Shown: positions 1-64,000 of the stretch, piece after piece
Numbering within the stretch: the first letter of the stretch is position 1
How the letters are laid out: each line of letters begins with the position of its first letter
From: a virus
Direction: 5' to 3' (one strand)
Length of the DNA: 64,000 nt
IMG/VR virus record: IMGVR_UViG_3300045988_182459
Coordinates: 66,120-130,119 of that record
The notes under the pieces: model-generated
Databases searched by the model: none
Told to the model about the DNA's origin: nothing
The model's input: only the letters and a program-made list of their open reading frames with translations
Position numbers and translations under genes: made by a program

Positions 1-2
1 CG

Positions 3-161
3 TACAATGTTGATGATACAATTTCTGCTGGCGCAACAATCGCTACTACCGGCTACAGTGGCTATTGTCTTAGTAGTCATGGTGGAACGGGTGAACACTT
101 GCACCTTGAACTTTATTACGGCGAAACCCAAAAAGACCCTGAAATTGAGATGAGCAACTAA
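3..161 (+). CDS. C-terminal fragment of a peptidase M23-like protein (5' end outside window)
   Basis: In-frame ORF ending at TAA 159-161. The translation ...LSSHGGTGEHLHLELYYGE... resembles the M23 HLHxE zinc-binding motif. Confidence 0.4.
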   Translation, partial: YNVDDTISAGATIATTGYSGYCLSSHGGTGEHLHLELYYGETQKDPEIEMSN

Positions 162-177
162 CCAAAGAAAGGAGTAA

Positions 178-213
178 GGCCCCACCTGAGATAAAAGTGG
201 GGCCGCTTTTATT
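178..213 (+). terminator. rho-independent terminator after the upstream gene
   Basis: GGCCCCAC...GTGGGGCC stem followed by CTTTTATT. Confidence 0.45.
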
Positions 214-1620
214 ATGGACAACTTTATGAAAAGCGCCGCCATTTTGGGTGCTTGCCTTTGCTGTCTGACTGCTTGTAAAGGCAACAGCGGAAACGGCAGC
301 ACAAATGCTACCAGTTCCACTGCACCGACCCCGTCCATTCAAAGCACGCCTGAACCGTCTTCGAATCCCGATATTGGCGGTGATGTGGATACATCGGGCG
401 GCACCCAAATGAAGGATGGCGAAATCGTTCTGACCAAGTTGAATGTTAAGAGTCCAAACAATCTTGATTGCAACGGATACAAGGAAGTGAAAATGGGCGA
501 TGGCTCTCCTTTATATAAGGAGAAGGCTCAGGTAATTGAAAGCATGGGCTTGATTCCGTATACGGATGATAACGGAAACGGCCTTGAGATTTTCAGCGGC
601 CATACCGTATATCTGCGTCCGAACCCGGAATACATGGAGCCGGAAGAGACTCCCGTTCCTGACGATGAAGCCTCGGAAAGTGAGACTGTGGATGAGACGG
701 AGACTTTCTCCGATGACTCTGCGTCAAGTGAAGAATCCGATGGCACGGTTTTGGGCGTTGATGAGAAGGATATCGTTTCGGAATCCGGACACTTTGATGC
801 TGATGGGAACTATGTTGTCGATAGAGTGAGCACGACTGGATATGACGATTCGAACGGCTATAGCGTTGACGATGAATATTTGAAGTGCATTGTTTCCGGC
901 GAGGAAGTCTATGAGCTTGACAAGGATTCGCTTGCCATCGATTATCCGACAGATTTCTCACAGCTTCGAAAAGAAGGTTCTTGCGAGCGGCTTTACATCT
1001 TCAATTCTCAGGAAGAATACGACCAGGCAATCAAGAATCGAGAAGATGGTCAGGCTATCCTGAAAGGCGAAAAGACCGCTCCCACGAAATGCGTTATCTT
1101 GAACGGCTCTTTGGTTCCGGGCATGCACTTCTCCATCAATAGCGATGGCCGCTTGTGCGTTTCGGTTCGTGCGTTGGCTGAGGCTTATGACAGCAATACG
1201 CAGTATGCGGAAGACGCAGGTCTTCTCTATGTTCCCATCACTTATGGGCATTGGGAATATGTGCCGTCCGCAAGAGCTTTGACCAAAGCAAGCGAGTATT
1301 TTGAAATCCACGGTGACAGGAAAACCTTCAAATATACGTCGCGCAATACATCGGATGCCTGGACCGATACGATGACGCTGGCCCAAGATAATACGTTCAC
1401 AATGCCGATTGAAGACGTTTCGAGAATCTTTGGCTGGGAATTCTGGTACAACGATAATATTTTGAAGGTCGTCACGGATTCTCTTGACGATACAAACCCT
1501 AACAACTTTATCTTGCAGGAAGTGGATACGACCGTTACAGAAGGAGAAGTTGAGGGTTTGGATACTTCCGACAGCGAAGAAGAAACCGAAAACACTGACA
1601 GTGAGGTGGACAACCAGTGA
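214..1620 (+). CDS. secreted lipoprotein with a long acidic low-complexity region
   Basis: N-terminus MKSAAILGACLCCLTAC carries a lipobox. The central region is D/E/S-rich. The stop overlaps the next gene start (GTGA). Confidence 0.6.
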   Translation: MDNFMKSAAILGACLCCLTACKGNSGNGSTNATSSTAPTPSIQSTPEPSSNPDIGGDVDTSGGTQMKDGEIVLTKLNVKSPNNLDCNGYKEVKMGDGSPLYKEKAQVIESMGLIPYTDDNGNGLEIFSGHTVYLRPNPEYMEPEETPVPDDEASESETVDETETFSDDSASSEESDGTVLGVDEKDIVSESGHFDADGNYVVDRVSTTGYDDSNGYSVDDEYLKCIVSGEEVYELDKDSLAIDYPTDFSQLRKEGSCERLYIFNSQEEYDQAIKNREDGQAILKGEKTAPTKCVILNGSLVPGMHFSINSDGRLCVSVRALAEAYDSNTQYAEDAGLLYVPITYGHWEYVPSARALTKASEYFEIHGDRKTFKYTSRNTSDAWTDTMTLAQDNTFTMPIEDVSRIFGWEFWYNDNILKVVTDSLDDTNPNNFILQEVDTTVTEGEVEGLDTSDSEEETENTDSEVDNQ

Positions 1621-3785
1621 CCAAATGGAACGAATTCAAAACGAAAATTTTGATGCTGTCAAAGGGAGAAAAGCTCGTACTTTTGTTCTGCTTTTCCTTT
1701 CTTGTCAGTCTTTTCCCGGCAGGATGTATTGCAAAAGTCTTTGTCGGGGAATGGAATGCGGGGCTTTTGCGGGGCTTTATGCTTGCCCTGACGACCGGTT
1801 ACGGTATTGTGACGGCGCTTGTCTTTGCGTGCGCCATTACATTCGTTATTATCCGGTTTTCAGTCAATAACGCAGACCTCAACGCAACCAAAGAAGTTGA
1901 TGACCGTGGCGTTGCAACGTCTATGGCAGGCACATACGGCACAGCTCGCTGGATGAATGAAACGGAAGCCAAAAAAGTCTATGAGGTTGGTCCTGTCGAA
2001 AACGTAACGGGTACGATTCTTGGACAGTTCACGCAAGACGGTGAGGAAGTCATCGCGCTTCCTTTTGAACCTACCGGCAACCGAAACCTTATCCTTATCG
2101 GACCTCCGGGTTCAGGTAAGTCTTTTGGCTATGTCAGAACGGCGGTATTCCAATCTATTGTGCGTGGCGAATCGGTTGTAGTCACTGACCCGAAAGGCGA
2201 AATTCACAACGATATGCGTAAACTTTTGGAGTCCCGTGGTTATAAGGTCAAGGTCTTTAACCTTATCAATCTGGACCTTTCTAATGCATGGGATTGTGTC
2301 CAGGAAATTTATGACCCGATTACCGGCAACATTGATGACCAGCGTGTGATTACCTTCTGTAAAACCGTTATTGCGAACACCGGCGGCGGTGCAAACAGTA
2401 AGGGTGACCCGTTCTGGGAAAGCTCGGAAGAAAACTTGTTCCGCGTTGCTGTTTCCTATTGTGCGTATATCCGTGAAAAGAGCTTGATTGAGATTTATGA
2501 GCGCCGTGCAAAAGAGCTTTTGACTCAGCTGCCGTATATCACTCAGGAAGATGAGCAATCTCTGATTGAGATTGTAAAGAATCCGGAATCTGCAATGGTG
2601 GATAGACGCCGGGTTGTCGAATACCTTGCTCATTCGTTCTACGGTGATGAGGAAGGGGACAGGAAGCTTTCTGAATGGGAAGAAGATGCTCCGACCTGTA
2701 ACATCTCTGATATCTATGACGCTCTGCTTCACAACGACCTTGATAAGTGGGAAGCAAACTTCAAGTATGTACCGCTGAGCCATCCGGCCGCATCTGCATG
2801 GGCAGTGTTTAAGGGTATGGGTGAGCGCGTACAGCCCAACATTGTTGGCGGCTTGAATACTCGACTCCAGCTGTTCATGACCTACAAGGTTCGCCGCGTT
2901 ATCAGTAACGATGACATTCGCCTGGCAAATCTTGGCGCGGAAAAAACCGCATTGTTCCTTATCATTTCCGATGATAACGCTTCTATGCAGCTGCTTTCCT
3001 CTCTGCTTTTGAGCTTCCTGTTCAAAGACCTGAAAGAAGCTTTCGATGCAGTTGGTGGTGAAGGACGCATCCCGGTCAACGTTGTTGCGGACGAGTTGGC
3101 AAACACTGGCGTCTGGCCGAACTTTGAAAAGACGATTGCTACTGCACGCTCTCGTAAGATTGCAGTTTCCCTCATTTTGCAGAGTTTGCCGCAGTTGACT
3201 CAGTTGTACGGCGAGGAAAACGCCGAAACTATCATCGGCTGCTGCAATACGATGCTGGTTCTGGGCTGTAATGATAAGTATACAGCCGAATATATTTCCG
3301 ATAAGAGTGGCATTGTTACGATTCGCGCCAAGAGCGTCAGCGATACTCGTGCTTCCTCTGCCGGAAATCGCGGCGTGATGCAAGGGTATTCGCTCAGTGA
3401 AGGCGACGGCAAACGCAATCTTGTGAACCCTGATGAAGTTCAGCATTTGGACAAGGAACAGATTTTGATTATGACGAATGGCCAGAACATGTTGGAAGCC
3501 AAGCGCTTCGGATTTATTCATCATCCTCTGTTCAATGACCCGCATTTTGTCCCCACCAAATGGGCAGAACTTCCGAAAACCGCAGACCTTTATCCTAATG
3601 CCCGCAAACACGACGCAATTGAATCCCGTGAATCGTCGTTCGGTGATATCCAGCGCCAGAAAGAAATCAATACAGATATTACGCAGAAGCGTTCCGAAGA
3701 GCGCATGAAACCGCGTTTGTCCAAGAAAGATTTGCTGGCTACGGATGAACCTGCTCCCAAAAAGAAAAACGCATTCAAAAAATAA
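1617..3785 (+). CDS. type IV secretion coupling protein (TraG/VirD4/TcpA-like T4CP)
   Basis: N-terminal TM helices. Walker A LILIGPPGSGKS. 722 aa. Sits upstream of a VirB4-like ATPase. GTG start overlaps the upstream stop. Confidence 0.85.
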   Translation: MTKWNEFKTKILMLSKGEKLVLLFCFSFLVSLFPAGCIAKVFVGEWNAGLLRGFMLALTTGYGIVTALVFACAITFVIIRFSVNNADLNATKEVDDRGVATSMAGTYGTARWMNETEAKKVYEVGPVENVTGTILGQFTQDGEEVIALPFEPTGNRNLILIGPPGSGKSFGYVRTAVFQSIVRGESVVVTDPKGEIHNDMRKLLESRGYKVKVFNLINLDLSNAWDCVQEIYDPITGNIDDQRVITFCKTVIANTGGGANSKGDPFWESSEENLFRVAVSYCAYIREKSLIEIYERRAKELLTQLPYITQEDEQSLIEIVKNPESAMVDRRRVVEYLAHSFYGDEEGDRKLSEWEEDAPTCNISDIYDALLHNDLDKWEANFKYVPLSHPAASAWAVFKGMGERVQPNIVGGLNTRLQLFMTYKVRRVISNDDIRLANLGAEKTALFLIISDDNASMQLLSSLLLSFLFKDLKEAFDAVGGEGRIPVNVVADELANTGVWPNFEKTIATARSRKIAVSLILQSLPQLTQLYGEENAETIIGCCNTMLVLGCNDKYTAEYISDKSGIVTIRAKSVSDTRASSAGNRGVMQGYSLSEGDGKRNLVNPDEVQHLDKEQILIMTNGQNMLEAKRFGFIHHPLFNDPHFVPTKWAELPKTADLYPNARKHDAIESRESSFGDIQRQKEINTDITQKRSEERMKPRLSKKDLLATDEPAPKKKNAFKK

Positions 3786-3986
3786 ATAGTTTGTTCCTTA
3801 ACCCCTGGTTACTGATTGTGTGACCGGAGGTTTTCTTTTTCCCTGATTCGCTCCATGCGGGTCAGGAACCACACAAATCGACAGCCTCCGCGCGGCGTGT
3901 GGTGGACAGTGCCCGAATCCTGCTACCGGGCAGCGACAAATGTCGATAATCTCATATTTCTTTTTAATACAAAGGAGACAAATACC

Positions 3987-5123
3987 ATGAACGAAAATGA
4001 AATGCTGAATCCCACTGCCGTTGAAACCAATGAAGCTGCTGTCGCTGCTGCGCCTGGAGAAAATGTAAACGCCGCGCCGGTATCTGAACCGCAGGAACCG
4101 AAAGAGGCTACCGAAGCAGCTCCCGCCGATGAGGGCGTTGACGAAGAAGTCAATGAGGTTCCTCGTGCGACTCGCCGCTTCAATGATGATGACTTGGCGA
4201 TTGGTGCTTTCATTGATGACGGCAACGATATGCTGCATGTCGATATGCCCGAAGACCGCCGCGCTCGTGACCTGGCTGAGATGCGCCGCTGCGTTGCTGA
4301 CAACAAGCACGGTCCTCGACGCTTCCTGCAGGGCAAGGTCTTTGGCGTTCGCCCGGTTCAGAACGGCAGCGCTGTCGTTGAAGTGAGCCGTGGCACGCTG
4401 CGCGTCATGATTCCGGCAGAGGACTTCTTCTACTTCAGTCTGATGAAGGGCATTGAGGAGAACGATGCGACTACCCGGCAGCGCCGTTATCTGCGTAAGG
4501 CAAAGCTGATGAATGGCGCTATCATCAACTTCTGCCCGTACATGGAAGCCAAGTCTGAGGATGGCGAGGTCGTATTCGCTGGCTCTCGTCAGGACGCTAT
4601 GCAGCTCCAGCGCAACCGTCACTTCTTTGGCCGTAATGCGGATGTTCAGAACGGCTCCCGCGCTATCGCTTCTATTCTGTCCAGCGGCCCGGATTACGTC
4701 ATCGCTGAAGCTCTGGGCGTTGAGACCAGCATCGGTGCTGGTGCTCTGTCTGCTTACGAGTATATCGATGATGTATCCAAGAAGTTTCATGTCGGTGAAG
4801 GCATTCCCGTGGTTATCGAAGACCTGAACGTGGATAACGAAAATGGCACTGTCAGCCTGCGCATGAACCGCGCTATCCTGGAACGCCGCGCTAATCCCGC
4901 AATGAACATCCACAGCCTGGCTCGCAACGGCGCTTACGGTGCTACCGTGACTTCCGTTCAGGACAACTACTACCGCCTGATTGTGGATGTTGGCAACATT
5001 CAGGCTCGCGTTGCTCGTACCGCTTCCGATGAACTGCTGACTCGCGGCGACCGCGTGACGCTGCTTGTCTACGGTTACGACGATAAGCGCAACTACGTTT
5101 GGGGCGCTTGCCATAAGGCGTAA
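3987..5123 (+). CDS. hypothetical protein, acidic N-terminus, possible repeated S1/OB-like segments
   Basis: RBS AAAGGAGAC 8 nt before ATG 3987. Coding-like composition and notably GC-rich. The long antisense ORF 3798..5138 is treated as a shadow of this gene. Confidence 0.55.
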   Translation: MNENEMLNPTAVETNEAAVAAAPGENVNAAPVSEPQEPKEATEAAPADEGVDEEVNEVPRATRRFNDDDLAIGAFIDDGNDMLHVDMPEDRRARDLAEMRRCVADNKHGPRRFLQGKVFGVRPVQNGSAVVEVSRGTLRVMIPAEDFFYFSLMKGIEENDATTRQRRYLRKAKLMNGAIINFCPYMEAKSEDGEVVFAGSRQDAMQLQRNRHFFGRNADVQNGSRAIASILSSGPDYVIAEALGVETSIGAGALSAYEYIDDVSKKFHVGEGIPVVIEDLNVDNENGTVSLRMNRAILERRANPAMNIHSLARNGAYGATVTSVQDNYYRLIVDVGNIQARVARTASDELLTRGDRVTLLVYGYDDKRNYVWGACHKA

Positions 5124-5617
5124 CTGAAACCCGGCCACTTACTTTTTCTGGCGAGTGGCCGGATACCGCGCATTGTCATCAGCCTTCTCGCGGCGCGTGG
5201 TGAGCAACTGCAAAAATTGCAGGCCAATGATGACTCTTGTTGAAAATGAATTTATTAAGTGGTGACGAGGTGATTTTTTGTGAGTAGGTGTGCGAATATG
5301 CGGTCGGGAATGTTTCATACGACAATAAATGACACAGAAATTTTTGTTACGTGCAGTATAAATGGGCCATGCGTCAAACTGACGGTCTCTGCGTTCTTTG
5401 AAAGTGATTTATCTGATATTTGCAGTCAGATGCAGGCAATGAAAAGCGAGCCGGTTTTGCTTTCAATGGATGTCTATAAAAACGGTACAGTAGCAAACAT
5501 CAGCGCTATTGGATTATTGTCCAGAAAAGAAAAGGAAGACCAGAATATGCTGATGCAGCTATATCGTAATTGCTGCGCCGCAATGCTTGTATTGGCTCGG
5601 CAAAAGGGGGAAGAAGC

Positions 5618-6955
5618 ATGAGTAAAGAAGAGCAGAAGCCAAATATTTATCAAATCCCCAAAAACTCGTTTGATACCGGGTATGTGTTGAACGGACAATT
5701 CAAAACTCGAAACTTCGTTGAAGGTATCATCCTGGCACTACCGTTCTTGGGAATTTTCATTTATGGATGGCATGATTTGGGATGGGATGTACAAAGTACC
5801 GTGGCCTATTGCGCAATACTCTGTGCTGCTGCTTTCCTTGGTGCAGCTCATGGTGTTGGCGGCGATAGCTTGTTTGAGTTTATTCAACGTGTTATCCGTT
5901 TCCGGCAAAGTCGCAGAATCTCAAAATACAATCCTCGTATCAAAACCGAACTTGAACCGGAATATCTGATTCATGACGGGCGGATGCTCCCGAAAGACAA
6001 GCTCAAGCAAATGCTTGGCACTGTAAAGGGAAAAGTTCTTGGTGAAGAGAATGGTCCTATCAGTTCCGACATTACAGATGAAGAGCTCAAAGTCTTCTAC
6101 GATGATGACTATGGGTTCCTGGAAAAACCGGATGCCCTCAAATCTAAAGCAGAACTCCGTGCTGAAGCAAAACAGCGTGCGAAAGAAGAGAAGGAATACA
6201 TTAACTCTTTGCCCCGTTCTGAACGCAAGGCTGCCAGAGAAGAAATCAAGCGTAAGCGTGAACAGGAAGAGGCTGAGAAGAAGGCAAAAGAAGCAGAGCG
6301 CGAACGCATTATTAACGAAGCTATTAAGAAGCGTCTGGATAAAGCCGAGCGTGTTAAGACCGCACAGTATTACGAAAAGTTCATGGACCCCGACAATGAG
6401 CAGGAAAATGACAAGCCGGAAGAGAATAACGCTGAACTGAATCCTCAGACTGTAGAGTTCAAGCCCATCACTATAGGGCCGAGCAATAATGCGGTTCAGG
6501 ATGATGTCGATATCTTTGACAGTGAAGAAAGCATCGACACCGATGAAGTAGAAGCGAATGTGGAAGCAGATGCGGATACAGAGCTGTTTGAGGACGGCAC
6601 TGATACCGATATCCAAGTCCCGCAGATTGATGATGTAGTCTTTGACGATGAAGCGGAAGTACTTGACGTCGATGAGGACTTGGATGACTTATCGGTTGAT
6701 ATCCAGGATACTCAGTCTGCACAGCCCGCAAAGCAGGGCAGGGGACAAGTCGTGAACAGCGATGACGATGTCAGCTTGGATGATGTAGACCTTTTCGATG
6801 ACAGCACGGTCAGCCGCACAGAGGAAAGACCTCAGAACGTCAAAACCTCTGGAAAGACGATGGGCTCGCAAAAGCAGCCGCAGACCACACAGAACAACAG
6901 CGATATTGATTATATGTCCTTGAATGACATTTCTATCTTTGATAGTGAGGAGTGA
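5618..6955 (+). CDS. PrgI/VirB3-like T4SS membrane protein with a long K/E-rich and acidic C-terminal tail
   Basis: RBS AAAGGGGG. N-terminus ...YQIPKNSFDTGYVLNGQFKTRNFVEGIILALPFLGIFIYGW has two TM segments, as in the PrgI family. Lies immediately upstream of VirB4. Confidence 0.55.
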   Translation: MSKEEQKPNIYQIPKNSFDTGYVLNGQFKTRNFVEGIILALPFLGIFIYGWHDLGWDVQSTVAYCAILCAAAFLGAAHGVGGDSLFEFIQRVIRFRQSRRISKYNPRIKTELEPEYLIHDGRMLPKDKLKQMLGTVKGKVLGEENGPISSDITDEELKVFYDDDYGFLEKPDALKSKAELRAEAKQRAKEEKEYINSLPRSERKAAREEIKRKREQEEAEKKAKEAERERIINEAIKKRLDKAERVKTAQYYEKFMDPDNEQENDKPEENNAELNPQTVEFKPITIGPSNNAVQDDVDIFDSEESIDTDEVEANVEADADTELFEDGTDTDIQVPQIDDVVFDDEAEVLDVDEDLDDLSVDIQDTQSAQPAKQGRGQVVNSDDDVSLDDVDLFDDSTVSRTEERPQNVKTSGKTMGSQKQPQTTQNNSDIDYMSLNDISIFDSEE

Positions 6956-6960
6956 AGCCT

Positions 6961-9621
6961 ATGTTTCGATTCAAAAATGGCGGAGAAATCCCCCACGGTG
7001 TTGTGGAACAGAGTATCGGTACAATCCCGCTGACGAAAAAGGAACGCGATGAAATCGCCAAAGAAGAGCGGCGGCGGATGAATCAAAAGCTGGAAGCTCA
7101 GAATGAGCGCTATCAAATCATTCGAAGCACACAGCGTATCATCCCTATTGAGGATATTTACGGCGGCATTGTTGTGACAAAGGACCACCGATATATCAAA
7201 ATCATGGAATTTCGCCCTATCAACTTTGCCTATATGGACGCGGAAACTCAAAACCGTATTATTTCGCTTTTCTATCAAACGTTCAAAGCAACTCCCTGCA
7301 ATATCCAGTTCAAAACCTTTTCTCGTAAAGCTGATGTTGAGAATTCAATCGCGACCGTGACGGACTATTACAAAGCAGAAAAGAATCCGAGTCGTAAGCG
7401 AATGCTGCAGGCATACATCGGATTGCTTCGTAAGACGGCTTTGTCCGTTGGTATTACCCGTCGCTTCTTTGTGGTCGTAGAATTCCAGCGCACTATTAGT
7501 AACGATGGTTCTAAATTTGAAATGGTTGTGGCCGACTTGAATGCCGTTGCGGCAAACGTCCGCTCTCACATGGAACAGTGTGGTAATATCTTTATTCCTG
7601 CACTTGGTAACCCTGACGGAAACGAGGACGCAGGTCTACACCAGCTTTTTTACCAGCTCTTGAACCGTAGAAAAAGCGAGACCATCACGTTCAAGCAACA
7701 CATGGACCCCATTGTGGACCGTTATTTTGAAGCCGAAAAGAATGGCGTTAAGACGTCTTTGCAGGCAACGGAACTGATTGCTCCAGACTGGATTGACTTT
7801 ACGCATCACGATTACATTGTCATTGATGGCAAGTTTTATACTTTCGCTTACATTCCCTCGAACGGGTTCAGCCAGCGTGTCTATGCGGGCTGGGTGGCTA
7901 CGTTCGTAAATGCTGGTGAAGGCATTGACGTCGATATGTTCTTTGAGCACATGTCCCGTGAAGCTGTCTTCAATAAAATCAGTACACAGCTTCGTCTGAG
8001 CCGTGCAAACGCCATGGACAGTCACGATACTGACTCTGACTATCAGGCGCGTATGGAAAAAATTTCGTCCAGTGAATATATGCTGCGCGGCCTTTCCAGC
8101 GGCGAAGAGTTCTATTACCTGTCAATGCTCATCACTATCGTGGCAGATACAAAGAAGGAACTCGATTATAAGTTCGATGCTTTGAAAAAGCGTATCGAAG
8201 GTCAGAGCATGAAGATTCGCCGTGCGGATTTCATGATGGAAGAATGCTTCGATTCCTGCCTGCTTCCTCTTGCGAAAATCAATAAGGAGCTGGCAAAGAA
8301 ATCTCATCGCAATCTTCTGACTTCGGGTGTTGCATCCTGCTATCCGTTCATCTCGTTTGAAATGCAGGACCCGGGCGGCGTTATGGTCGGTACAAACCAT
8401 GTCAACAACTCTCTGGTCACCATCGATATGTTTGATACCCGTGCTCATGCAAACGCAAACGCCGTTATCCTGGGCTCTTCCGGCTACGGCAAGACTTTCA
8501 CCGCACAGCTGTTCGCACTACGCTTGTCTGAGATGGACACGCAAGTGTTTATCATCTCTCCTCTGAAAGGTTTGGAGGACTACGGCGGCGGTTGTAAGGC
8601 AATCAATGGTCAGTTCGTCTCCATGGACCCCTCTTCGGACAACAACATCAACATCATGGACATTCGCGCTCCTGACGATGAGGACGCAAAACTGCTGGAT
8701 GATTATGAGGCTTCTGGCTCCTTCTTGACCAAAAAGATTCACACGATTCTTTCGTTCCTGCACCTGGTTGTTCGCAATATGACGCAGGAAGAAGAGCAGC
8801 TGATTGACGGCTGCCTGTATGCGACATACGCAAAGTTCGGCATTACCCGTGATAACAACTCTATCTACGATAAAGATGGCAACTATAAGGTGATGCCGCT
8901 GTTGGAAGATTTGCAGGAAGAAATGAGAAAAAAACCTGAACTGCATACCGTCTGCAACATCTTAAATCCGCTAATTAACGGTTCTATGGCTTGCTTCAAT
9001 CACCACACCAACGTGGACCTTGACTCCAAGTACATCGTATTTGACTTCAATGGCATGAAAGGCTCTTTGCTTACCATGTCTATGTTCGTGGTTCTGGACT
9101 TTGTCTGGACGAAAATCAAAGAGGACCGTACACAGCGCAAAGCCGTATTTATTGACGAATGCTGGAAATTGATTGGTACTGACTCCAACGAGCAGGCAGC
9201 TGAAGACGTTGTTGAAATCTTCCGTACGATTCGTGCTTATGGCGGTTCCGCTTTTGCTATGACTCAGGATATTTCTCAGTTCTACGAATACAAGGGCGGC
9301 AAATACGGCAAGGCAATTATTGGTAACGCCGATACCAAAATCATCATGCACCTGATTCCGTCCGAAGCAAAAGCCCTTCAGGAAGCCATTCAGCTGACCA
9401 GCGTTGAGATGGAAGCGGTATCCAGCCTGCCGCGTGGTCAAGGTCTGGTTTGCTCTGCATCCGCAAAACTGTTCGTTGATTTTGTGGCCGATGACTATGA
9501 AGCCAAGGAAATCACAACCGATGCTAAGTCCTTCTACGAACGCCGCAAGGCTCTGGAAAAGAAAAAGCGGGAAGAAGAAGAGAAGGCGGCGGAAAATACC
9601 GTCATCGATGTTGAAATGTGA
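6961..9621 (+). CDS. VirB4/TrsE/TcpF-family conjugal transfer ATPase
   Basis: RBS GAGGAG 9 nt upstream. Walker A AVILGSSGYGKTF. Roughly 886 aa, a typical VirB4 size and position. Confidence 0.9.
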   Translation: MFRFKNGGEIPHGVVEQSIGTIPLTKKERDEIAKEERRRMNQKLEAQNERYQIIRSTQRIIPIEDIYGGIVVTKDHRYIKIMEFRPINFAYMDAETQNRIISLFYQTFKATPCNIQFKTFSRKADVENSIATVTDYYKAEKNPSRKRMLQAYIGLLRKTALSVGITRRFFVVVEFQRTISNDGSKFEMVVADLNAVAANVRSHMEQCGNIFIPALGNPDGNEDAGLHQLFYQLLNRRKSETITFKQHMDPIVDRYFEAEKNGVKTSLQATELIAPDWIDFTHHDYIVIDGKFYTFAYIPSNGFSQRVYAGWVATFVNAGEGIDVDMFFEHMSREAVFNKISTQLRLSRANAMDSHDTDSDYQARMEKISSSEYMLRGLSSGEEFYYLSMLITIVADTKKELDYKFDALKKRIEGQSMKIRRADFMMEECFDSCLLPLAKINKELAKKSHRNLLTSGVASCYPFISFEMQDPGGVMVGTNHVNNSLVTIDMFDTRAHANANAVILGSSGYGKTFTAQLFALRLSEMDTQVFIISPLKGLEDYGGGCKAINGQFVSMDPSSDNNINIMDIRAPDDEDAKLLDDYEASGSFLTKKIHTILSFLHLVVRNMTQEEEQLIDGCLYATYAKFGITRDNNSIYDKDGNYKVMPLLEDLQEEMRKKPELHTVCNILNPLINGSMACFNHHTNVDLDSKYIVFDFNGMKGSLLTMSMFVVLDFVWTKIKEDRTQRKAVFIDECWKLIGTDSNEQAAEDVVEIFRTIRAYGGSAFAMTQDISQFYEYKGGKYGKAIIGNADTKIIMHLIPSEAKALQEAIQLTSVEMEAVSSLPRGQGLVCSASAKLFVDFVADDYEAKEITTDAKSFYERRKALEKKKREEEEKAAENTVIDVEM

Positions 9622-9875
9622 TATTTGAAACGTCAAAATGAGGCGAAGGAGCGCTGATTATTATAAAGAATGATACATTTTGAGTAAAGCTGTGAATGTA
9701 CACGTTAAAATGTGTTCATTTTGCACTTTCAAAATGTGTCATTCTTTTTCTTTTATCCATAAAAAGGCACAATTCAATTTCACGTAAGCACAACGCTAAT
9801 GCGTTTAATTTATGGTTCACAAACGGCAAAAGAACACATTGGTTCATTTTGCTAGAAATGAAAGGAGACATTTGT

Positions 9876-10466
9876 ATGTCTGAGATTCACAATTCCGATA
9901 TCCGCGAACTGCTGGATGCCATCCCCGTTATTCCCAATGAACTGATGGCCGAGTATCTCACTCGTCAATATCAGGTCAGCAAAAATATGGCACAGGAAAT
10001 CATTTACAACGCCTGCCGTAAAGGCTCCAACCGCCGTCCGGCTTGCTATCCTACCAAAGAAGGGTTGGCGAAAGCCGATTACATCACGATGACGAGCAGT
10101 ATCCGCAAGCGCTGCCGTGCTTTCCGCGTTGCATGTGAATTTTTGCCGGAGAGTCGTAATTTTACGATTCCCAGCGGCACTCCCTGGCTGTTGAGCTTCT
10201 GCTTCGATGGCAGTGTCTACTATGTTTGTGAATTTGAACGTGGCAACGAACTTATTTTGGGAGACACGATTCGGAGCCTTGGCATTCGTGAGGATATGAT
10301 GCCGGTCACTTCCCGTATCGCAATCCTGGCCCCCGGCGCAAATCGAAAGCTTCTGAGTGAATGCGGGATTCGTTATTTCTGCATGGTCAGCGACAACTAT
10401 GACCTGAATGTGACGGAACAAATTGACGACGAGGATGTTTGGAATGGCGTTCCCATCATTAAATGA
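9876..10466 (+). CDS. hypothetical protein
   Basis: RBS AAAGGAGAC before ATG 9876. No recognisable motif. Confidence 0.5.
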   Translation: MSEIHNSDIRELLDAIPVIPNELMAEYLTRQYQVSKNMAQEIIYNACRKGSNRRPACYPTKEGLAKADYITMTSSIRKRCRAFRVACEFLPESRNFTIPSGTPWLLSFCFDGSVYYVCEFERGNELILGDTIRSLGIREDMMPVTSRIAILAPGANRKLLSECGIRYFCMVSDNYDLNVTEQIDDEDVWNGVPIIK

Positions 10467-11211
10467 TTATAAACGTTGCATCGATAAAAACGATGTCAAA
10501 CGCAACGCCGGTGATGATGCCCCTGAAGCCGAATATCAAGCCCCGGTTTTGTACAATGCATCGACAAAGTTCGTAAAAAGCAAGCTCAAAAAGGCAGTGG
10601 ATGCTTTGAAATCGGTTCCGGATGATGTTCCCTTGAAAAAGCTGCCGGATTCCATTCGCAATGATGTCTCGATTGAGATTCTTAAAGCCGAGCGGTCAAT
10701 CCTTGTCTCATTTGAGAGTGATGAAGCCCCTGCACCGTATCAGCGGAAAAACATTGCAACGTTAATTCCAAACGATTTCTGTATGGTTTCTATCCCTCAA
10801 AATGGCTTTCTCAAGCTCCGGTTTTCTTCCTTTTTGCCGCCTTTTCAGCATGAGTGGTACAGCCGCAAGGCAAAGGCGAAAGACGCTGCTGGGCAGTATT
10901 ATCTTGATGCCGAATTCGATTACATCACGGAGGCTGCTATCAAGGCATTTATCGCTCAAAATGGGCCAATCAACCTGCCTTCCGAACAGCTTTTTCTCGT
11001 GTTTTGTCGCGGCGTTTCACCCGCGAAAAAGACCCCGATTGACAGCAACAATGTCTATACGGGAGCCATCACAAACGCCATTTGTAGGGTGCTCCAACAC
11101 GGTGATGGATGGGATATGATGAGTTTCCTTTACACTGCAATTCCAACCGAATCTGACCCGTATTTGGAAGTGATTCTTTGCTCAAAAGCCGACCTCTTCC
11201 ATTGGCTTTAA
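10423..11211 (+). CDS. hypothetical protein
   Basis: ORF overlapping the upstream gene end. No recognisable motif. Confidence 0.45.
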   Translation: MTTRMFGMAFPSLNDYKRCIDKNDVKRNAGDDAPEAEYQAPVLYNASTKFVKSKLKKAVDALKSVPDDVPLKKLPDSIRNDVSIEILKAERSILVSFESDEAPAPYQRKNIATLIPNDFCMVSIPQNGFLKLRFSSFLPPFQHEWYSRKAKAKDAAGQYYLDAEFDYITEAAIKAFIAQNGPINLPSEQLFLVFCRGVSPAKKTPIDSNNVYTGAITNAICRVLQHGDGWDMMSFLYTAIPTESDPYLEVILCSKADLFHWL

Positions 11212-11222
11212 CATAGTCCGGT

Positions 11223-11293
11223 AGTAACATTTTTAGGGATATAAAAGAGTAACATTTTTAGGTGTCAAATTTTCGTTCCCTAGAAATGTTACT
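11223..11293. promoter_or_regulatory. operator-like array: 15-bp site AGTAACATTTTTAGG twice direct (11223-11237, 11249-11263) plus an inverted copy CCTAGAAATGTTACT (11279-11293)
   Basis: Exact 15-mer repeats read directly, about 90 bp upstream of the 11384 gene. Confidence 0.55.
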
Positions 11294-11383
11294 CTTTCTT
11301 TTTGATTTTACGCGGTACGATATGAATTTCAGCCCTGCGATTCGTATGAGATACGGAATCGAACGGACAACTTTGGTGGTACT

Positions 11384-12661
11384 ATGACGAACGAACAAAA
11401 GCTTCTCGTATATCTCTATGGCGTTGATTCTATCCAGCACAAGCAGCTTGCCATTGCTCTCTCTGACATCCCATATCAATGCGTTACCAAAGCTCTGAGA
11501 GCGGCCAAAAAGCATGGGTATGTTGAGGTCTTTATGAGAGATGAATCGCGGTATGTGCGTATCTCTCCGGACGGTCTGAAATACATTCGAAGCACTCAAA
11601 AAGACGCTCTGGATGTAGACAAGCGGACGGCTATGAAGCGGCGAATCAAAGGCGAACAAGGACGGCTCACCAGGGTGGAAACGACACTCTGCATGTGCCG
11701 AGCAGCGGGAATTCAGCCTGCCAAGGAAGCTGGTATCAAGTTAATCGATGTGCTTGACCCCGAGCAGGATGCGACCCAAACTTTCATGAATGACTTCTTC
11801 TATGACAAAGGACTTCTTTTCCTGTCCGATGAAATCTCTGCAACTATCAAGACGAGCACCACAATGGGCGAAGAGTACACGCTCGGTCAAAGCCGTCTGG
11901 TAGGTATCGTAATCAACCGTACAGGCATTTCTTTTCTCTACTGTACGCTCGATAAGCTGATGCGATGGGTTGTGTCTTACGAACAGCGGCGTGTAAGTGC
12001 AGTGATGGAACTCTTGAAATCCAGCTCACTTGCGGCAACGGACGAGGACTTCGCAACAATCTGCAATATGTCTCCTAAGTGCATCGTTATCGGCAAGACC
12101 TGCGCTATAGTTCCAAAAATCATTACTGGCGATAAGTATGGCAAAGCAATCGACAGCACTGATATTATCAAAACCCATAACGCAACAAGGCTCTTGACGC
12201 TCACGAATCTCGAACAAGTCTACAAGTACAGCTATTTCGTTCCAACAAGTTCTATCGGCGTGGAACTTCTTGCTCGAACAGCAGCTTTAACACGAAACGA
12301 ACTCAATGAAATGATTTCCGTGTGGCTGGATGAGATGGCTGAAAGCCATACAACCGTTACTACTGGGCGATATGTTGAAGCATACATCAATGAACAGAAA
12401 TGCAAAACCATAACGCTGCCGGTCATTGAGTTTGAAGAACTCGAATATCAAAAAAACGGACGAGTGCCTTATCATGTCGTTTGTGAGCGAGGAACGCAAG
12501 ACGGTATCAGCCGGGCACTAGGAAGCAAAGTTCTCGATTTCAAGGATTTTGACAACATCCCAATGCCAGCACATAAATACGACGACGGCGGAATTCGCCG
12601 CGATGGGATTAACCCATTGACGCATAATGGATACAATGAAGAGGAGATGGATGACCAATGA
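11384..12661 (+). CDS. hypothetical protein (possible DNA-binding or replication-associated; N-terminus looks winged-helix-like)
   Basis: 425-aa ORF downstream of the direct/inverted-repeat array. No confident family assignment. Confidence 0.55.
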   Translation: MTNEQKLLVYLYGVDSIQHKQLAIALSDIPYQCVTKALRAAKKHGYVEVFMRDESRYVRISPDGLKYIRSTQKDALDVDKRTAMKRRIKGEQGRLTRVETTLCMCRAAGIQPAKEAGIKLIDVLDPEQDATQTFMNDFFYDKGLLFLSDEISATIKTSTTMGEEYTLGQSRLVGIVINRTGISFLYCTLDKLMRWVVSYEQRRVSAVMELLKSSSLAATDEDFATICNMSPKCIVIGKTCAIVPKIITGDKYGKAIDSTDIIKTHNATRLLTLTNLEQVYKYSYFVPTSSIGVELLARTAALTRNELNEMISVWLDEMAESHTTVTTGRYVEAYINEQKCKTITLPVIEFEELEYQKNGRVPYHVVCERGTQDGISRALGSKVLDFKDFDNIPMPAHKYDDGGIRRDGINPLTHNGYNEEEMDDQ

Positions 12662-12960
12662 TAGCGATTCGAGTATGTCCAACCTGCAAGCGCAAGTTTG
12701 AAGCTCGTGTGGGAGAACCCCAAACTTATTGTGAAGAGTGTCTTGAACTCAAAACCATGAGTGAATCGTCCGTGTGCTCTTGGTTCTTTGATGACGATGA
12801 CTTCGATGACGATTTCGATATCTCGGAAGCCGGAAAAGAAGAAAAGGCGGAGACACAAGAGAGAAAGCAGAGTAGACAAGTATTTGACTTGATTCCGCCG
12901 CACAAGGAAAAGACAAGACGCATGGACAACGCTTTCTTCCAGGAAGCATTGAAAGGCTGA
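12658..12960 (+). CDS. small zinc-ribbon protein with an acidic C-terminus
   Basis: CPTCKRK...YCEEC forms a CxxC...CxxC pair. Start overlaps the upstream stop (ATGA). Confidence 0.5.
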   Translation: MIAIRVCPTCKRKFEARVGEPQTYCEECLELKTMSESSVCSWFFDDDDFDDDFDISEAGKEEKAETQERKQSRQVFDLIPPHKEKTRRMDNAFFQEALKG

Positions 12961-13061
12961 CAGAATGGTTGATGGAGCTACTTCCACCTCTCGTCTGGCA
13001 GGCTGGCAACACTTTAACCGCTAATCGTGAACTTTCATTTAACAAACCGGCTTCCAAATTG

Positions 13062-13095
13062 AGAAAAAGTGCAATTTATGGTATAATGCAAATAT
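13062..13095 (+). promoter_or_regulatory. sigma-A promoter TTGAGA-17-TGGTATAAT (extended -10)
   Basis: Read directly, about 100 nt upstream of the 13192 gene. Confidence 0.5.
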
Positions 13096-13191
13096 AGGAA
13101 AGAAAAATTGTACATACCTCTGACCACAAATCATTCAGATGCAATCTAATCAAAGTTTGAGGTTATCTAAATCAAATCGGAAGCATGTCCT

Positions 13192-13860
13192 ATGAAAAGA
13201 AAGTTTTTAATTCCATACGCTGCAGCAACACTGGCAATGGCAGCCGCAATCTGCACTGCCGGAATACCTTCCGTTGCTTTAGCAAGGACCTATGAGGGCT
13301 ATAATGGAATGAAGCGTAGCTCGACGGCGGAAGAGACATTCCAGAAAATCAAAGTTCCTGCCTTTGCCTCCATCAAAGAAGTGACGGCGGAGGAAGCACG
13401 AAGCGTAGCTGATGGCATTATCGTTTTTGCATTTCCTACCTGCCCTTATTGCCGGAACCTGATACCGGAACTTATCGAGACCGCAAAAGAGGAGGGAAAG
13501 ACCCTCTACTATTGCCAGATTGATAACTACCGCGACAAGTATGAATTTGATGAGACTCTGAATGGCCCGGTCATGACCGTGGCTCCCGGAAAAGGGTATT
13601 ATGAGCTTCTTGACTGGCTGAGCGATTATCTCATCGACTATACTGTGAAAGACGAGAACGGCGAAAGCATCAGTATCGGTGAAAAGAGAATCGGAGCGCC
13701 CACCATAATTACAGTCCAGAACGGGGTTCCTGTATCCTCCTGGAAGCTGAGCATGGTAGAGAATGCCGAGTTCCCTGACAATGCGTATACTCGTTGGAGC
13801 CAGGAAACGCAGGAAATCGTATCGGAGTCACTGCATCAATATTTTGCTGAGGAGGCATAA
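13192..13860 (+). CDS. secreted thioredoxin-fold thiol-disulfide oxidoreductase
   Basis: Signal peptide MKRKFLIPYAAATLAMAAAICTA. CPYC active-site motif in ...FAFPTCPYCRNLIPEL. Confidence 0.7.
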   Translation: MKRKFLIPYAAATLAMAAAICTAGIPSVALARTYEGYNGMKRSSTAEETFQKIKVPAFASIKEVTAEEARSVADGIIVFAFPTCPYCRNLIPELIETAKEEGKTLYYCQIDNYRDKYEFDETLNGPVMTVAPGKGYYELLDWLSDYLIDYTVKDENGESISIGEKRIGAPTIITVQNGVPVSSWKLSMVENAEFPDNAYTRWSQETQEIVSESLHQYFAEEA

Positions 13861-13863
13861 ATC

Positions 13864-14088
13864 ATGTCAAATATCACTGTTGGTCGAATCTTGCTTCTGG
13901 ACCTTGTGTTCCTTGTTAATTCTGCTTTAACTCTTGTTGTTTTCAAGTTCGTTGGTCTTTTGGATGTTATGACTACACCGGCCTTGTTCTTTCATTTTGT
14001 TGGTTCTTATATTATCCTGGCATATTTCATGTTTTGGATTTATCCGCAGATTCTGGAAGACCGGGAAAACAACGACGACGATAAATAA
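13864..14088 (+). CDS. small membrane protein
   Basis: 74 aa with two hydrophobic helices. Follows the upstream gene closely. Confidence 0.45.
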   Translation: MSNITVGRILLLDLVFLVNSALTLVVFKFVGLLDVMTTPALFFHFVGSYIILAYFMFWIYPQILEDRENNDDDK

Positions 14089-14099
14089 TCTGGTCGGAA

Positions 14100-14315
14100 C
14101 CGTAGGTGCTTGAAACCGTAGGTACTTGCCTAAAGTTGAGCGAAATGTACTTGCGGGAAGCGTAGCCGCAATAGACTACTCCGAAAGTACCGTAGGCCCG
14201 CATACCGTAGGTCATACAATGAAGCGTAGCTGTTTGTAAAGAAATGAAAGACGGATGACGGAAGCGTAGCCGCTGCCCGGTAAAAGGCTGCCGGTTGCGT
14301 AGCTGCCATTCGTCT
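14100..14315. repeat. iteron-like array: ACCGTAGGT x4 interleaved with (A/T)GCGTAGC x4 and GTACTTGC x2
   Basis: ACCGTAGGT at about 14104, 14120, 14190 and 14211. GAAGCGTAGC-like copies at about 14158, 14222, 14262 and 14297. All lie in a 250-bp intergenic region. Confidence 0.6.
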
Positions 14316-14340
14316 TTTTTGGTTTAGAGGAGAGACGAGA

Positions 14341-14574
14341 ATGGTATATGAGATAATCAGTCCACGCCCACATGGTTCAGAAACATTCGTGGGATTGCAT
14401 ACAGAATACCCGGAATGCATCGACCCGTTGAGTGTGCAGGAAGCGATGCTCAGCGGCGGTAACAAAATCACATTCAAGGGCACTGAGAAAGAATATGAGG
14501 CGGTCAAGAAAAAGCTGGCAGCCAAAGTCAAGGTGACCATCATCAAAGAACAGAAAGCGAAGAAAGAAAAATAA
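14341..14574 (+). CDS. small hypothetical protein with a K/E-rich C-terminus
   Basis: RBS GGAGAGACGAGA before ATG 14341. Confidence 0.45.
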   Translation: MVYEIISPRPHGSETFVGLHTEYPECIDPLSVQEAMLSGGNKITFKGTEKEYEAVKKKLAAKVKVTIIKEQKAKKEK

Positions 14575-14575
14575 T

Positions 14576-15325
14576 ATGGTAAAGACTGATTTCAAGAATA
14601 CTTATGAAGCATTTATGCATTGCGATAAAAACAAGCTGGCGAAAGAATTTGCTGCCATGTATTCCGATAACGAGGAACAGGCGGCAGCAGTTAAGGAAGT
14701 CGATAGAGCATTTGCTAGAATGGAGACCGTCACGCCAAAAGCAGTAAACCCGGATGAGCAAAGTATCATTGTGGTTTGCAAGGGATTTGGCGATGAAGGC
14801 GATGACACTGTCTGTATCGAAGTGAGAGACCTCCGTAACTGGAAAGAAAAGCACACGAAAATATCTGAGCCTATTAGTGACGAGATGCTGACCTTTATGA
14901 GCACGGACGAAATCGAAAACGCGGTGATGAATCAGGACCTTCCCACGAAATACGCTTTTGAACTCAGCGCTTGGGACGAAATTCTTAGCTGGAAACTTGC
15001 ACCATCTAGTATCTACATCTACGGCCTTGAGTTTTGCCTGTCCCGTGTGTTGTGGGAAATGACATTCTTCGGAGTGGATGAATCCGGTGTGGAGTTGGAA
15101 AAGAAAAAGCTCGATACGAGATTTGAGGAAGCGCAGAGGGCTTTTGATGAAAACAAGGAACCTCGAATTGGATTCTCAATTGAAGACATTGCCAAGAAAC
15201 TTCTCGGTGATGACTATACCGAAGACTGGTATCCCGAAGAGGAGCAGGAACGCGACCGCCGAAATATGGTTATTTTCTCCTATAAGGACAACAATGAAAT
15301 GGAACGGCTGCTCATGATGCTTTAA
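14576..15325 (+). CDS. hypothetical protein
   Basis: 249-aa ORF beginning ATGG at the upstream stop. Coding-like composition. Confidence 0.55.
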   Translation: MVKTDFKNTYEAFMHCDKNKLAKEFAAMYSDNEEQAAAVKEVDRAFARMETVTPKAVNPDEQSIIVVCKGFGDEGDDTVCIEVRDLRNWKEKHTKISEPISDEMLTFMSTDEIENAVMNQDLPTKYAFELSAWDEILSWKLAPSSIYIYGLEFCLSRVLWEMTFFGVDESGVELEKKKLDTRFEEAQRAFDENKEPRIGFSIEDIAKKLLGDDYTEDWYPEEEQERDRRNMVIFSYKDNNEMERLLMML

Positions 15326-15344
15326 GAGAAAACGAGAAGGAGAG

Positions 15345-16190
15345 ATGAGGATGAGCGAAATCTTCGTGGCGGGAGATATCCATGGAAACTATCAAGGATT
15401 GATGGAATCTCTCAATGCAGCAGGCTGGCAGGAGGGCGATACCATCATCTGCGTGGGAGATGTCACCGACCGTGGAAAAGATAATGCCAGAACGGTGTCC
15501 TTTCTGCAGGAGCATGAATGTAATGTGAGATTGGTTCAGGGCAACCATGAGCTTCAACACAGGAAGATGCTTCAATACTATCATGTGTTAATCAAAGTCC
15601 CCCAAATTCGGTTGTTTGCGGCAGGAATATTCAGAACATACAAGGAAGGATATACTTATCCCAAAACAAAAGAAGAACTCAAAGAGTATGAGTGCAGTGC
15701 CGATAAACGAATCGAAATCATTCAGGGAAAGCCTAAGACCTTCCATGCTTTTGTTCGAGCCTTTATCGCTTATACATTAGCATGGGAAGACGATAGCCTT
15801 TGGAAGATTATTCTGTACTTGCTGGAAGTGATGTGCGGTAATCCCTATAATGCTGAAAGAACCATCTATGAATATCTCTCTTGTACAAGAAAACAAAGAG
15901 CATTATTTGAATGGCTTTGGAATCAGACGGTTACGGAGGTTAATATAGATTATACAGAGCCATATAGATATCAGCATATAGTGATTACGCATAACAATCC
16001 TTTTGGAAGATATTACAGTTACGACCTGGATGAGTTACGACCTGGACACGATAAGACGCTCTATGTGTTTGGGCACATCCCGCATTCCGAAATCGTCAGG
16101 TTTGACAGGGCTTGTTCCGGATGCACTTATCTGGACATTGACACATCCCTGAATTCGGTCGGCGTCATTAAGCTGAGTGATTATCTCTAA
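15345..16190 (+). CDS. calcineurin-like metallophosphoesterase (Ser/Thr phosphatase family)
   Basis: Motifs GDIHG ... GDVTDRG ... GNHE in canonical order. RBS AGGAGAGATGAGG. Confidence 0.8.
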   Translation: MRMSEIFVAGDIHGNYQGLMESLNAAGWQEGDTIICVGDVTDRGKDNARTVSFLQEHECNVRLVQGNHELQHRKMLQYYHVLIKVPQIRLFAAGIFRTYKEGYTYPKTKEELKEYECSADKRIEIIQGKPKTFHAFVRAFIAYTLAWEDDSLWKIILYLLEVMCGNPYNAERTIYEYLSCTRKQRALFEWLWNQTVTEVNIDYTEPYRYQHIVITHNNPFGRYYSYDLDELRPGHDKTLYVFGHIPHSEIVRFDRACSGCTYLDIDTSLNSVGVIKLSDYL

Positions 16191-16203
16191 GAAAGCATAA
16201 GCA

Positions 16204-16250
16204 CCATAGGGGCGCAGAGCCTCTGTGGTGCTTTTTCTTTTTGCATGGGT
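16204..16250 (+). terminator. rho-independent terminator
   Basis: GCACCATAGGGG...TCTGTGGTGC stem followed by TTTTTCTTTTTGC. Confidence 0.5.
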
Positions 16251-16302
16251 AAAGTTTCCTTGCTCACACGGAAACAATGCACAGGCAAAAAAAGAAAGGA
16301 GC

Positions 16303-16345
16303 CACCCGAAGGTGACTCCAATAGTTTAGGTTCCTGTTTTAGCCG
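16303..16345 (-). terminator. rho-independent terminator (minus strand)
   Basis: Minus-strand GGAGTCACCTTCGGGTGGCTCC followed by TTTCTTTTTTT. Confidence 0.5.
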
Positions 16346-16354
16346 TGAAAAGCA

Positions 16355-16576
16355 TCAGGCGGCAGACGGGGTATCCGTTGCTGCGTCAAAGAGCAGTGTG
16401 CCTTCGCCGTTATAGCTTGCGTCGTTCAGAGCGGCGTAGATGTAGTCAATGAAATAGCCATCATCACCATTGTAGGTGGACTTCATGGAGACAAGATTGC
16501 CGTTGTCATCATAGGTGTTCTCGAAGGTCTGTTCGAAGTTGCCCATCGTAGCATCTTTGCCCTGCTGTTTGGTCAT
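16355..16576 (-). CDS. small hypothetical protein (73 aa, D/N/G/Y-rich)
   Basis: Isolated minus-strand ORF with its own downstream terminator. RBS is weak. Confidence 0.35.
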   Translation of the reverse strand: MTKQQGKDATMGNFEQTFENTYDDNGNLVSMKSTYNGDDGYFIDYIYAALNDASYNGEGTLLFDAATDTPSAA

Positions 16577-16693
16577 ATTACCATCGACATTGTGCGCATC
16601 CGTGCTATGACGAACTGCTGCCGCAAGTTCAAGACGATGTAACTACAAGCCGTCTGCTTTCGGATGGACGGCTTTTTTCTTTTGAAAAAATGT

Positions 16694-16721
16694 TTGACGA
16701 AACTTGCGAACGGCATACAAT
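16694..16721 (+). promoter_or_regulatory. box promoter site 0: TTGACG-16-TACAAT with CTTGCGAAC in the spacer (weaker box variant)
   Basis: Read directly. Followed by the leader terminator at 16779-16812. Confidence 0.45.
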
Positions 16722-16778
16722 AAGTGTTGTACGACAGATAATAAACCGGCATCAACCATTCATAATCTGACAAATTCA

Positions 16779-16812
16779 GACAGGCACCAATCGGGTGACC
16801 TGTCTTTTTTTG
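16779..16812 (+). terminator. leader terminator with the shared TTTTTTTGTTGC tail
   Basis: GACAGG...CCTGTC stem then TTTTTTTGTTGC, about 40 nt before ATG 16852. Confidence 0.5.
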
Positions 16813-16851
16813 TTGCAAGACCGCGTAATGCGGAGAAAGTCGAGGAAAGCT

Positions 16852-17202
16852 ATGAACACCATTATGAACACCGCCGAATTCATCCGCGTTACCGACCTCC
16901 TGAAGAAGGAGAAAATTGCCAAAAATAGCGGCAACATATTTGCCGCTATGATGGCGATGCGCGAGAACCGCCCCGAAGCAATCTGCGCAGATGGCTTTAA
17001 GATGTCTATCCAGGCATCCGAAGACCACTACTGCCAGAAGGACGACGAGGGGAGCTACGTGAGCGTAGAAGTCGGGTTCCCGTCTCCGTCCGAGCCATTG
17101 CTCGACGAATATGGTGATGACGGAGTGTACGGCTATGTGCCGCTCACTGTTGTCGATGCCATCATCGCCAAGCACGGTGGAATCCTGCTCGATGAGCAGT
17201 AA
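16852..17202 (+). CDS. small protein of an unknown family (paralog of 60195..60521)
   Basis: Shares ICADGF(K/T)(M/L)SIQAS ... YGYVP(L/V)..VDA(I/V)(I/L)AKHGGI with the 60195 product. Confidence 0.6.
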   Translation: MNTIMNTAEFIRVTDLLKKEKIAKNSGNIFAAMMAMRENRPEAICADGFKMSIQASEDHYCQKDDEGSYVSVEVGFPSPSEPLLDEYGDDGVYGYVPLTVVDAIIAKHGGILLDEQ

Positions 17203-17351
17203 GCCACTCTATCCAATTCCAGCATGACATTCGGCTGCACGCCGTTTGTTCATATATGAAGCGGTTATCATTTCTCTTAATGAGAGCAAAAATGATAGCT
17301 GCTATTTTTATTTTACAAGCCTCGAAAATACGAGGAGAAAGAGAGTTTGCT

Positions 17352-18050
17352 ATGAACACCAACACTATCACTATCAATTCCAAGAAAGCTATCCCCGGCA
17401 TCAATGATGTGGCTACTAAGTGCCCTGCAGCAGCCAACATGTGGGGCAGCAAAAACGCTTGCTCTCCAAATGAGGTATCTGCAGGCAACAACAAAATGGC
17501 ATGGTTTGTCTGCCCCGATTGCAAACAGGAGTTTAAGGCTCCCGTTTGCAACGTCGTCAATTCTTTGTTGCATGACAATACCGGTTGCCCTGTTTGTGCA
17601 GGTCGCAAAGCTGTTTTCGGCGTCAACGATTTGGCGACCATGTATCCAAAAGCCGCTGCTATGTGGAGCGGCAAGAACGATTACGCCCCCAGCGAAATTC
17701 CTGCTCGGTCGTCCAGACGCGCAATTTTTGCGTGCCCCGATTGCAAACAAGAGTTTGTGACAAGCGTCCACAACATGACGCGGGCTATTGCATCCGGTGT
17801 TACTTGCTGCCCCAATTGCAGAATGCGAGGAAATACTATCGGTGCGATTTACAAGGATGAGTATGGTTCGCCAAAATCTGTTGGCACTACGATGACGATG
17901 AAGGACGGCAGCAAAGCCACCTGCACCGCTTATCATGGTGTCAACAACATCACCGTCGAGTTCGAAGACGGGTTCGTTCTGTACCATGCTCGCTGGAATC
18001 AGTTTATCCGTGGCGTTCTTCACCACGGTCAGAAAACCACTGAAGAATAA
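17352..18050 (+). CDS. zinc-ribbon repeat protein (DUF4379-like repeats G.NDLAT..P..A.MW....CPDCK.EF)
   Basis: Three CxxC-bearing repeats. A conserved 5' leader block is shared with the 18180 gene. Confidence 0.7.
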   Translation: MNTNTITINSKKAIPGINDVATKCPAAANMWGSKNACSPNEVSAGNNKMAWFVCPDCKQEFKAPVCNVVNSLLHDNTGCPVCAGRKAVFGVNDLATMYPKAAAMWSGKNDYAPSEIPARSSRRAIFACPDCKQEFVTSVHNMTRAIASGVTCCPNCRMRGNTIGAIYKDEYGSPKSVGTTMTMKDGSKATCTAYHGVNNITVEFEDGFVLYHARWNQFIRGVLHHGQKTTEE

Positions 18051-18179
18051 TAAAAAGCCATCTGATACGAAGTTGGCTTGTGAATGTGAATGTAGCAGCT
18101 ATCATCTTCCTCCAGTAGGGGGATGGTCGCTGCTTTTTTATTACAAGCCTCGAATGTTACGAGGAGAAAGAGAAAAATT

Positions 18180-19739
18180 ATGAATGCTTTTATGAATGTT
18201 ATGCACACCACCACCTGCAACTGCACTGCTTGCACGACTGTTCCGACTCTTGGCATTAAGATGCCGTATGAGGAAGAGGAAAAGAAAGCTACTAAAACTA
18301 GAAAGACTCGCCAAAAACTGATTGTTGGAGAAAACGATTTGGCTACGGTCGCTCCTGAAGTTGCCGCAATGCTGAGTGAGAAAGATAAGCACTTTGCTTT
18401 TGAAGTTACTGCTGGAAGCAACAGGAAACTTACTTTTGTCTGCCCTGACTGCAAGAAAGAGTTTGAGGCTAAAATTTGCAGTGTCACAATAGCAGTTTGC
18501 CCATGTCCTTATTGCCGCAAAGTAAAAAAAGCGCGTCGCAATTCGAAACCTATTGTTGGAGTTAATGATTTGGCTTCGCAATGCCCGCAGGCTGTAGCAA
18601 TGTGGAGCGAAAAGAATAAATGCTACCCAACAGAAGTTTTCGCCCAAAGCACTAAGACTGCAATTTTCAATTGCCCAAAATGTAAGCACGAATTTGAGAC
18701 GACTGTCACATCCTTTGTGAAAAGCATCAAAAAATCGAAAGGCAATACTACTGGCTGCCCTATCTGTAATGGGACTAAAGTTGTTGTTGGCTACAATGAT
18801 TTAGCTACGACCTGCCCCCAAGTAGCTGCTATGTTAAGCAAAAAAAACGCTGGCTTTGCAACAAAGTACACTATGGGAAGCAATGCAGTTGCAAGTTTTA
18901 CTTGTCCTGATTGCAAAAAAGAATTTGAGGCTAAAATTTGCAAAGTCACAAATGTAGTTTACCCATGTCCTTATTGCCGCGATACAAAAATTCTCGCTAA
19001 TCATATGGATTTGGAAACTTACTTAAAGAAAAATAATCGAGAGGATATTCTTAACTGTATTCGTCCAGATAGTCCGTATCAGGCAAGTGAAGTTTCTTAT
19101 TCCAGCAACAAAACATTATTTCTTAATTGCCCTGAATGTGGTAATAAATGGGTGATTTCAGCTAATTATCTGACTGCACAAGGCATTAGTTATATGTGTG
19201 GTAATTGTAATCAAACGACAAATTTTATTTCCAAGCCAGAGCAGTATGCTGTTCGTATTGCAATGGGTTTTGCAAGGGAAAACGGAGTTCCAAATGCATT
19301 CGATGAAGTTCGTCACATTTTTGGCTATAACAACAAATATGGTGTAGATTTTGTCGATAACACTCGCAAGATTTGCATGGAGTACAATGGTGTATATTGG
19401 CATAAAGACAAAAAAAGAGTTGATTGCTATAAATTCATCAAAATCCATAATGCCGGATATACTTTTATTCGTATACTGGAACCGGGCTTAAAAGCTTTTG
19501 ACAAAAAATATGACATTGTATTGCCAAAAAACTACAAACACGGTAACGAGTATGAATCAAAAATCATGGAGGACCTTGGCTATAAGCTTATTTCTTTATT
19601 TGAGGAAATCTATAATTACAAGGCCACTCCTGAAATTCAAAAATTAGTCGATTTTAAAGAATTCGAAAAGTGGTACGATATTCATCGCAAAAGAATTTCT
19701 GCAAAAGCTACCGAAAACGCAGCAAAGAAAGCTGCCTGA
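18180..19739 (+). CDS. zinc-ribbon repeat protein with a C-terminal DUF559/Vsr-like PD-(D/E)xK endonuclease domain
   Basis: Five or more ribbon repeats. The C-terminus ...YGVDFVDNTRKICMEYNGVYWH...GYTFIRI fits the DUF559 pattern. Markedly AT-rich compared with its neighbours. Confidence 0.7.
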   Translation: MNAFMNVMHTTTCNCTACTTVPTLGIKMPYEEEEKKATKTRKTRQKLIVGENDLATVAPEVAAMLSEKDKHFAFEVTAGSNRKLTFVCPDCKKEFEAKICSVTIAVCPCPYCRKVKKARRNSKPIVGVNDLASQCPQAVAMWSEKNKCYPTEVFAQSTKTAIFNCPKCKHEFETTVTSFVKSIKKSKGNTTGCPICNGTKVVVGYNDLATTCPQVAAMLSKKNAGFATKYTMGSNAVASFTCPDCKKEFEAKICKVTNVVYPCPYCRDTKILANHMDLETYLKKNNREDILNCIRPDSPYQASEVSYSSNKTLFLNCPECGNKWVISANYLTAQGISYMCGNCNQTTNFISKPEQYAVRIAMGFARENGVPNAFDEVRHIFGYNNKYGVDFVDNTRKICMEYNGVYWHKDKKRVDCYKFIKIHNAGYTFIRILEPGLKAFDKKYDIVLPKNYKHGNEYESKIMEDLGYKLISLFEEIYNYKATPEIQKLVDFKEFEKWYDIHRKRISAKATENAAKKAA

Positions 19740-19756
19740 TAGATTACAAGACCTCT

Positions 19757-19778
19757 GACGAACTCAGTCGTCTTTTTA
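19757..19778 (+). terminator. rho-independent terminator
   Basis: GACGAACTCAGTCGTC followed by TTTTT. Confidence 0.5.
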
Positions 19779-19801
19779 CATAGATAGCGTTTCCTGCCGT
19801 T

Positions 19802-19832
19802 CACCCATAACCGGGTGGGCGGCTTTTTCTTT
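19802..19832 (+). terminator. second terminator-like hairpin
   Basis: CACCCATAACCGGGTGGG followed by CGGCTTTTTCTTTTG. Confidence 0.4.
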
Positions 19833-20067
19833 TGCCAACTACTTGCCATACGTCAATTTCATGCATGAATTACAAAATAGTAACCGTTCCATACAACCGC
19901 TGGCGATAACTACCAGTTGTAGTGTATTTGATTGGACTTCCAAATTCTATTTTAGTCGCACATATTGCAACTTACGGTTGTATTTGCTATACTAATAACA
20001 ACCGATAACAACCAACGAAGCACAAATAACAACTAATAGGTGTTACCGCGAACCGAGGAGGCCAATC

Positions 20068-29054: not shown

Positions 29055-30487
29055 CGAGCTTATCGCAGGCCGCAGCCCTTGATAGAGGCTCACTCTCCAC
29101 AGACTTTAAGATTCGGTCGTCCTGACCGTACTGTTCGCCTGTGGTTATGAGGTGGCTGGCATAGCCAGCATGTCCATTCCTTTCTTTAGAATATTTTCTG
29201 CTGCATTTTTATCCCTATCGTGTGATGTATTACACTTCGGGCAGACCCAATGCCGCACATTGAGGCTTTTAACCTCTTTGTTTTGGTATCCGCAGCAGGA
29301 ACAGGTCTGGCTGCTTGGATAGAATGTTGGTACTTTGACAACTACTCTTCCTGCCCAACTGGATTTATAATCAAGTTGTCGAAAAAATTCTCCCCAAGAA
29401 GCGTCAGAAATACTTTTAGCAAGGTTACGATTACGAACCATACCCTTTACATTGAGGTCTTCTACACAGATGATTTGGTTTTCTTTCACCAGTGTGGACG
29501 ACAACTTATGTAGGGTATCTTTTCGTTTGTTGGTTATTTTTTCGTGGCAGCGAGCCACCTTGATGCGCTGCTTTTCCCAGTTGGCAGAGCCTTTCTTCTT
29601 GCATGACAGTTTTTTCTGCTCACGCTTTAGTTTAGCTTCCGCTTTCTGTAGATACTTATGGTTTGGATGTTCGTTTCCATTGCTGTCAACAGCAAAAGAT
29701 TTGATGCCAACATCCAAGCCGATAGCGACATTCTTAACAGGAAGCGGTGCTACTTCTACTTCGCAAAGAATGCTTACATAGTATTTTCCGCTTGCTGAAC
29801 GACGGATTGTTGCCTTGCAAATACGACCTTCAATGTTGCGGCTTTTGCGATAGCGCACCTTTCCAAGTGTAGGAAGCTGAATGTACTTATCGTCAACTTT
29901 AATGCTTTTTGCTTTAGTAGTTGTATAACTTTCTTCTCCTCTTTTTCGTTTGAATTGAGGGAATCCTTTACCGTCTTTGAAAAAGCCTTTATAGGCATTA
30001 TCTAACTGACGACAGCTATATTTGAGTGCTTGGCTATCCGCTTCAGCAAGCCAAGGAAGATAGGTCTTCATCTGAGGAAGTAGATTTTGCGTATCAATAT
30101 AGCTCATGCTTTCGCCGCGCCGCCTATAGGCTTTTATTCGCCTATCTAATATAGAGTTATATATAAAGCGGCAGCAGCCGAGCGTTTTATTGATTTTTAC
30201 TTCCTGCTCTTCTGTAGGCTCTAGCCGAAATTTATAGCCTTTATGTACTTTCAAGGTGATTCACCTCCTTTATGGATTTTTGTACTTGTGAATTGGTCAA
30301 ACCCCCGGAAAAAGTTGAATAGCCTGTTTTTCTCCTCCCACAATTCTTTCTAACATAATTATATCATATTTTACAGATGGACGGGCCAAAATCGCAACTT
30401 TGTTCATGAATACTTAACCTTTATGCACGAGATTTATTGTTGCCCTAATATATAAAACTAGAGCCCCGTCATCTTGGATGGGGCTCT
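29055..30487 (-). mobile_element. IS200/IS605-family TnpB-only (IS1341-like) element
   Basis: Contains the TnpB gene. Subterminal hairpin AGAGCCCCGTCATCTTGGATGGGGCTCT at 30460-30487 (left end). Right-end hairpins CGGTCGTCCTGACCG and GCTGGCATAGCCAGC near 29115-29172. Boundaries are approximate. Confidence 0.6.
29145..30254 (-). CDS. tnpB: TnpB (IS200/IS605 OrfB RNA-guided endonuclease)
   Basis: RuvC motifs [18 protein letters not shown] and [12 protein letters not shown]. Zinc finger CSCCGY...CPKCN. Confidence 0.9.
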
Positions 30488-30616
30488 TGAGTTGTAGCTG
30501 GAGGTGTATCTCATTTTGTGCCAGGGGTATTGTATGGTAGTTTTCGAAAATGAGTGCAAAAAAACAAACACCAGAAGTCAAACTCAAAAATATCTTAGTC
30601 TTGGCAAGTTTACCCT

Positions 30617-30643
30617 TGCGCTGCTGTGCGAACTTCGTACAAT
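30617..30643 (+). promoter_or_regulatory. box promoter site 0.5: TTGCGC-16-TACAAT with GTGCGAAC in the spacer
   Basis: Read directly. Followed by about 100 nt and then the terminator at 30746-30782. No credible ORF lies between them. Confidence 0.5.
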
Positions 30644-30745
30644 AAGAATTGTACAAGAGAAACGGCAAGAGACATTTGTAGTGATTGTAGTTGGTCGCCA
30701 CGAATCGATGCCGTGTCTGCTTGCGCATAATTACCTCTTTTCGAA

Positions 30746-30782
30746 GCCCACAGGTCATTCTCTCACCTGTGGGTTTTGTTTA
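30746..30782 (+). terminator. intrinsic terminator with a TTTTGTTTATTGCGG tail (overlaps the -35 of site 1)
   Basis: CCCACAGG...CCTGTGGG stem plus a T-run. Confidence 0.55.
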
Positions 30783-30810
30783 TTGCGGAATCGTGCGAAT
30801 TGCGGACAAT
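30783..30810 (+). promoter_or_regulatory. box promoter site 1: TTGCGG-16-GACAAT with GTGCGAAT in the spacer
   Basis: Read directly. Drives a roughly 390-nt leader before the flotillin operon. Confidence 0.55.
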
Positions 30811-30888
30811 TAAAGACAGAGCGATTGCGAGATGGGGCGATACCGATGCAGTAGGAATGAGAATCTTAGCAGCTAAAAGAGTCAACAA

Positions 30889-30924
30889 CCCCGCCTAAAC
30901 CGGTTCGCCGGTTATAGACGGGGC
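30889..30924 (-). repeat. GC-clamped REP/IS-end-like hairpin (inverted copy of the element at 40074-40105)
   Basis: The reverse complement GCCCCGTCTATAACCGGCGAACCGGTTTAGGCGGGG shares GCCCCGTCTATA...TTAGGCGGGG with 40074-40105. Confidence 0.55.
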
Positions 30925-31138
30925 TTGCGGGGCAACCTGTAAGCCCAGTTGATTAGCCTAAGCCCATTGCTCCGGCAGTGGGGAAAACTACGTTGTGTAC
31001 TAATAATATAGGCACCTTATCCATGCTCCACAAGTGGTGAGCTCTGCAGGCGTTTCGTTAAACATCTCCGAGGGGAGGAGAAGTGCGAGCGTCATGTCGA
31101 AAGGCTAAAACAGTGCATAACATTGGCGAAGTGGACCA

Positions 31139-31177
31139 CAGGACGCAAGTCCTGACTTATAGTTTTATTACTATTTT
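31139..31177 (+). terminator. weak leader terminator just upstream of the flotillin gene
   Basis: CAGGAC-GCAA-GTCCTG followed by a U-rich ACTTATAGTTTTATTACTATTTT. Confidence 0.35.
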
Positions 31178-31198
31178 ACGAATGGAGAAACAAAAATT

Positions 31199-32842
31199 AT
31201 GGTATATGTGATTGCGATTGTGGCAGCCCTGATTATTCTCTTTGGATTTCTCTGCTACAAGAAAGCTCCGCCCACGGAGGCTATCGTTGTGACCGGCTTT
31301 GGTCTGTCTAAGCCTAAAGTAGTTTGCGGAAAAGGTACATTTGTTCTGCCCGTTCTTCAGCGGGCTGACCGGCTAAATATGCGCCTTCTGAAAATTGACG
31401 TCAAAACTCCTGAAACAGGTGTTAAGACGAAGAACGGCGTAAGTCTCTGGATTGACTCTGTTGTCACGATTCAAGTCTACAGCGAAAACTCTACCGTTCT
31501 GGATGAAGAAGTGAAGGCATCCGGTCTGAAAGACGCCAAGGCGTACATCATGTCCCGCCAACAGGCAGCCATCTCGAACTTTCTGGGCATGAACGAGCAG
31601 GGCATCAATGAGAAAGTTAATGACGTTCTGCAGGGCAATTTGCGTGAGATTGTCTCTGACATGACCGTCGACCAAATTCTGACGAACCGCAAGCAGATGG
31701 CTGTGAGCGTTATCGAGAATGCTCGCCCCGACCTTGCTAAGATGGGACTTGAGGTCGTGACTTTTAACGTCCAGGATATCAGGGATGCGGTGGATGTTCA
31801 GGGCCACAACCACGGCGTCATTGAGGCTATCGGCATTGAACAGGAAGAGCTTGTGAAAAAACAGGCTGAAATTGCCCGTGCTCAGGCTGCCCGTGATGTA
31901 GCCTGCGCGAAGGCCGATGCTGAGATGGCTGCAAATGCCAAGGAAGTTGAAGCGCAGACTGCGATTGCAAAACGCAACAATGAATTGCAGCTCGCCAAGG
32001 CAAAGCTGAAAGCTGAAGCTGATAAAGCTGCGGCTGACGCAGATGCTGCCGGTCAGATTCAGATGAATCTCCGCGCCAAAGAAATCAAAGAAGCGGAAGC
32101 GGATGCTGAAATCGCCAAGCAGAAGAAAATGGTAGACCTTGCCGCACAGGAAGCCGAGGTCCAGCAACGCAAACTGGATGCGGAAGTCCGCAAACAGGCA
32201 GATGCTGACCTGTACCGCCGCCAGAAAGAGGCAGAAGCCAAGAAATATGAGGCGGAACGTGCAGCTGAGGCACAGAAGTTCTCCAAGCAGCAGGAAGCAG
32301 AAGGCATTGAACTTGTCGGTAAGGCAGAAGCTGAAGCGATTCGTCAGAAAGGCTTGGCTGAAGCGGAAGCCATGAAACAGAAAGCAGAGGCATATAAGCA
32401 GTATAACGATGCGGCTGTGGCTGAAATGCTCATCAAGGTTCTTCCTGACATTGCCAAAAGCGTGGCTCAGCCTTTGTCCAGCATTGATAAGGTTTCTATC
32501 ATTGGCGGTGACGCCTCCGGCGTATCCGGCGTTTCCGGGAACGTTCCTATCCTGATGGCTCAAACCATGCAGACGGTGAAAGAAGCGACCGGAATCGACA
32601 TGGGCGAAATTGTCCGTGCCAACAGCATCCAGGCAAAGACCGACCGCAACATCAACATCATGAATCAAGGCGAACAGCCTGTGAATAGTGAAAAGGAAGG
32701 AGGTGTCAATGCTATGGAACGCGTAGAAGGCGGCTATCTAATTCATGAGAAGAGTCTCAACGGTGAGGAAGTCACTCATTTTCGACCGGATGTGACCGAA
32801 GAAGAGAAGGCTATCATGAAAGACAAAAAGGCCAAAGATTAA
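31199..32842 (+). CDS. flotillin-like SPFH/band-7 protein with a long A/E/K-rich coiled coil
   Basis: N-terminal TM helix. SPFH core ...VVTGFGLSKPKVVCGKGTFVLP.... An (AEA)n-rich helical C-terminus, as in FloT/YqiK. Confidence 0.8.
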   Translation: MVYVIAIVAALIILFGFLCYKKAPPTEAIVVTGFGLSKPKVVCGKGTFVLPVLQRADRLNMRLLKIDVKTPETGVKTKNGVSLWIDSVVTIQVYSENSTVLDEEVKASGLKDAKAYIMSRQQAAISNFLGMNEQGINEKVNDVLQGNLREIVSDMTVDQILTNRKQMAVSVIENARPDLAKMGLEVVTFNVQDIRDAVDVQGHNHGVIEAIGIEQEELVKKQAEIARAQAARDVACAKADAEMAANAKEVEAQTAIAKRNNELQLAKAKLKAEADKAAADADAAGQIQMNLRAKEIKEAEADAEIAKQKKMVDLAAQEAEVQQRKLDAEVRKQADADLYRRQKEAEAKKYEAERAAEAQKFSKQQEAEGIELVGKAEAEAIRQKGLAEAEAMKQKAEAYKQYNDAAVAEMLIKVLPDIAKSVAQPLSSIDKVSIIGGDASGVSGVSGNVPILMAQTMQTVKEATGIDMGEIVRANSIQAKTDRNINIMNQGEQPVNSEKEGGVNAMERVEGGYLIHEKSLNGEEVTHFRPDVTEEEKAIMKDKKAKD

Positions 32843-32963
32843 AGACAACGAATAAAAAGAGGGTGACTCGAAAGAGCCATCCTTTTTTCTGTTGTGACGC
32901 AAACGAAAAGTTCATGGTAGCCATCCAATTAGGGTGACTGTCTTTTTTGCATGTTAAGGCTTT

Positions 32964-32991
32964 GTTGCTGAATCGTGCGAATCGAAGATAA
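32964..32991 (+). promoter_or_regulatory. box promoter site 2: TTGCTG-16-GATAAT with GTGCGAAT in the spacer
   Basis: Read directly. Lies upstream of the 33063 gene. Confidence 0.5.
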
Positions 32992-33062
32992 TTAGAAGCA
33001 AAAGATACTTCGTATCAAGCCCTCTTGATAGCAAATAGAGTAAAACCGGAGAGGTGAAGTTA

Positions 33063-33866
33063 ATGCTCGGCGTGAGTTTGATTATCATAGCAGCGGCTAT
33101 AGTCTACATGGTCGAAACCTATATCAGCACCTATTACACTATCGAATACATGCACGGAACATCGCTGTTCCTTATCCTCCTTGCGAAATATGGCACGCCA
33201 GTCCTGTTCCTGCTGCTCTGCGCCTACATTGCATATCGCAATTTTCTCAAAAAGCAGAAAGCTGCGGCTTCTGCTGCATCTGAACGGTCTACAAGCAAAG
33301 AAGAGCTGTATACCAACAAAATTCAAACGGCAGTAAAGACAAAAAGCGTCTTCTCAGAGCAGGCTGACCAAATGCTGTATCAGGTACGGCGCTTCGGGCA
33401 AAAAATGGCCGTTGCCTACAGCATGACCCAGGATAGCAAGACATCCGGGGAACAAGCCAAGTGCCTAACGTTATTGGAATCCGCAGAACGTATCTTCTAT
33501 GACCGACTGGATGACGCGATTCGCTCGGCTTCAATGTTTGATGAAACGGAATACAAGGCTTTCTGTCAAGGCTCTATCTCGTTTGGAAACAAAGAAGAAG
33601 CGCAGAAAAAGAAAGAAATCTACAATGGTATCGTAAGTACCGTGGATAAGGTAGTTCATGACAATGAGCGCTTAATCCTCCGATTGGATTCTTTAGCATA
33701 CGCTCTGAACCAACGTTCTGCCCAGAATCCGTGGGATACAGAGGTTGTCCTCGCAATGTCTAAGCTAGACGCTGTCATCAACAAGACGACGCAGGACATC
33801 GAGCAGGATGAAGTAATCAGTCGTGAGGCTATGAAACGATATAACAACTTGAAAGGAGAAATTTAA
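33063..33866 (+). CDS. membrane protein (two N-terminal TM helices plus a helical cytoplasmic domain; XpaC/TelA-like architecture)
   Basis: RBS GGAGAGG 8 nt before ATG 33063. No confident family. Confidence 0.55.
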   Translation: MLGVSLIIIAAAIVYMVETYISTYYTIEYMHGTSLFLILLAKYGTPVLFLLLCAYIAYRNFLKKQKAAASAASERSTSKEELYTNKIQTAVKTKSVFSEQADQMLYQVRRFGQKMAVAYSMTQDSKTSGEQAKCLTLLESAERIFYDRLDDAIRSASMFDETEYKAFCQGSISFGNKEEAQKKKEIYNGIVSTVDKVVHDNERLILRLDSLAYALNQRSAQNPWDTEVVLAMSKLDAVINKTTQDIEQDEVISREAMKRYNNLKGEI

Positions 33867-33867
33867 C

Positions 33868-35562
33868 GTGACAAAAAAGAACATTTTCCCTGTAGTTGCA
33901 ACCATTGCTGTGGTAGGCATTGTTCTCGGAGTTTTTTCGATGACGGTGATGAGGGACTCAAACGTCAGCATTAGTACAATGACGTCCGAGCAGGCATATG
34001 CCAACTTGAGCAGCAAGATGAAGCGCATCGGCGTGCAGGAGGTCAAGGTCAATCCTCAGCAGCTGGATGTCTCTGAATTCCTTGATGCAAAGGATGAACT
34101 GCCCGACATTGAATCCTCCTACCCATTCGTGGTCGTAGGAAACGGAGATGTGAACATCGAAATCTTTTCCTCTGGCGAGAAAGCAGCAGAGTCCGGCTCA
34201 GATTCTTTCCTGACAAGCATGGCAAAAAAGTTCAATGCCCAGCACAACAAGACTTCCGGAGACAAGACTATGAGTGTCTCCCTGCGCTCCGTTCCGTCCG
34301 GTACGGCGGCTGAGTACATCTCGACGGGAAAGTATCAGCCCGAGTGCTATACCCCCTCAAATACGCTCTTTGGCGAGCTGGTGAAGAACGAGGGCGTAGA
34401 ATTGACCGTTGAGGCTGACCGTCTGGCCGGCAATGTGGCGGGTATTCTCGTATCAAAGAAGACAGGGGATATGCTTCGCTCTGAATACGGTGAAGCGTCT
34501 GTTTCTTCCGTTCTGAACGCAACCATCGATGGCAAACTCATGATGGGATACTCGAACCCCTACACAAGTGCTACGGGTCTTAATTTTCTGCTTGAGGCTC
34601 TTGCAAGCAGTGGCAGCGATACGATTGTCGATACGGCTGCTGTTGAGAATTTCCAGAAATTTCAAGCGAACGTCCCTCTCGTATCCTTCACGACCCAGCA
34701 GATGGTCCAGTCGGCTGACAAGGGTATCGTGGACGGTGTCGTGATGGAGTACCAGTCTTATCAGAATGACCCGACCTTGCAGCGCAACTACGAATTCATC
34801 CCGTTCGGTGTACGGCACGATAATCCTCTGTATTCCATCGGGAATGTCTCTGCGGAGAAGAAGGAAGTTATTGCTGCGTTCGTTTCCCTCTGCGCCCAGA
34901 ATCAGGCAGAAGCGACGAAGGACGGGTTCAATGGTCTTGACGACTATGCTTATACAGGCAAGGCATACGACGGTAACACCATCGCACAGGCTCAGAGTGT
35001 CTGGAAAGAAGAGAAGGACTCCGGCATTCCTATTGTGGCAGAGTTCGTTGTCGATACTTCCGGCTCGATGCGCGGCGAACCCCTGAATGCCCTGAAAACC
35101 GCAATGATAAACACCATCCAGTATATCAATGACGACAACTATATCGGCATCATTGGCTTTGATTCAGATGTCAGGGAATACCTGCCCATTGACCAGTTCT
35201 CTCTGACCCAGAAAACTCTGTATAAGGGTGCCGTGAACTCCCTCGATGCGAACGGCAGCACCGCAATGTACAACGGTCTTTGCGTTGCTATGGACCGCAT
35301 CTACCAGAAATCTCAGGAACTGGGTGGGAATTGCACGCCCATCATCTTTGTGCTCACGGACGGTGACAACAATACCGGATATGGCTTCTCCGATACGAAG
35401 AACATCATTGCCGGTATGGATATCCCCATTTACACCATCAGCTACAACTACGCAGCGGATAGTCTTTCGGAGCTCGCTTCCATCAACGAAGCGGCAGCTA
35501 TCGTTGGTAACAGCGAGGATATCACCTACAAGCTCCGCAACCTGTTTAACGCAGAGATGTAA
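33868..35562 (+). CDS. membrane-anchored protein with a C-terminal von Willebrand factor A (vWA) domain
   Basis: N-terminal TM helix. MIDAS motif DTSGS, then ...GSTAM... and LTDGDNN. RBS AAAGGAGAA 7 nt before GTG. Confidence 0.75.
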   Translation: MTKKNIFPVVATIAVVGIVLGVFSMTVMRDSNVSISTMTSEQAYANLSSKMKRIGVQEVKVNPQQLDVSEFLDAKDELPDIESSYPFVVVGNGDVNIEIFSSGEKAAESGSDSFLTSMAKKFNAQHNKTSGDKTMSVSLRSVPSGTAAEYISTGKYQPECYTPSNTLFGELVKNEGVELTVEADRLAGNVAGILVSKKTGDMLRSEYGEASVSSVLNATIDGKLMMGYSNPYTSATGLNFLLEALASSGSDTIVDTAAVENFQKFQANVPLVSFTTQQMVQSADKGIVDGVVMEYQSYQNDPTLQRNYEFIPFGVRHDNPLYSIGNVSAEKKEVIAAFVSLCAQNQAEATKDGFNGLDDYAYTGKAYDGNTIAQAQSVWKEEKDSGIPIVAEFVVDTSGSMRGEPLNALKTAMINTIQYINDDNYIGIIGFDSDVREYLPIDQFSLTQKTLYKGAVNSLDANGSTAMYNGLCVAMDRIYQKSQELGGNCTPIIFVLTDGDNNTGYGFSDTKNIIAGMDIPIYTISYNYAADSLSELASINEAAAIVGNSEDITYKLRNLFNAEM

Positions 35563-35681
35563 CTCAAAAGCGCGGTTTTGTCCGCGCAGCTGCTCCAAAA
35601 GACAGCCTCCACGCGGCGAGCAGCGGGCAACGGGAGACAGTCCCGGCAAATTGTCTTTGAGACGGAAGGAAGAAGTGCCCT

Positions 35682-36071
35682 ATGCGAGTACAACAGGTTC
35701 CGAACTCACCCTATTTCATCCATTACGACGATGAGGGCTTTTGCTGTATATCCAAAAGCAGAGAAAGCCAAGAACCTATCCCGGAATCTGAGATGCAAGC
35801 GTTCCTTGATGCAGTAGCCAACGGGTTACTCTACATCGAGAAAGAGCGAAAGAGCAGATACCAGCGCATCGAAGAAGCCGAAAAAGCAGCTTTTGCCAAG
35901 GGTGAAGCGGAAGGTCGAGAAGATAAGCTGCTCGCCACAGTCAAGGAGCTGAAGGAAGAACAAGCGTCAAGAGCAGAGTATGAGCGCAAGCTGCAATATG
36001 AAGTATATGCTCATCATACTTCGCACACCACGAAAACCGAGTGGGTTCGCCTTGGTCGTGGAGGATGGTGA
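35682..36071 (+). CDS. hypothetical protein
   Basis: 129-aa ORF with a coiled-coil-like central region. Confidence 0.5.
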   Translation: MRVQQVPNSPYFIHYDDEGFCCISKSRESQEPIPESEMQAFLDAVANGLLYIEKERKSRYQRIEEAEKAAFAKGEAEGREDKLLATVKELKEEQASRAEYERKLQYEVYAHHTSHTTKTEWVRLGRGGW

Positions 36072-36076
36072 TTGAC

Positions 36077-36415
36077 ATGATGGGAAGCATTCCGATTCCG
36101 AATACAAGATTTTATCTGACCAGCATCGATGGCAAAAAGTGGTTCGTAACAGAATACTACAGAACCGCACCATTTAACCCCGACAAAGAGACCTATGACT
36201 TGTACAAGGCGTTTGCGGAAGCATTCAGAAAGAACGAAATGGAAGAGCAGGAGTTTCAAGAGGAGCTCAAAAAGGCCGTCAATAAAGCTTACGGAAACGG
36301 CTTATACGCCGGACGGCATAGTGTTGATTTCTGGCGGCAACCAGCTTATCATGAACTACGAGCAGGCACAGGAATTGTTCGGCATCAAGTTTCGGCGCTG
36401 GCTGGGCATCTTTAA
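36077..36415 (+). CDS. hypothetical protein; possible frameshift near 36300 (the alternative frame continues to 36422)
   Basis: The N-terminal part is coding-like. The last ~40 codons look out-of-frame (R/H-rich). The +1 frame reads a natural-looking ...GIVLISGGNQLIMNYEQAQELFGIKFRRWLGIF. Confidence 0.4.
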   Translation: MMGSIPIPNTRFYLTSIDGKKWFVTEYYRTAPFNPDKETYDLYKAFAEAFRKNEMEEQEFQEELKKAVNKAYGNGLYAGRHSVDFWRQPAYHELRAGTGIVRHQVSALAGHL

Positions 36416-36430
36416 CCTCTAATATGCATG

Positions 36431-36466
36431 GCAGGTTCTTTTCGGAGCCTGCCTTCTTATTTCGCA
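36431..36466 (+). terminator. rho-independent terminator
   Basis: GGCAGGTTCTTTTCGGAGCCTGCC followed by TTCTTATTT. Confidence 0.55.
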
Positions 36467-36473
36467 AAAATAG

Positions 36474-36501
36474 TTGCCCATTTGTGCGAATTGCAGACAA
36501 T
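36474..36501 (+). promoter_or_regulatory. box promoter site 3: TTGCCC-16-GACAAT with GTGCGAAT in the spacer
   Basis: Read directly. Confidence 0.5.
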
Positions 36502-36584
36502 CAGAAATAAAGCGTAAAGCAAAGGAGTTGAGTACCATCTCAAAATTTGCAAGCAAAAAGTTGATTGAGCGAAATTGCAATATC

Positions 36585-37052
36585 ATGAAAGACTACGGCA
36601 ACGGCTATTCCATTGAGGAGCTTGCCGCAAAATACAGGTTGAGCGTCCGTACATGCTATCGAGCGTTAGACGACGCGAAACAGGAGGCCAGAATTCAGTT
36701 GGCGCAGGTAGAGGATGCTAGAAAGGCCGAAATTCTTGCGGCATACAAGAACAGTGTCCCTCTCAAGGAAATGATTGCGAAATTTAACGTGGCAGAAGGA
36801 TATTGCAGCATGGTTGCCAACGATGCGGGCCTGACTGAAAACCGTAGAAATGAGCGCATCAAAATTCGGCAAAAACCCCGCAATGAGAATATCTTTCGAG
36901 AATACGAGAGTGGCGTGCCGGTGCAGAAACTATCCGAAAAATATCAGCTCTCGGTTCCTGGTATTTACAAGGTTATCCAGCGAGTGAGAAGGCAAAAGGA
37001 GGCGATGAGTCTTGCAATGGATTGTGAAGCAAACCAAATCGAAAGGATATGA
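36585..37052 (+). CDS. DNA-binding protein with three tandem HTH modules (sigma region-4 / HTH_23-like repeats)
   Basis: Repeats YSIEELAAKYRLSVRTCYRAL / VPLKEMIAKFNVAEGYCSMV / VPVQKLSEKYQLSVPGIYKVIQRV. Start codon is uncertain (weak RBS). Confidence 0.5.
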   Translation: MKDYGNGYSIEELAAKYRLSVRTCYRALDDAKQEARIQLAQVEDARKAEILAAYKNSVPLKEMIAKFNVAEGYCSMVANDAGLTENRRNERIKIRQKPRNENIFREYESGVPVQKLSEKYQLSVPGIYKVIQRVRRQKEAMSLAMDCEANQIERI

Positions 37053-37650
37053 GTTCACCTTCGATATCGTGAAAGGCAAGGCCGTTATCGGGCAGGCACA
37101 CTATATCCCGAAATTGCTACGGCAGGGTTATGGCATCCGGCTGAATGATTCCAAGTTCCTGCTGCAATACATGCCAGCTGCTGACGCAAGGGCGTACATG
37201 CGCGGCATCAACACAAAAGATATTCTGAGACACCCTTTTGCTATCCGTGAGAACAACTGCACGGTAGGCGAGATTTCCGTCATCCATACAAAAACCGGAT
37301 TCCTCCAAGGATACAATTCTATCGCCATGCAGCTGTATGGCGAGGAATACCAGAGCTACAAAATTGGTTTTGGAAAAGAAGGAGTATGCTGCCCTGTATT
37401 TCTTGGCGGACAGCAAATCGCCCAAATCAATAAGAGCGCGGTGGTCAAGGATAATCTGGATGAATACCTGATTTACGCAGTGAATGAAAAGGCACTGATG
37501 CCGTCCGTCATGTTCGCCATTTATATTGATGGAATATACTACGCAAACCGAGGCATGTATGTGGATGACGCAACGACTATCAACTGCGAATACAGCTTGA
37601 ACGAGGAAGTCCTGTCCCACTACGACCCGAATTTTGTCAAAGGACTATGA
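37012..37650 (+). CDS. hypothetical protein
   Basis: RBS AAAGGAGG 9 nt before TTG 37012. Overlaps the upstream gene end. Confidence 0.5.
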   Translation: MQWIVKQTKSKGYEFTFDIVKGKAVIGQAHYIPKLLRQGYGIRLNDSKFLLQYMPAADARAYMRGINTKDILRHPFAIRENNCTVGEISVIHTKTGFLQGYNSIAMQLYGEEYQSYKIGFGKEGVCCPVFLGGQQIAQINKSAVVKDNLDEYLIYAVNEKALMPSVMFAIYIDGIYYANRGMYVDDATTINCEYSLNEEVLSHYDPNFVKGL

Positions 37651-37683
37651 CTCCGATAACTGGTATTCACAGACAATATCATG

Positions 37684-37711
37684 TTGCGAAACTGTGCGAA
37701 TTGCAGACAAT
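37684..37711 (+). promoter_or_regulatory. box promoter site 4: TTGCGA-16-GACAAT with GTGCGAAT in the spacer
   Basis: Read directly. Confidence 0.5.
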
Positions 37712-37750
37712 TAAAAGTGAATGAATTACAAAAGCTACAGAGGATAAACA

Positions 37751-38350
37751 ATGAGCTATGAACCCATTATCACACCGGGCAGGAATTTCTTTCTTGTCTC
37801 GACGGAGTACAAAGAGAGCAGCTCTGCCTGGTGCCGCAAGCAAATTAGAGCGACACTGAGGACCTGTCAGGGACGAGTCATCATCATTGATGCAACGGGC
37901 GAGTACGCGGACTTGGCGCTTGAACATGACAGATTGATTCGAGAGAAAATCCCGTCCATCATTTATCGGTATAAGCTGGTGGACGGGAAACCGTATATTG
38001 CTCATGTCATTGAAGTTGATACGGAAGCAAATGAAGCACCGCACCTGATTGTATACGATATCAGCCGGACCATAATCACCAGCTGGAAGGTCGGCGTGGA
38101 GGCAATTGATAAAATCCTACAATCCTATGCCGTGATGCAGGACAGTGAAATCGCGTGGCTGTATGTTCCGCTGGACTTATATACCAATGTCAAGCCCGAA
38201 AGCGAATCCTGGAACATTTTGGAACGAACTATCAAGGGTAATGAAGGCAAGCTCATGACAGTACTGACGACTCGCAAATTCACCATTGGGATGGTCCAGC
38301 GCTGTTTGCATATGGCAAAAATCAAAAATAATTTGGAGGATAACAAATGA
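37751..38350 (+). CDS. hypothetical protein
   Basis: RBS AGAGGATAAAC before ATG. 199 aa. Confidence 0.5.
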   Translation: MSYEPIITPGRNFFLVSTEYKESSSAWCRKQIRATLRTCQGRVIIIDATGEYADLALEHDRLIREKIPSIIYRYKLVDGKPYIAHVIEVDTEANEAPHLIVYDISRTIITSWKVGVEAIDKILQSYAVMQDSEIAWLYVPLDLYTNVKPESESWNILERTIKGNEGKLMTVLTTRKFTIGMVQRCLHMAKIKNNLEDNK

Positions 38351-39234
38351 CCAATGAACAGCTGAGAATCGCATTGACGGCGAATGCCGTTACCAAACAA
38401 ACCCGAAACCATTTTGGATTCAGTGACCCGTGTGGAAAAACGCTGGAAGAATACAACAAGTCCGCGATGCTGTGCTGCATGACAGCGGCGCAGAGAATGA
38501 ACACGCCGGGTTTTGAGCGTGTTTTGGCTGCGCAGATTTTTCCCTGCTTTACCATTGGCTGCTGGAATCAGACGAAGACGGTCTATGATTTTGACTACGA
38601 GTTTCAGAAAATGCTGATGGATACGGATGACGTGGCAATTCATCAGGATATCCTGCAGCGACTCCCGGTTCGTGATTTCTTTATCCCGGTGTATGACAGC
38701 TACGACTACAACGGTATGTTCGTGCATGTGGAATTCGACGAAAAAGAGAAAACCACAGCTTTCGGTATCGTTCTTGTCGGCCCCACTAAGGGCAGCCACG
38801 ATGATTTCACGTTCCTGACTCTGCCTGCCTGGGCCAAGGAAAATCAGAGTTTGACGGAAGCAACTCGGAGCACGAAAGAATACCTGGAAAAGGCAGCAGG
38901 GCAGCGGCAAGTAAATGGTATCAGCGTACCGGCTGCGATGGAAGCAGTCCCTTCGGTCTTTGACGGCGGCACACCTTATGTCCGGCTGGCAATCCTGTGC
39001 GCCAACTATCTTGCCAGCAAGAACCCTGATGTCTGCTTGGAAACTTCCAAAAAGCGTGACCGCCCGGTATTCGTGTTTCAGGGAAAGGCACAGCGAATCA
39101 ACGTCAAGACATATACCGTTGGTGAGAATGCGGCCAAAGAATACAAAAAGAATGGGGAAGGCAAAACTCCCCGCTGGCGGCATTACTGGTGCGGCAATGG
39201 CCGGGAACGCCGGGAATGCAAGTTTATTTACTGA
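38347..39234 (+). CDS. hypothetical protein
   Basis: Start overlaps the upstream stop (ATGA). 295 aa. Confidence 0.5.
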   Translation: MTNEQLRIALTANAVTKQTRNHFGFSDPCGKTLEEYNKSAMLCCMTAAQRMNTPGFERVLAAQIFPCFTIGCWNQTKTVYDFDYEFQKMLMDTDDVAIHQDILQRLPVRDFFIPVYDSYDYNGMFVHVEFDEKEKTTAFGIVLVGPTKGSHDDFTFLTLPAWAKENQSLTEATRSTKEYLEKAAGQRQVNGISVPAAMEAVPSVFDGGTPYVRLAILCANYLASKNPDVCLETSKKRDRPVFVFQGKAQRINVKTYTVGENAAKEYKKNGEGKTPRWRHYWCGNGRERRECKFIY

Positions 39235-39252
39235 TGGCGGTGAGGGTGAATC

Positions 39253-39960
39253 ATGGCTCCCCATACTTATCAGGACCCGATTGGGTTCTATGAATGGTTC
39301 GATGACCTTCCTTATGCTATCCAGGATAGTATTCTGAAACACCTGCCGCATATGGAAGGCGAGGAATGGCTCATTGTCATTATCCTTGCAGCTCTTCTTC
39401 TGATGATTCTGGTTTCAGCGTATCTGTGCTATGCAAGGCATAATGTCAAAAAAACGAGTGAACGACTCAACGCTTTGAAAGAACTGAACAACACGACTGA
39501 ATTCATGCCGGTCGAGGCGCAGTACCGCTACTATCTACGTTCTGATACGAAGCTGGAATTCGAGGAGTTCTCGCTCCCGAAGTTCTTTCGCCGTGAAGTG
39601 AGGGAAAACTTCAAGCTGTACAATACCCTGCTTGGCAATGCTCGGGCAAACACGGTATTGTATGAAACATATGGCCGCGAGATTCAGGAACTCCCGGAAT
39701 GGACGGAATCGGATGACGATTGCGGACGGCATATCCCGTTCTTTCTCTACCGCAACATTGAGAAGGAACTGTACGATGAAACGGTTCTGGATTGTCCCGT
39801 GACAACTCCTGAATTCGTCTGCACGAAAAGCTACCTGCCCAAAGACGCTAAGAATCCGATTGAGATGGAAGAGACCTATACGCTGGAGGAACTGGAAGAG
39901 TACATACGCCGCTTGAAGGTTGCAGCCGATGTCAAGAAGAACAGCCAAAACGCAGGCTAA
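39253..39960 (+). CDS. hypothetical membrane-anchored protein
   Basis: One TM helix (EEWLIVIILAALLLMILVSAYL). 235 aa. Confidence 0.5.
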   Translation: MAPHTYQDPIGFYEWFDDLPYAIQDSILKHLPHMEGEEWLIVIILAALLLMILVSAYLCYARHNVKKTSERLNALKELNNTTEFMPVEAQYRYYLRSDTKLEFEEFSLPKFFRREVRENFKLYNTLLGNARANTVLYETYGREIQELPEWTESDDDCGRHIPFFLYRNIEKELYDETVLDCPVTTPEFVCTKSYLPKDAKNPIEMEETYTLEELEEYIRRLKVAADVKKNSQNAG

Positions 39961-40073
39961 AAGGGTAGCGGCCAAAGGCAAGAGGCAAGACTCCGTGGCT
40001 GTCAGTTGCAGAACGTCTTCACACCTGAATTCTTGAATTTTGCCAGTGCTTTGATGAATAATGAAGAGCGCAC

Positions 40074-40105
40074 GCCCCGTCTATAGCCGTAAGGCTTAGG
40101 CGGGG
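40074..40105 (+). repeat. GC-clamped REP/IS-end-like hairpin GCCCCGTCTATAGCCGTAAGGCTTAGGCGGGG
   Basis: Homologous to 41858-41888 and, inverted, to 30889-30924. The GCCCCGTC arm also occurs in the IS hairpin at 30460-30487. Confidence 0.55.
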
Positions 40106-40163
40106 TTAGCTCGTGTTTTGGAGCAGAAATCAGAAATTATTGTTTTCCGTTCTGATAAAGGTA

Positions 40164-40191
40164 TTGCCTGGTTGTGCGAACTGGATACTAT
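40164..40191 (+). promoter_or_regulatory. box promoter site 5: TTGCCT-16-TACTAT with GTGCGAAC in the spacer
   Basis: Read directly. Lies immediately upstream of the RBS and GTG of the TnpB-like gene. Confidence 0.5.
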
Positions 40192-40216
40192 AAAATTATA
40201 GTAAACTGCAAGGGAG

Positions 40217-41710
40217 GTGAGTGCTTTGAATATTACATCCAGCTATCAGGTGAGAATCGTCAATTGCAGCGTAAACCTCAATGAGACTGTTCGCATTTAT
40301 CGCAAGGCACTTGCCTACCTGATTGGTGTTGTCAATGAAAACTGGGATGCCGTCAAACGCATTGATACCGGCAATCTTGAGCAGCAGCACTATATTGACA
40401 AGCTAGTTCATGGCACCAAAAATCATGAGGCTAAGTATCCTGAATTTGATAAGCAGTTCTATAAGTACCCGTCGTATTTGCGCCGTGCAACTATTACGGC
40501 CGCCATTGGCGCGGTAAGCGGCTATCACAGCAATCTAGCTAATTGGGAAATGTCCGACAAAAAGGACAAACAGCCTACTCTTCAAGTAGATAGAAAAGCT
40601 TTTCCTACATTCTTCCGCGTTGATATGTTCCTTGTGGACGGCACACCCGAAAAGGTGAAAGTCGTAAAAAATCCTAAACCGAAGGATGAACTCACGGCAG
40701 AAGAAAAGAAAATCGAGAAAGCAAAACGCAAAGCTGCTGAATTACAGAACTCTCAAAATGAACTGACGGTTTTGAGTAATCACTGTACCGTTCGCTTGAA
40801 AGTTTTCTATAAAAACGACTGGGTGTGGGCAACTGTCACGCTGCGTAAAACGGATATTGCCTATTTACGCAAATACTGGATGCACGCTTGCTCGTCAGCC
40901 CCTATGCTCGAAAAGCGTTTCGGCAAATACAGCCTGCGCTTTGCTTTTGAGGAAAATACTACTCTTAGTGATACTCCTATCGATAAGCAGCGCGTCTGCG
41001 CCGTCGATTTAGGTCTCAATACCGATGCGGTGTGCAGCATCATGACCGCTGATGGAACTATCCTTGCCAGGAAGTTTATCAACTTCCCGAGTGACAAAGA
41101 CCATCTGTATCATGTACTTAACCGCATCAAGAAGTTCCAAAGGCTGCATGGGTCCCGGGAAGCGCATAACTTTTGGGCCTATGCAAAGCGCGTTAATGAT
41201 GAATTGTCCAAAAAGATTGCCGCCGCGATTGTAGAATTTGCGGTCCTCTATTCTGCCGATGTGATTGTTTTTGAGCACTTAGATTTCAAAGGCAAGAAAT
41301 CATCGTGCAAAAAGCAAAAAATCCAGATGTGGCGTAAAAATGGTATCCAGCGCATTGCGGAACATAAAGCGCACCGCTGCGGTATTCGTATCTCGCACAT
41401 CTGCGCTTGGGGGACTAGCAAACTTGCGTATGACGGCAGCGGCGAAGTGAAACGCGCACCAGATAACCATTCCCTTGCTACTTTTACAAGCAGCAAACAA
41501 TACAATGCGGACTTGAATGCGTGCTACAACATCGGCGCACGCTATTTCATCCGTGAGGTAACAAAACCCATGTCAAAAAAGGCATGGTCTCAATGCAAGG
41601 CTGAAGTTCCTGACATTGAGCGTAGAACCCAATGCACTTTACACTCTCTCAGACAGCTGCATGCCTTTTTGAGCACTCCAAAAGAGGCTCAGCCTGAAGC
41701 AGCCGCCTGA
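40217..41710 (+). CDS. TnpB-like (IS605 OrfB family) RuvC nuclease lacking the canonical zinc finger; paralog of 47285..48616
   Basis: RuvC-like motifs CAVDLGLNTD, VIVFEHLDFKG and NADLNACYNIGARYF. No CxxC...CxxC. RBS AGGGAGG before GTG. Confidence 0.75.
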   Translation: MSALNITSSYQVRIVNCSVNLNETVRIYRKALAYLIGVVNENWDAVKRIDTGNLEQQHYIDKLVHGTKNHEAKYPEFDKQFYKYPSYLRRATITAAIGAVSGYHSNLANWEMSDKKDKQPTLQVDRKAFPTFFRVDMFLVDGTPEKVKVVKNPKPKDELTAEEKKIEKAKRKAAELQNSQNELTVLSNHCTVRLKVFYKNDWVWATVTLRKTDIAYLRKYWMHACSSAPMLEKRFGKYSLRFAFEENTTLSDTPIDKQRVCAVDLGLNTDAVCSIMTADGTILARKFINFPSDKDHLYHVLNRIKKFQRLHGSREAHNFWAYAKRVNDELSKKIAAAIVEFAVLYSADVIVFEHLDFKGKKSSCKKQKIQMWRKNGIQRIAEHKAHRCGIRISHICAWGTSKLAYDGSGEVKRAPDNHSLATFTSSKQYNADLNACYNIGARYFIREVTKPMSKKAWSQCKAEVPDIERRTQCTLHSLRQLHAFLSTPKEAQPEAAA

Positions 41711-41857
41711 TGTAGATGTACTGTGTTGCGACAACTTTGCGGGAGACTAACCCTTATGTGGTGACCAATGCCGTCAGGCGTTGTGAGCTAAGTTTGGGCT
41801 GTATCTCTACCTTCGGGTAACGCAGAGACTTACCGTGGGGCTACAACCCACGGAGAA

Positions 41858-41888
41858 GCCCCGTTTAAGCCGCAAGGCTTAGGTGAGG
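41858..41888 (+). repeat. GC-clamped REP/IS-end-like hairpin GCCCCGTTTAAGCCGCAAGGCTTAGGTGAGG
   Basis: About 150 nt downstream of the TnpB-like stop. Homologous to 40074-40105. Confidence 0.5.
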
Positions 41889-42013
41889 AGGTTCACATTC
41901 TGCGGGCATTGACAAACAGCCAAAAATGTGCTTAGGTTAAAAATCCTTGCAAAAACGTACGATACCCATACAATAAGCACAAATGAAATAACGAATGAAT
42001 AGGAGATATAAAC

Positions 42014-42622
42014 ATGAGTGAACAGAAAGAAAATGCTCAGCTCGAAGCTTATCGGACTCTCGTTGACGATTTCAAGCGCTTCGTCAGTTCTGAAATTCGG
42101 GCAGAGGAGAACAGCTACCGGATTGTGGACATGACTTCCGAAGATGCCGAAATCGATGACCCGAGCGTTCCGGTGACTCAGCTGGAAGATGAAAAGGCGG
42201 AGAAGCTCGCCGGTATCTGCATGGACCTGTCCAACGCTACGCTGTGGCTCTACTACAACCGCGATAAGTTTGCGAACGTTGAGTTTATGCCTCTGAAAGA
42301 GGAGACTTTGAAGGAATACCAGAAGCAGGCTCAGAATGCTCTGAATGAGCCGAAGAGCCCGCTGTTCCTGAAATCCTGGTATCAGCTCATTGAAATGTTG
42401 AGTCAGGAATGTATCCCGCAGCGCTACGAGGACGACGGTCAGCGATATACAGACGTCTATGTGAACACCTATATGCTCATGTACCTGACCATGACCCGAC
42501 TCAAGAACGGCGGAACTTTTACACGCCTTGCAAACGGGCAGGGAAGCGATGCTGTGAAAATCACGACCATCGCAATGTACTACTTCTCCAGCCTTTTGAC
42601 GGTTCTCTGCACCGAGTACTAA
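42014..42622 (+). CDS. hypothetical protein
   Basis: RBS AATAGGAGATATAAAC before ATG. 202 aa. Confidence 0.5.
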   Translation: MSEQKENAQLEAYRTLVDDFKRFVSSEIRAEENSYRIVDMTSEDAEIDDPSVPVTQLEDEKAEKLAGICMDLSNATLWLYYNRDKFANVEFMPLKEETLKEYQKQAQNALNEPKSPLFLKSWYQLIEMLSQECIPQRYEDDGQRYTDVYVNTYMLMYLTMTRLKNGGTFTRLANGQGSDAVKITTIAMYYFSSLLTVLCTEY

Positions 42623-42679
42623 GCAGCATTTTCCCGCGTGAGTGATAGCGCTCATGCGGGAATTTTTTGTAATTTTCTA

Positions 42680-42707
42680 TTGCTAATCTGTGCGAATTGC
42701 GTACAAT
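42680..42707 (+). promoter_or_regulatory. box promoter site 6: TTGCTA-17-TACAAT with GTGCGAAT in the spacer
   Basis: Read directly. Confidence 0.55.
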
Positions 42708-42740
42708 AGCAAATATAAAGTAGAAGTATATCGAATCGCT

Positions 42741-42778
42741 GCCCCGCATGAATTGCTTGTGCGGGGCTTTTTGTTTGC
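42741..42778 (+). terminator. leader terminator with a CTTTTTGTTTGCGG tail
   Basis: GCCCCGCATGAATTGCTTGTGCGGGGC plus a T-run. About 35 nt after the -10 and directly before the RBS of the 42791 gene. Confidence 0.6.
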
Positions 42779-42790
42779 GGAAAGGAAATG

Positions 42791-42992
42791 CATGATGTAC
42801 GGTTTATCAGAAGAGAGCTTAACGATTGTTGGTGTTATTTTGATTGTGGTTGGTGTCGCTATGATTGGTTGGGGATTTGAATGGAATCAGGACATTACCA
42901 ATGATAAACGGGTCGGAACCGTTGTCAGAGACATTGGCGTTATGGTTTTGGCAACCGGCATTATATTTGTGATGCAGCGGGCAATGAACTAA
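42791..42992 (+). CDS. small membrane protein (two TM helices)
   Basis: RBS GGAAAGGAAATG. 67 aa and hydrophobic. Confidence 0.45.
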
Positions 42993-43007
42993 ATTGGGAA
43001 AATGTAA

Positions 43008-43040
43008 GGCAGGCTCATTTCGGGCCTGTTTGTTTTTTGG
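43008..43040 (+). terminator. terminator-like hairpin immediately upstream of the helicase start (a second attenuator)
   Basis: CAGGCTCATTTCGGGCCTG followed by TTTGTTTTTTGG, ending 8 nt before ATG 43048. Confidence 0.45.
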
Positions 43041-43047
43041 GTGAAAT

Positions 43048-45243
43048 ATGATTACAGCAAAGAAGATTGACCCACGGCCATATCAGCAGAAAGCTGCTGC
43101 GGCGATTCATAGAGAGTGGGATGCCGGGAATAAGAAAACGCTGGTTGTGATGCCGACAGGAACCGGCAAAACTATTGTGTTTGCAAGCATCGTGAACGAC
43201 CAGGTGGCAAAGGGCGAACACGTTTTGATTCTTGCGCACCGGGAAGAGCTTTTACAGCAGGCAAGCGACAAACTCAAGATGGTGACGGGGCTAGAGACCG
43301 CGTTGGAGAAAGCTCAGAACTCGGCACTTGATTCCGATAAAATGGTCGTGGTTGCCAGTGTTCAGACTCTCTCTAAGCAGAATCGGTTAATGAAGTATCC
43401 GCGTGATTATTTCGGGACTATCATCATTGATGAAGCGCATCACACGGCAGCCAAAACTTACAAGGGAATTCTCGAGCATTTCATTGATGCCAAAGTGTTG
43501 GGCGTGACTGCAACACCCGACCGAAGCGACATGAAATCCCTATCTGATATCTTTGATAGTCTTGCATTTGAATATAAGCTCCCGGATGCAATTCGGGAAG
43601 GATATCTCTGCAAAATTAACACGAAGACAATTCCGGTCGAGGTAGACATCAGCAAGGTTCATATCAATGCCGGTGATTTCAGTGCTCAGGACCTCGGCAA
43701 TGTTCTTGACCTGTATCTGGACACGATTGCGGATGCCATTGTGCGAGAATGCCAGAACCGAAAGACTGTCATCTTTACGCCTCTGGTACGAATCAGCAAA
43801 AGACTGTGCAATATCCTCAATAAGCGAAACTTCAAGACCGCAGAAGTCAATGGCGCGTCTGCGGACCGGGAGGACGTTCTGAAAGGGTTTGACAATGGCG
43901 AGTACAAGGCGCTGACGAACGCGATGCTCCTGACGGAAGGATGGGATTGCCCGACCGTTGACTGTATCATCTGCTTGCGTCCTACCAAGAGCCGTAGCCT
44001 GTATGCGCAGATTGTGGGACGCGGAACACGCCTATGTGAAGGGAAAAAGAATCTTCTCGTGCTGGATTTCCTGTGGCTGACAAAGAAACATAGTCTTTGC
44101 CATCCTGCTGATATTTTCTGTGAAGACCCGGAAGTGGCACAAAAGACCACCGATATGCTGGCGGATGCGGCACTCACCGGTTCGAATAGCCAGGAAAATT
44201 TCGGGAGTCCCGAATTGGGGCTGATTGAGGCAATCGAGGAAGCACAGACTGAGCTGGACGAGGAAAAGCGGAAAGCACTGTGTGAACTCGAAAAGCAGGA
44301 TACGATTCAGCGCAAGCTCAAGGCACAGCGTCAAAAGCCGAGAGGATTGGTTGACCCGCTGCAGTACATTTTCAGCATCGAAGCGCCGGAACTCAACGAT
44401 TATCAGCCGATGTTTGAGAGTGAGAGGCAGGAGCCTTCCGATGACATCATCGATAGTATTTCGTGCTACGGCGTAAAAGGGGATGCCATCAAATCTCAGG
44501 GCCTTGCCGCTGCGATTCTCAAACGACTCATCGCTCGCAGGGCCAGCGGAATGGCTACCCCGAAACAGATTCGGTGCCTTGAGAGTTTCGGATTTGTTCA
44601 TGTAGGGCGCTGGACAATGCAGTATGCAAGCAGTTTCCTGAACGTCATCAGCTCTCATGACTGGGAGCTTCCAAATGGGTTCGACGCATCTACGCTGGAC
44701 CCGGAAAAGAACACAGTGGACGACCTCGCCAAGCTGTACCCGGATTACAAGGAGGATGAGACGAAGAAAACTCCGCGTGGGGATTCTTTCATCTGCTGCT
44801 ACTACGATGCAAGCTACAATTTGGCTCGCAAGAAGGTCTGCAACAGTGAAAAAGAAATGTTGAATCTGTATTATTCACTGTTCAATACTTGCGAAGCAAA
44901 GTACTTCTATTATACGAAGGAAGCTGATGCCTGGATGGCAGAAAAGCAGAATCTAATTGCCAGAAAGACCGGAACACCGATTCCTGCCACGCAGGCGACA
45001 AAGACAGTGCCAACGGCACCACCTCCCTTTGTCCCGGCAGCTCCCGCCAAGAGCCACGAATATTATTGCTGCCTTGCACGCTGGGACGGGTCTTATATCG
45101 GCTATGAAACTTACAAGAGTGAGCAGGCGGCACAGAATGCCCGAAAGCAGATTGCCCGGCGCGGTGAGACGGCAGTGTATGCCACGGTAGAGGAAGCCGA
45201 AGCGTGGGTCGAACGGCAAAAGGCAGCGAGAACCAGGAGGTAA
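43048..45243 (+). CDS. SF2 DEAD/DEAH-box helicase (type III restriction res-subunit/phage helicase-like) with a ~300-aa C-terminal extension
   Basis: Walker A VVMPTGTGKT. DEAH box IIIDEAHH. The helicase C motifs are present. Confidence 0.8.
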   Translation: MITAKKIDPRPYQQKAAAAIHREWDAGNKKTLVVMPTGTGKTIVFASIVNDQVAKGEHVLILAHREELLQQASDKLKMVTGLETALEKAQNSALDSDKMVVVASVQTLSKQNRLMKYPRDYFGTIIIDEAHHTAAKTYKGILEHFIDAKVLGVTATPDRSDMKSLSDIFDSLAFEYKLPDAIREGYLCKINTKTIPVEVDISKVHINAGDFSAQDLGNVLDLYLDTIADAIVRECQNRKTVIFTPLVRISKRLCNILNKRNFKTAEVNGASADREDVLKGFDNGEYKALTNAMLLTEGWDCPTVDCIICLRPTKSRSLYAQIVGRGTRLCEGKKNLLVLDFLWLTKKHSLCHPADIFCEDPEVAQKTTDMLADAALTGSNSQENFGSPELGLIEAIEEAQTELDEEKRKALCELEKQDTIQRKLKAQRQKPRGLVDPLQYIFSIEAPELNDYQPMFESERQEPSDDIIDSISCYGVKGDAIKSQGLAAAILKRLIARRASGMATPKQIRCLESFGFVHVGRWTMQYASSFLNVISSHDWELPNGFDASTLDPEKNTVDDLAKLYPDYKEDETKKTPRGDSFICCYYDASYNLARKKVCNSEKEMLNLYYSLFNTCEAKYFYYTKEADAWMAEKQNLIARKTGTPIPATQATKTVPTAPPPFVPAAPAKSHEYYCCLARWDGSYIGYETYKSEQAAQNARKQIARRGETAVYATVEEAEAWVERQKAARTRR

Positions 45244-45247
45244 TCAT

Positions 45248-45802
45248 ATGCGTACCAATAAGACAGTAAGCCATATTTACTACGAACTCGACCATGATGT
45301 GCAGGAATATGCGAAACGGCTTTTGGCTAAAAAGATTCTGCACGCGGCACAGCAGGACAATGCCGTTCCGTTTCCTGATGAAACGGCAAAGAGAATTGCC
45401 GAGACGGCGGTGTTTCTGACCGAACGCCTCACGCTTTTGTATGAGGTCAGTTCTGGCTTTCGAGGCATTCGGTTCAGCGATTCCGGGAAACAACCCGCTG
45501 TTTATACTACCATGGTTCAGCGCAATGCTCCTTTGTACGATGAGCCGATGCTTGGGCGGGCCTACAACCTCGCCAGCTTCCTTGCCGCTGAAAGTCCCGA
45601 TATCAGAGAAGTGGTTTTGATGAAGCATGGGGTTTTGGCGGCAATTTATAATGCTGCTGCGCACATGAAAGAGCGGACTCCGGAGCCGGGAAAAATCTCG
45701 GTTCAGAGCCAGCTGTTTGTGTCTACGGCAGTTGAGTTGTTTGATGGTCTTTTGAGTACAGCAGTAGAGAAAAAGAACAGCGGCAATAAAACCGCCGCAT
45801 GA
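45248..45802 (+). CDS. hypothetical protein
   Basis: RBS AGGAGG before ATG. 184 aa. Confidence 0.5.
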   Translation: MRTNKTVSHIYYELDHDVQEYAKRLLAKKILHAAQQDNAVPFPDETAKRIAETAVFLTERLTLLYEVSSGFRGIRFSDSGKQPAVYTTMVQRNAPLYDEPMLGRAYNLASFLAAESPDIREVVLMKHGVLAAIYNAAAHMKERTPEPGKISVQSQLFVSTAVELFDGLLSTAVEKKNSGNKTAA

Positions 45803-45823
45803 GATAGAGAATAGGAGATTCGT

Positions 45824-46276
45824 ATGATTCGATTCAGAAAAGATACCCCTCGCTACTGGTTTATGAGTAACTATTATTCTTGCGAATTTGTGATGAATGG
45901 GATTCGTTACAAGAATGCCGAAGCAGCGTTTCAGAGCCACAAGGTTCCGCTGGAAGAGCGCAAACAATTTTCAGACATGCCTCCGGCAACGGCTAAGCAT
46001 TTTGGCCGTCATGTGGCTTTCCCTGCCAACTGGGACGAAACCCGGGACGATGTAATGCGCCGCGTGGTGATGGCTAAATTCGAACAGAATAAAGACCTCA
46101 AGCAGCGTCTCCTCGAAACGGGAACGCAGCCAATCGAGGAAGATACCACCAGTTGGCACGATAACTACTGGGGAAACTGCCATTGCCCGAAATGCCGGAA
46201 CATCCCGGGTCAGAACCGGCTTGGGATTATTCTGATGGAAACGAGGGACAAGCTAAAAAAACAAACGAGTAAATAA
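45824..46276 (+). CDS. NADAR-domain protein (YbiA-like; NAD/ADP-ribose-associated)
   Basis: ...FSNYYSCEF..NGIRYKNAEAAFQSHK... and GNCHCPKC...NRLGIILMETRDKL match the YbiA/NADAR family profile. Confidence 0.6.
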   Translation: MIRFRKDTPRYWFMSNYYSCEFVMNGIRYKNAEAAFQSHKVPLEERKQFSDMPPATAKHFGRHVAFPANWDETRDDVMRRVVMAKFEQNKDLKQRLLETGTQPIEEDTTSWHDNYWGNCHCPKCRNIPGQNRLGIILMETRDKLKKQTSK

Positions 46277-46309
46277 TATTTGCGAGTCATTTCCTTTTTT
46301 AAGACAAAA

Positions 46310-46347
46310 GGCTGCCGCCCATCACGGGTAGCAGCCTTCTTTTTTTG
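46310..46347. terminator. bidirectional terminator
   Basis: GGCTGCCGCCCATCACGGGTAGCAGCC flanked by an A-run and a T-run. Confidence 0.55.
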
Positions 46348-46348
46348 T

Positions 46349-46800
46349 TTAGTGGGTGTCGTGGCACACATGCTCGAAATCGACGAGCAGCTCATTTGCT
46401 GCCTTTTGCACACATGCTATGGCCGGTTCATCCTTGACTTTTTCAGGTAAAAGGATAAGGCACGGACGGTTAATATCAGTTGAGCTGCTATAGTGGCAGG
46501 AGAGCAACTCTTCTCCAAATTCGTGATTAAGGGCGGAGGCAAGACATTTACCGAGCAAAGCACAATCCTCATCTTCGCCAAAAGCCTATCCGCCTCATCG
46601 TAGTTAATGCGGCCGTTATCGAGACATATACGGTCAAGAAATGCACGAACAGAAGCAGATACGCTCATGGCATCTATAGTCTGACGATGATTCTCAAGAA
46701 AAATGCAAAATATCGGCTTTTCGATTTCATCCAAGTAAAAGCCAAGGCCGGTAATACGGGTATTGGTATCGGTTTGTGTCATAGGAAACACCTCATCCAT
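46349..46800 (-). pseudogene. minus-strand gene apparently split by a frameshift near 46560-46575
   Basis: Two overlapping minus-strand ORFs (46417..46800 and 46349..46558). The protein-like reading frame switches between them. Confidence 0.3.
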
Positions 46801-46836
46801 TATGGCAGCGAATCACCTTGCCGCATTCAGAACAAC

Positions 46837-47106
46837 TCACTGAACAACTTCGCCAAGGTCATTTGCGTATTTCGGGTCACACATCATGAAATAGTTGACA
46901 GGGCCGTACTCCAGACCGAGCTCCTGCGCGTATGCCTTGATGACTTCCAGAACGTCCTCTTTCTTGAGATTATACTTGGAATGCAGACGGGCAAACTCTT
47001 TGTCAGAGACAGAAACGCAAGAGCAATTTTCTACATCGGTTTCTTTGCTGCCCAGCATCCCGTCAAAGATGTCCTGCCCTGCACAGAGAATCGTCTCATT
47101 GTTCAT
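46837..47106 (-). CDS. small hypothetical protein
   Basis: 89-aa minus-strand ORF with coding-like composition. Confidence 0.4.
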   Translation of the reverse strand: MNNETILCAGQDIFDGMLGSKETDVENCSCVSVSDKEFARLHSKYNLKKEDVLEVIKAYAQELGLEYGPVNYFMMCDPKYANDLGEVVQ

Positions 47107-47284
47107 CGCATAAGCGATAACGGAAGCCTTACAGTGAATCCTCCCACGACTAAAGTCGCGGGCTTCCCGCTCCTTTTATGGGTAGCGGCGTTCTAACGAA
47201 AGATACGGTAATCCCTCAGCTCAGGCGTCCAGACGGGAGCCATCACCGCAAGAAAACTAATAACTCAGTTAGCATCTGTACATC

Positions 47285-48616
47285 TTACGCTGCCTGTGTA
47301 CTGAGTTTTTTGAGCTCAGGATACAGAACTTTAAGCGTGGCAAGTGTAACTTGGATTCTACGCTCAACATCCGGAACATTAGCCGAAAACTGAGACCTTA
47401 CCATCGCTGGCAAGGGTTTTAGCAACTCTCTGACAAAGTAGCGAGCGCCAATATTGTAGCTCGCACTTAGGTCGCAGTTGTATTGTTTGCCGCTTGCAAA
47501 CGTTGCAAGGGCACGATTGGTTTCATCACGCTCAAGAGCACCACTGCCATCAAAGGCGAGTTTGCTTGTGCCCCAAGCGCAGATACGCGAAATCCGGATA
47601 CCGCAGCGGTGTGCCTTCTGTGTCACATAATCCTGTATGGAATTACGTTTCCACATTGTCAGCTTTTGTGCTTTACTGCCGCCGTGCTTTTTGCCTGTAA
47701 ATGACAAATGTTCAAAAACAATCACATCTACAGAATAAAGCACAGCAAATTCAGTAATCGCAGCAGCAACCTTTTTCGCTATATCGTTATTCAAGGCTTT
47801 GGCGTAACGCCACATAGCTACGGCGCTGTTGGAACCGTGCTCCCTTTGCTTACGCTTAATACGGTTGAGCACATGATACAGATGGTCTTTTTCACTTGCA
47901 AAATTGATAAATTTTCTTGCAATGACAGTTCCATCAACAGTCATGATGCTACACACAGCGTCAGTATTGAGGCCAAGGTCTACAGCGCAGATACGCCTAT
48001 CCTGAATTTTAGTATCGGAGAGTTTTACCTCTTCCTCGAAGGCAAAGCGTAGGAAATACTTCCCGTACTTCTTTTCGAGTGCAGGAGCACTCTTTTCGCA
48101 ATGTGACCAGTATTTCGTGATGTATTTGACATCGGTGGCACGCATTGCGATAGGAACCCAAACCCAATCGTTTTTACTGTACAGCTTTAAGTAGCACTGG
48201 TTGGGTTCGTTGCTTTCAGAAAACATAACGGTTTTATAGAAAGTTGGGAAACAGAATCTATCGCATTGGAGTTTTGGCTCATTGCCAACTTTGCCGTTAG
48301 CTTCCCAGTTCTTGTAGTTGCTACGGTAACTGCTTACAGAGCCGAGTGCTGCTTGAATAGCCGCTCTGCGCAGGTAACTAGGGAACTTATAAAACTTGGC
48401 ATCGAAATCATATTTAGCAGTGCTGTATTTTGTAGTATGAATTAACTTCTCGGCAAAACTCTTTCGAGATTTGGCACCCTCTACTTTTTGAATAGAATCC
48501 CATTCTTTGTTAAAACAACCAATCAAGAAAGAAACGGCTTCGCGATAAATCTTTATAGTATTGTCGAACATTTTCTGCTTTTTGATTTCCACAGCATAGC
48601 TGGAAGTGATTTTCAC
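47285..48616 (-). CDS. tnpB: TnpB-like (IS605 OrfB family) nuclease, paralog of 40217..41710
   Basis: ICAVDLGLNTDAV, VIVFEHLSFTGKK and NCDLSASYNIGARYF motifs. Confidence 0.8.
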   Translation of the reverse strand: MKITSSYAVEIKKQKMFDNTIKIYREAVSFLIGCFNKEWDSIQKVEGAKSRKSFAEKLIHTTKYSTAKYDFDAKFYKFPSYLRRAAIQAALGSVSSYRSNYKNWEANGKVGNEPKLQCDRFCFPTFYKTVMFSESNEPNQCYLKLYSKNDWVWVPIAMRATDVKYITKYWSHCEKSAPALEKKYGKYFLRFAFEEEVKLSDTKIQDRRICAVDLGLNTDAVCSIMTVDGTVIARKFINFASEKDHLYHVLNRIKRKQREHGSNSAVAMWRYAKALNNDIAKKVAAAITEFAVLYSVDVIVFEHLSFTGKKHGGSKAQKLTMWKRNSIQDYVTQKAHRCGIRISRICAWGTSKLAFDGSGALERDETNRALATFASGKQYNCDLSASYNIGARYFVRELLKPLPAMVRSQFSANVPDVERRIQVTLATLKVLYPELKKLSTQAA

Positions 48617-48634
48617 TGCGAAGCCCCCCTTTCA

Positions 48635-49054
48635 TCAGTTTCTTATTTTTTGAGATGCAATGTATTCTTGTACTTGTTTGCGCGTGTTATCACTGACGGT
48701 TGCAATAAAGTAGCTTGGGTTCCAAAGATGCCCGCCCCAAAGTTGCTTCTTCAAGTCCGGATTGGCGATAAAAATAGCTCTTGCACTGTTGCCTTTAAGC
48801 ACTTTTATCATATCCGGGATAAAATGCTGCGGTGAACACTCCACCAACAGGTGAATATGGTCAGGCATGCATTCCATTTCTACAATATTGATTTTTATGG
48901 TTTCGGCGGTCTGCTGCAGAGACTCTTTTAGCGATTGTTCTGTTTCGTTTATCAAAACTGGTTTTCTGTACTTTGTACACCACACAATATGATATTGAAT
49001 ATTGTAAACATAACCTCTACCATATGACAGGTTATTATTGACGAACATTTGCAT
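48635..49054 (-). CDS. tnpA: IS200/IS605 TnpA (Y1 HUH transposase)
   Basis: YHIVWCTKYRK ... HIHLLV ... Y motifs. 139 aa. Confidence 0.85.
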   Translation of the reverse strand: MQMFVNNNLSYGRGYVYNIQYHIVWCTKYRKPVLINETEQSLKESLQQTAETIKINIVEMECMPDHIHLLVECSPQHFIPDMIKVLKGNSARAIFIANPDLKKQLWGGHLWNPSYFIATVSDNTRKQVQEYIASQKIRN

Positions 49055-49127
49055 AATATCACCATAATTATTATACCATATGTGAGATTACAAATCAAGA
49101 GAAAAGTCGCCTAACTCATGACTGAAG

Positions 49128-50528
49128 TCACAAGCTTACGGCGGCTGACTCGTCAATTTTGGAGACGATTTTCTGCTGGACCCGCTTGTATGCTTCCTGA
49201 ACATTGGAAGCCGTGTAAAATACCGGAAACTTCATGATGTCGATTTCCTCCGGCAGACTCGCGTCATAGGCCGCATCAATGCCGCCTCGCAGCGCCGGAA
49301 CCGCGTCATGCAGCTCTTTCACAGAAGAAATGTATCCGGTAATGTACAGCTCATCGTTTTTGCTGTAATGCCCGATAAGTCCCACATAGAGGGTCTGCAT
49401 CAGCATCCGCTTGAAGCTGAACCAGCAAAGTCGAATAGGAAGAATGACGTTTGCGGCCGAACCTTCCGCGTGATAGTTGCTGGGTGCAGAGACCTTTTCC
49501 AGCAGAATCTGGCCGTTCTTGTCACCGTATTTTTCCTTGAAAAGAGCTTGAAGAATTTCAGTGGACGAAAGAGGAGTGGACATTGGAATCGTTTCATTCA
49601 GAAAAGAGAGGAATGCATCCACGTTGTCTTTCTGCCATGCGTCATCAGACATGCTTGCACGCTGCATAGAGAGCTTGTCTTTCCCGTCGTCAGGCAAGGG
49701 CTCATACCCACAGGCGATACGAAGCTCGTTCTCCGTGACAGCATCCGTTGCGCTTGCAATTTTCTTGAGGGTGTTTTCGGTCGGCTGAGCTTTTGCGTTG
49801 CCATTCACGAGGCTGCTGATATACCCACGAGTCAGTCCTGCCTGAAACGCAAACTTACCCTGTGTTCGGGTTCCGATGGCTTTTTTGACCAGCGATGCCA
49901 GCCTTTGAAAGTCGGGCTCTTTGGGAAAGGTGGCCTCCGTATCCTTATTGCTGTTCTTTTCAAGTACCGACTTGTCCCAACCGGTGACAAGAGAATACCC
50001 AATATCCTTCAAGGATTGGTAGGCAACCCCGTTCTGGTCAAGAGCCGGGGAGAATGTACCGCTGTTATCTTCCAGCTGCTCTACTGCCTCACGCACCATC
50101 CTTGCTTCGTTCATCAGGATGACGTCCGGGGCTTCAAGCCGGGCAAGACTCTTGTACCGACTATTGAGGCGCTCGACTCGTGCGGCCAATGCAGTGATGT
50201 TGGCAACTTGGCCCTTCGTTGCATGGGCAGAGATATCTGCACCAAGTTCAAAATGGTTCAGTGCAGGAATATCCACGCTTTTGCTCTTGGCGAATTCCAC
50301 AATGGCTTCCGCGCCATAGAAACGCTTCTCATGGGCTGCGACAACTTTCGTTATCGTGTCGGCCGAGTTGTCCAGCTCAAGCACTTCACCTTTTCCGGCA
50401 TCCTCGACATAACACCTGGCGTTGGTGAGAAAGCCTTTCAAAAAATCAGCATCCACATCCAGCTTCTTAGCGATGCCGGGCAGCTGCTTATAGAAAATCA
50501 CGGGTGTGGCGAGGTTAACAGAAATCAT
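49128..50528 (-). CDS. hypothetical protein with a central XRE-type HTH (candidate regulator), divergent from the tandem promoter units
   Basis: ...GKFAFQAGLTRGYISSLVNGNAKAQPTENTLKKIA... is HTH-like. 466 aa. Confidence 0.6.
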   Translation of the reverse strand: MISVNLATPVIFYKQLPGIAKKLDVDADFLKGFLTNARCYVEDAGKGEVLELDNSADTITKVVAAHEKRFYGAEAIVEFAKSKSVDIPALNHFELGADISAHATKGQVANITALAARVERLNSRYKSLARLEAPDVILMNEARMVREAVEQLEDNSGTFSPALDQNGVAYQSLKDIGYSLVTGWDKSVLEKNSNKDTEATFPKEPDFQRLASLVKKAIGTRTQGKFAFQAGLTRGYISSLVNGNAKAQPTENTLKKIASATDAVTENELRIACGYEPLPDDGKDKLSMQRASMSDDAWQKDNVDAFLSFLNETIPMSTPLSSTEILQALFKEKYGDKNGQILLEKVSAPSNYHAEGSAANVILPIRLCWFSFKRMLMQTLYVGLIGHYSKNDELYITGYISSVKELHDAVPALRGGIDAAYDASLPEEIDIMKFPVFYTASNVQEAYKRVQQKIVSKIDESAAVSL

Positions 50529-50765
50529 GGTGTACTCCTTTCAAATATGTCATTAGGTGTACAATGCTGTCATCTTCTGTAATTATAATAGCACATCCCG
50601 CACCAAAAAGCAAGCAAGAATTTACAATAAATGACAAGAAAATACACGAGATGACATATTTGAGTGTGACGGCTGATTTTTGAGTCTTTCCTGTTCAGCA
50701 GCGGAACAAGCCTTGTGCGTCTTGTCTATGCCATGACTTTGCCACTGTTTTGCCACAGTTTTGCC

Positions 50766-50793
50766 TTGTGCATCCGTGCAAATTGAATATTAT
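50766..50793 (+). promoter_or_regulatory. box promoter site 7: TTGTGC-16-TATTAT with GTGCAAAT in the spacer; TTTTGCC x3 upstream
   Basis: Read directly. First unit of the tandem duplication. Confidence 0.5.
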
Positions 50794-50817
50794 TGTAAAT
50801 ATAGGATGAATCAGTGT

Positions 50818-50856
50818 GAGCTGCAGAGATTAGGAATTCTGCGGCTCTTTCTTATG
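50818..50856 (+). ncRNA. hairpin transcript of tandem unit 1 (candidate small RNA or attenuator)
   Basis: GAGCTGCAGAG...CTGCGGCTC stem plus TTTCTT, about 25 nt after the -10. Duplicated at 51034-51066. Confidence 0.3.
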
Positions 50857-50981
50857 TGGCCCCTAAAAGTCGTGATAAATGCACGCGTGCGTTCTAAAAA
50901 TGTGTGCGTGCGTTTTTTGTGTATTTTCACGCATTTATCGCTCGTTATTTGTGTGGGGTAGTGTTTTGCCATAATTTTGCC

Positions 50982-51009
50982 TTGTGCATCCGTGCGAATT
51001 AAATATGAT
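50982..51009 (+). promoter_or_regulatory. box promoter site 8: TTGTGC-16-TATGAT with GTGCGAAT in the spacer
   Basis: Read directly. Second unit of the tandem duplication. Confidence 0.5.
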
Positions 51010-51076
51010 AAGAAATATAAGATAAATAAGTGTGAGCCGTAGAGATTGAGTTTCTGCGGCTCCTTTCTTTTGTGGT

Positions 51077-51114
51077 CCCCATGCGGATGAAAATGTCTGC
51101 GTGGGGTTTTTTTT
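51077..51114 (+). terminator. leader terminator directly upstream of the GIY-YIG gene
   Basis: CCCCATGC...GCGTGGGG followed by TTTTTTTT. Confidence 0.5.
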
Positions 51115-51118
51115 AATT

Positions 51119-51532
51119 ATGGAATACTTGTATAAGCAATATAACAACGAACCCGGGAAAGCTCCGACAGGAGAAAAATATATATACGTTATTACTGAAA
51201 TAGAAACAGGAAAAATGTATATAGGACAAACCAGTAATTTCCACGCTCGTATGCGTTCGCATAGAACCTGCAAGTGCAACCAACATAGCGCAATTGATAG
51301 AGCTATTCAAGAAAAAGGTGCGGACGCATTCCAATATGAGATTTTAGAGTTGTGTGCTGCTGATGACGCTGATAGCAGAGAACGATATTGGATAGAAAAA
51401 TCCGATTCTTGCAATGAACAAAAAGGTTTCAATACGTTTAAGGGCGGCCAAAAGAGTTTTTCAGATGAAAACTACTCTATGCTTGTAGAAATGCTTCAGC
51501 AACCCCAACATTATCGAACTTCTTGGCAATGA
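51119..51532 (+). CDS. GIY-YIG nuclease-domain protein
   Basis: KYIYVITEIETGKMYIGQTSNFHARMRSH is a GIY-YIG core. No SD. An alternative GTG start at 51101 lies inside the terminator. Confidence 0.6.
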   Translation: MEYLYKQYNNEPGKAPTGEKYIYVITEIETGKMYIGQTSNFHARMRSHRTCKCNQHSAIDRAIQEKGADAFQYEILELCAADDADSRERYWIEKSDSCNEQKGFNTFKGGQKSFSDENYSMLVEMLQQPQHYRTSWQ

Positions 51533-51551
51533 CCCGGAGTTGTACGTTAAT

Positions 51552-52238
51552 ATGACACCGGAAGGCCAAATGCTGCTCGACAACAAAGAGCTATTTTTGA
51601 CTCGCCGCATTGCCTATAGCTACGGCGGATTTGCGAACGACCAGCTCAGACGCCTGCAGATGGGCCTTCTTCGGAATGGGACCTCGCCAGAAGCATTTAA
51701 GAACAAATTTGAGAAGAGGAGCTTGGAACGGTCGATTGCCGGTTGGGGTAAGGATGACATTTTTGAAATCTCCATCAGCGAAGATGCGGATGAAGAAGGC
51801 AAACATCCGCTCCTGATTTCCGGCAATTTGAACGATTATCCGGTCACCTCTCTCAAGTCCCTGCTAAAGAGTCTGACTACGACCATCGACCAGTATGAGC
51901 AGCCGCAGCATCCGAAAGCACAAAAAGATGCTGCCCACATCAACAAACACGCGATGCACATTGTGCGGCTGTACTACACCGCGTTCGATATCCTGGAAAA
52001 GGGCGAAATCATCACTCGCCGGGACAAAGAGCGAGAAGAGCTGTTGGCGATTCGCAACGGCAAGTACCTGCGTGAAGACGGGTCGTATGCACCGGAATTC
52101 TTCGAGTTTGTTGATGCGCTTGAAAAGAGATTTCAGGATGATGCAAGGAAGACTGCACTTCCTGCGAAACCTGACTTTGGAAAAATTGAGGAGCTTCTGG
52201 TGGAAATCAACAAGGAATATTTGCGGCGTATCGTGTAA
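51552..52238 (+). CDS. hypothetical protein
   Basis: ORF with an alternative TTG start at 51540. Confidence 0.5.
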   Translation: MTPEGQMLLDNKELFLTRRIAYSYGGFANDQLRRLQMGLLRNGTSPEAFKNKFEKRSLERSIAGWGKDDIFEISISEDADEEGKHPLLISGNLNDYPVTSLKSLLKSLTTTIDQYEQPQHPKAQKDAAHINKHAMHIVRLYYTAFDILEKGEIITRRDKEREELLAIRNGKYLREDGSYAPEFFEFVDALEKRFQDDARKTALPAKPDFGKIEELLVEINKEYLRRIV

Positions 52239-52355
52239 AGCGGAACACCAACGACAACAACCATCAAGGTTGTACAAGATTATGCGCTCATCCGCAAAAT
52301 GCGGGTGGGCGTTCTTTTTTTGCAAAAAAACAAAAATAAAACATAGCAAAAAACC

Positions 52356-52383
52356 TTGCACATCTGTGCGAATCGGATATAAT
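52356..52383 (+). promoter_or_regulatory. box promoter site 9: TTGCAC-16-TATAAT with GTGCGAAT in the spacer
   Basis: Read directly. Confidence 0.55.
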
Positions 52384-52406
52384 AACCCTAATAAGATAAG
52401 AATTGT

Positions 52407-52452
52407 GCCCTGGCGGTTTCTGGATTGGATGCTGCCGGGGCTTTTTGTTTTT
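52407..52452 (+). terminator. leader terminator with a CTTTTTGTTTTTC tail
   Basis: GCCCTGGCGG...CTGCCGGGGC stem (two G-U pairs) plus a T-run. Lies between the promoter and the RBS of the helicase gene. Confidence 0.5.
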
Positions 52453-52461
52453 CAAGGAGAT

Positions 52462-55188
52462 ATGGCTATGACACTGAACGACTTGTCAAGCGAACAGCAG
52501 AAGTTCGTACATTTGGCACTGTCGGGCAAGAACGTATTGTGTGACGCCTGCATTGGCAGCGGAAAAACATCTACCATCAATGTGCTCTGTGATGCGTACC
52601 CGCCAGAACGGCGTATTTTGTACTTGACCTATAACCGACTGCTCAAACTGGATGCCAAAGACAAAATCAAGAATGGCAATGTCCTGGTTCAGAACTATCA
52701 CGGATTTGCAAGCCTGCTGCTGAACAAGAAAGGAATCCGGAATTGTGGGCAGGGCGAGCAGCTTGCCATGGTACTAGAAAAGAAGATTCCGATTCCACCG
52801 ATTGATACTCTTATCATTGACGAATATCAGGATATCAATGACGAGATTGCGGAACTGCTCAAATATATCCGCTCTCAGAACCCGGGCCTTCAAATCGTTG
52901 CTGTGGGCGATATGAAGCAAAAAATCTACGATGATACGGCACTGGATGTCTGGGAGTTCATGCAGGATTTCCTCGGCCGCCATGAACAGGTTGTTTTCAC
53001 AAAATGTTTCCGTATTTCCCATGACTTGGCGGAACGGCTCGGCAATATCTGGGGCAAGACCATCAACGGCGTAAATGGTTCCTGCATTGTGGAGCAGATG
53101 TCGGTCGATGAGGTGACGGAGTTCCTGAACAAGCAAAACCCGAAAGATGTTTTGTGCCTGGGCGCTCGAATCGGGGCTATGACGAAGGTTCTCAATGACC
53201 TGGAAAATCGCCCCGGAAACCTTTACGACAAGCATCATGTCTATGCAAGTATCGCGGACAATGACGGAGACAAGGCGGTAGCACCTTCCTCAGATGTCGG
53301 CATCTTCACGACTTTTGACGGCAGCAAAGGTATGGAGCGACCTATCTGTGTCGTGTTCGATTTCACGGAAGAATACTGGTCGTCCCGCACAAACAAGCCG
53401 ATGTCGCGATACGAGATTCTTCGAAATCTGTTTTGTGTTGCAGCAAGCCGAGGAAAACAGCGGATTATCTTCGTAAACTATGACCATCCGTTAAGCGATA
53501 AATCCCTGATGACTCCAACTGGGATGAATTGCGTGTTCCGGCATCCGTTTTCGTTCTCCGAGATGTTCGACCACAAATTCATCGAAGATGTGGATGCCTG
53601 CTATAAGCTGCTGGAAGTCACACCGATTGAGCACAACGACAATACGACCATCGATGTGCAGGCAGCGGATGCCATGATTGACTTGTCTCCCTGCATCAGC
53701 ATCTATATGCAGGCAGGGTTCTTCAACTCCTACGACATTGATGACGCACTTGCATATTATATGGACCTGCATGATGATATGCAGTATTTGAAAATCAAGA
53801 AGGGGGCAACGGTCGAGGATAAGGTTCTGCTGCTCACGGCGCTTGAAACGAATCAGTGCCGGTATGTAAAACAGGTCAAGCCTCCTTTTGTGAACGCAAA
53901 AGCCAAAATGTCGCTCAGTATGCGGCTTGGCACCGTGTTCACTCCCGATGAGTATGTTCAGGCACGCGGAGATATCGACATCCATACTAATGACCATAAA
54001 GTAATTTATACTTCGGGCCTTGCGGATGTCGTAAAGAACAACACCGTCTACTGCATCAAGTTCATCAGCAGTCTGGCACACAAGCATTTTCTGCAGTGTG
54101 CGTGTTCTATGATTGCGCTGGGTCTTCCATATGGCGTTGTCTGGAACGTCAAAAGCAACCTGATGTACAGCGTAAAAATCAAGGATAAGGACGCTCTGAT
54201 TGACGCAATCCTCAAGTGCATCACGAAACGAGCTTACAACGGCGCGGATTATTACACCTGCCGAAAAGGCTTTGTACAGGATACGGCATCGATTATCGAC
54301 CGCTGGACTGACGACGGATATGCGGAAGAACCCATCGCCATCACTTCCGGCGACGGTATCGCCATCATCAAGCAGGGAACTCGCTATTTTGTGATGGACG
54401 GGGCACGCCGAAACACTCTGAACGATAATTTAGGGCTTGGTTTTGCCGATGTAAAAGATGCCTGTCTTGCATATGCAAAAAGCTGTGAACTACAGAAAGC
54501 CGTGGACCGTGATTCTCCTTATTCCGAAGTTGAGTTTTGGCTCGACCAGAACAAGGCATTTGAGGAATACATGACGCAGGCGAGCCATGAAATCGAACAG
54601 CACGAAGAAGGACCGTATGCCAAATACAAGTCTTTCGCTGCGCCTGTCGTCCGAAAGATGCTGGCGGAAAAGGGACTGACCATCACGTTCCCGGAAAAAG
54701 CCCTCATCAAGGTTTGGAAGATGCGCCGCGCCGAAGATGCCATGTATCAGAAAATCGAGGAAGCAAAGAAGCAGAACAATTCTAATGTACCGCTTGATGA
54801 AGCGTTCTTTGATTCTGAACTGGTGGATTCCGTCGAGGGAAATACCGAAAGCGCTAAGGCAAAAACCAAACCCAAAAAGGAATCGGCACTGCCGTTTTCC
54901 AAGTACGGTGCAGATGAAAAGAAGAGTTACCGTGTCGTGAAGAGTCCTGAACTTTCAAAGCCCAATCAGCCGCGCTATGTTGTGGTCGAGACGGCTACCG
55001 ATAAGGTCCTGGACAACGCAAACGGATACGGATACCTCTCCTATCAGGCTGCCTGGAAAGGGTATTCGTACAAGAGCAAGCATCATCTGGATGGGGCAAA
55101 GAAGCCTATGAGCAAGAGCGCAAAAGAACGGGCTAAGAAAAAGGCAGCTTTCTTCTCGACCGATTCGGAACAGCTCAGTTTCGGCTGA
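52462..55188 (+). CDS. UvrD/PcrA-like SF1 helicase
   Basis: RBS CAAGGAGAT. Walker A DACIGSGKTSTI. DEYQDIN (DExQD). About 908 aa. The upstream in-frame extension to 51895 is rejected. Confidence 0.8.
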   Translation: MAMTLNDLSSEQQKFVHLALSGKNVLCDACIGSGKTSTINVLCDAYPPERRILYLTYNRLLKLDAKDKIKNGNVLVQNYHGFASLLLNKKGIRNCGQGEQLAMVLEKKIPIPPIDTLIIDEYQDINDEIAELLKYIRSQNPGLQIVAVGDMKQKIYDDTALDVWEFMQDFLGRHEQVVFTKCFRISHDLAERLGNIWGKTINGVNGSCIVEQMSVDEVTEFLNKQNPKDVLCLGARIGAMTKVLNDLENRPGNLYDKHHVYASIADNDGDKAVAPSSDVGIFTTFDGSKGMERPICVVFDFTEEYWSSRTNKPMSRYEILRNLFCVAASRGKQRIIFVNYDHPLSDKSLMTPTGMNCVFRHPFSFSEMFDHKFIEDVDACYKLLEVTPIEHNDNTTIDVQAADAMIDLSPCISIYMQAGFFNSYDIDDALAYYMDLHDDMQYLKIKKGATVEDKVLLLTALETNQCRYVKQVKPPFVNAKAKMSLSMRLGTVFTPDEYVQARGDIDIHTNDHKVIYTSGLADVVKNNTVYCIKFISSLAHKHFLQCACSMIALGLPYGVVWNVKSNLMYSVKIKDKDALIDAILKCITKRAYNGADYYTCRKGFVQDTASIIDRWTDDGYAEEPIAITSGDGIAIIKQGTRYFVMDGARRNTLNDNLGLGFADVKDACLAYAKSCELQKAVDRDSPYSEVEFWLDQNKAFEEYMTQASHEIEQHEEGPYAKYKSFAAPVVRKMLAEKGLTITFPEKALIKVWKMRRAEDAMYQKIEEAKKQNNSNVPLDEAFFDSELVDSVEGNTESAKAKTKPKKESALPFSKYGADEKKSYRVVKSPELSKPNQPRYVVVETATDKVLDNANGYGYLSYQAAWKGYSYKSKHHLDGAKKPMSKSAKERAKKKAAFFSTDSEQLSFG

Positions 55189-55342
55189 TTATTACTGCCG
55201 ATGAGAGGAGGTGTATCAAGCGCAGCTTCAGGACGTTGCACGTTGTTTTCCAACACAAATAAAATCACAAATCGGAAAATCCTTCTGAATATCACATAAC
55301 AAATATCAGACATATGCCCACATAGGCAGAAAGGAATTACAG

Positions 55343-56209
55343 ATGGGACGCTATAATTTTAATCAGAGGACTCGGGACGGCTACGAAATCTCGCCCGAAC
55401 AGGCGGCAAGATGGCTTGAAAGAAACGACAATAATCGAAACGTCAACGTCGCTAAAGTCAAAAAGATGGCAAAGGACATGAGAGAAGGGCATTGGGATAC
55501 AACGCATCAGGGTATTGCCATCGCCTCCGATGGTACGCTGGTCGATGGACAGCACCGGCTGCTTGCTATCGTTGAATCCGGTGTGACCGTGCGTATGAAC
55601 GTGACCTTTAATGCCGCCAAGTCTCAGCACATCGATTCCGGAAACATCCGCTCCATGGCAAATCGCGTGCAGATGTCTGAGTACGATATGAGCTGGACAA
55701 ACAATACGATTCTCTCCGCAGCAAATCTCATTGGCCGCGTATTCACGGGTTCCAACCTCAGTCACGAGGAAGCCTTGAGTGAATGGCTGATGAAATACCG
55801 CACGCAAATCGAATCTGCCACCAAATGCATCAAGAAGGCTACGCTGCCGGGACTCAATTCTGCAGGCACAACAGCCGCTATCATTGTAGCCGCCATGAAC
55901 GATGTCCCCGCCATCTACATTGAGAAATTCATGGACGTGTTCTATTCTGGATTCACCAACAACGAAGCCGAGCATTATGCTATCACGCTGCGGGACGAAC
56001 TGCTGCGCGAAAACCGTGTCAAGCGCGGCACACAGTATGCAAGGTTTGCCTTTTTCCGTACTGCCAATCGCCTGAACCAGTATTACAAGACTGCCACCGG
56101 GCAGCGGGTTGCCAAGCGTGTCAACAATGGGGATTTTCCGTACAACGTCTATGACGCAAACGGCGGAATCGTAAAGCCCGAAACCAAGAAAACCAAGAAG
56201 GCTGTGTAA
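55343..56209 (+). CDS. ParB/Srx-like nuclease-domain protein
   Basis: ...NVAKVKKMAKDMREGHWD...IAIASDGTLVDGQHRLLAI resembles the ParB N-terminal domain. Confidence 0.45.
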   Translation: MGRYNFNQRTRDGYEISPEQAARWLERNDNNRNVNVAKVKKMAKDMREGHWDTTHQGIAIASDGTLVDGQHRLLAIVESGVTVRMNVTFNAAKSQHIDSGNIRSMANRVQMSEYDMSWTNNTILSAANLIGRVFTGSNLSHEEALSEWLMKYRTQIESATKCIKKATLPGLNSAGTTAAIIVAAMNDVPAIYIEKFMDVFYSGFTNNEAEHYAITLRDELLRENRVKRGTQYARFAFFRTANRLNQYYKTATGQRVAKRVNNGDFPYNVYDANGGIVKPETKKTKKAV

Positions 56210-56319
56210 TTTCAAAATGGCTTGAATCTTTGAGGTTGTATATATGTTGCAAAGTTCAGATACAACCCCAAAAATTCCGATAAATCGCATAAAAGATTGT
56301 TGCAAGGAGGACAAAAACC

Positions 56320-56595
56320 ATGAATAAGTTTGAAGCAAGGAGCACGCTGGGGAGCGAGGCTGTCCCGGTTTTCGACGATGACGGTGAGCTCACAGAATGG
56401 CTGCACCGGGACAACTATACTGTCGAGGAATTGGAACTGATGAACTTTGTCGGCAATGAAAAGCCCGTCATCAAAAAGGACGGTGTGAAAATCATCCGGG
56501 ATGGCACGGTCATTCGGAGAACCAACACTGAAACAAGAAAAACTGAATTTCTGTTCATTCCGCGCATTGTCGTCGATGAGCAGAAAACCGTGTGA
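56320..56595 (+). CDS. small hypothetical protein
   Basis: RBS AAGGAGGACAAAAACC before ATG. Confidence 0.5.
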   Translation: MNKFEARSTLGSEAVPVFDDDGELTEWLHRDNYTVEELELMNFVGNEKPVIKKDGVKIIRDGTVIRRTNTETRKTEFLFIPRIVVDEQKTV

Positions 56596-56885
56596 GGTGC
56601 AGCGTGGTAAAAATTTACGGGTCGAGTGATGACCTTGTCTGCCTGGATAATTCCAACTATGGGGTCGATGAAATTGGTTGCTTCGATGTCAAGGGAGTTC
56701 GGCTATTTCTGGACGACGACACCATTTTGGTAGTGCGCTATACGAACGGTATCTGGCGCATCGAAATCGAGCGAAAAGGCACGGCACCGTATCAACGCAC
56801 GGTTTGTCCTGGCGATGATGAGGACGATTATAGCGATGTGTTTTGTACGGAGTCCGATATCATCGCACATGAAATCATTCGATAA
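56592..56885 (+). CDS. small hypothetical protein
   Basis: Start overlaps the upstream stop (GTGA). Confidence 0.45.
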   Translation: MRCSVVKIYGSSDDLVCLDNSNYGVDEIGCFDVKGVRLFLDDDTILVVRYTNGIWRIEIERKGTAPYQRTVCPGDDEDDYSDVFCTESDIIAHEIIR

Positions 56886-56899
56886 GGATTGGAGTAGCC

Positions 56900-64000: not shown

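Follow-up and report, generated by a model that had tools for sequence, protein, structure and literature searches.

A member of the zinc-finger-array EDxHD homing-endonuclease family encoded in a three-gene cassette of a gut-bacterial conjugative element

The genes g0, gA and gB form a self-contained three-gene cassette of ~3.2-kb, located at positions 16647–19834 of the window, i.e., the whole 64-kb stretch of DNA analyzed here, on whose + strand all features described below lie. The last gene, gB, is a well-defined member of the recently recognized family of homing endonucleases in which a zinc-finger array is joined to an EDxHD nuclease domain, and g0 and gA are probably its accessory or regulatory partners. 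Taken as a whole, the cassette can with reasonable likelihood be regarded as horizontally mobile cargo of a gut-bacterial conjugative element with a homing-type nuclease at its center.

Boundaries and genomic setting of the cassette

The cassette is preceded by genes for a T4SS coupling protein and a VirB4-like protein and followed by a Y-family polymerase gene. It has its own promoter-like site, terminator-like hairpins at both ends and internal terminator-plus-leader units. Copies are found in several unrelated genomic contexts, and in other loci, outside the ICE backbone, the gA-gB pair adjoins DNA ligase, NrdD and other genes. Comparison across these contexts reveals that the left and right boundaries are both sharp. 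The left boundary (16647–16684) is formed by a hairpin and T-run (AAGCCGTCTGC...GGACGGCTTTTTTCTTTTG) with an ACAAG box 5' of the hairpin, and the sequence further upstream is context-specific. It is followed by the promoter-like site TTGACG-16-TACAAT (16694–16721), which is kept with the cassette and, with a 10/12 match, is the best of the region; the promoter and terminators of the cassette are consensus matches only. The right boundary and conserved 3' UTR (19743–19834) comprise a ATTACAAGACC box, a hairpin with T-run (19757–19777) and a terminator-like element (19796–19834), and context-dependent divergence begins directly past ...CTTTTG.

Autonomous promoter-gene-terminator cassettes are known from phages as "morons." The present cassette resembles them in having its own promoter, terminators on both sides and insertions in differing mobile-element backgrounds, but differs in its three genes, its internal terminator-plus-leader units and its location on a conjugative element.

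Within the ICE lineage, the cassette is present in every copy examined. The flanking polymerase, g0 and phosphoesterase genes were looked up by exact protein and viral contigs were scanned with the right-flank sequence; all copies retrieved were cassette-bearing or degraded, and neither a cassette-free site nor a target sequence for gB was found among the related loci. Positions 14000–22000 had no megablast match in collections of phages and plasmids. The presence of the cassette in all examined copies of the ICE lineage is as compatible with a fixed or domesticated gene as it is with a homing gene.

The first gene, g0 (16852–17202), encodes an acidic protein of 116 aa (pI 4.4) which is linked to gA and gB in several contexts and gene orders. 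Versions upstream of the gA-gB pair share 87–95% identity, and the downstream version is a 47–50% homolog. The collection indexes this exact g0 protein in 1739 of its blocks.

Zinc-finger arrays of gA and gB

The preliminary description of this DNA had reported two paralogous genes consisting of repeated modules. Open reading frames with ATG starts are indeed present at 17352–18050 (gA) and 18180–19739 (gB), and the repeats are real, with Pfam PF14311 (DUF4379) matching gA in two stretches (64.8 bits) and gB in four (95.6 bits; cut-off 24.5). The wording was slightly overstated, however; both proteins also carry a non-repeat C-terminal domain, and gB additionally has a conserved Cys-rich N-terminal peptide. 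The gA protein (232 aa) contains two DUF4379 treble-clef zinc-finger repeats and a ~70-aa C-terminal domain (...NITVEFEDG...). The gB protein (519 aa) starts with the Cys-rich peptide (aa 1–49) and continues with three DUF4379 repeats (aa 50–273; nt 18327–18998), a last, degenerate zinc module matching PF25206 (DUF7836; aa 274–350; nt 18999–19229) and a Vsr-like/EDxHD nuclease domain with a helical tail (aa 351–519; nt 19230–19739). Paralogy of gA and gB is reflected in 44% identity over 149 aa (E 3e-36).

Each module is ~74 aa long and corresponds to a treble-clef zinc finger with one Cys4 site. Across 569 distinct repeats of the gA and gB families, the cysteines at repeat columns 39, 42, 64, and 67, which form two CxxC knuckles, show little or no variation, and zinc binding by these four-Cys modules is predicted from the sequence. 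The arrays presumably bind DNA; a search of the PDB revealed neither solved relatives of gA and the gB array nor a structural or experimental precedent for DNA binding by DUF4379 arrays. Repeat number differs widely among copies with identical flanking genes.

The shorter paralog had been suggested to lack the nuclease and to act as an immunity or decoy binder. The first part holds, as gA is devoid of a nuclease domain, but the test for a matched-array decoy gave no signal, the same-locus gA and gB repeats not being matched (0.527 vs. 0.539 identity). A weak PADLOC match links gA to the candidate PDC-M14A (E 5.6e-6).

The nuclease domain of gB and its relatives

For the C-terminus of gB, a DUF559/Vsr-like PD-(D/E)xK pattern had been proposed from the letters, and this assignment is borne out by both sequence and fold. 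In a phmmer search of the PDB, the only significant match of the domain was 3R3P, the catalytic domain of I-Bth0305I (E 1.6e-3), which a family profile hits with E 4.6e-5. The same structure is the best match by fold, and the domain has a Vsr-like PD-(D/E)xK core. Further matches are the PADLOC model "HEase" (E 5e-6) and phrog_559, annotated as endonuclease, which spans array and nuclease (E 7e-18). The catalytic residues of I-Bth0305I are Asp196, Asn208, His213 and Asp222 plus a Glu (PMC3239194). Domain residues D46/D49, E57, N59, H64, and D71 are invariant in 16 relatives, and the candidate catalytic residues of gB are D390 (or D393), E401, N403, H408, and D415, with D390/D393 and E401 unvarying across the family. 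The HMMER alignment pairs N403, H408, and D415 with N208, H213, and D222 of I-Bth0305I (PMC3239194), but it does not reach the equivalent of Asp196, for which the assignment is by spacing alone. With Pfam DUF559 (PF04480), gB stays below threshold (13.8 bits, E 0.053; cut-off 20.6), whereas distant homologs of the domain pass with 24–72 bits, so that the link to DUF559 is transitive only. These distant homologs combine DUF4379 arrays with a DUF559 domain above threshold, and some copies lie inside inteins.

Of the two functions suggested for gB at the outset, the homing-endonuclease-like one is supported, the closest characterized relatives being homing endonucleases. The restriction-like one found no backing in a test for a restriction-modification arrangement, as no methyltransferase domain is present in g0, gA, gB or the neighboring genes. 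I-Bth0305I and the EDxHD family (3R3P; PMC3239194) share with gB the Vsr-like catalytic domain and equivalent active-site Asp, Glu, Asn, His and Asp residues. However, I-Bth0305I is encoded by a group I intron and recognizes DNA by NUMOD/helix-turn-helix motifs (PMC3239194), whereas gB is free-standing in a three-gene cassette, carries treble-clef zinc-finger repeats and is only ~20% identical in the catalytic domain. Endonucleases joining zinc-finger arrays to an EDxHD/Vsr domain were described in 2025 as a large unrecognized group of homing endonucleases, with thousands of unannotated relatives according to the authors (PMC12350094); the gB cassette therefore belongs to a known kind and is not a new system. 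These CapR/DUF4379/DUF723-like enzymes likewise consist of three to five zinc modules of ~60 aa followed by an EDxHD/Vsr-like nuclease of ~100 aa, but they are borne by phage group II and group I introns (PMC12350094), whereas gB is intergenic on a conjugative element. In addition, and unlike them, gB has repeats that match DUF4379 itself well above threshold, and it shares its cassette with a paralog devoid of the nuclease, with a small acidic protein and with conserved leaders.

A DUF4379 array (≤9 repeats) followed by a DUF559-type nuclease also occurs in plasmid and chromosomal proteins of Actinobacteria and Bacillus annotated as "Zinc-ribbon domain-containing protein" or "DUF559 domain-containing protein" and in a "homing endonuclease" of Escherichia phage HelliStehle_Bas95. 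These relatives align over 66–85% of gB, but they share only 20–27% identity with it and are single genes in the loci seen. The very-short-patch repair endonuclease Vsr (PDB 1CW0) nicks DNA specifically at mismatches; it has intercalating tryptophans and a zinc site of its own and lacks a DNA-recognition array. With respect to Vsr and the DUF559 protein NGO0050 (PDB 3HRL), gB falls below the Pfam Vsr and DUF559 thresholds.

Low GC content and mosaic structure of gB

The AT-richness of gB relative to its flanks, as previously noted, is confirmed quantitatively. Its GC content is 0.385 and its GC3 is 0.35, compared to 0.43–0.54 and 0.46–0.70 in neighboring genes, and the lowest-GC 600-nt stretch of all 64 kb, which starts at 19101 (GC 0.34, z = -3.6), lies inside gB. 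The low GC content is explained by recombination, in which a divergent low-GC allele replaced the 3' three-quarters of gB. The segment concerned (18477–19847) stands in place of a commoner allele of the same cassette with a GC content of 0.46; its flanks are 90–93% identical to the related locus L005, but the interior shares ~68% or less. The low-GC allele would have been swapped in by recombination at two points, one in the first repeat and one shortly beyond the 3' terminator. The AT-richness from which a "recent acquisition" of gB was initially postulated is thus due to an allele replacement and not to the gain of an entire gene. Breakpoints of recombination occur within gB and next to it, and related loci contain truncated, split and fused gB copies. 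Such decay and mosaic structure of gB loci are typical of selfish nuclease genes.

Terminator-like hairpins and conserved leaders

A terminator hairpin with T-run had been described upstream of gA and gB, and this observation is upheld, the hairpin before each leader being strong. Terminator-like hairpins with T-runs precede g0, gA and gB and are present at both cassette ends (folding z -2.2 to -3.7), and the region contains 13 terminator-like sites vs. 3.8 expected. The first internal hairpin (16777–16811), in the 5' UTR of g0, is attenuator-like and is followed by the g0 leader (16815–16851), GCAAGA-CCGC-GTAAT-GCGG-AGAAAG, the SD GAGGAAAG and the ATG. A long hairpin between g0 and gA (17260–17314) precedes the gA leader (17315–17351), ACAAG-CCTCG-AAAATA-CGAGG-AGAAAGAGAG, 6 nt and the ATG. 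The hairpin between gA and gB (18095–18139) precedes the gB leader (18143–18179), ACAAG-CCTCG-AATGTTA-CGAGG-AGAAAGAGA and the ATG.

The gA and gB leaders share 12 + 15 identical nt around the CCTCG/CGAGG stem and differ in the loop only (AAAATA vs. AATGTTA, a 1-nt indel). The near-identical 26-nt block reported earlier is therefore real as a shared leader, but its fixed-length consensus fits only one of the two copies. The window contains exactly two instances of the motif ACAAGCCTCG-loop-CGAGGAGAAAG (17315–17341 and 18143–18170), against an expectation of 0 from shuffles. The third leader, before g0, has the same design with a CCGC/GCGG stem. A search for the leader elsewhere showed it to be kept in about 50 other loci, and over about 70 loci the leaders are conserved according to gene class; within these loci, no further occurrence of the motif was found. 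Both stem variants, CCGC/GCGG and CCTCG/CGAGG, keep pairing, one variant including a G-U pair. Since the stems are invariant within a gene class, covariation amounts to one compensatory pair between classes, read by eye from four leader classes because the MAFFT alignment shifted the g0-type stems relative to the gA/gB-type stems. The leader hairpins are small and of low thermodynamic stability (z -1.1 to -1.4), and ~10/61 relatives have hairpin-free leaders. Rfam 15 covariance models gave no match at gathering score in the region of the finding and none at E ≤ 1 in 16600–19900. A pattern scan of 185,579 representative genomes resulted in 35 matches in unrelated taxa, with ~26 expected by chance. 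The TWRCAAGMC box, a pattern derived from the cassette sites themselves, is enriched in the window (11 vs. 5) and at chance level outside the cassette. In the gB allele of the window, the SD is weakened (AAGAGAA in place of AAGAGGA).

Discussion

The gB product would act as a free-standing homing-endonuclease-type enzyme whose zinc-finger array recognizes a long DNA site, which the C-terminal Vsr-like (EDxHD) PD-(D/E)xK domain would then cut; homing or selfish behavior is likewise presumed. The most likely start of transcription is the promoter-like site at 16694–16721, and the transcript would meet a terminator-like hairpin before each gene. Behind its hairpin, each gene opens with a conserved leader of the form ACAAG-hairpin-AGAAAG(SD). 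Such an arrangement may step expression down towards the nuclease and provide each message with a 5' stem-loop, and it suggests that stability, processing or translation is tuned post-transcriptionally, in which the leaders may function. An alternative, considered unlikely, is that the shared leader is a relic of gA/gB tandem duplication or a plain ribosome-binding region with no regulatory role. The genes are tandem paralogs with similar upstream terminator hairpins, the leader hairpin is weak, hairpin-free leaders precede otherwise similar gB genes, and AGAAAG plus GAGAG/GAGGA reads as an extended Shine-Dalgarno sequence, given the general nature of the 16S 3' end. However, the gB leader is 100% identical between the window and locus L008 despite an identity of only 39% between the two gB proteins, variation affects the loop but not the stem and flanks, and the same design with a different complementary stem is found before two unrelated genes, one being g0 and the other, in L074 and L076, a small gene that begins with MKTIKSIIILLV.

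With regard to gB itself, a role as a restriction-like defense or exclusion nuclease of the conjugative element against phages or competing elements, restrained on self DNA by gA and/or g0 as immunity protein, decoy or inhibitor, is rather unlikely. It would agree with the high abundance of the cassette (g0 in 1739 blocks) and its presence in all examined ICE-lineage copies, with the weak PDC-M14A match of gA, with an acidic g0 (pI 4.4) next to basic gA and gB, with a g0 linkage to gA-gB that survives changes in gene order, and with array lengths that shift rapidly among copies with identical flanks, as in an arms race. On the other hand, the closest characterized relatives are homing endonucleases and intein-embedded copies exist, the cassette is devoid of a methyltransferase or other self-marking gene, gA and gB repeats of the same locus are not matched, g0 has no fold match to known inhibitors, and the many truncated or split gB copies indicate that the gene is dispensable. 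These truncated, split and fused versions, together with the weakened SD, could instead mark gB as a gene in decay, a pseudogene-like remnant that is no longer active, and its low-GC portion as junk DNA captured by recombination. This is highly improbable, as the frame of the window copy is open over the full 519 aa and retains every zinc ligand and catalytic residue, and the same or near-identical proteins recur in many samples (483 members in a 97%-identical cluster; exactly 519 aa in 23/26 low-GC alleles). The reading as a mobile cassette with a homing-type nuclease is preferred; its boundaries, leader conservation, mosaic structure and repeat-number variation are observed directly, as are the domain identities, the fold and the conserved catalytic residues of the nuclease.

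A more far-reaching, distinctly doubtful idea is that gB is a natural modular zinc-finger nuclease, in which each repeat reads a few bp via a hypervariable helix face between the zinc knuckles, the gain, loss and shuffling of repeats rapidly create new specificities, and gA and g0 control or redirect cleavage. If true, engineered zinc-finger nucleases would have a bacterial counterpart in gB, whose recognition code would be decipherable.

The findings on the cassette leave current views standing. The EDxHD/Vsr group with zinc-finger arrays was recognized only recently and has no biochemically studied member, and the cassette locus adds an example from the human gut that is compact, very abundant, clearly bounded and intact in its active site. 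Its natural variants in repeat number and allele can be used to probe how such arrays read DNA. The location of nuclease genes at recombination breakpoints on a conjugative element matches reports for phages, and the conserved terminator-plus-leader units allow stepwise control to be tested on a gene that is potentially toxic.

The Cassette and Its Setting

The region encoding the zinc-finger proteins is a ~3.2-kb cassette, and its core is predicted to be an endonuclease of the EDxHD/Vsr group, free-standing and equipped with an array of treble-clef zinc fingers; such enzymes have been recognised recently. ATG-started open reading frames were confirmed at 16852 (g0, a small acidic protein, 16852..17202, +), 17352 (gA, a nuclease-free zinc-finger paralog, 17352..18050, +) and 18180 (gB, the zinc-finger array with a C-terminal nuclease domain, 18180..19739, +). 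Comparison of related loci from public assemblies delimits the conserved block: on the left lies an ACAAG box with a hairpin and T-run (16647–16684, +), upstream of which two different contexts occur, and the right boundary falls just past a terminator (19796–19834, +), beyond which at least six different sequences are found. The region's best promoter-like match, TTGACG-16-TACAAT (16694–16721, +), is followed by three units, each ordered as terminator-like hairpin, leader and gene.

In the window, genes for a T4SS coupling protein and a VirB4-like protein lie 5′ of the cassette, whereas its 3′ side is occupied by genes for a Y-family polymerase and a YpsA-like protein; given these flanking genes, the region is cargo of a conjugative element. 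The gA–gB pair also adjoins NAD-dependent DNA ligase, anaerobic ribonucleotide reductase and other genes, at loci that have nothing else in common with the backbone of the window. Upstream of the pair, g0 is found at 87–95% identity, and at three loci a g0 homolog of 47–50% identity lies downstream of gB instead; that the linkage persists although the genes are arranged differently speaks for a functional connection. The predicted pI of g0 is 4.4 (acidic) and those of gA and gB are 8.8 and 9.0 (basic). For g0, neither a family assignment nor a PDB fold match was obtained, and the relatives found were uncharacterised phage proteins only.

The stretch between a phosphoesterase gene and the cassette differs among copies of the element. 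Left of the cassette boundary, a 73-aa minus-strand ORF (16355–16576, −) preserves only the 3′ end of a longer gene that shows faint matches to RHS repeats; its 5′ part is absent from the window, and longer versions occur in the related loci L002 and L126 (3630–4667, 345 aa). Elsewhere in the window, a HEARO RNA (HNH endonuclease-associated RNA and ORF; 30881–31141, +; Rfam 91 bits, E 3e-17) immediately precedes a 547-aa ORF (31199–32842), the two probably forming an IscB-type element. The gene at 29145–30254 (−), called in the identical contig L003, is TnpB-like by its OrfB_IS605 and Cas12f1-like TNB domains and is thus a second element of the RNA-guided-nuclease type. Finally, an HDV-like ribozyme of the Faecalibacterium prausnitzii type (35589–35658, +; Rfam RF02682, 60 bits, E 1e-8) may give a clue to the lineage that hosts the element.

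Zinc-Finger Arrays and the Nuclease Domain

Both gA and gB exceed the Pfam cut-off of 24.5 bits for DUF4379, a treble-clef zinc finger, with 64.8 bits in two stretches and 95.6 bits in four stretches, respectively, and the last, degenerate module of gB is covered by DUF7836. A profile made from the window's own repeats finds two units in gA and four in gB, and the two proteins are 44% identical across 149 aa (E 3e-36). The preliminary description, which had proposed paralogous proteins built of zinc-binding repeats, is borne out on this point; overall, its observation is confirmed, and the evidence supports the main interpretation given there. The first 49 residues of gB (18180–18326) form a peptide conserved in every context and in each of the two allele groups (MN..MNVMH..TCNC.AC..VPTLGI.MPYEEE), whose H-x3-C-x-C-x2-C pattern could be a small zinc knuckle. 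The C-terminal ~75 aa of gA (17823–18047) have no Pfam match and contain the motif ...NITVEFEDG....Y..F..G...H; since this motif recurs as a tandem repeat in protein P0167 alongside nuclease domains of the DUF2726/MTES type, the tail may be another nuclease-associated DNA-binding module.

The C-terminus of gB had been likened to DUF559/Vsr nucleases. DUF559 itself stays below the Pfam threshold on gB (13.8 bits, E 0.053). The other lines of evidence on the fold agree with one another. The last 175 aa have a single match among PDB sequences, 3R3P (E 1.6e-3), which is the catalytic domain of I-Bth0305I, a homing endonuclease encoded in an intron; when 16 relatives are combined into a profile, the match improves to E 4.6e-5. 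A PADLOC homing-endonuclease model matches the nuclease core (E 5e-6), and PHROG 559, annotated as endonuclease, spans array and nuclease together (E 7e-18). Residues N403, H408 and D415 of gB align to N208, H213 and D222 of I-Bth0305I, which have been equated with H64, H69 and D97 of Vsr (PMC3239194), and D390/D393, E401, N403, H408 and D415 are invariant across the family alignment of 16 relatives. An exhaustive search with the nuclease domain yielded 79 cluster representatives, the distant ones being DUF4379 arrays of up to nine repeats followed by DUF559 above threshold; some copies sit within inteins.

This architecture is already known. Homing-endonuclease genes in phage group II introns, as described in 2025, carry three to five domains of ~60 aa related to CapR, DUF4379 and DUF723, followed by an EDxHD/Vsr-like domain (PMC12350094), and annotated distant relatives bear the public-record names "homing endonuclease," "DUF559 domain-containing protein" and "zinc-ribbon domain-containing protein."

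A Shared Hairpin Leader

The leader ACAAGCCTCG-loop-CGAGGAGAAAG occurs at 17315–17341 and 18143–18170, before gA and gB, and nowhere else in the 64 kb, with none expected in shuffled sequences. The two copies share 12 nt 5′ of the loop and 15 nt 3′ of it. The near-identity described earlier stands, but the fixed-length 26-nt consensus proposed with it matches one copy only, because the loops differ by one inserted base. As also described for gA and gB, a strong hairpin with a T-run precedes every leader (folding z-scores −2.2 to −3.7); the small leader hairpins are weak (−1.1 to −1.4). Across all loci, a scan for CAAG, a perfect 4–6-bp stem and AGAAA placed the motif ahead of four gene classes and nowhere else, apart from one apparent chance match within the polymerase gene. 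The classes are g0 (stem CCGC/GCGG, loop GTAAT), gA (CCTCG/CGAGG, AAAATA), gB (CCTCG/CGAGG, AATGTTA) and a small unrelated gene starting MKTIKSIIILLV (CCGC/GCGG, GCAAAT; L074, ~2680, and L076, ~2467). In some cassettes this last gene, which possibly encodes a membrane or secreted protein, has the CAAGA-CCGC-loop-GCGG-AGAAAG leader of g0.

Among 61 gB-type genes with a recognisable start at related loci, about 50 carry CCTCG-AATGTTA-CGAGG unchanged, and two other leader classes in this set have no hairpin. The gB leader is identical in the window and in the related locus L008 despite only 39% identity between the gB proteins, so it is under constraint. That it acts as an RNA hairpin receives limited but consistent support, since the two stem types are one compensatory pair apart (U-A versus G-C) and one gA variant contains a G-U pair, so that pairing is preserved. 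Judged from the sequence and from the general features of the 16S 3′ end, the AGAAAGAGAG / AAGAGGA stretch, which lies ~6 nt ahead of the start codon ATG, most probably serves as SD; the hairpin abuts this stretch and sequesters only an upstream SD-like GAGGAG. Once the RNA has been processed at the ACAAG box, the leader could possibly shield the 5′ end as a stem-loop; alternatively, it may tune translation modestly. Five (A/G)CAAG(A)C boxes, each directly before a hairpin, occur at 16642, 16815, 17315, 18143 and 19746 (+), corresponding to the left boundary, the three leaders and a site just past the gB stop codon. Their G and downstream stem presumably resemble RNase Y cleavage contexts in Firmicutes.

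Array Variation and Mosaic Structure

Among contigs whose polymerase or g0 proteins are 100% identical, gA ranges from 252 to 406 aa and gB from 273 to 580 aa, and relatives of gA and gB contain 1–4 and 2–7 repeats per protein, respectively. The four cysteines are fixed across 569 distinct repeats. The most variable columns (49, 51, 52, 55, 58, 59 and 61) lie between the two knuckles, where they alternate with hydrophobic columns that are conserved (50, 53, 54 and 57). We infer that the variable columns may line the exposed side of an amphipathic helix and make up a candidate recognition surface, a reading confined to inference because no solved relative of either array was found. The suggestion that the shorter paralog acts as a decoy is not supported, at this resolution, in its version of matched specificity, as the repeats of gA resemble gB repeats from their own locus (0.527 identity) no more than they resemble those from other loci (0.539).

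The marked AT-richness of gB had been ascribed to recent acquisition. With a GC of 0.385 and a GC3 of 0.35, gB indeed lies below its neighbours (0.43–0.54 and 0.46–0.70, respectively), and the lowest-GC 600-nt stretch of the whole 64 kb falls within it (0.34, z −3.6). However, comparison with L005, a locus of the same element family, points to allelic replacement and not to arrival of the whole gene: identity is 90% across 17395–18476, collapses to repeat-level similarity or ~68% in the remainder of gB, and is regained (93%) at 19848. Grouping of 83 loci gave two allele groups, a low-GC group (motif GVDFVDN; 26 loci, GC 0.385, 519 aa in 23 of the 26) and a commoner one (motif GLDFVDH; 57 loci, GC 0.46, 285–704 aa). 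Given this collapse and the two groups, the gB of the window is a chimera.

In some public gene calls, the C-terminal part of a gB-type protein is joined to an N-terminal fragment from another gene (P0126, P0127 and P0138; P0100, P0103, P0104, P0006 and P0007). Among the partners are apparent DNA methyltransferases (judged by eye), DUF6557, an antisense frame and gA itself. In three cases the junction falls at exactly one and the same gB position (window 19184). Some fusions may be assembly chimeras, but P0100 is found on three contigs.

At other loci, deletions end midway through the last zinc module, at 19180–19184, and leave the nuclease domain fused with either DUF6557 or an antisense frame, and at further loci gB genes are split or truncated. 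Such breakpoints, within the nuclease gene or next to it, and the decaying copies agree with what a published account reports for phage homing-endonuclease genes (PMC10055350).

Follow-up and report, generated by a model that had tools for sequence, protein, structure and literature searches.

A solo IscB omega RNA upstream of a plasmid-borne flotillin gene: very probably the relic of an insertion sequence

The HEARO RNA family corresponds to the omega RNA of IscB, and an end of the transposon bounds it (Meers et al. 2023 preprint, 10.1101/2023.03.14.532601). Omega RNAs are also known from protein-less elements, for which use by IscB in trans has been proposed, and HEARO copies without an open reading frame occur, as related in the same preprint (Meers et al., 10.1101/2023.03.14.532601). 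Two further described systems bear on the genes treated here, namely xpaC-telA, reported as an envelope-stress and daptomycin-response cluster (PMC6811118), and the HDV-like ribozyme drz-Fpra of Faecalibacterium prausnitzii, whose described example lies upstream of glmM (PMC6765202). We analysed a 64-kb stretch of DNA (the window) in which an earlier note had described an operon of a flotillin, a two-transmembrane (2-TM) protein and a von Willebrand factor A (vWA) protein behind a structured leader.

The leader comprises 388 nt without coding (30811-31198), from a promoter-like box (TTGC-N7-GTGCGAATTGCGGACAAT, 30783-30810, + strand) to the flotillin ATG (31199). The box is native to the flotillin upstream region, being present also in alleles that lack the insertion described below, and it is kept in the related loci L006 and L008. 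The underlying motif, TTGC-N7-GTGCGAATTGCRGACAAT, occurs on the + strand only, at 30626 (3 mismatches), 30793, 36484, 37694 and 42690; its copies, five recurrences and one variant (32965-32992), sit upstream of genes. The leader folds at −124.7 kcal/mol (z = −3.0), better than 100 of 100 shuffled sequences. Hence a long, strongly folded leader behind a recurring promoter-like box, preceding the flotillin, 2-TM and vWA genes, is indeed present as described. The further statement that this box launches the leader fared less well, as a sigma-70 consensus scan found no + strand promoter for it, and we treat the box as a putative promoter and the start of transcription as a candidate.

A covariance search of the leader, which the earlier note had suggested, found a conserved RNA structure, and this structure is HEARO (Rfam RF02033). 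Positions 30881-31141 match the full model, positions 1-211, at 91.2 bits (E 3e-17; gathering score 83 bits), and no cis-regulatory Rfam family matched the leader even at E up to 10. Over 30881-31187 the sequence is homologous to that end of intact IscB elements which carries the omega RNA. Taken with this homology and with the empty alleles, the RF02033 match delimits a solo (iscB-less) HEARO/IscB omega-RNA block of 302 nt (30881-31182, + strand), an insertion that accounts for most of the leader. The block is 70-86% identical to copies lying directly 5′ of intact IscB genes on related plasmids; one of these, a short-type copy in L027 that served as a control, is 85.7% identical, scores 95.9 bits and is followed directly by an intact 465-aa IscB. 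The HEARO copies in L006, L024 and L027 precede an IscB (RuvC/HNH) reading frame whereas that of the leader precedes the flotillin reading frame instead, and tblastn with IscB detected neither iscB nor a remnant of it in the 64-kb window.

The first stem-loop of the omega RNA (CCCCGCCTAAACCGGTTCGCCGGTTATAGACGGGG, 30889-30924, + strand), which is paired in the HEARO alignment, is the subterminal transposon-end hairpin. Similar hairpins are found at the far end of the L006 and L024 IscB elements and, inverted, at 40075-40107 on the − strand of the window, in agreement with the earlier note, which had described the leader hairpin as GC-clamped and as an inverted copy of an IS-end-like element. 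At the 3′ end of the block a hairpin with a T-rich tail (31139-31154, + strand) gave a terminator-like match. It recurs before iscB in L006, L024 and L027 with a compensatory A-U to G-C change (GGACGCAAGTCC vs GGGCGCAAGCCC), and so the 'weak terminator' reported ahead of flotillin exists as a terminator-like hairpin but is part of the IscB-derived element. Among the only five sequences compared, 10 predicted pairs survive two-sided changes.

Homology to the IscB-linked copies begins at GTCAAC, which is HEARO position 1 and the IS boundary common to the L006 and L024 elements, and it stops at ACGAA, right before the iscB ribosome-binding site (RBS). The 5′ end of the omega RNA thus coincides with the transposon end, and the insertion boundary defined against the empty-site alleles falls no more than 2 nt from HEARO model position 1. 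The 16 nt directly 5′ of the scaffold (CTTAGCAGCTAAAAGA, 30865-30880, + strand) occupy the place of a guide, a function they may have by analogy with IscB biology, and match the empty-site allele (CTTAGCAGCTAAAAAA) at 15 of 16 nt, with one mismatch. At the right junction, ACGAA/TGGAG, the block meets the flotillin RBS (GGAG, 31184-31187, + strand), which we compared with the empty site CTGAATATGGAG and the iscB RBS ACGAAAGGAG. The left junction is not clean (AAAAGA in the filled allele, AAAAAA in the empty one) and 7 nt of target are missing; therefore the exact order of events is a reconstruction. Of the two subterminal hairpin ends of an IS200/IS605-type element, only that at 30889-30924 is present; the far-end hairpin that follows iscB in L006 and L024 (CACCGCCTAAGTCGCAAGCGACTATAGACGGTG) has no counterpart before flotillin.

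The site of the block is polymorphic. Three contigs of the same human-gut plasmid lineage (L006, L048 and L050) lack exactly the 302 nt and read ...AGCTAAAAAA CTGAATA TGGAG..., giving 14 filled and 3 empty loci in an unbiased set of 17 related contigs. A further 13 independent metagenome contigs (L031-L043) carry the same empty junction; these came from a search for that junction and so stand outside the 14:3 count. Flotillin protein of 100% identity occurs without the block in many samples, and none of the diverged relatives of the TM/vWA module (70-80% identity) and none of the chromosomal ones has a HEARO. The block is hence not conserved with the gene that a cis-regulatory leader would regulate, and the variability in homologous elements that the earlier note had named as telling against its reading is what we found, in 3 of the 17 unbiased contigs, in the 13 additional ones and in the diverged relatives. 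The empty allele cannot arise from the filled one by deletion because it holds 7 nt (CTGAATA) that the filled allele lacks. We also considered flotillin as cargo inside an IS and rejected this, as the empty-site alleles hold flotillin without any IS sequence. The expected intermediate, in which the flotillin site would hold a complete IscB element, was not encountered, the metagenome scan for the empty-type right junction returning the 13 plain empty sites. In L052, the 3′ half of the solo copy has been exchanged with the IscB-linked type; together with the majority of filled alleles, this could mean that the block is not neutral.

Collectively our data make it very likely that the leader is the relic of an IS200/IS605-family IscB insertion sequence that has lost iscB, and not a dedicated regulator; relics of mobile elements of this kind are already known. 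Like the omega RNAs of OMEGA systems, the block matches the full-length HEARO model and starts at a transposon boundary with the end hairpin, but it has flotillin in place of the IscB gene and lacks the other transposon end. With the protein-less IS200/IS605 derivatives (PATE-like) it shares an omega RNA without a nuclease, which would need IscB in trans, whereas PATEs keep both ends and occur in several copies and the block has one end and a single site.

In the history that we propose, a full IscB element would have landed, in the sense direction, downstream of the native box promoter and upstream of the flotillin RBS, the ancestral order on the iscB sense strand being end hairpin, omega RNA, iscB and far end. 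A later deletion, with putative endpoints in the iscB RBS (AAGGAG) and the flotillin RBS (ATGGAG), would then have taken iscB, the far transposon end and 7 nt of the target (CTGAATA). The outcome would be an intact 302-nt omega-RNA scaffold fused straight to the flotillin RBS, with flotillin standing where iscB had been. Because only one transposon end remains, the block would no longer be able to transpose. The upstream promoter would read through it as flotillin 5′ UTR, so that the block would contribute a folded RNA and a hairpin/U-rich element rather than a dedicated sensor. As the scaffold is intact and IscB genes are found on related plasmids, IscB acting in trans could still load it with the upstream 16 nt as guide. 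Transcription through the block, processing of the RNA and binding of IscB are all predictions from the sequence.

The earlier note had suggested instead that the leader may be a riboregulator. On this reading it would be a cis-acting riboswitch, attenuator or thermosensor evolved for the flotillin/TM/vWA operon, and the 5′ UTR position, the strong fold and the terminal hairpin, with its U-rich tract shortly upstream of the RBS, would all suit such an element. Yet the whole fold belongs to the HEARO family and to none of the cis-regulatory Rfam families, the terminal hairpin and U-tract also precede iscB in autonomous elements, the identical flotillin protein is found without the block and every diverged relative lacks it; the riboregulator reading is already largely refuted and we regard it as very improbable. 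We give next to no credence to the proposal that the block is a still-mobile, non-autonomous mini-IS of PATE-like type moved by TnpA in trans. The far-end hairpin is missing, homology ends at the iscB RBS and the block occupies one place only, in the window as in every locus compared, against which stand its one genuine transposon-end hairpin, the Y1 TnpA genes on related contigs and the description of protein-less elements of this kind (10.1101/2023.03.14.532601).

A different possibility is that the solo omega RNA has been retained as a working guide, transcribed from the flotillin promoter, with an IscB encoded by the host or by another part of the plasmid cutting empty-site plasmids; the cut copies or competitors would acquire the filled allele through recombination or be lost, as in a drive or in plasmid competition by a device that has no nuclease of its own. 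The intact scaffold scores as well as IscB-linked copies, its upstream 16 nt match the empty allele at all but one position, and it has been proposed that the omega RNAs of protein-less elements are used in trans (10.1101/2023.03.14.532601). Related contigs of 200-300 kb commonly carry IscB genes, and in L052 such a gene lies 1.7 kb from the solo copy, whose converted 3′ half points to ongoing exchange; the filled allele also predominates, 14 to 3, although a successful plasmid clone can simply have carried it along. Mismatches near the motif-proximal end, in the seed region of Cas9 and IscB, are usually the least tolerated, and the single guide mismatch falls 2 nt from that end. Furthermore, the sequence following the target in the empty allele is CTGAA, whereas the flanks of three elements suggest a target-adjacent motif (TAM) of about ATGGA. 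No IscB lies within the 64-kb window, and L006 carries the empty allele and IscB on one contig, so that empty sites persist. On balance we consider drive by an IscB in trans unlikely, and likewise doubt that a well-expressed plasmid gene has kept, in its 5′ UTR, an omega RNA without nuclease to act in trans against insertion-less plasmids. One possibility raised by the ATGGA-like motif is that, through its resemblance to an RBS, it would steer elements into 5′ UTRs, where host promoters would supply the 5′ guide.

In Bacillus, NfeD is the partner of flotillins. The flotillin of the window (31199-32842, + strand, 547 aa) shares with Bacillus-type FloT an N-terminal membrane anchor (hydrophobic segment, residues 1-24), an SPFH/Band_7 domain (PF01145, 6e-22) and the flotillin C-terminal region (Flot, PF15975, 1e-9). 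It differs in being plasmid-borne, in having no NfeD partner seen alongside and in scoring 269 bits with the NCBIfam FloT model, short of the 700-bit equivalog cut-off. On its 3′ side lies a terminator-like hairpin bordered by runs of A and of U (32855-32888, + strand, −17.8 kcal/mol, z = −4.3); the terminator pattern scan reported the complementary hairpin on the − strand (32879-32864) and a separate + strand site at 32922-32936. The motif scan then places a second variant of the box (TTGCtgaatcGTGCGAATCGAAGATAAT, 32965-32992, + strand) 5′ of the 2-TM gene. The identities given earlier to the three genes, including the MIDAS of the vWA protein, are correct, but the strong terminator-like hairpin and the second box split flotillin from the 2-TM gene and speak against a single three-gene operon. 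Flotillin and the 2-TM/vWA pair are probably two transcription units of accessory cargo.

We consider it improbable that the three proteins work together in a single complex, be it as a scaffold for the conjugation machinery or in phage exclusion. In favour of this, the three genes lie side by side in the same orientation on a conjugative element that encodes a VirB4-like ATPase and a coupling protein of the VirD4/TraG type, in a region rich in defence, anti-defence and toxin-antitoxin cargo, and in L016 and L017 an SPFH protein is encoded two genes upstream of the pair. Against a common function, the hairpin and the separate box lie between flotillin and the pair, L001 retains flotillin and has lost the pair, the pair has other upstream partners in relatives (PhoH/PIN or an unknown protein), and at chromosomal loci it is accompanied by TelA but by no flotillin. 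The T4SS genes are more than 20 kb away, and a PADLOC search of the trio and the genes around it had no relevant match (E up to 0.01); we found nothing that ties these genes to the T4SS or to a known defence system. In a megablast search with 29000-36200, neither the PLSDB plasmids nor the INPHARED phages contained a match.

The 2-TM protein (33063-33866, + strand, 267 aa from ATG, or 270 aa from a GTG opening at 33054) has two N-terminal hydrophobic helices and a cytoplasmic helical-bundle domain. Its AF2 model is all-helical (pLDDT 78.5), a fold search returned generic helical bundles only, and there was no match in Pfam (even at E up to 10, XpaC family included), NCBIfam, PADLOC or the PDB. 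In relatives its gene is always followed by the vWA gene, which here (33868-35562, + strand) encodes a membrane-anchored, substrate-binding-like and vWA protein of 564 aa (Pfam VWA, 3e-15) with one N-terminal TM helix (residues 4-31) and an intact MIDAS (DTSGS at 396, T at 465, D at 498). This protein is 42% identical over its full length to a 561-aa SBP_bac_11 + VWA protein of L044. The pair is the only conserved part of the trio (L011-L014, L016-L021 and L044-L047). TelA adjoins it in L013 and L044-L047, and in chromosomal relatives the pair lies immediately upstream of TelA, as in the xpaC-telA clusters of Firmicutes; in contrast, TelA is absent from the window and is not found beside the pair in the plasmid relatives.

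XpaC carries two TM helices at its N terminus, followed by a cytoplasmic domain made of helices, an architecture that the 2-TM protein shares, albeit without a match to the XpaC family. Because the chromosomal relatives of the pair are linked to TelA, we interpret it as a putative module for stress at the cell envelope or from oxyanions, by analogy with gene neighbourhood in those relatives, the window itself being without TelA. The tie to tellurite and toxic-anion clusters suggested in the earlier note thus stands by way of the chromosomal relatives, while membership in a TerY-P system does not. The vWA domain with its intact MIDAS is common to both, but TerY is cytoplasmic, whereas the present protein has a TM helix and a substrate-binding-like domain with a predicted extracytoplasmic location. 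Furthermore, no PP2C phosphatase or Ser/Thr kinase is encoded beside the vWA gene, and PADLOC gave no TerY-P match (E up to 0.01).

An HDV-like self-cleaving ribozyme (Rfam HDV-F-prausnitzii, RF02682; 35589-35658, + strand) begins 26 nt 3′ of the vWA stop codon. It matches the full model at 60.4 bits (gathering score 44 bits), with P1, P2, P3 and P4 all readable, and lies at the same place in diverged relatives (57 bits in L017, 64 bits in L019). It resembles drz-Fpra in these respects and differs in its setting, as it lies downstream of a plasmid vWA gene, in the 3′ UTR, on the margin of a variable region. Cleavage is predicted between 35588 and 35589, immediately after a hairpin (GCGCGGttttgtCCGCGC, 35570-35587, + strand, −12.6 kcal/mol, z = −3.3), and would cut the transcript 26 nt after the vWA stop.

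These results remove a false lead, as the locus holds neither a new riboregulator nor a flotillin-vWA 'conjugation scaffold' operon. Two other features deserve description, namely the uncharacterised and widespread 2-TM + SBP-vWA (+TelA) module in Clostridia and the plasmid-borne HDV-like ribozyme in a 3′ UTR. The leader itself offers a clean natural example of an IscB element decaying to an orphan guide RNA inside the 5′ UTR of a host gene, and its history is directly readable because filled, empty and recombinant alleles coexist in human-gut plasmid populations. For the OMEGA field it provides a defined test case for the use of orphan omega RNAs in trans and, as a second question, for a targeting preference for sites just upstream of RBSs.

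The ORF listing and Pfam confirmed the three genes described in the earlier note, namely a flotillin (31199-32842, + strand; Band_7 6e-22, Flot 1e-9), a 2-TM protein of 270 or 267 aa that has a pair of hydrophobic helices at its N-terminus and matches no family (33054/33063-33866, +), and a 564-aa vWA protein (vWA match 3e-15) that has a single TM helix at its N-terminus and an intact MIDAS motif (33868-35562, +). The window also encodes a VirD4/TraG-type coupling protein and a VirB4/TraG-like ATPase, and therefore belongs to a conjugative element. Exact copies of the flotillin protein are found on many human-gut metagenome contigs of 200-280 kb.

The 388 nt from 30811 to the flotillin ATG are non-coding, and the fold of this leader (30811-31198) beats 100/100 shuffles (z = -3.0). 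At gathering thresholds Rfam gave two matches in the whole 64 kb, a HEARO RNA and an HDV-like ribozyme; the HEARO (RF02033) is full length and lies within the leader at 30881-31141 (91.2 bits vs 83, E 3e-17). HEARO serves IscB, a transposon-encoded RNA-guided nuclease, as its omega RNA and is bounded by a transposon end (Meers et al. preprint; review PMC13565253). The GC-clamped hairpin noted previously at 30889-30924 exists and is the first stem-loop of this omega RNA. Likewise, the hairpin and T-tract at 31139-31154, which had been taken for a weak terminator, form the 3' hairpin of the omega RNA, and the same hairpin is present 5' of iscB in autonomous copies with a compensatory A-U to G-C change. 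Across five sequences of the omega-RNA subfamily, 10 base pairs are kept through double changes. No iscB remnant was found by tblastn across the window, and no IscB gene follows the omega RNA.

Judged from its sequence, the leader represents a decayed IS200/IS605-family element, now an orphan IscB omega RNA within the 5' UTR of the plasmid flotillin gene. The structured leader of the earlier note is real, but it is already explained as IscB omega RNA, and the proposal that it acts as a riboregulator is unsupported. Alleles with and without the RNA coexist in the population, and relatives lack it. That an IscB uses the intact orphan guide RNA in trans seems quite improbable.

Alignment of the flotillin upstream regions across related contigs showed that precisely the omega-RNA block (302 nt, 30881-31182) is missing from L006, a related plasmid contig. 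L006 reads ...CTTAGCAGCTAAAAAA CTGAATA TGGAGAAACAAAAATTATG at this position, and the window reads ...CTTAGCAGCTAAAAGA, then the block (GTCAAC...TTTTACGAA), then TGGAGAAAC... The contigs L048 and L050 also carry empty alleles, and 13 more contigs came from a metagenome search with the empty-type junction, 13/13 of them plain empty sites. Among loci fetched regardless of their flotillin site, filled alleles outnumber empty ones by 14 to 3. The empty allele holds 7 nt (CTGAATA) that are missing in the filled allele, and therefore the latter cannot have given rise to it by deletion.

Intact IscB elements occur at other sites in the same plasmid lineage, inserted in a Mor-family gene in L006 (19010-20905) and adjoining an ImpB-like polymerase gene in the contigs L023-L030 and L055. 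Window positions 30881-31187 align with the region 5' of iscB in these elements, a short-type copy in L027 being 86% identical to the block and itself scoring 95.9 bits as HEARO. The homology begins at GTCAAC, where the L006 and L024 elements also have their insertion boundary relative to their own empty sites, and ends at ...ACGAA, after which autonomous copies continue with AGGAGTATCTTGCATG (iscB RBS and start) and the window with TGGAGAAACAAAAATTATG (flotillin RBS and start). At their far end the autonomous elements carry a hairpin, CACCGCCTAAGTCGCAAGCGACTATAGACGGTG, about 100 nt past the iscB stop codon, and this has no counterpart at the flotillin site. In the simplest history, a full IscB element would have inserted just 5' of the flotillin RBS, and about 1.6 kb would then have been deleted between two RBS-like motifs, AAGGAG and ATGGAG. 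The flotillin site was not found occupied by the full element in any allele, including those of the 13 empty-junction metagenome contigs. An isolated IscB-IS end-type hairpin (CCCCGCCTAAGCCTTACGGCTATAGACGGGGC) lies in intergenic DNA at 40075-40107 (- strand), occurs in L008 too, and is probably all that is left of a further element from the same IscB-IS family.

The leader is preceded by a box, TTGC-N7-GTGCGAATTGCGGACAAT (also written TTGC-N7-GTGCGAATTGCRGACAAT), at 30783-30810 (+). Copies occur on the + strand only, at 30626, 30793, 36484, 37694 and 42690, with a variant at 32965-32992 (motif position 32975, +), and the box precedes several + strand genes, including that of a Mor-family activator. 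Its recurrence on the + strand therefore marks it as a genuine upstream repeat. It was not called as a promoter in a sigma-70 consensus scan; the set of sites resembles a promoter or operator regulon specific to the plasmid. A hairpin of 10 bp with a U-run behind it (CCCACAGGT...ACCTGTGGGTTTTGTTT; 30746-30775, +; -18.4 kcal/mol, z = -3.8) stands directly before the box and is likely a terminator insulating the flotillin promoter.

A conserved complex of flotillin, TM and vWA proteins was not supported, and the trio is not obligatory. Between the flotillin and 2-TM genes lie both the variant box and a hairpin (32855-32888; -17.8 kcal/mol, z = -4.3) with an A-run and a U-run on its flanks. In L001, a related contig, flotillin is present and the other two genes are replaced by a TnpA plus TnpB-like element. 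Plasmid relatives with 2-TM proteins 70-80% identical always have the 2-TM/vWA pair; the gene 5' of it encodes PhoH/PIN_4 or an unknown protein, and relatives with PhoH/PIN_4 carry a Band_7 protein of 286 aa another two genes upstream. Furthermore, the pair is found without flotillin in chromosomes of Anaeromassilibacillus senegalensis, Clostridium sp. and a Hespellia MAG, and in related metagenome contigs. The vWA protein of the relatives combines SBP_bac_11 with VWA and shares 42% identity with its window counterpart from end to end; Pfam has no model for the 2-TM family. TelA directly follows the pair in Hespellia-type loci, and the suggested link with tellurite-type clusters holds in part, through TelA next to the chromosomal pair. 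The chromosomal loci L044-L047 and L013 encode a 243-aa 2-TM protein, a 561-aa SBP_bac_11 plus vWA protein and a 374-aa TelA, a three-gene cluster whose surroundings in Lachnospiraceae-like genomes are of housekeeping type.

The HDV-like self-cleaving ribozyme (RF02682; 35589-35658, +; 60.4 bits) is intact in the window, lies 26 nt past the vWA stop codon and is preceded by a tight hairpin (35570-35587). Its position is kept in diverged plasmid relatives (57 bits in L017, 64 bits in L019) and that of the HEARO is not. In L004, L005, L008, L009, L037 and L042 the 3' half of the ribozyme is replaced, with the breakpoint right after P1. The described F. prausnitzii example is upstream of glmM (PMC6765202). 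The window ribozyme, with its predicted cut at 35588|35589, would separate the vWA mRNA from the transcript of the downstream 129-aa gene.

Other mobile and variable sequences are found nearby. A 1329-bp TnpB (IS605 OrfB) element (28996-30324, -) has a RAGATH-18-like match at its 3' end (29039-29103), weak at 27 bits and below threshold. It is inserted between the RBS and ATG of a 465-aa gene, whose ORF becomes 486 aa, and is missing from L001, L008, L049, L051, L056 and L057. The IS200/605-type element that sits in place of the 2-TM and vWA genes in L001 (12398-14540) encodes a 133-aa Y1 TnpA and a TnpB-like protein that is unusually long at 578 aa and has weak OrfB_IS605 and TNB matches only; such elements also occur in L005, L009, L010, L049 and L051, at sites that differ between contigs. 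Around 38347-39234 (+), which encodes a 295-aa protein annotated as AcrVA2-like (PF26125) in related contigs, type I RM, RE_NgoFVII/PLD, PIN-PhD and HipA-like genes differ between plasmid variants, and this region is an accessory defence/anti-defence hotspot. At 3798-5138, G+C is locally high (0.56 vs ~0.47) and long ORFs of 446 aa and 435 aa overlap on both strands, the + strand ORF having no Pfam match.

Both intact IscB elements compared with empty sites, that of L006 and L024:3634-~5525 (against L007 and L048), are not simple insertions, as each has taken the place of target DNA (218 bp or 341 bp) lying between two ATGGA/AAGGA motifs. One explanation may be a pair of insertions close to each other and then recombination. 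The right flank starts with (A)TGGA in 3/3 cases (GATGGACG, AATGGATT and (A)TGGAG at the solo, iscB-less copy), which suggests an RBS-like target-adjacent motif of approximately ATGGA, a lead rather than a result with three cases only. At the flotillin site, the contig L052 (19547-19884) carries a chimeric solo HEARO with the same two junctions as the window block, its 5' half of the window type and its 3' half, including a 35-nt extra hairpin, of the IscB-linked long type of L006 and L024. On the opposite strand, 1.7 kb upstream of this copy, is a gene for a 420-aa IscB. The L052 chimera therefore indicates that omega-RNA copies exchange sequence by recombination and, as far as sequence comparison can tell, is evidence of gene conversion between them.

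Follow-up and report, generated by a model that had tools for sequence, protein, structure and literature searches.

GC-clamped hairpins in a phage-like genome are most probably end hairpins of a TnpB-type IS200/IS605 element and of a leftover IscB-type element

The closest described systems are ISDra2 and other IS200/IS605 insertion sequences (ISs), including tnpA-less, IS1341-like ones, the IscB element ISGst, and PATEs and other omega-RNA-only IS200/IS605 derivatives. The pentanucleotide TTGAT, which we take to be the target and transposon-adjacent motif (TAM) of ISDra2, recurs at the locus studied here. In the IscB systems, the HEARO region lying upstream of iscB has the right end (RE) of the transposon as its boundary, TTCAT is the reported TAM of GstIscB, a single TnpA moves both TnpB and IscB elements whose ends are related, and most tnpB elements are non-autonomous, as is the copy studied here (Meers et al. 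2023, bioRxiv 10.1101/2023.03.14.532601).

In this study, three GC-clamped hairpins (A, B, and C) in a 64-kb stretch of DNA, hereafter the window, were analyzed together with their counterparts in related sequences. With a probability of about 0.9, A and C are end hairpins of a complete TnpB-type insertion sequence, and B belongs to what is left of an IscB-type element, namely its guide-RNA end; both are ordinary mobile elements of the IS200/IS605 type. This element type and its mechanism are already known. A preliminary description of the window had likened the hairpins to IS200/IS605-type ends, and that view holds: they sit at IS ends wherever context is available. Coordinates of all features are collected in Table 1.

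Table 1. Positions of the hairpins, elements, genes, and predicted RNAs in the window
Feature	Position	Strand	Sequence or basis
Copy A, left-end subterminal hairpin	40074-40105	+	GCCCCGTCTATAGCCGTAAGGCTTAGGCGGGG; same position in all relatives
Copy B	30889-30924	-	GCCCCGTCTATAACCGGCGAACCGGTTTAGGCGGGG
Copy C, right-end subterminal hairpin and last omega-RNA stem	41858-41888	+	GCCCCGTTTAAGCCGCAAGGCTTAGGTGAGG
tnpA-less non-autonomous IS200/IS605-family element, 1,841 bp	40056-41896	+	Reciprocal empty sites
TTGAT target/TAM, directly 5' of the left end	40051-40055	+	Occupied versus empty site
Promoter box TTGCCT-GGTT-GTGCGAA-CTGGA-TACTAT	40164-40193	+	Repeat family D2, carried within the element
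Divergent TnpB-family RuvC nuclease gene, 497 aa	40217-41710	+	Profile, structure-database, and homologue matches
Predicted omega-RNA scaffold (5' limit uncertain)	41709-41896	+	Fold and 10-sequence alignment
Candidate guide flank	41897-41916	+	ATTCTGCGGGCATTGACAAA
HEARO (IscB-type omega-RNA) remnant, right end and omega-RNA	30881-31182	+	Rfam RF02033; now flotillin 5' leader
Flank 5' of HEARO P1, candidate IscB guide	30865-30880	+	CTTAGCAGCTAAAAGA; position relative to HEARO start
Sole Y1 (IS200-type) TnpA of the window, part of a second TnpB-like element	48637-49054	-	Profile matches

The three reported hairpins are present, and far beyond chance: by our own estimate, an exact 12-mer and an exact 10-mer spaced 5-25 nt apart are expected to occur twice in 64 kb at ~1e-7. 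A fuzzy scan of the window allowing 3+3 mismatches returned A, B, and C and one match with six mismatches at 28802-28827, which was judged spurious. The 12-nt and 10-nt arms of B are identical to those of A, and its apical stem is different yet self-complementary. Copy C is degenerate, with five arm substitutions, one C.A mismatch, and three wobble pairs; as single-stranded DNA (ssDNA) a fold is predicted for its apical part alone, and this copy of C may transpose poorly. When folded as ssDNA and compared with shuffles, the hairpins gave z-scores of -2.8 to -4.3. Across 24 distinct hairpins, 97.8% of cells are paired, and changes on both sides were found in 28 cells compared with 7.7 in shuffles (0/500 shuffles reached 28), with compensatory changes at five pairs. 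A T.G wobble, which would be a C.A mismatch if read on the opposite strand, is retained in 23 of the 24. At least three pairs close 30 of 52 distinct apical segments, as against 6% of random segments, and the other 22 are for the most part those same hairpins, matched in the opposite orientation. At dozens of sites, TnpB-like and IscB elements have the same arms at each of their two ends, with covarying apical stems. Copy A starts 18 nt inside the left-end (LE) boundary and C is followed by 8 nt up to the RE boundary, so both ends carry subterminal imperfect palindromes on the same (+) strand instead of terminal inverted repeats, as in IS200/IS605. All three copies most probably represent such palindromes of IS200/IS605-superfamily elements, and by analogy with ISHp608 and ISDra2 a Y1 HUH transposase (TnpA) would bind them on the single-stranded top strand and cleave the ends.

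The proposal that the TnpB-like element has A and C at its termini was confirmed by the comparison with related genomes that the preliminary description had suggested. Reciprocal empty sites (L001-L010 and the window) fix both ends to the base, at 40056 next to TTGAT and at 41896, where the element closes with AGGTTCAC before the flank. At the left junction (slash) the window reads ...GCTTTGAT/GAATAATG... and the L001 empty site ...CACTTTGAT/ATTCTGCGGG. Relative to that empty site, in which TTGAT directly adjoins the flank, there is no target-site duplication, and the element was inserted 3' of TTGAT without duplicating its target. Its order is LE, promoter, TnpB-like gene, and omega-RNA/RE, with the hairpins 111 nt upstream and 147 nt downstream of the open reading frame, in agreement with the distances first given. 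The element has at least nine distinct insertion sites, and TTGAT or TTGAC precedes the LE in 9/10 distinct sites compared. Every copy with a recovered right end terminates in the hairpin followed by AGGT(T/C)CAC; the 8-nt tail after C (41889-41896) is conserved in all relatives, and the distance from hairpin to terminus is fixed at both ends. The window copy is 85-91% identical to sibling copies at other sites, and movement was therefore not very recent.

The TnpB-like protein matched the NCBIfam guided_TnpB profile with E=2.6e-15 and 56.6 bits, under the 100-bit cutoff, scored 19 for the TNB domain (cutoff 26.3), and matched the PDB TnpB entry 9nzp with E=9e-7. It has more than 4,000 homologues and a precomputed assignment to Pfam PF27142. 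Its RuvC D/E/D residues align with those of the canonical TnpB of the window (A3), and in the alignment with that protein the zinc-finger cysteines are absent.

The region downstream of the gene is predicted to form an omega-RNA. Its single-sequence fold has a z-score of -2.46, and an alignment of only 10 related sequences contains compensatory pairs and a conserved CGTATC core. A long-range pairing next to the guide joins AACC (41749-41752) to GGTT (41890-41893), and the structured conserved region ends exactly at the RE. An Rfam search gave no matching family for 41709-41896. Copy C lies within this scaffold, as had been predicted, and just before the candidate guide. The right-end hairpin and its tail would double as the 3' end of the scaffold, so that transcription would enter the flank and pick up the guide; by analogy with the TnpB mechanism, we infer that this flank serves as the guide of an expressed omega-RNA. 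The vacant L001 site consists of TTGAT and ATTCTGCGGGTATTGACAAA, with one mismatch in 20 to the candidate guide of the window. After excision, the TnpB-like RuvC nuclease would cut the donor joint (TTGAT plus the guide-matching flank), and repair would then draw on a copy still carrying the element, a form of homing.

In the autonomous relatives L168 (a viral contig) and L024 (an Erysipelotrichaceae MAG), the order is LE hairpin, tnpA, TnpB-like gene, and RE hairpin, and the TnpA between the hairpins scores 129 and 137 bits, respectively, on Y1_Tnp. No TnpA of this type was found in the window. The TnpA that the window does encode (147.8 bits on NCBIfam transpos_IS200 and 140 bits on Pfam Y1_Tnp) shares 33-36% identity with these two and sits in an element with a shorter right-end hairpin; its action as a trans mobiliser is possible but unproven. 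Another hairpin, at 30460-30487, had been assigned to an IS end. It exists and contains GCCCCGTC, an 8-mer with five occurrences in the window against ~2 expected by our estimate, but it was rejected as an IS subterminal hairpin. The L014 empty site places the neighboring canonical TnpB IS at ~28996-30331, with its end ~130 nt away from the hairpin; in L014 the IS is missing and the hairpin is retained.

Copy B, previously regarded as an inverted solo copy, is not free but forms the first stem of a HEARO, the IscB omega-RNA, at the right end of the other, IscB-type element. Rfam RF02033 matched 30881-31141 with 91.2 bits (gathering score 83) over the full-length model (1-211); the IscB-linked copy in L056 scores 95.9 bits. 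On the plus strand B is the first internal stem of the HEARO, whereas the minus strand reads hairpin and then TTGTTGAC up to the boundary, parallel to the hairpin and terminal AGGTTCAC of the TnpB-like element. B is both inverted and the first HEARO stem because IscB elements read antisense to the transposon top strand. The same arrangement occurs in L030, L033, L039, and L041. At 21 sibling sites a 456-466-aa IscB follows the HEARO, and in full IscB elements this hairpin is present both at the LE and, in antisense, where the HEARO starts. Such elements run on ...TTTTACGAAAGGAGTACCTTGCATG into iscB, whereas the window reads ...TTTTACGAA/TGGAGAAAC... up to the ATG of a flotillin (Band_7 and Flot domains) instead of an IscB (RRXRR/RuvC/HNH) reading frame. 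A tblastn search found no IscB anywhere in the 64-kb window. The HEARO insertion is missing in L019 and L131, both with the same flotillin gene, and the vacant site of L019 carries CTTAGCAGCTAAAAAA. B on the minus strand is very probably the right-end hairpin of an IscB-type element that has lost its iscB gene and left end by deletion. Such a deletion would leave an omega-RNA fused to the flotillin ribosome-binding site; this copy keeps only one end and therefore should be immobile. Transcription of the remnant as a 5' leader probably starts at the flotillin promoter, and the flank preceding it would have been used as an IscB guide.

It is hardly credible that the hairpins have nothing to do with the TnpB-like gene and are intrinsic terminators or generic REP elements. 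They are GC-rich stems in intergenic DNA, and the IS200-type TnpA is related to REP-associated transposases, but this TnpA scores only 42 bits on REP_Tyr_transpos (cutoff 80) compared with 148 bits on the IS200 profile. A T-tract follows none of the three copies, the tails being TTAGCTCG for A, AGGTTCAC for C, and TTGCGGGG or TTGTTGAC for B, and a scan of 30250-31250 did not flag B. There are only three copies in 64 kb and one exact copy in a 268,512-bp contig. The wider search that had been proposed likewise showed the exact-arm hairpin to be rare, with 106 stretches in IMG/VR and 27 in a collection that represents 185,579 species, and, wherever context is available, linked to TnpB-like or IscB/HEARO elements and placed at an IS end; it is an IS-end family rather than a ubiquitous REP or terminator. 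A purely RNA module, in which the hairpin is a guide-RNA stem (sense in the TnpB omega-RNA, antisense in HEARO) without a role in DNA transposition, would fit the embedding of C in the predicted omega-RNA, the need of this copy for G.U pairs found only on the transcribed strand, and B as a modelled HEARO stem. It is nevertheless very improbable, as A is upstream of the promoter carried by the element and belongs to no omega-RNA, in IscB elements the left-end hairpin comes after the iscB stop codon, in antisense to the gene, and the conserved T.G wobble becomes a mismatch in the HEARO transcript. The constant spacing to both termini also argues against it, as do 57-bp derivatives that consist of LE, hairpin, and RE tail alone and are located at TTGAT sites.

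The promoter box had led to the suggestion that the nuclease was co-opted into a regulatory programme. The box is real, one of 8-10 listed copies of its repeat family, and its position inside the element wires expression to the promoter type of the host genome; the co-option itself was not borne out. At different insertion sites in L001, L011, L075, L167, and L169 the box lies 109-114 nt from the LE and is therefore element cargo. Because it is inside the element and moves with it, the gene belongs to a mobile IS wired to a phage-type promoter and not to a domesticated nuclease. A gene that is driven by a regulon promoter within the phage regulatory programme and is no longer a free IS would agree with the match to the repeated box of the host genome, the lack of tnpA, the degraded RE hairpin, and the absence of the box from bacterial and autonomous relatives (it was not found in L024 or L168). 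Domestication is improbable, however, given the transport of the box to five other sites, the number of insertion sites, the reciprocal presence and absence in sibling genomes with base-exact junctions at TTGAT, and the intact RuvC triad. The scaffold moreover still adjoins a flank-derived candidate guide, which is a hallmark of transposon-linked TnpB; domesticated relatives have fixed guides.

A mobile IS of this kind also allows a more tentative idea, which we consider rather doubtful: the OMEGA elements of this phage lineage could be phage-adapted gene drives, with the IscB-less HEARO kept as a trans guide or structured 5' UTR. In the TnpB-like IS, a promoter from the regulon of the phage itself would have taken the place of tnpA. 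Since the candidate guide matches a sibling's vacant site by TTGAT with one mismatch in 20, the element could cut co-infecting competitors and insert a copy of itself. In the flotillin leader, the HEARO could guide an IscB encoded elsewhere or act as a structured 5' UTR.

An odd-looking repeat is thus resolved into textbook IS200/IS605 anatomy. The ends of an element from a divergent TnpB family that lacks the zinc finger are now known to the base, together with its TTGAT target/TAM and candidates for its omega-RNA and its guide, which could help the mining of compact RNA-guided nucleases. In a widespread lineage of gut phage-like genomes of ~268 kb, TnpB-like and IscB elements share one type of end hairpin, and this lineage has dozens of insertion sites as well as omega-RNA-only remnants and derivatives without protein genes.

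Compared with ISDra2 and other IS200/IS605 elements, including the tnpA-less, IS1341-like ones, the TnpB-like element shares same-strand subterminal hairpins, the lack of target duplication, insertion 3' of TTGAT (as in ISDra2), a TnpB-like RuvC gene followed by a predicted omega-RNA that overlaps the right end, a flank-derived candidate guide, and a Y1 TnpA in autonomous relatives. It differs in that the window copy has tnpA replaced by a host-phage-type promoter, the carrier is a phage-like genome of ~268 kb, and the nuclease belongs to a divergent family (PF27142, 440-500 aa) whose scores stay under the TnpB cutoffs of NCBIfam and Pfam and in which the CxxC...CxxC zinc-finger cysteines are missing. 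With ISGst IscB (Meers et al. 2023), the IscB-type elements have in common a HEARO above the gathering score, an omega-RNA that starts from the RE and is antisense to the top strand, end hairpins common to co-resident TnpB elements, and TTCAT-like left-end flanks resembling the GstIscB TAM; unlike ISGst, the window is without iscB and the left end, and there the RNA has been joined to the ribosome-binding site of flotillin. PATEs and omega-RNA-only IS200/IS605 derivatives are likewise protein-less and keep transposon ends, and their counterparts here are the single-hairpin elements of 57 bp, made up of LE and RE, and, in L051, an IscB element with an internal deletion that has kept its two ends. 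The HEARO copy of the window, with one end only, is a deletion remnant rather than a PATE.

The three GC-clamped hairpins of the preliminary description, copies A, B and C, were present in the sequence and recovered by an arm scan of the window, and as single strands all three folded better than shuffled controls. The scan tolerated up to three mismatches in each arm; its only other match, at 28802-28827 with six mismatches, was judged spurious. The apical stem-loop of copy B is unlike that of copy A, yet self-complementary (ACCGG-CGAA-CCGGT). An alignment was made of 24 distinct hairpins taken from both ends, left and right, of IscB and TnpB-like elements; the sources were viral contigs and genomes of Erysipelotrichaceae, Lachnospiraceae, Peptostreptococcaceae and Thiovulum. 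In this alignment 97.8% of the cells were paired, dropping to 29-57% in slid registers, and both sides had changed in 28 cells versus 7.7 in shuffles, a value attained in 0 of 500 shuffles. Compensatory changes were seen in five pairs: in the clamp A-T replaces G-C, and in the apical stem C-G gives way to U-A or G-C. A T.G wobble is conserved in 23 of the 24 hairpins, and a bulged T is found in 19, being substituted or missing in the others. Because the wobble becomes a C.A mismatch on the opposite strand, the fold is specific to one strand, as expected of a TnpA substrate. At least three closing pairs were found in 30 of 52 distinct apical segments versus 6% for random segments; most of the remaining 22 are these hairpins picked up in the opposite orientation.

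Features of the window (ribozyme and repeat rows are side observations)
Feature	Position	Strand	Remarks
Copy A	40074-40105	+	GCCCCGTCTATA-GCCGTAAGGC-TTAGGCGGGG
Copy B	30889-30924	-	12-nt and 10-nt arms identical to those of A
Copy C	41858-41888	+	degenerate copy, GCCCCGTTTAAGCCGCAAGGCTTAGGTGAGG
Box family	30616, 30783, 32965, 36474, 37684, 40164, 42680, 50766, 50982, 52356, 59247	+	promoter-like
Canonical TnpB IS	about 28996-30331	-	369 aa, IS200_TnpB 499 bits
Second element, IS605-type	47137-49094	-	tnpA 48637-49054 and 443-aa TnpB-like gene 47285-48616
HDV-like ribozyme, F. prausnitzii type	35589-35658	+	60.4 bits, over gathering score
Two ribozyme siblings	5165-5234, 3868-3947	+	sub-threshold, 38.3 and 32.7 bits; common core GACAGCCTCC.CGCGGCG
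Repeat of about 51 nt, four copies	17505-18990		encodes CPDC...C motifs; within or near ORF 18123-19739 (HNH endonuclease PHROG match)

The 497-aa nuclease of the TnpB-like element has more than 4,000 homologues. An 87%-identical protein is encoded on contigs L001-L010, whose genomes are of the same type as that of the window; there the element lies between 295-aa and 235-aa genes, and in the window between the 235-aa and 202-aa genes. With a slash at each junction, the occupied site of the window reads ...GTGCTTTGAT/GAATAATGAAGAGCGCAC(copy A)......(copy C)AGGTTCAC/ATTCTGCGGGCATTGAC and its vacant counterpart in L001 ...ACACTTTGAT/ATTCTGCGGGTATTGAC, while the occupied site of L001, ...CTATTGAT/GAACTATGAAGAGCGCAC(hairpin)...AGGTTCAC/GGGATGAGG, has its vacant counterpart at about 39234 of the window, ...TTTACTGAT/GGCGGTGAGG. 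These reciprocal empty sites define an element of 1,841 bp, from 40056 to 41896, whose insertion 3' of TTGAT left no target duplication. The left end and copy A are separated by 18 nt, copy C and the right end by 8 nt. In IMG/VR contigs the family was found at nine or more additional distinct insertion sites, with left flanks terminating in TTGAT or TTGAC and in one case ATTAC; all right ends recovered consist of the hairpin and AGGT(T/C)CAC. A megablast search of GenBank phages with 39000-43000 gave no match. Minimal elements of about 57 bp also occur at TTGAT in four related loci (L106, L114, L145 and L150) and comprise the 18-nt left end, one hairpin and AGGTTCAC; one 57-bp minimal element contains a nested, internally deleted IscB element with both ends and no ORF (L051:2084-2300). 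The 295-aa gene adjoining the insertion sites (38347-39234, +) has an L001 homologue annotated as AcrVA2-like (PF26125), and the window's own protein gave no match in a Pfam scan. An anti-Cas12 homologue beside TnpB-family elements may merit a look.

The element of the window lacks tnpA, as do most tnpB elements (Meers et al. 2023, bioRxiv 10.1101/2023.03.14.532601). Two autonomous relatives were found, in the viral contig L168 (nuclease 85% identical) and the Erysipelotrichaceae MAG locus L024 (43% identical). Both have a left-end hairpin, a divergently oriented tnpA, the TnpB-like gene and a right-end hairpin, and their TnpAs score 129 and 137 bits, respectively, with Pfam Y1_Tnp. The sole TnpA of the window (IS200 transposase, 148 bits) is part of the second element and just 33-36% identical to the L168/L024 type. 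The nuclease of this second element is 53% identical to the 497-aa nuclease; its right-end hairpin is shorter, its right end reads ...GCCCGCGACTTTAGTCGTGGGAGGATTCAC/, and TTGAT is found just upstream of tnpA. At this same TTGAT, contigs L169-L175 have a chimeric element without tnpA, in which a left hairpin of the A type is combined with the right hairpin of the second element; this hints that the TnpA of the window may be compatible with A-type hairpins. A short hairpin of the second element's type is also found at 26021-26056 (+), followed by TTATTGAC, a typical HEARO-type right-end tail; it resembles a stub, roughly 40 nt long, of an IscB-type end and provides the final codons and stop of ORF 26035-27579 (-).

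Between the stop codon of the nuclease gene and the right end, 188 nt are conserved. Ten sequences of this predicted omega-RNA were aligned, with three bacterial relatives and the paralogue among them; 13 of the 27 pairs predicted are preserved via double changes, and a CGTATC core is common to the aligned sequences. A long-range pair of AACC (41749-41752) with GGTT (41890-41893) is predicted directly before the flank, and copy C depends on G.U pairs that are present on the transcribed strand only. The single-sequence fold of the region gave z = -2.46, and no Rfam family was found over it. The nuclease retains the RuvC residues D, E and D when aligned to the canonical TnpB of the window; it is without the CxxC...CxxC cysteines, scores under the curated TnpB cutoffs and has TnpB 9nzp as its best solved relative (E = 9e-7). 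The 20 nt 3' of the right end differ by one mismatch from the vacant L001 site beside TTGAT, as the TnpB homing model predicts; expression and cleavage are inferred. The core of the preliminary interpretation holds, the three hairpins being IS200/IS605 end hairpins marking termini and predicted omega-RNA.

A generic REP or terminator hairpin was also considered. The exact-arm pattern was found in 27 stretches of a collection representing 185,579 species, in 106 stretches of IMG/VR, and as one exact copy in one 268,512-bp contig; at such low numbers the hairpin is not REP-like. The 27 stretches are mostly from Erysipelotrichaceae/Solobacterium MAGs and often at contig ends, as expected for a multi-copy IS. 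Both readings were rejected on low copy number, the lack of T-tracts and a TnpA of the IS200 rather than the RAYT type. The genome carrying the window looks like a jumbo phage: there are PHROG matches to terminase, tail protein and DNA polymerase, contigs of 265-271 kb recur, and one sibling locus has a tRNA array.

The hairpin at 30460-30487, previously taken for an IS200/605 subterminal hairpin with a related arm, proved unrelated. It has only the 8-mer GCCCCGTC in common with the family, which occurs five times in the window and is weak evidence of relatedness. The related contig L014 lacks the canonical TnpB IS, with the junction ...CATTGTTTTT/CTCCTCCC... placing it at about 28996-30331 of the window, and keeps the hairpin; the hairpin therefore is not an end of this IS. 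A terminator scan flagged none at 30460-30487. The hairpin is GC-rich and strong (z = -5.7 as ssDNA) and lies in a divergent intergenic region. It is missing in L021, a related locus that has a PIN/PhD toxin-antitoxin pair in place of this region. By comparison with L014, the IS itself sits between the RBS and start codon of a 465-aa gene, lengthening the ORF to 486 aa.

Copy B had been regarded as an inverted solo copy, but is instead part of a remnant IscB omega-RNA, of which it forms the right end and the first stem. A full-length HEARO RNA matches at 30881-31141 (+) with 91.2 bits (Rfam gathering score 83), and copy B forms the first of its internal stems. On the minus strand copy B gives hairpin-TTGTTGAC/flank, which parallels hairpin-AGGTTCAC/flank of the TnpB-like element, and four bacterial loci have this hairpin in antisense, with 8 nt between it and the point where the HEARO match begins. 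Among the fetched viral loci the right-end/HEARO start has about 50 different flanks, with an IscB of 456-466 aa encoded downstream at 21 of them. The left ends of the full IscB elements carry the family hairpin on the top strand, ...TTCAT-like/A(T)AATTATGGAGCAGGAC-ACCCCATCTATAGCCGTAAGGCTTAGGTGGGG-AGGAATGCG. In the window the next gene is a flotillin (Band_7 and Flot) with no iscB there, and tblastn with the full IscB of L001/L070 found no match in the window. Full elements read ...CTATTTTACGAAAGGAGTACCTTGCATG(iscB) and the window ...CTATTTTACGAA/TGGAGAAACAAAAATTATG(flotillin); thus 30881-31182 represents the right end and omega-RNA, with iscB and the left end deleted, and with one end remaining the copy should be immobile. 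It is polymorphic. Contigs L019 and L131 share the flotillin gene but lack the HEARO copy, and the vacant allele shows few-base differences at the junction. Identity to iscB-attached omega-RNAs is 86-89%, and one of these scores 95.9 bits, so that the window HEARO seems no less intact than a functional one. At copy A, no second, minus-strand HEARO was detected in a sensitive Rfam scan of 29500-43000. A literature search on IscB and standalone HEARO gave no match; loci of such sort, with omega-RNA only, may have been described by Altae-Tran and colleagues in 2021. In a Lachnospiraceae MAG (L039:2887-4854) a HEARO RNA of 86 bits precedes a 461-aa ORF. This ORF was rejected as an IscB, its sequence being unlike IscB by eye and no IscB locus matching it in tblastn, and L039 may be another IscB-less HEARO.

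The preliminary description further took a promoter inside the element to suggest co-option of the nuclease. The box at 40164-40193 is one of 8-10 listed copies of a repeat of the form TTGC-N-GTGCGAA-N-TAcAAT, all on the plus strand. The spacer motif GTGCGAA is conserved, suggesting that these boxes have a regulator or sigma factor of their own. A gene for a Mor-like activator is located at 36474-37052. The box lies 109 nt inside the TnpB-like element and 109-114 nt inside copies at five other insertion sites, and is missing from the bacterial relative L024 and from L168, where tnpA fills that space. Thus the tnpA-less derivative carries a host-type promoter within the mobile unit. The box is cargo of a still-mobile element, and the internal promoter reflects an IS adapting to its phage host rather than domestication of the nuclease. 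The gene order of L168 and L024 is the defining IS200/IS605 architecture, and the TnpB-like element and its hairpins are of a well-understood kind.

Follow-up and report, generated by a model that had tools for sequence, protein, structure and literature searches.

Between a divergently transcribed HTH gene and a GIY-YIG gene, the DNA studied here carries an arrangement of promoter and hairpin twice in tandem, and the question is whether such a doubling represents a regulatory switch, a pair of small-RNA genes or the trace of a rearrangement. The locus was analysed in the context of the window, that is the whole stretch of 64,000 nucleotides under study, which makes up a quarter to a third of a 170-280-kb element, and it was compared with related contigs. 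The features discussed are collected in Table 1.

A Direct Repeat with Two Predicted Promoters

Positions 50746-50831 and 50962-51047 form a direct repeat of 86 nt with 85% identity and a spacing of 216 nt, further pieces are repeated in register (50837-50863 and 51052-51079), and one unit, used as an nhmmer query against the window, recovered the other with E = 1e-18 to 2e-20. The two-copy direct repeat reported in the initial annotation is therefore real and lies where it had been placed. The unit of about 220 bp described there holds for the spacing, but not for the content, since within each period of 216 nt the homology covers only about 120 nt. We could exclude an assembly artefact, because an independent ENA assembly (L100) is identical over the same 5 kb, both units included, and the exact HTH protein is present on 7 contigs. 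By comparison with L027 and L099, the junction of the duplication would lie in front of the repeats of unit 2 (Table 1).

Each copy had been proposed to contain a box promoter, and the coordinates given for these boxes correspond exactly to a -35 hexamer, a 16-nt spacer and a -10 hexamer. The proposal is strengthened by the recurrence of the same arrangement over the element, whose promoter class reads TTGCnn, a 16-nt spacer with GTGCGAA, and TAyAAT: the window contains the pattern GTGCRAA-N5-KANNAT 12 times, always on the + strand, where chance would give 0.12 occurrences, and in most copies a TTG is found exactly 10 nt 5' of the box (TCG at 22888 and 59257). The spacer box conserved between the -35 and the -10 of the 12 promoters is GTGCGAAyTG; the box is also present at the locus of L095, where the HTH protein is only 51% identical, and a search of the literature for this sequence gave no match. 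The copies that are followed by no hairpin have an RBS at +19 to +56 past the -10. To judge from their sequence, the boxes are likely to act as sigma-A-type promoters of a class proper to this element.

Table 1. Position of the features at the duplicated locus and on its two sides.
Feature	Position	Strand	Description
IS200/IS605-type insertion splitting the HTH gene	47134..49148	-	TnpA 48635-49054, TnpB-like 47285-48616
Truncated XRE-type HTH gene, 466 aa	49128..50528	-	Pfam HTH_3 at residues 222-269
TGTCAT ×2 and ATGACA ×2	50548..50656	.	TGTCAT at 50548 and 50568, ATGACA at 50631 and 50651; 42-nt imperfect inverted repeat
Unit 1 TTTGCC ×3	50738..50765	+	50738, 50749 and 50760; 11-nt period, ends at the -35
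Unit 1 box promoter (predicted)	50766..50793	+	TTGTGC, 16-nt spacer with GTGCAAA, TATTAT (-10 at 50788-50793)
Unit 1 hairpin 1	50818..50854	+	stem-loop 50818-50847; 11-bp stem with one G.U pair, UUUCUUA tail, -17.5 kcal/mol
Unit 1 second hairpin	50877..50921	+	intrinsic terminator shape, 17 pairs and T run (U6), -18.9 kcal/mol
Unit 2 duplication junction (inferred)	~50958/50959	+	GGGG|TAGTG, just upstream of 50965
Unit 2 TTTGCC ×2	50965..50981	+	50965 and 50976; 11-nt period, abuts the -35
Unit 2 box promoter (predicted)	50982..51009	+	TTGTGC, 16-nt spacer with GTGCGAA, TATGAT (-10 at 51004-51009)
Unit 2 hairpin 1	51034..51071	+	stem-loop 51034-51062; 13-bp stem, tail CUUUCUUUU, -19.8 kcal/mol
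Unit 2 hairpin 2	51077..51114	+	strong intrinsic terminator shape, 12-13 bp then U8, -21.1 kcal/mol
Truncated GIY-YIG homing-endonuclease gene	51119..51532	+	Pfam GIY-YIG 3.9e-11; PHROG homing endonuclease; catalytic domain only
5'-truncated nucleotidyltransferase gene fragment	51540..52238	+	phrog_388 8e-25, profile positions 122-335
Next box promoter with its own leader terminator (predicted)	52354..52445	+	-10 ends at 52383; terminator -27.4 kcal/mol; 5' of the UvrD-like helicase gene
UvrD-like helicase gene	52468-55188	+	Pfam helicase match; gene call in L100

Leader Hairpins as Predicted Terminators

Given the predicted -10 hexamers, the hairpins of both units would fall between the expected transcription start and the first start codon. 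The stem-loops, which had been described as conserved, do fold in both units, but they have the shape of intrinsic terminators, a G+C-rich stem-loop followed by a U-rich tract, and they are absent from half of the relatives. In the stem of hairpin 1 of unit 2 a C-to-U change is found, with the G.U pair kept, and the folds of the whole leaders, compared with shuffled sequences, gave z-scores of -3.4 (unit 1) and -7.4 (unit 2). That a terminator follows the second copy only proved to be wrong, since unit 1 has its own terminator-like hairpin with a T run. This second hairpin shows 91% identity over 47 nt to four related contigs (L027, L046, L082 and L008), in which the matching terminator lies about 230 nt 3' of hairpin 1, and by its sequence it appears to be the homologue of the 3' terminator of a zinc-ribbon gene that has decayed in relatives of leader type B2 (see below). 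As had been noted, unit 1 is followed by no ORF, and the layout supports the prediction of a short terminated transcript from each unit. The products of unit 1 would be limited to short RNAs ending at its terminators, about 55 and 120 nt long, and unit 2 would drive two gene fragments.

Such transcripts could be trans-acting small RNAs, in which case the duplication would have given two paralogous sRNAs. The architecture is like that of many sRNAs, with an own promoter, a single-stranded A/U-rich 5' seed of about 18 nt and a terminator hairpin; unit 1 lacks an ORF, and a second ORF-less unit, from promoter to terminator, is found at 30626-30785, just 5' of another box promoter. However, in about 40 relatives the hairpins merely precede a protein gene as its leader and in about 30 they are missing, the loss of a gene accounts for the layout of unit 1, and of the 18 seed positions 5 are different in the two units. 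In the region 50500-51200 there was no match to Rfam 15 at gathering thresholds, the best one at permissive E-values scoring 23 bits where the thresholds are 60-81. When the two seeds were scanned for duplex formation along both strands of the window, no target rose above background; the matches were the units themselves and, within the GIY-YIG gene, a look-alike on the same strand. The proposed comparison of the two hairpins for covariation, extended to the relatives, had no power, as among 9 distinct sequences 20 of the 22 pairs are invariant, all cells are paired and there are no double compensatory changes. The changes in the stems are mostly wobble-preserving on the + strand and the loops vary freely, with four singleton stem-breaking changes in low-coverage contigs, and the evidence for a constraint on the stem is weak. 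A loose pattern of hairpin 1, scanned against IMG/VR, retrieved almost only unrelated sequences: hairpin 1 is confined to this element family. The view of the hairpins as a conserved RNA gene was thus abandoned, with half of the relatives lacking them, no Rfam match, no double compensatory change and no target complementarity in the window; a trans-acting role is unsupported and, in our opinion, very unlikely. A putative leader peptide inside hairpin 2 (MRMKMSAWGF) was also discarded: it has no Shine-Dalgarno sequence, and in L030 and L037 the ATG is merely in frame with the next gene.

Hairpins of this kind are not a peculiarity of the two units, as 7 of the 12 box promoters have canonical hairpins with U tracts downstream (-17 to -27 kcal/mol), before the first gene or RBS. 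Since promoter-adjacent terminators without read-through would silence the cargo, one must suppose either a missing factor or terminators that are simply leaky. The factor could belong to a dedicated system for processive antitermination, with the terminators as its checkpoints, the spacer box as its loading site and the short RNAs as by-products. Besides the seven terminators, this is consistent with the position of the conserved element between -35 and -10, with -10-like motifs (AAGATAA/TATAAG) about +10 past the -10 in the leaders at 50992, 52366 and 42690, and with the wide distribution of antitermination in Gram-positive conjugative elements (PMC8191782). On the other hand, these motifs sit in AT-rich sequence, leaky terminators require no factor, and none of the about 65 ORFs of the window matched Q, N, NusG/LoaP-like or other antiterminator families; we regard antitermination as possible, if somewhat unlikely. 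It could also be layered on the explanation by a copied module that is proposed below. A more ambitious version, which we consider quite unlikely, is an undescribed genome-wide timing circuit in which a dedicated factor would read GTGCGAAyTG in at least 12 same-strand promoters and confer resistance to terminators, the RNAs of orphan units being useful. If this were true, the seven terminator-bearing promoters would be productive only once the factor appears, and unit 1 and the unit at 30626-30785 would persist through their useful short RNAs.

In phage lambda, the late promoter PR' has an intrinsic terminator close behind it (PR'-tR'), with the 6S RNA and antitermination by Q, which binds between -35 and -10. 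The units resemble it in having a terminator shortly 3' of the promoter, a short predicted default RNA and an element between -35 and -10, but here no Q homologue was found among the about 65 window ORFs, the promoters are many, the terminators stand in tandem and the element is plasmid-like. The comparison regards the architecture only. A further parallel is pLS20, a conjugative element of Gram-positive bacteria in which, as predicted here, an operon has an intrinsic terminator in its 5' leader and read-through is needed; it possesses the antitermination system conAn (PMC8191782) and cATT, a zipper-type attenuator in which an upstream segment complementary to the terminator forms the antiterminator (PMC13401043). 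The leader of cATT measures 456 nt, compared to about 100 nt here, and no antiterminator fold competing with the terminator emerged from constrained folding: when the 3' arm of hairpin 2 was withheld, the 5' arm stayed essentially unpaired and hairpin 1 was merely extended by A/U pairs. A search of the literature on promoter-proximal terminators and phage antitermination gave nothing matching.

Upstream Repeats and the Divergent HTH Gene

The 466-aa protein of the initial annotation is indeed encoded by a divergent XRE-type HTH gene, but one truncated from 626-628 aa by an IS. The ORF corresponds to residues 1-460 of a 626-628-aa family protein; in the 628-aa relative P0001, residues 1-460 match the ORF and residues 531-628 match 47133-46840 (tblastn). 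The IS is documented by a Pfam Y1_Tnp match (4e-41), a weak Cas12f1-like TNB match and the tblastn gap between the HTH fragments. The IS is missing from the same locus in L111, and in L099 the HTH gene is also cut by an IS.

A switch with repressor and operators, plausible in kind, had been suggested for this region. According to it, the divergent HTH protein would bind TTTTGCC, and the two units would provide cooperative or graded control. The divergent layout speaks for it, as do the direct repeats abutting the -35, as in plasmid p576, and the presence of TTTTGCC where the HTH protein is at least 82% identical (L094) and its absence at 42-51%. Nevertheless, relatives of leader type A, whose HTH protein is 95-97% identical, have only one TTTTGCC (the copy number in relatives ranges from 1 to about 5), the HTH gene is IS-cut both in the window and in L099, and the second unit would come from cassette recombination and not from duplication of an operator region alone. 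A different set of repeats behaves as expected of operators. The four TGTCAT/ATGACA copies flank the predicted promoter of the HTH gene itself, which was assigned by eye inside their array on the minus strand (-35 at 50613-50608, -10 at 50590-50585), and the motif changes with the HTH lineage (TGTCTAAA in L095, TGTATCAT in L096). On these grounds, TGTCAT/ATGACA are probably the operators of the HTH protein, and likelier ones than TTTTGCC; we consider a switch operated by this protein through TTTTGCC unlikely.

The best analogy would be with the repressor-controlled establishment promoters of the Bacillus plasmid p576, leader attenuation being added. In its EGeRS2 promoters, direct heptamer repeats immediately 5' of the -35 are bound by the repressor Reg576, and the variable cargo behind the establishment promoters shows gene replacement and anti-restriction functions (Val-Calvo et al. 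2021, PMC8708921). Likewise, here a predicted sigma-A-type promoter has direct heptamer repeats (TTTTGCC ×2-3) abutting its -35, related promoters stand 5' of several same-direction operons, and the downstream genes vary among close relatives. The two systems differ in that TTTTGCC has an 11-nt period here, compared to TTATCCCnnTTATCCC, and is unrelated to TTATCCC, and in the predicted leader terminators, which are foreign to EGeRS2. Moreover, in p576 the operator motif is found at several promoters, including that of the repressor gene, whereas in the window TTTGCC clusters occur only in the two units and at none of the other ten box promoters; being confined to this locus, TTTTGCC is no marker of a p576-like regulon, and the feature shared by the promoters is the GTGCGAA spacer box. 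An RHH repressor as in p576 was not found, nor was any repressor or antiterminator gene for the module identified; candidate regulators would be the full-length 628-aa HTH protein, a Mor-like protein at 36474-37052 and small RHH-like ORFs. The Aca-controlled anti-CRISPR promoters of phages also combine an HTH regulator beside a strong promoter with variable counter-defence cargo; their operators are inverted repeats overlapping the promoter, the regulator is co-transcribed with the cargo and the proposed logic is transient expression on entry (PMC8708921). By contrast, the HTH gene is here divergent, large (628 aa) and interrupted.

Single-Unit Relatives and Origin of the Duplication

The comparison with homologous elements, which the initial annotation had called for, shows a single unit at the locus in nearly all of about 90 related contigs, namely 26 of 26 IMG/VR relatives, L094, L099 and about 57 of 59 metagenome contigs. 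Two units are present in three lineages (window/L100, L111 and L103/104), with 96.6-99% identity. One unit is therefore ancestral, which supports the recent rearrangement that had been supposed; the duplication is older than the IS insertion and than the fusion at 51501. An ORF-less unit is seen at the locus only in these three lineages, and in the other relatives the hairpins either form a leader or are missing. Three types of leader could be distinguished: type A is hairpin-less (13 of 26 viral-catalogue loci and 17 metagenome loci), type B1 has hairpins 1 and 2, and type B2 has hairpin 1, a gene remnant with a TGG-to-TGA stop and then the terminator. The points at which cargo variants part from one another lie directly behind hairpin 1 or hairpin 2 or, in a third class of breakpoints, inside the -10 region.

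We propose, with a probability of about 0.6, that a regulated promoter-terminator module was copied by recombination at the edge of a cargo island and that the gene of unit 1 was lost. In the module, the TTTTGCC array would be the operator for a repressor or activator, or else a phased T-tract, UP-like element, and the one or two intrinsic terminators of the 5' leader, which look factor-independent, would attenuate transcription into the cargo. A GIY-YIG cassette with its own copy of the module would have fused, through the repeat array, with a variant whose first gene had decayed and was subsequently lost by deletion. Because of the joining and of the gene loss, unit 1 would be left as an orphan with promoter, hairpin 1 and the old 3' terminator. 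Unit 1 is thus what is left of a lost cassette on this explanation, which takes the place of the dosage tuning previously invoked, and the tandem arrangement is the recombination scar of an ordinary regulatory module, neither a new type of switch nor an RNA gene.

The position of the breakpoints right after the hairpins might also indicate a cis-acting DNA site, such as an iteron origin, an oriT, a single-strand initiation site or a site of cassette recombination. The 11-nt-phased repeats beside AT-rich DNA and hairpins, between divergent genes of a plasmid-like element, would suit it, and AAGTGTGAGCC, 5' of hairpin 1, bears what we take to be a loose resemblance to MOBQ/MOBV nick regions. We judge this extremely improbable. 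An essential ori or oriT is incompatible with a repeat number varying from 1 to about 5 and with hairpins missing in half of the 95-97% identical relatives, and the third class of breakpoints argues against a single recombination site. In addition, no recombinase or relaxase gene is adjacent, and it is only on the + strand that the substitutions in the stems yield G.U pairs, so that RNA fits better than duplex DNA. An integron-like reading was ruled out by the hairpin-less half of the close relatives and the unstable repeat number.

Nature of the Element and Its Cargo

The ORFs of the window include a T4SS coupling protein (3e-48) and a TraG P-loop ATPase. Because the window carries these type IV secretion genes the element looks conjugative, and we consider it a large, probably conjugative, mobile element of human-gut Firmicutes; a reading of the window as a phage was dropped given the T4SS matches. 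Related contigs are listed as viral in IMG/VR. Neither a relaxase nor an oriT was found, and for this reason we use the label of leading or establishment region as an analogy. No close relative was detected by scanning the GTDB representative genomes with the HTH protein, and BLAST of the locus against INPHARED phages and PLSDB plasmids gave no match.

The comparison of sequences places the module at the left edge of a hypervariable cargo island, whose content in the relatives comprises EcoRI-like and N6 methyltransferases, GmrSD/HNH, a TIR-like gene, DUF4379 zinc-finger genes and homing-endonuclease-like genes; by analogy, it is probably an establishment or anti-restriction island. In the window, unit 2 now precedes two truncated genes that are fused to each other, a GIY-YIG gene and a nucleotidyltransferase gene. 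The GIY-YIG ORF, which has no Shine-Dalgarno sequence, matches residues 1-135 of a 396-aa protein of L039, the DNA homology stopping at 51501-51502, and the nucleotidyltransferase fragment corresponds to residues 104-335 of 335 (blastp vs F4 of L025). The locus offers a tidy example of cargo-island turnover in gut mobile elements, in which a portable promoter/terminator module would stand at the island edge, the cargo would be swapped just past the terminators, and decay would leave orphan promoters and gene fragments; the understanding of known systems is unchanged by it. Of greater use is the promoter class that recurs over the element, with 12 copies on one strand and a conserved spacer box, a candidate co-regulated, establishment-like regulon in an element of uncultured Firmicutes, which supplies concrete sites for tests of a repressor or antiterminator. 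A 17-nt likeness between the unit leaders and 51219-51235, in the GIY-YIG gene, was set aside as being at chance level for an all-against-all comparison. Further downstream, the nearest cultured relatives of the UvrD-like helicase are from Faecalibacterium and Streptococcus phages, with about 50% identity.

Tandem Units between the HTH and GIY-YIG Genes

The initial annotation had described a tandem duplication of a promoter-box and hairpin unit divergent from a gene for a helix-turn-helix (HTH) protein, and the repeat was found where it had been placed: an 86-nt segment at 50746-50831 recurs 216 nt downstream, at 50962-51047, with 85% identity, and more matching pieces in the same register extend through the hairpin and its tail. 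By nhmmer, unit 1 and unit 2 each recovered the other (E = 1e-18 to 2e-20). TTTGCC repeats with an exact 11-nt period are present in both, three in unit 1 (50738, 50749 and 50760) and two in unit 2 (50965 and 50976). An independent ENA assembly (L100) shows no base difference over this 5 kb, and 7 contigs encode exactly this HTH protein; the duplication is therefore not an assembly artefact.

The layout is that of a sigma-A-like promoter with one or two predicted strong intrinsic terminators close behind it (within ~25 nt), and the leaders fold far better than shuffled sequence (z = -3.4 for unit 1 and -7.4 for unit 2). The stem-loops reported as conserved are present, but are themselves shaped like terminators; moreover, a terminator does not follow the second copy only, as had been proposed, because a terminator-like hairpin and its T run close unit 1 as well (50877-50921). 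Judged from sequence, the feature is a duplicated promoter-operator-terminator module, with a putative operator part, which marks a decaying cargo island. The original observation was confirmed, and its interpretation as a switch-like locus with candidate small RNAs was supported in part.

Positions of the main features in the window
Feature	Position	Strand	Description
T4SS-DNA_transf coupling protein	1617-3785		3e-48
TraG P-loop ATPase	6952-9621		
TnpB-like gene	29145-30254	-	
HEARO (IscB-type guide) RNA match	30881-31141		Rfam, 91 bits (gathering score 83); behind box promoter 30793
SPFH/flotillin protein ORF	31199-32842		
VWA-domain gene	33868-35562		
HDV-like ribozyme	35589-35658		HDV-F-prausnitzii family, 60 bits (gathering score 44)
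Mor/C-family protein	36474-37052		'Late transcriptional activator'; two HTH regions
TnpB-like gene	40217-41710	+	Behind box promoter 40174
HTH protein, residues 531-628	47133-46840		
HTH protein, residues 1-460	50528-49149		
Two TGTCAT and two ATGACA	50548-50656		Beside HTH start codon; 42-nt imperfect inverted repeat, symmetric about predicted promoter
Unit 1 promoter	50766-50793	+	TTGTGC, 16-nt spacer, TATTAT
Unit 1 hairpin	50818-50847		U-rich tail; perfect 11-13-bp stem
Unit 2 promoter	50982-51009	+	TTGTGC, 16-nt spacer, TATGAT
Unit 2 hairpin	51034-51062		U-rich tail; perfect 11-13-bp stem
UvrD-like helicase promoter and leader	52354-52445		Own box promoter and leader terminator

Relatives of the Locus and Origin of the Duplication

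With the HTH protein as query, 26 IMG/VR loci were retrieved at 95-97% identity, together with L094 (82% identity) and the IS-bearing sister L099, while a search with the box pattern yielded 60 stretches of human-gut metagenome sequence; all of these represent the same locus. Comparison of the homologous loci, which had been suggested as a check, indicated that one unit is ancestral, since two units are limited to three lineages (the window and L100, L111, and the contig behind L103/L104). The copy number of TTTGCC ranges from 1 to about 5. Downstream of the promoter, three main leader types were recognised. Type A, seen in 13 of the 26 viral-catalogue loci and in 17 from metagenomes, combines a TACAAT -10 with a plain UTR, free of hairpins, that runs up to the gene of a small acidic protein. 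In type B1, hairpins 1 and 2 and an RBS precede varying genes (for an EcoRI-like methyltransferase, an N6 methyltransferase or a GIY-YIG endonuclease of 396 aa). In type B2, hairpin 1, whose U run is clean, is followed by a ~230 nt zinc-ribbon gene remnant, in which the start codon is missing and a TGG-to-TGA stop is found, and then by a terminator. Gene clustering in the first 4 kb of the relatives revealed a hypervariable island; among its cargo are methyltransferases, GmrSD/HNH genes, a TIR-like gene and DUF4379 zinc-finger genes.

Unit 1's second hairpin (50875-50921) shares 91% identity with the terminator ending the B2 gene remnant, and the 90 nt around it are collinear with B2; thus, unit 1 is a B2-type module from which the remnant was deleted. 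Unit 2 hardly differs from the single unit of L099, with which it shares a C-to-U change in hairpin 1, and the duplication junction (GGGG joined to TAGTG TTTTGCC) sits at the repeat array. The same duplication, 97.5% identical, is present in L111, where there is no IS element and the sequence parts from that of the window at 51501, indicating that the duplication is older than both the IS insertion and the fusion at that point. There, the GIY-YIG ORF of the window, which retains residues 1-135 of 396, is fused (~51501) to residues 104-335 of a 335-aa nucleotidyltransferase, so that 50.7-52.3 kb is a graveyard, in which an orphan module is followed by another that drives fragments of two genes. 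The UvrD-like helicase gene is the first that is intact.

Some further features of these loci were recorded. The GIY-YIG gene (51119) has no recognisable Shine-Dalgarno sequence, its ATG lying 4 nt after the U8 of the terminator; GGAG/GGGAG is present at other cargo genes after the same leader. A fourth, unrelated leader, with different hairpins and a CUUUCUUUUU tail ahead of the RBS, comes after these repeats and the box in L155 (metagenome contig OHJG01001649.1). In type A loci (L024), the promoter is followed by a gene for a 106-aa strongly acidic protein without family match, a lipoprotein-like ORF and a gene whose product has a macro-domain-like GxMGAGLA motif (no Pfam match at 1e-3); these three genes are possible anti-restriction or anti-ADP-ribosylation cargo.

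Leader Structure and Possible Mechanism

In the suggested covariation check, all 198 cells pair, but 20 of the 22 pairs are invariant and double changes are absent. In a larger set, stem changes in well-covered contigs (window units 1 and 2, L039/L128 and L103/L111) still pair, as G.U or U-A on the + strand, and one exchange of G-C for A-U at the hairpin 1 base separates B1 from B2. For the loops, at least 7 and 4 haplotypes were seen, and four stem-breaking singletons fall in contigs of 1.9-3.1x coverage. Comparative support for an RNA structure is, on these alignments, modest.

Constrained folding gave no antiterminator alternative for hairpin 2, which excludes classical attenuation and a zipper-type mechanism as in pLS20 (PMC13401043); read-through must therefore be due to leaky termination or to a factor. 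An antitermination layer of the Q or conAn kind is possible, although no component of it was found among the ~65 window ORFs scanned. The small RNA proposal gained no support: the units match no Rfam family, and the 5' single-stranded part has no target within the window. We prefer a regulated promoter with a leader attenuator, which would limit the expression of the cargo, part of it costly (endonucleases and methyltransferases, for example), with the short RNAs as by-products. To lambda PR'-tR'/6S RNA and to the pLS20 leader attenuator the likeness is one of architecture only.

The HTH Gene and Candidate Operators

Members of this HTH family are 626-628 aa long; in the window, residues 461-530 have been lost and the two remaining fragments are separated by an IS200/IS605 element (TnpA and a TnpB-like gene). 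Two further TnpB-like genes lie elsewhere in the window. As to the idea that the HTH protein acts on the TTTTGCC repeats, these occur only where the protein is at least 82% identical, but only one copy is kept in type A relatives, whose protein is the same; alternatively, the repeats could act as a phased T-tract or UP-like element. The TGTCAT/ATGACA motifs, with corresponding repeats in more distant lineages (TGTCTAAA in L095 and TGTATCAT in L096), lie on either side of the regulator's own promoter and vary with its lineage, and are thus better operator candidates.

The nearest described system is the p576 establishment regulon, in which strong promoters carry, directly upstream of the -35, direct heptamer repeats bound by the repressor Reg576; these promoters recur ahead of several operons whose genes form a mosaic among close relatives, and their expression after transfer is transient (PMC8708921). 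The resemblance holds on paper; however, one defining trait, repeats common to several promoters, is absent, since the other box promoters here lack them. No sequence is in common either, and the locus is not filed as a member of that system.

Box Promoters across the Element

What appears most worth following up is the element-wide set of box promoters with promoter-proximal terminators. GTGCRAA-N5-KANNAT has 12 matches in the window, all on the + strand, against 0.12 in dinucleotide-preserving shuffles. TTG lies exactly 10 nt upstream of the box in most copies (TCG at 22888 and 59257), giving the consensus TTGCnn, a 16-nt spacer containing GTGCGAAyTG, and TAyAAT. In hairpin-less copies the -10 is followed, at a distance of 19-56 nt, by an RBS and start codon, as a real promoter should show, and in L095, whose HTH protein is only 51% identical, the box is also found ahead of the equivalent gene block. 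At 7 of the 12 promoters (22888, 30626, 42690, 50776, 50992, 52366 and 59257) a canonical intrinsic terminator, of -17 to -27 kcal/mol and with a U tract, precedes any gene or RBS, so that the layout of units 1 and 2 is one case of an element-wide habit.

A second tandem arrangement of the same type is found at 30607-30810, where box promoter 30626 and a ~140 nt structured ORF-less stretch, closed by a strong terminator (30748-30778, -21.7 kcal/mol), are directly followed by box promoter 30793. The ORF after the HEARO match encodes an SPFH/flotillin protein, not an IscB/HNH nuclease, and the RNA may be orphan or relocated. At 22888-23450, ~550 nt are non-coding, with box promoter 22888 and a terminator hairpin at the start; four ACTTGCTA repeats at an exact 11-nt period (23024, 23035, 23046 and 23057), with an inverted copy nearby, could form a centromere-like site, an origin or an operator array. 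The Mor-like protein is encoded immediately after box promoter 36484 and is a candidate regulator of the box promoters.

Kind of Element

The locus matched nothing in phage and plasmid collections, and GTDB representative genomes held no close relative. Related contigs, of 40-280 kb, were obtained from human gut samples, and IMG/VR lists them as viral. The window also encodes a Y-family polymerase, NADAR, DUF3990/ART-PolyVal, SNF2 and UvrD helicases, the Mor-like regulator and three TnpB-like genes; neither a relaxase nor an oriT was found. Given the T4SS coupling protein, the TraG ATPase and the absence of matches to phage-structural genes among the ~65 window ORFs, we treated it as a conjugative-type element; from its gene content it looks conjugative, though its relatives are catalogued as viral. 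The HDV-like ribozyme lies just after the VWA-domain gene.
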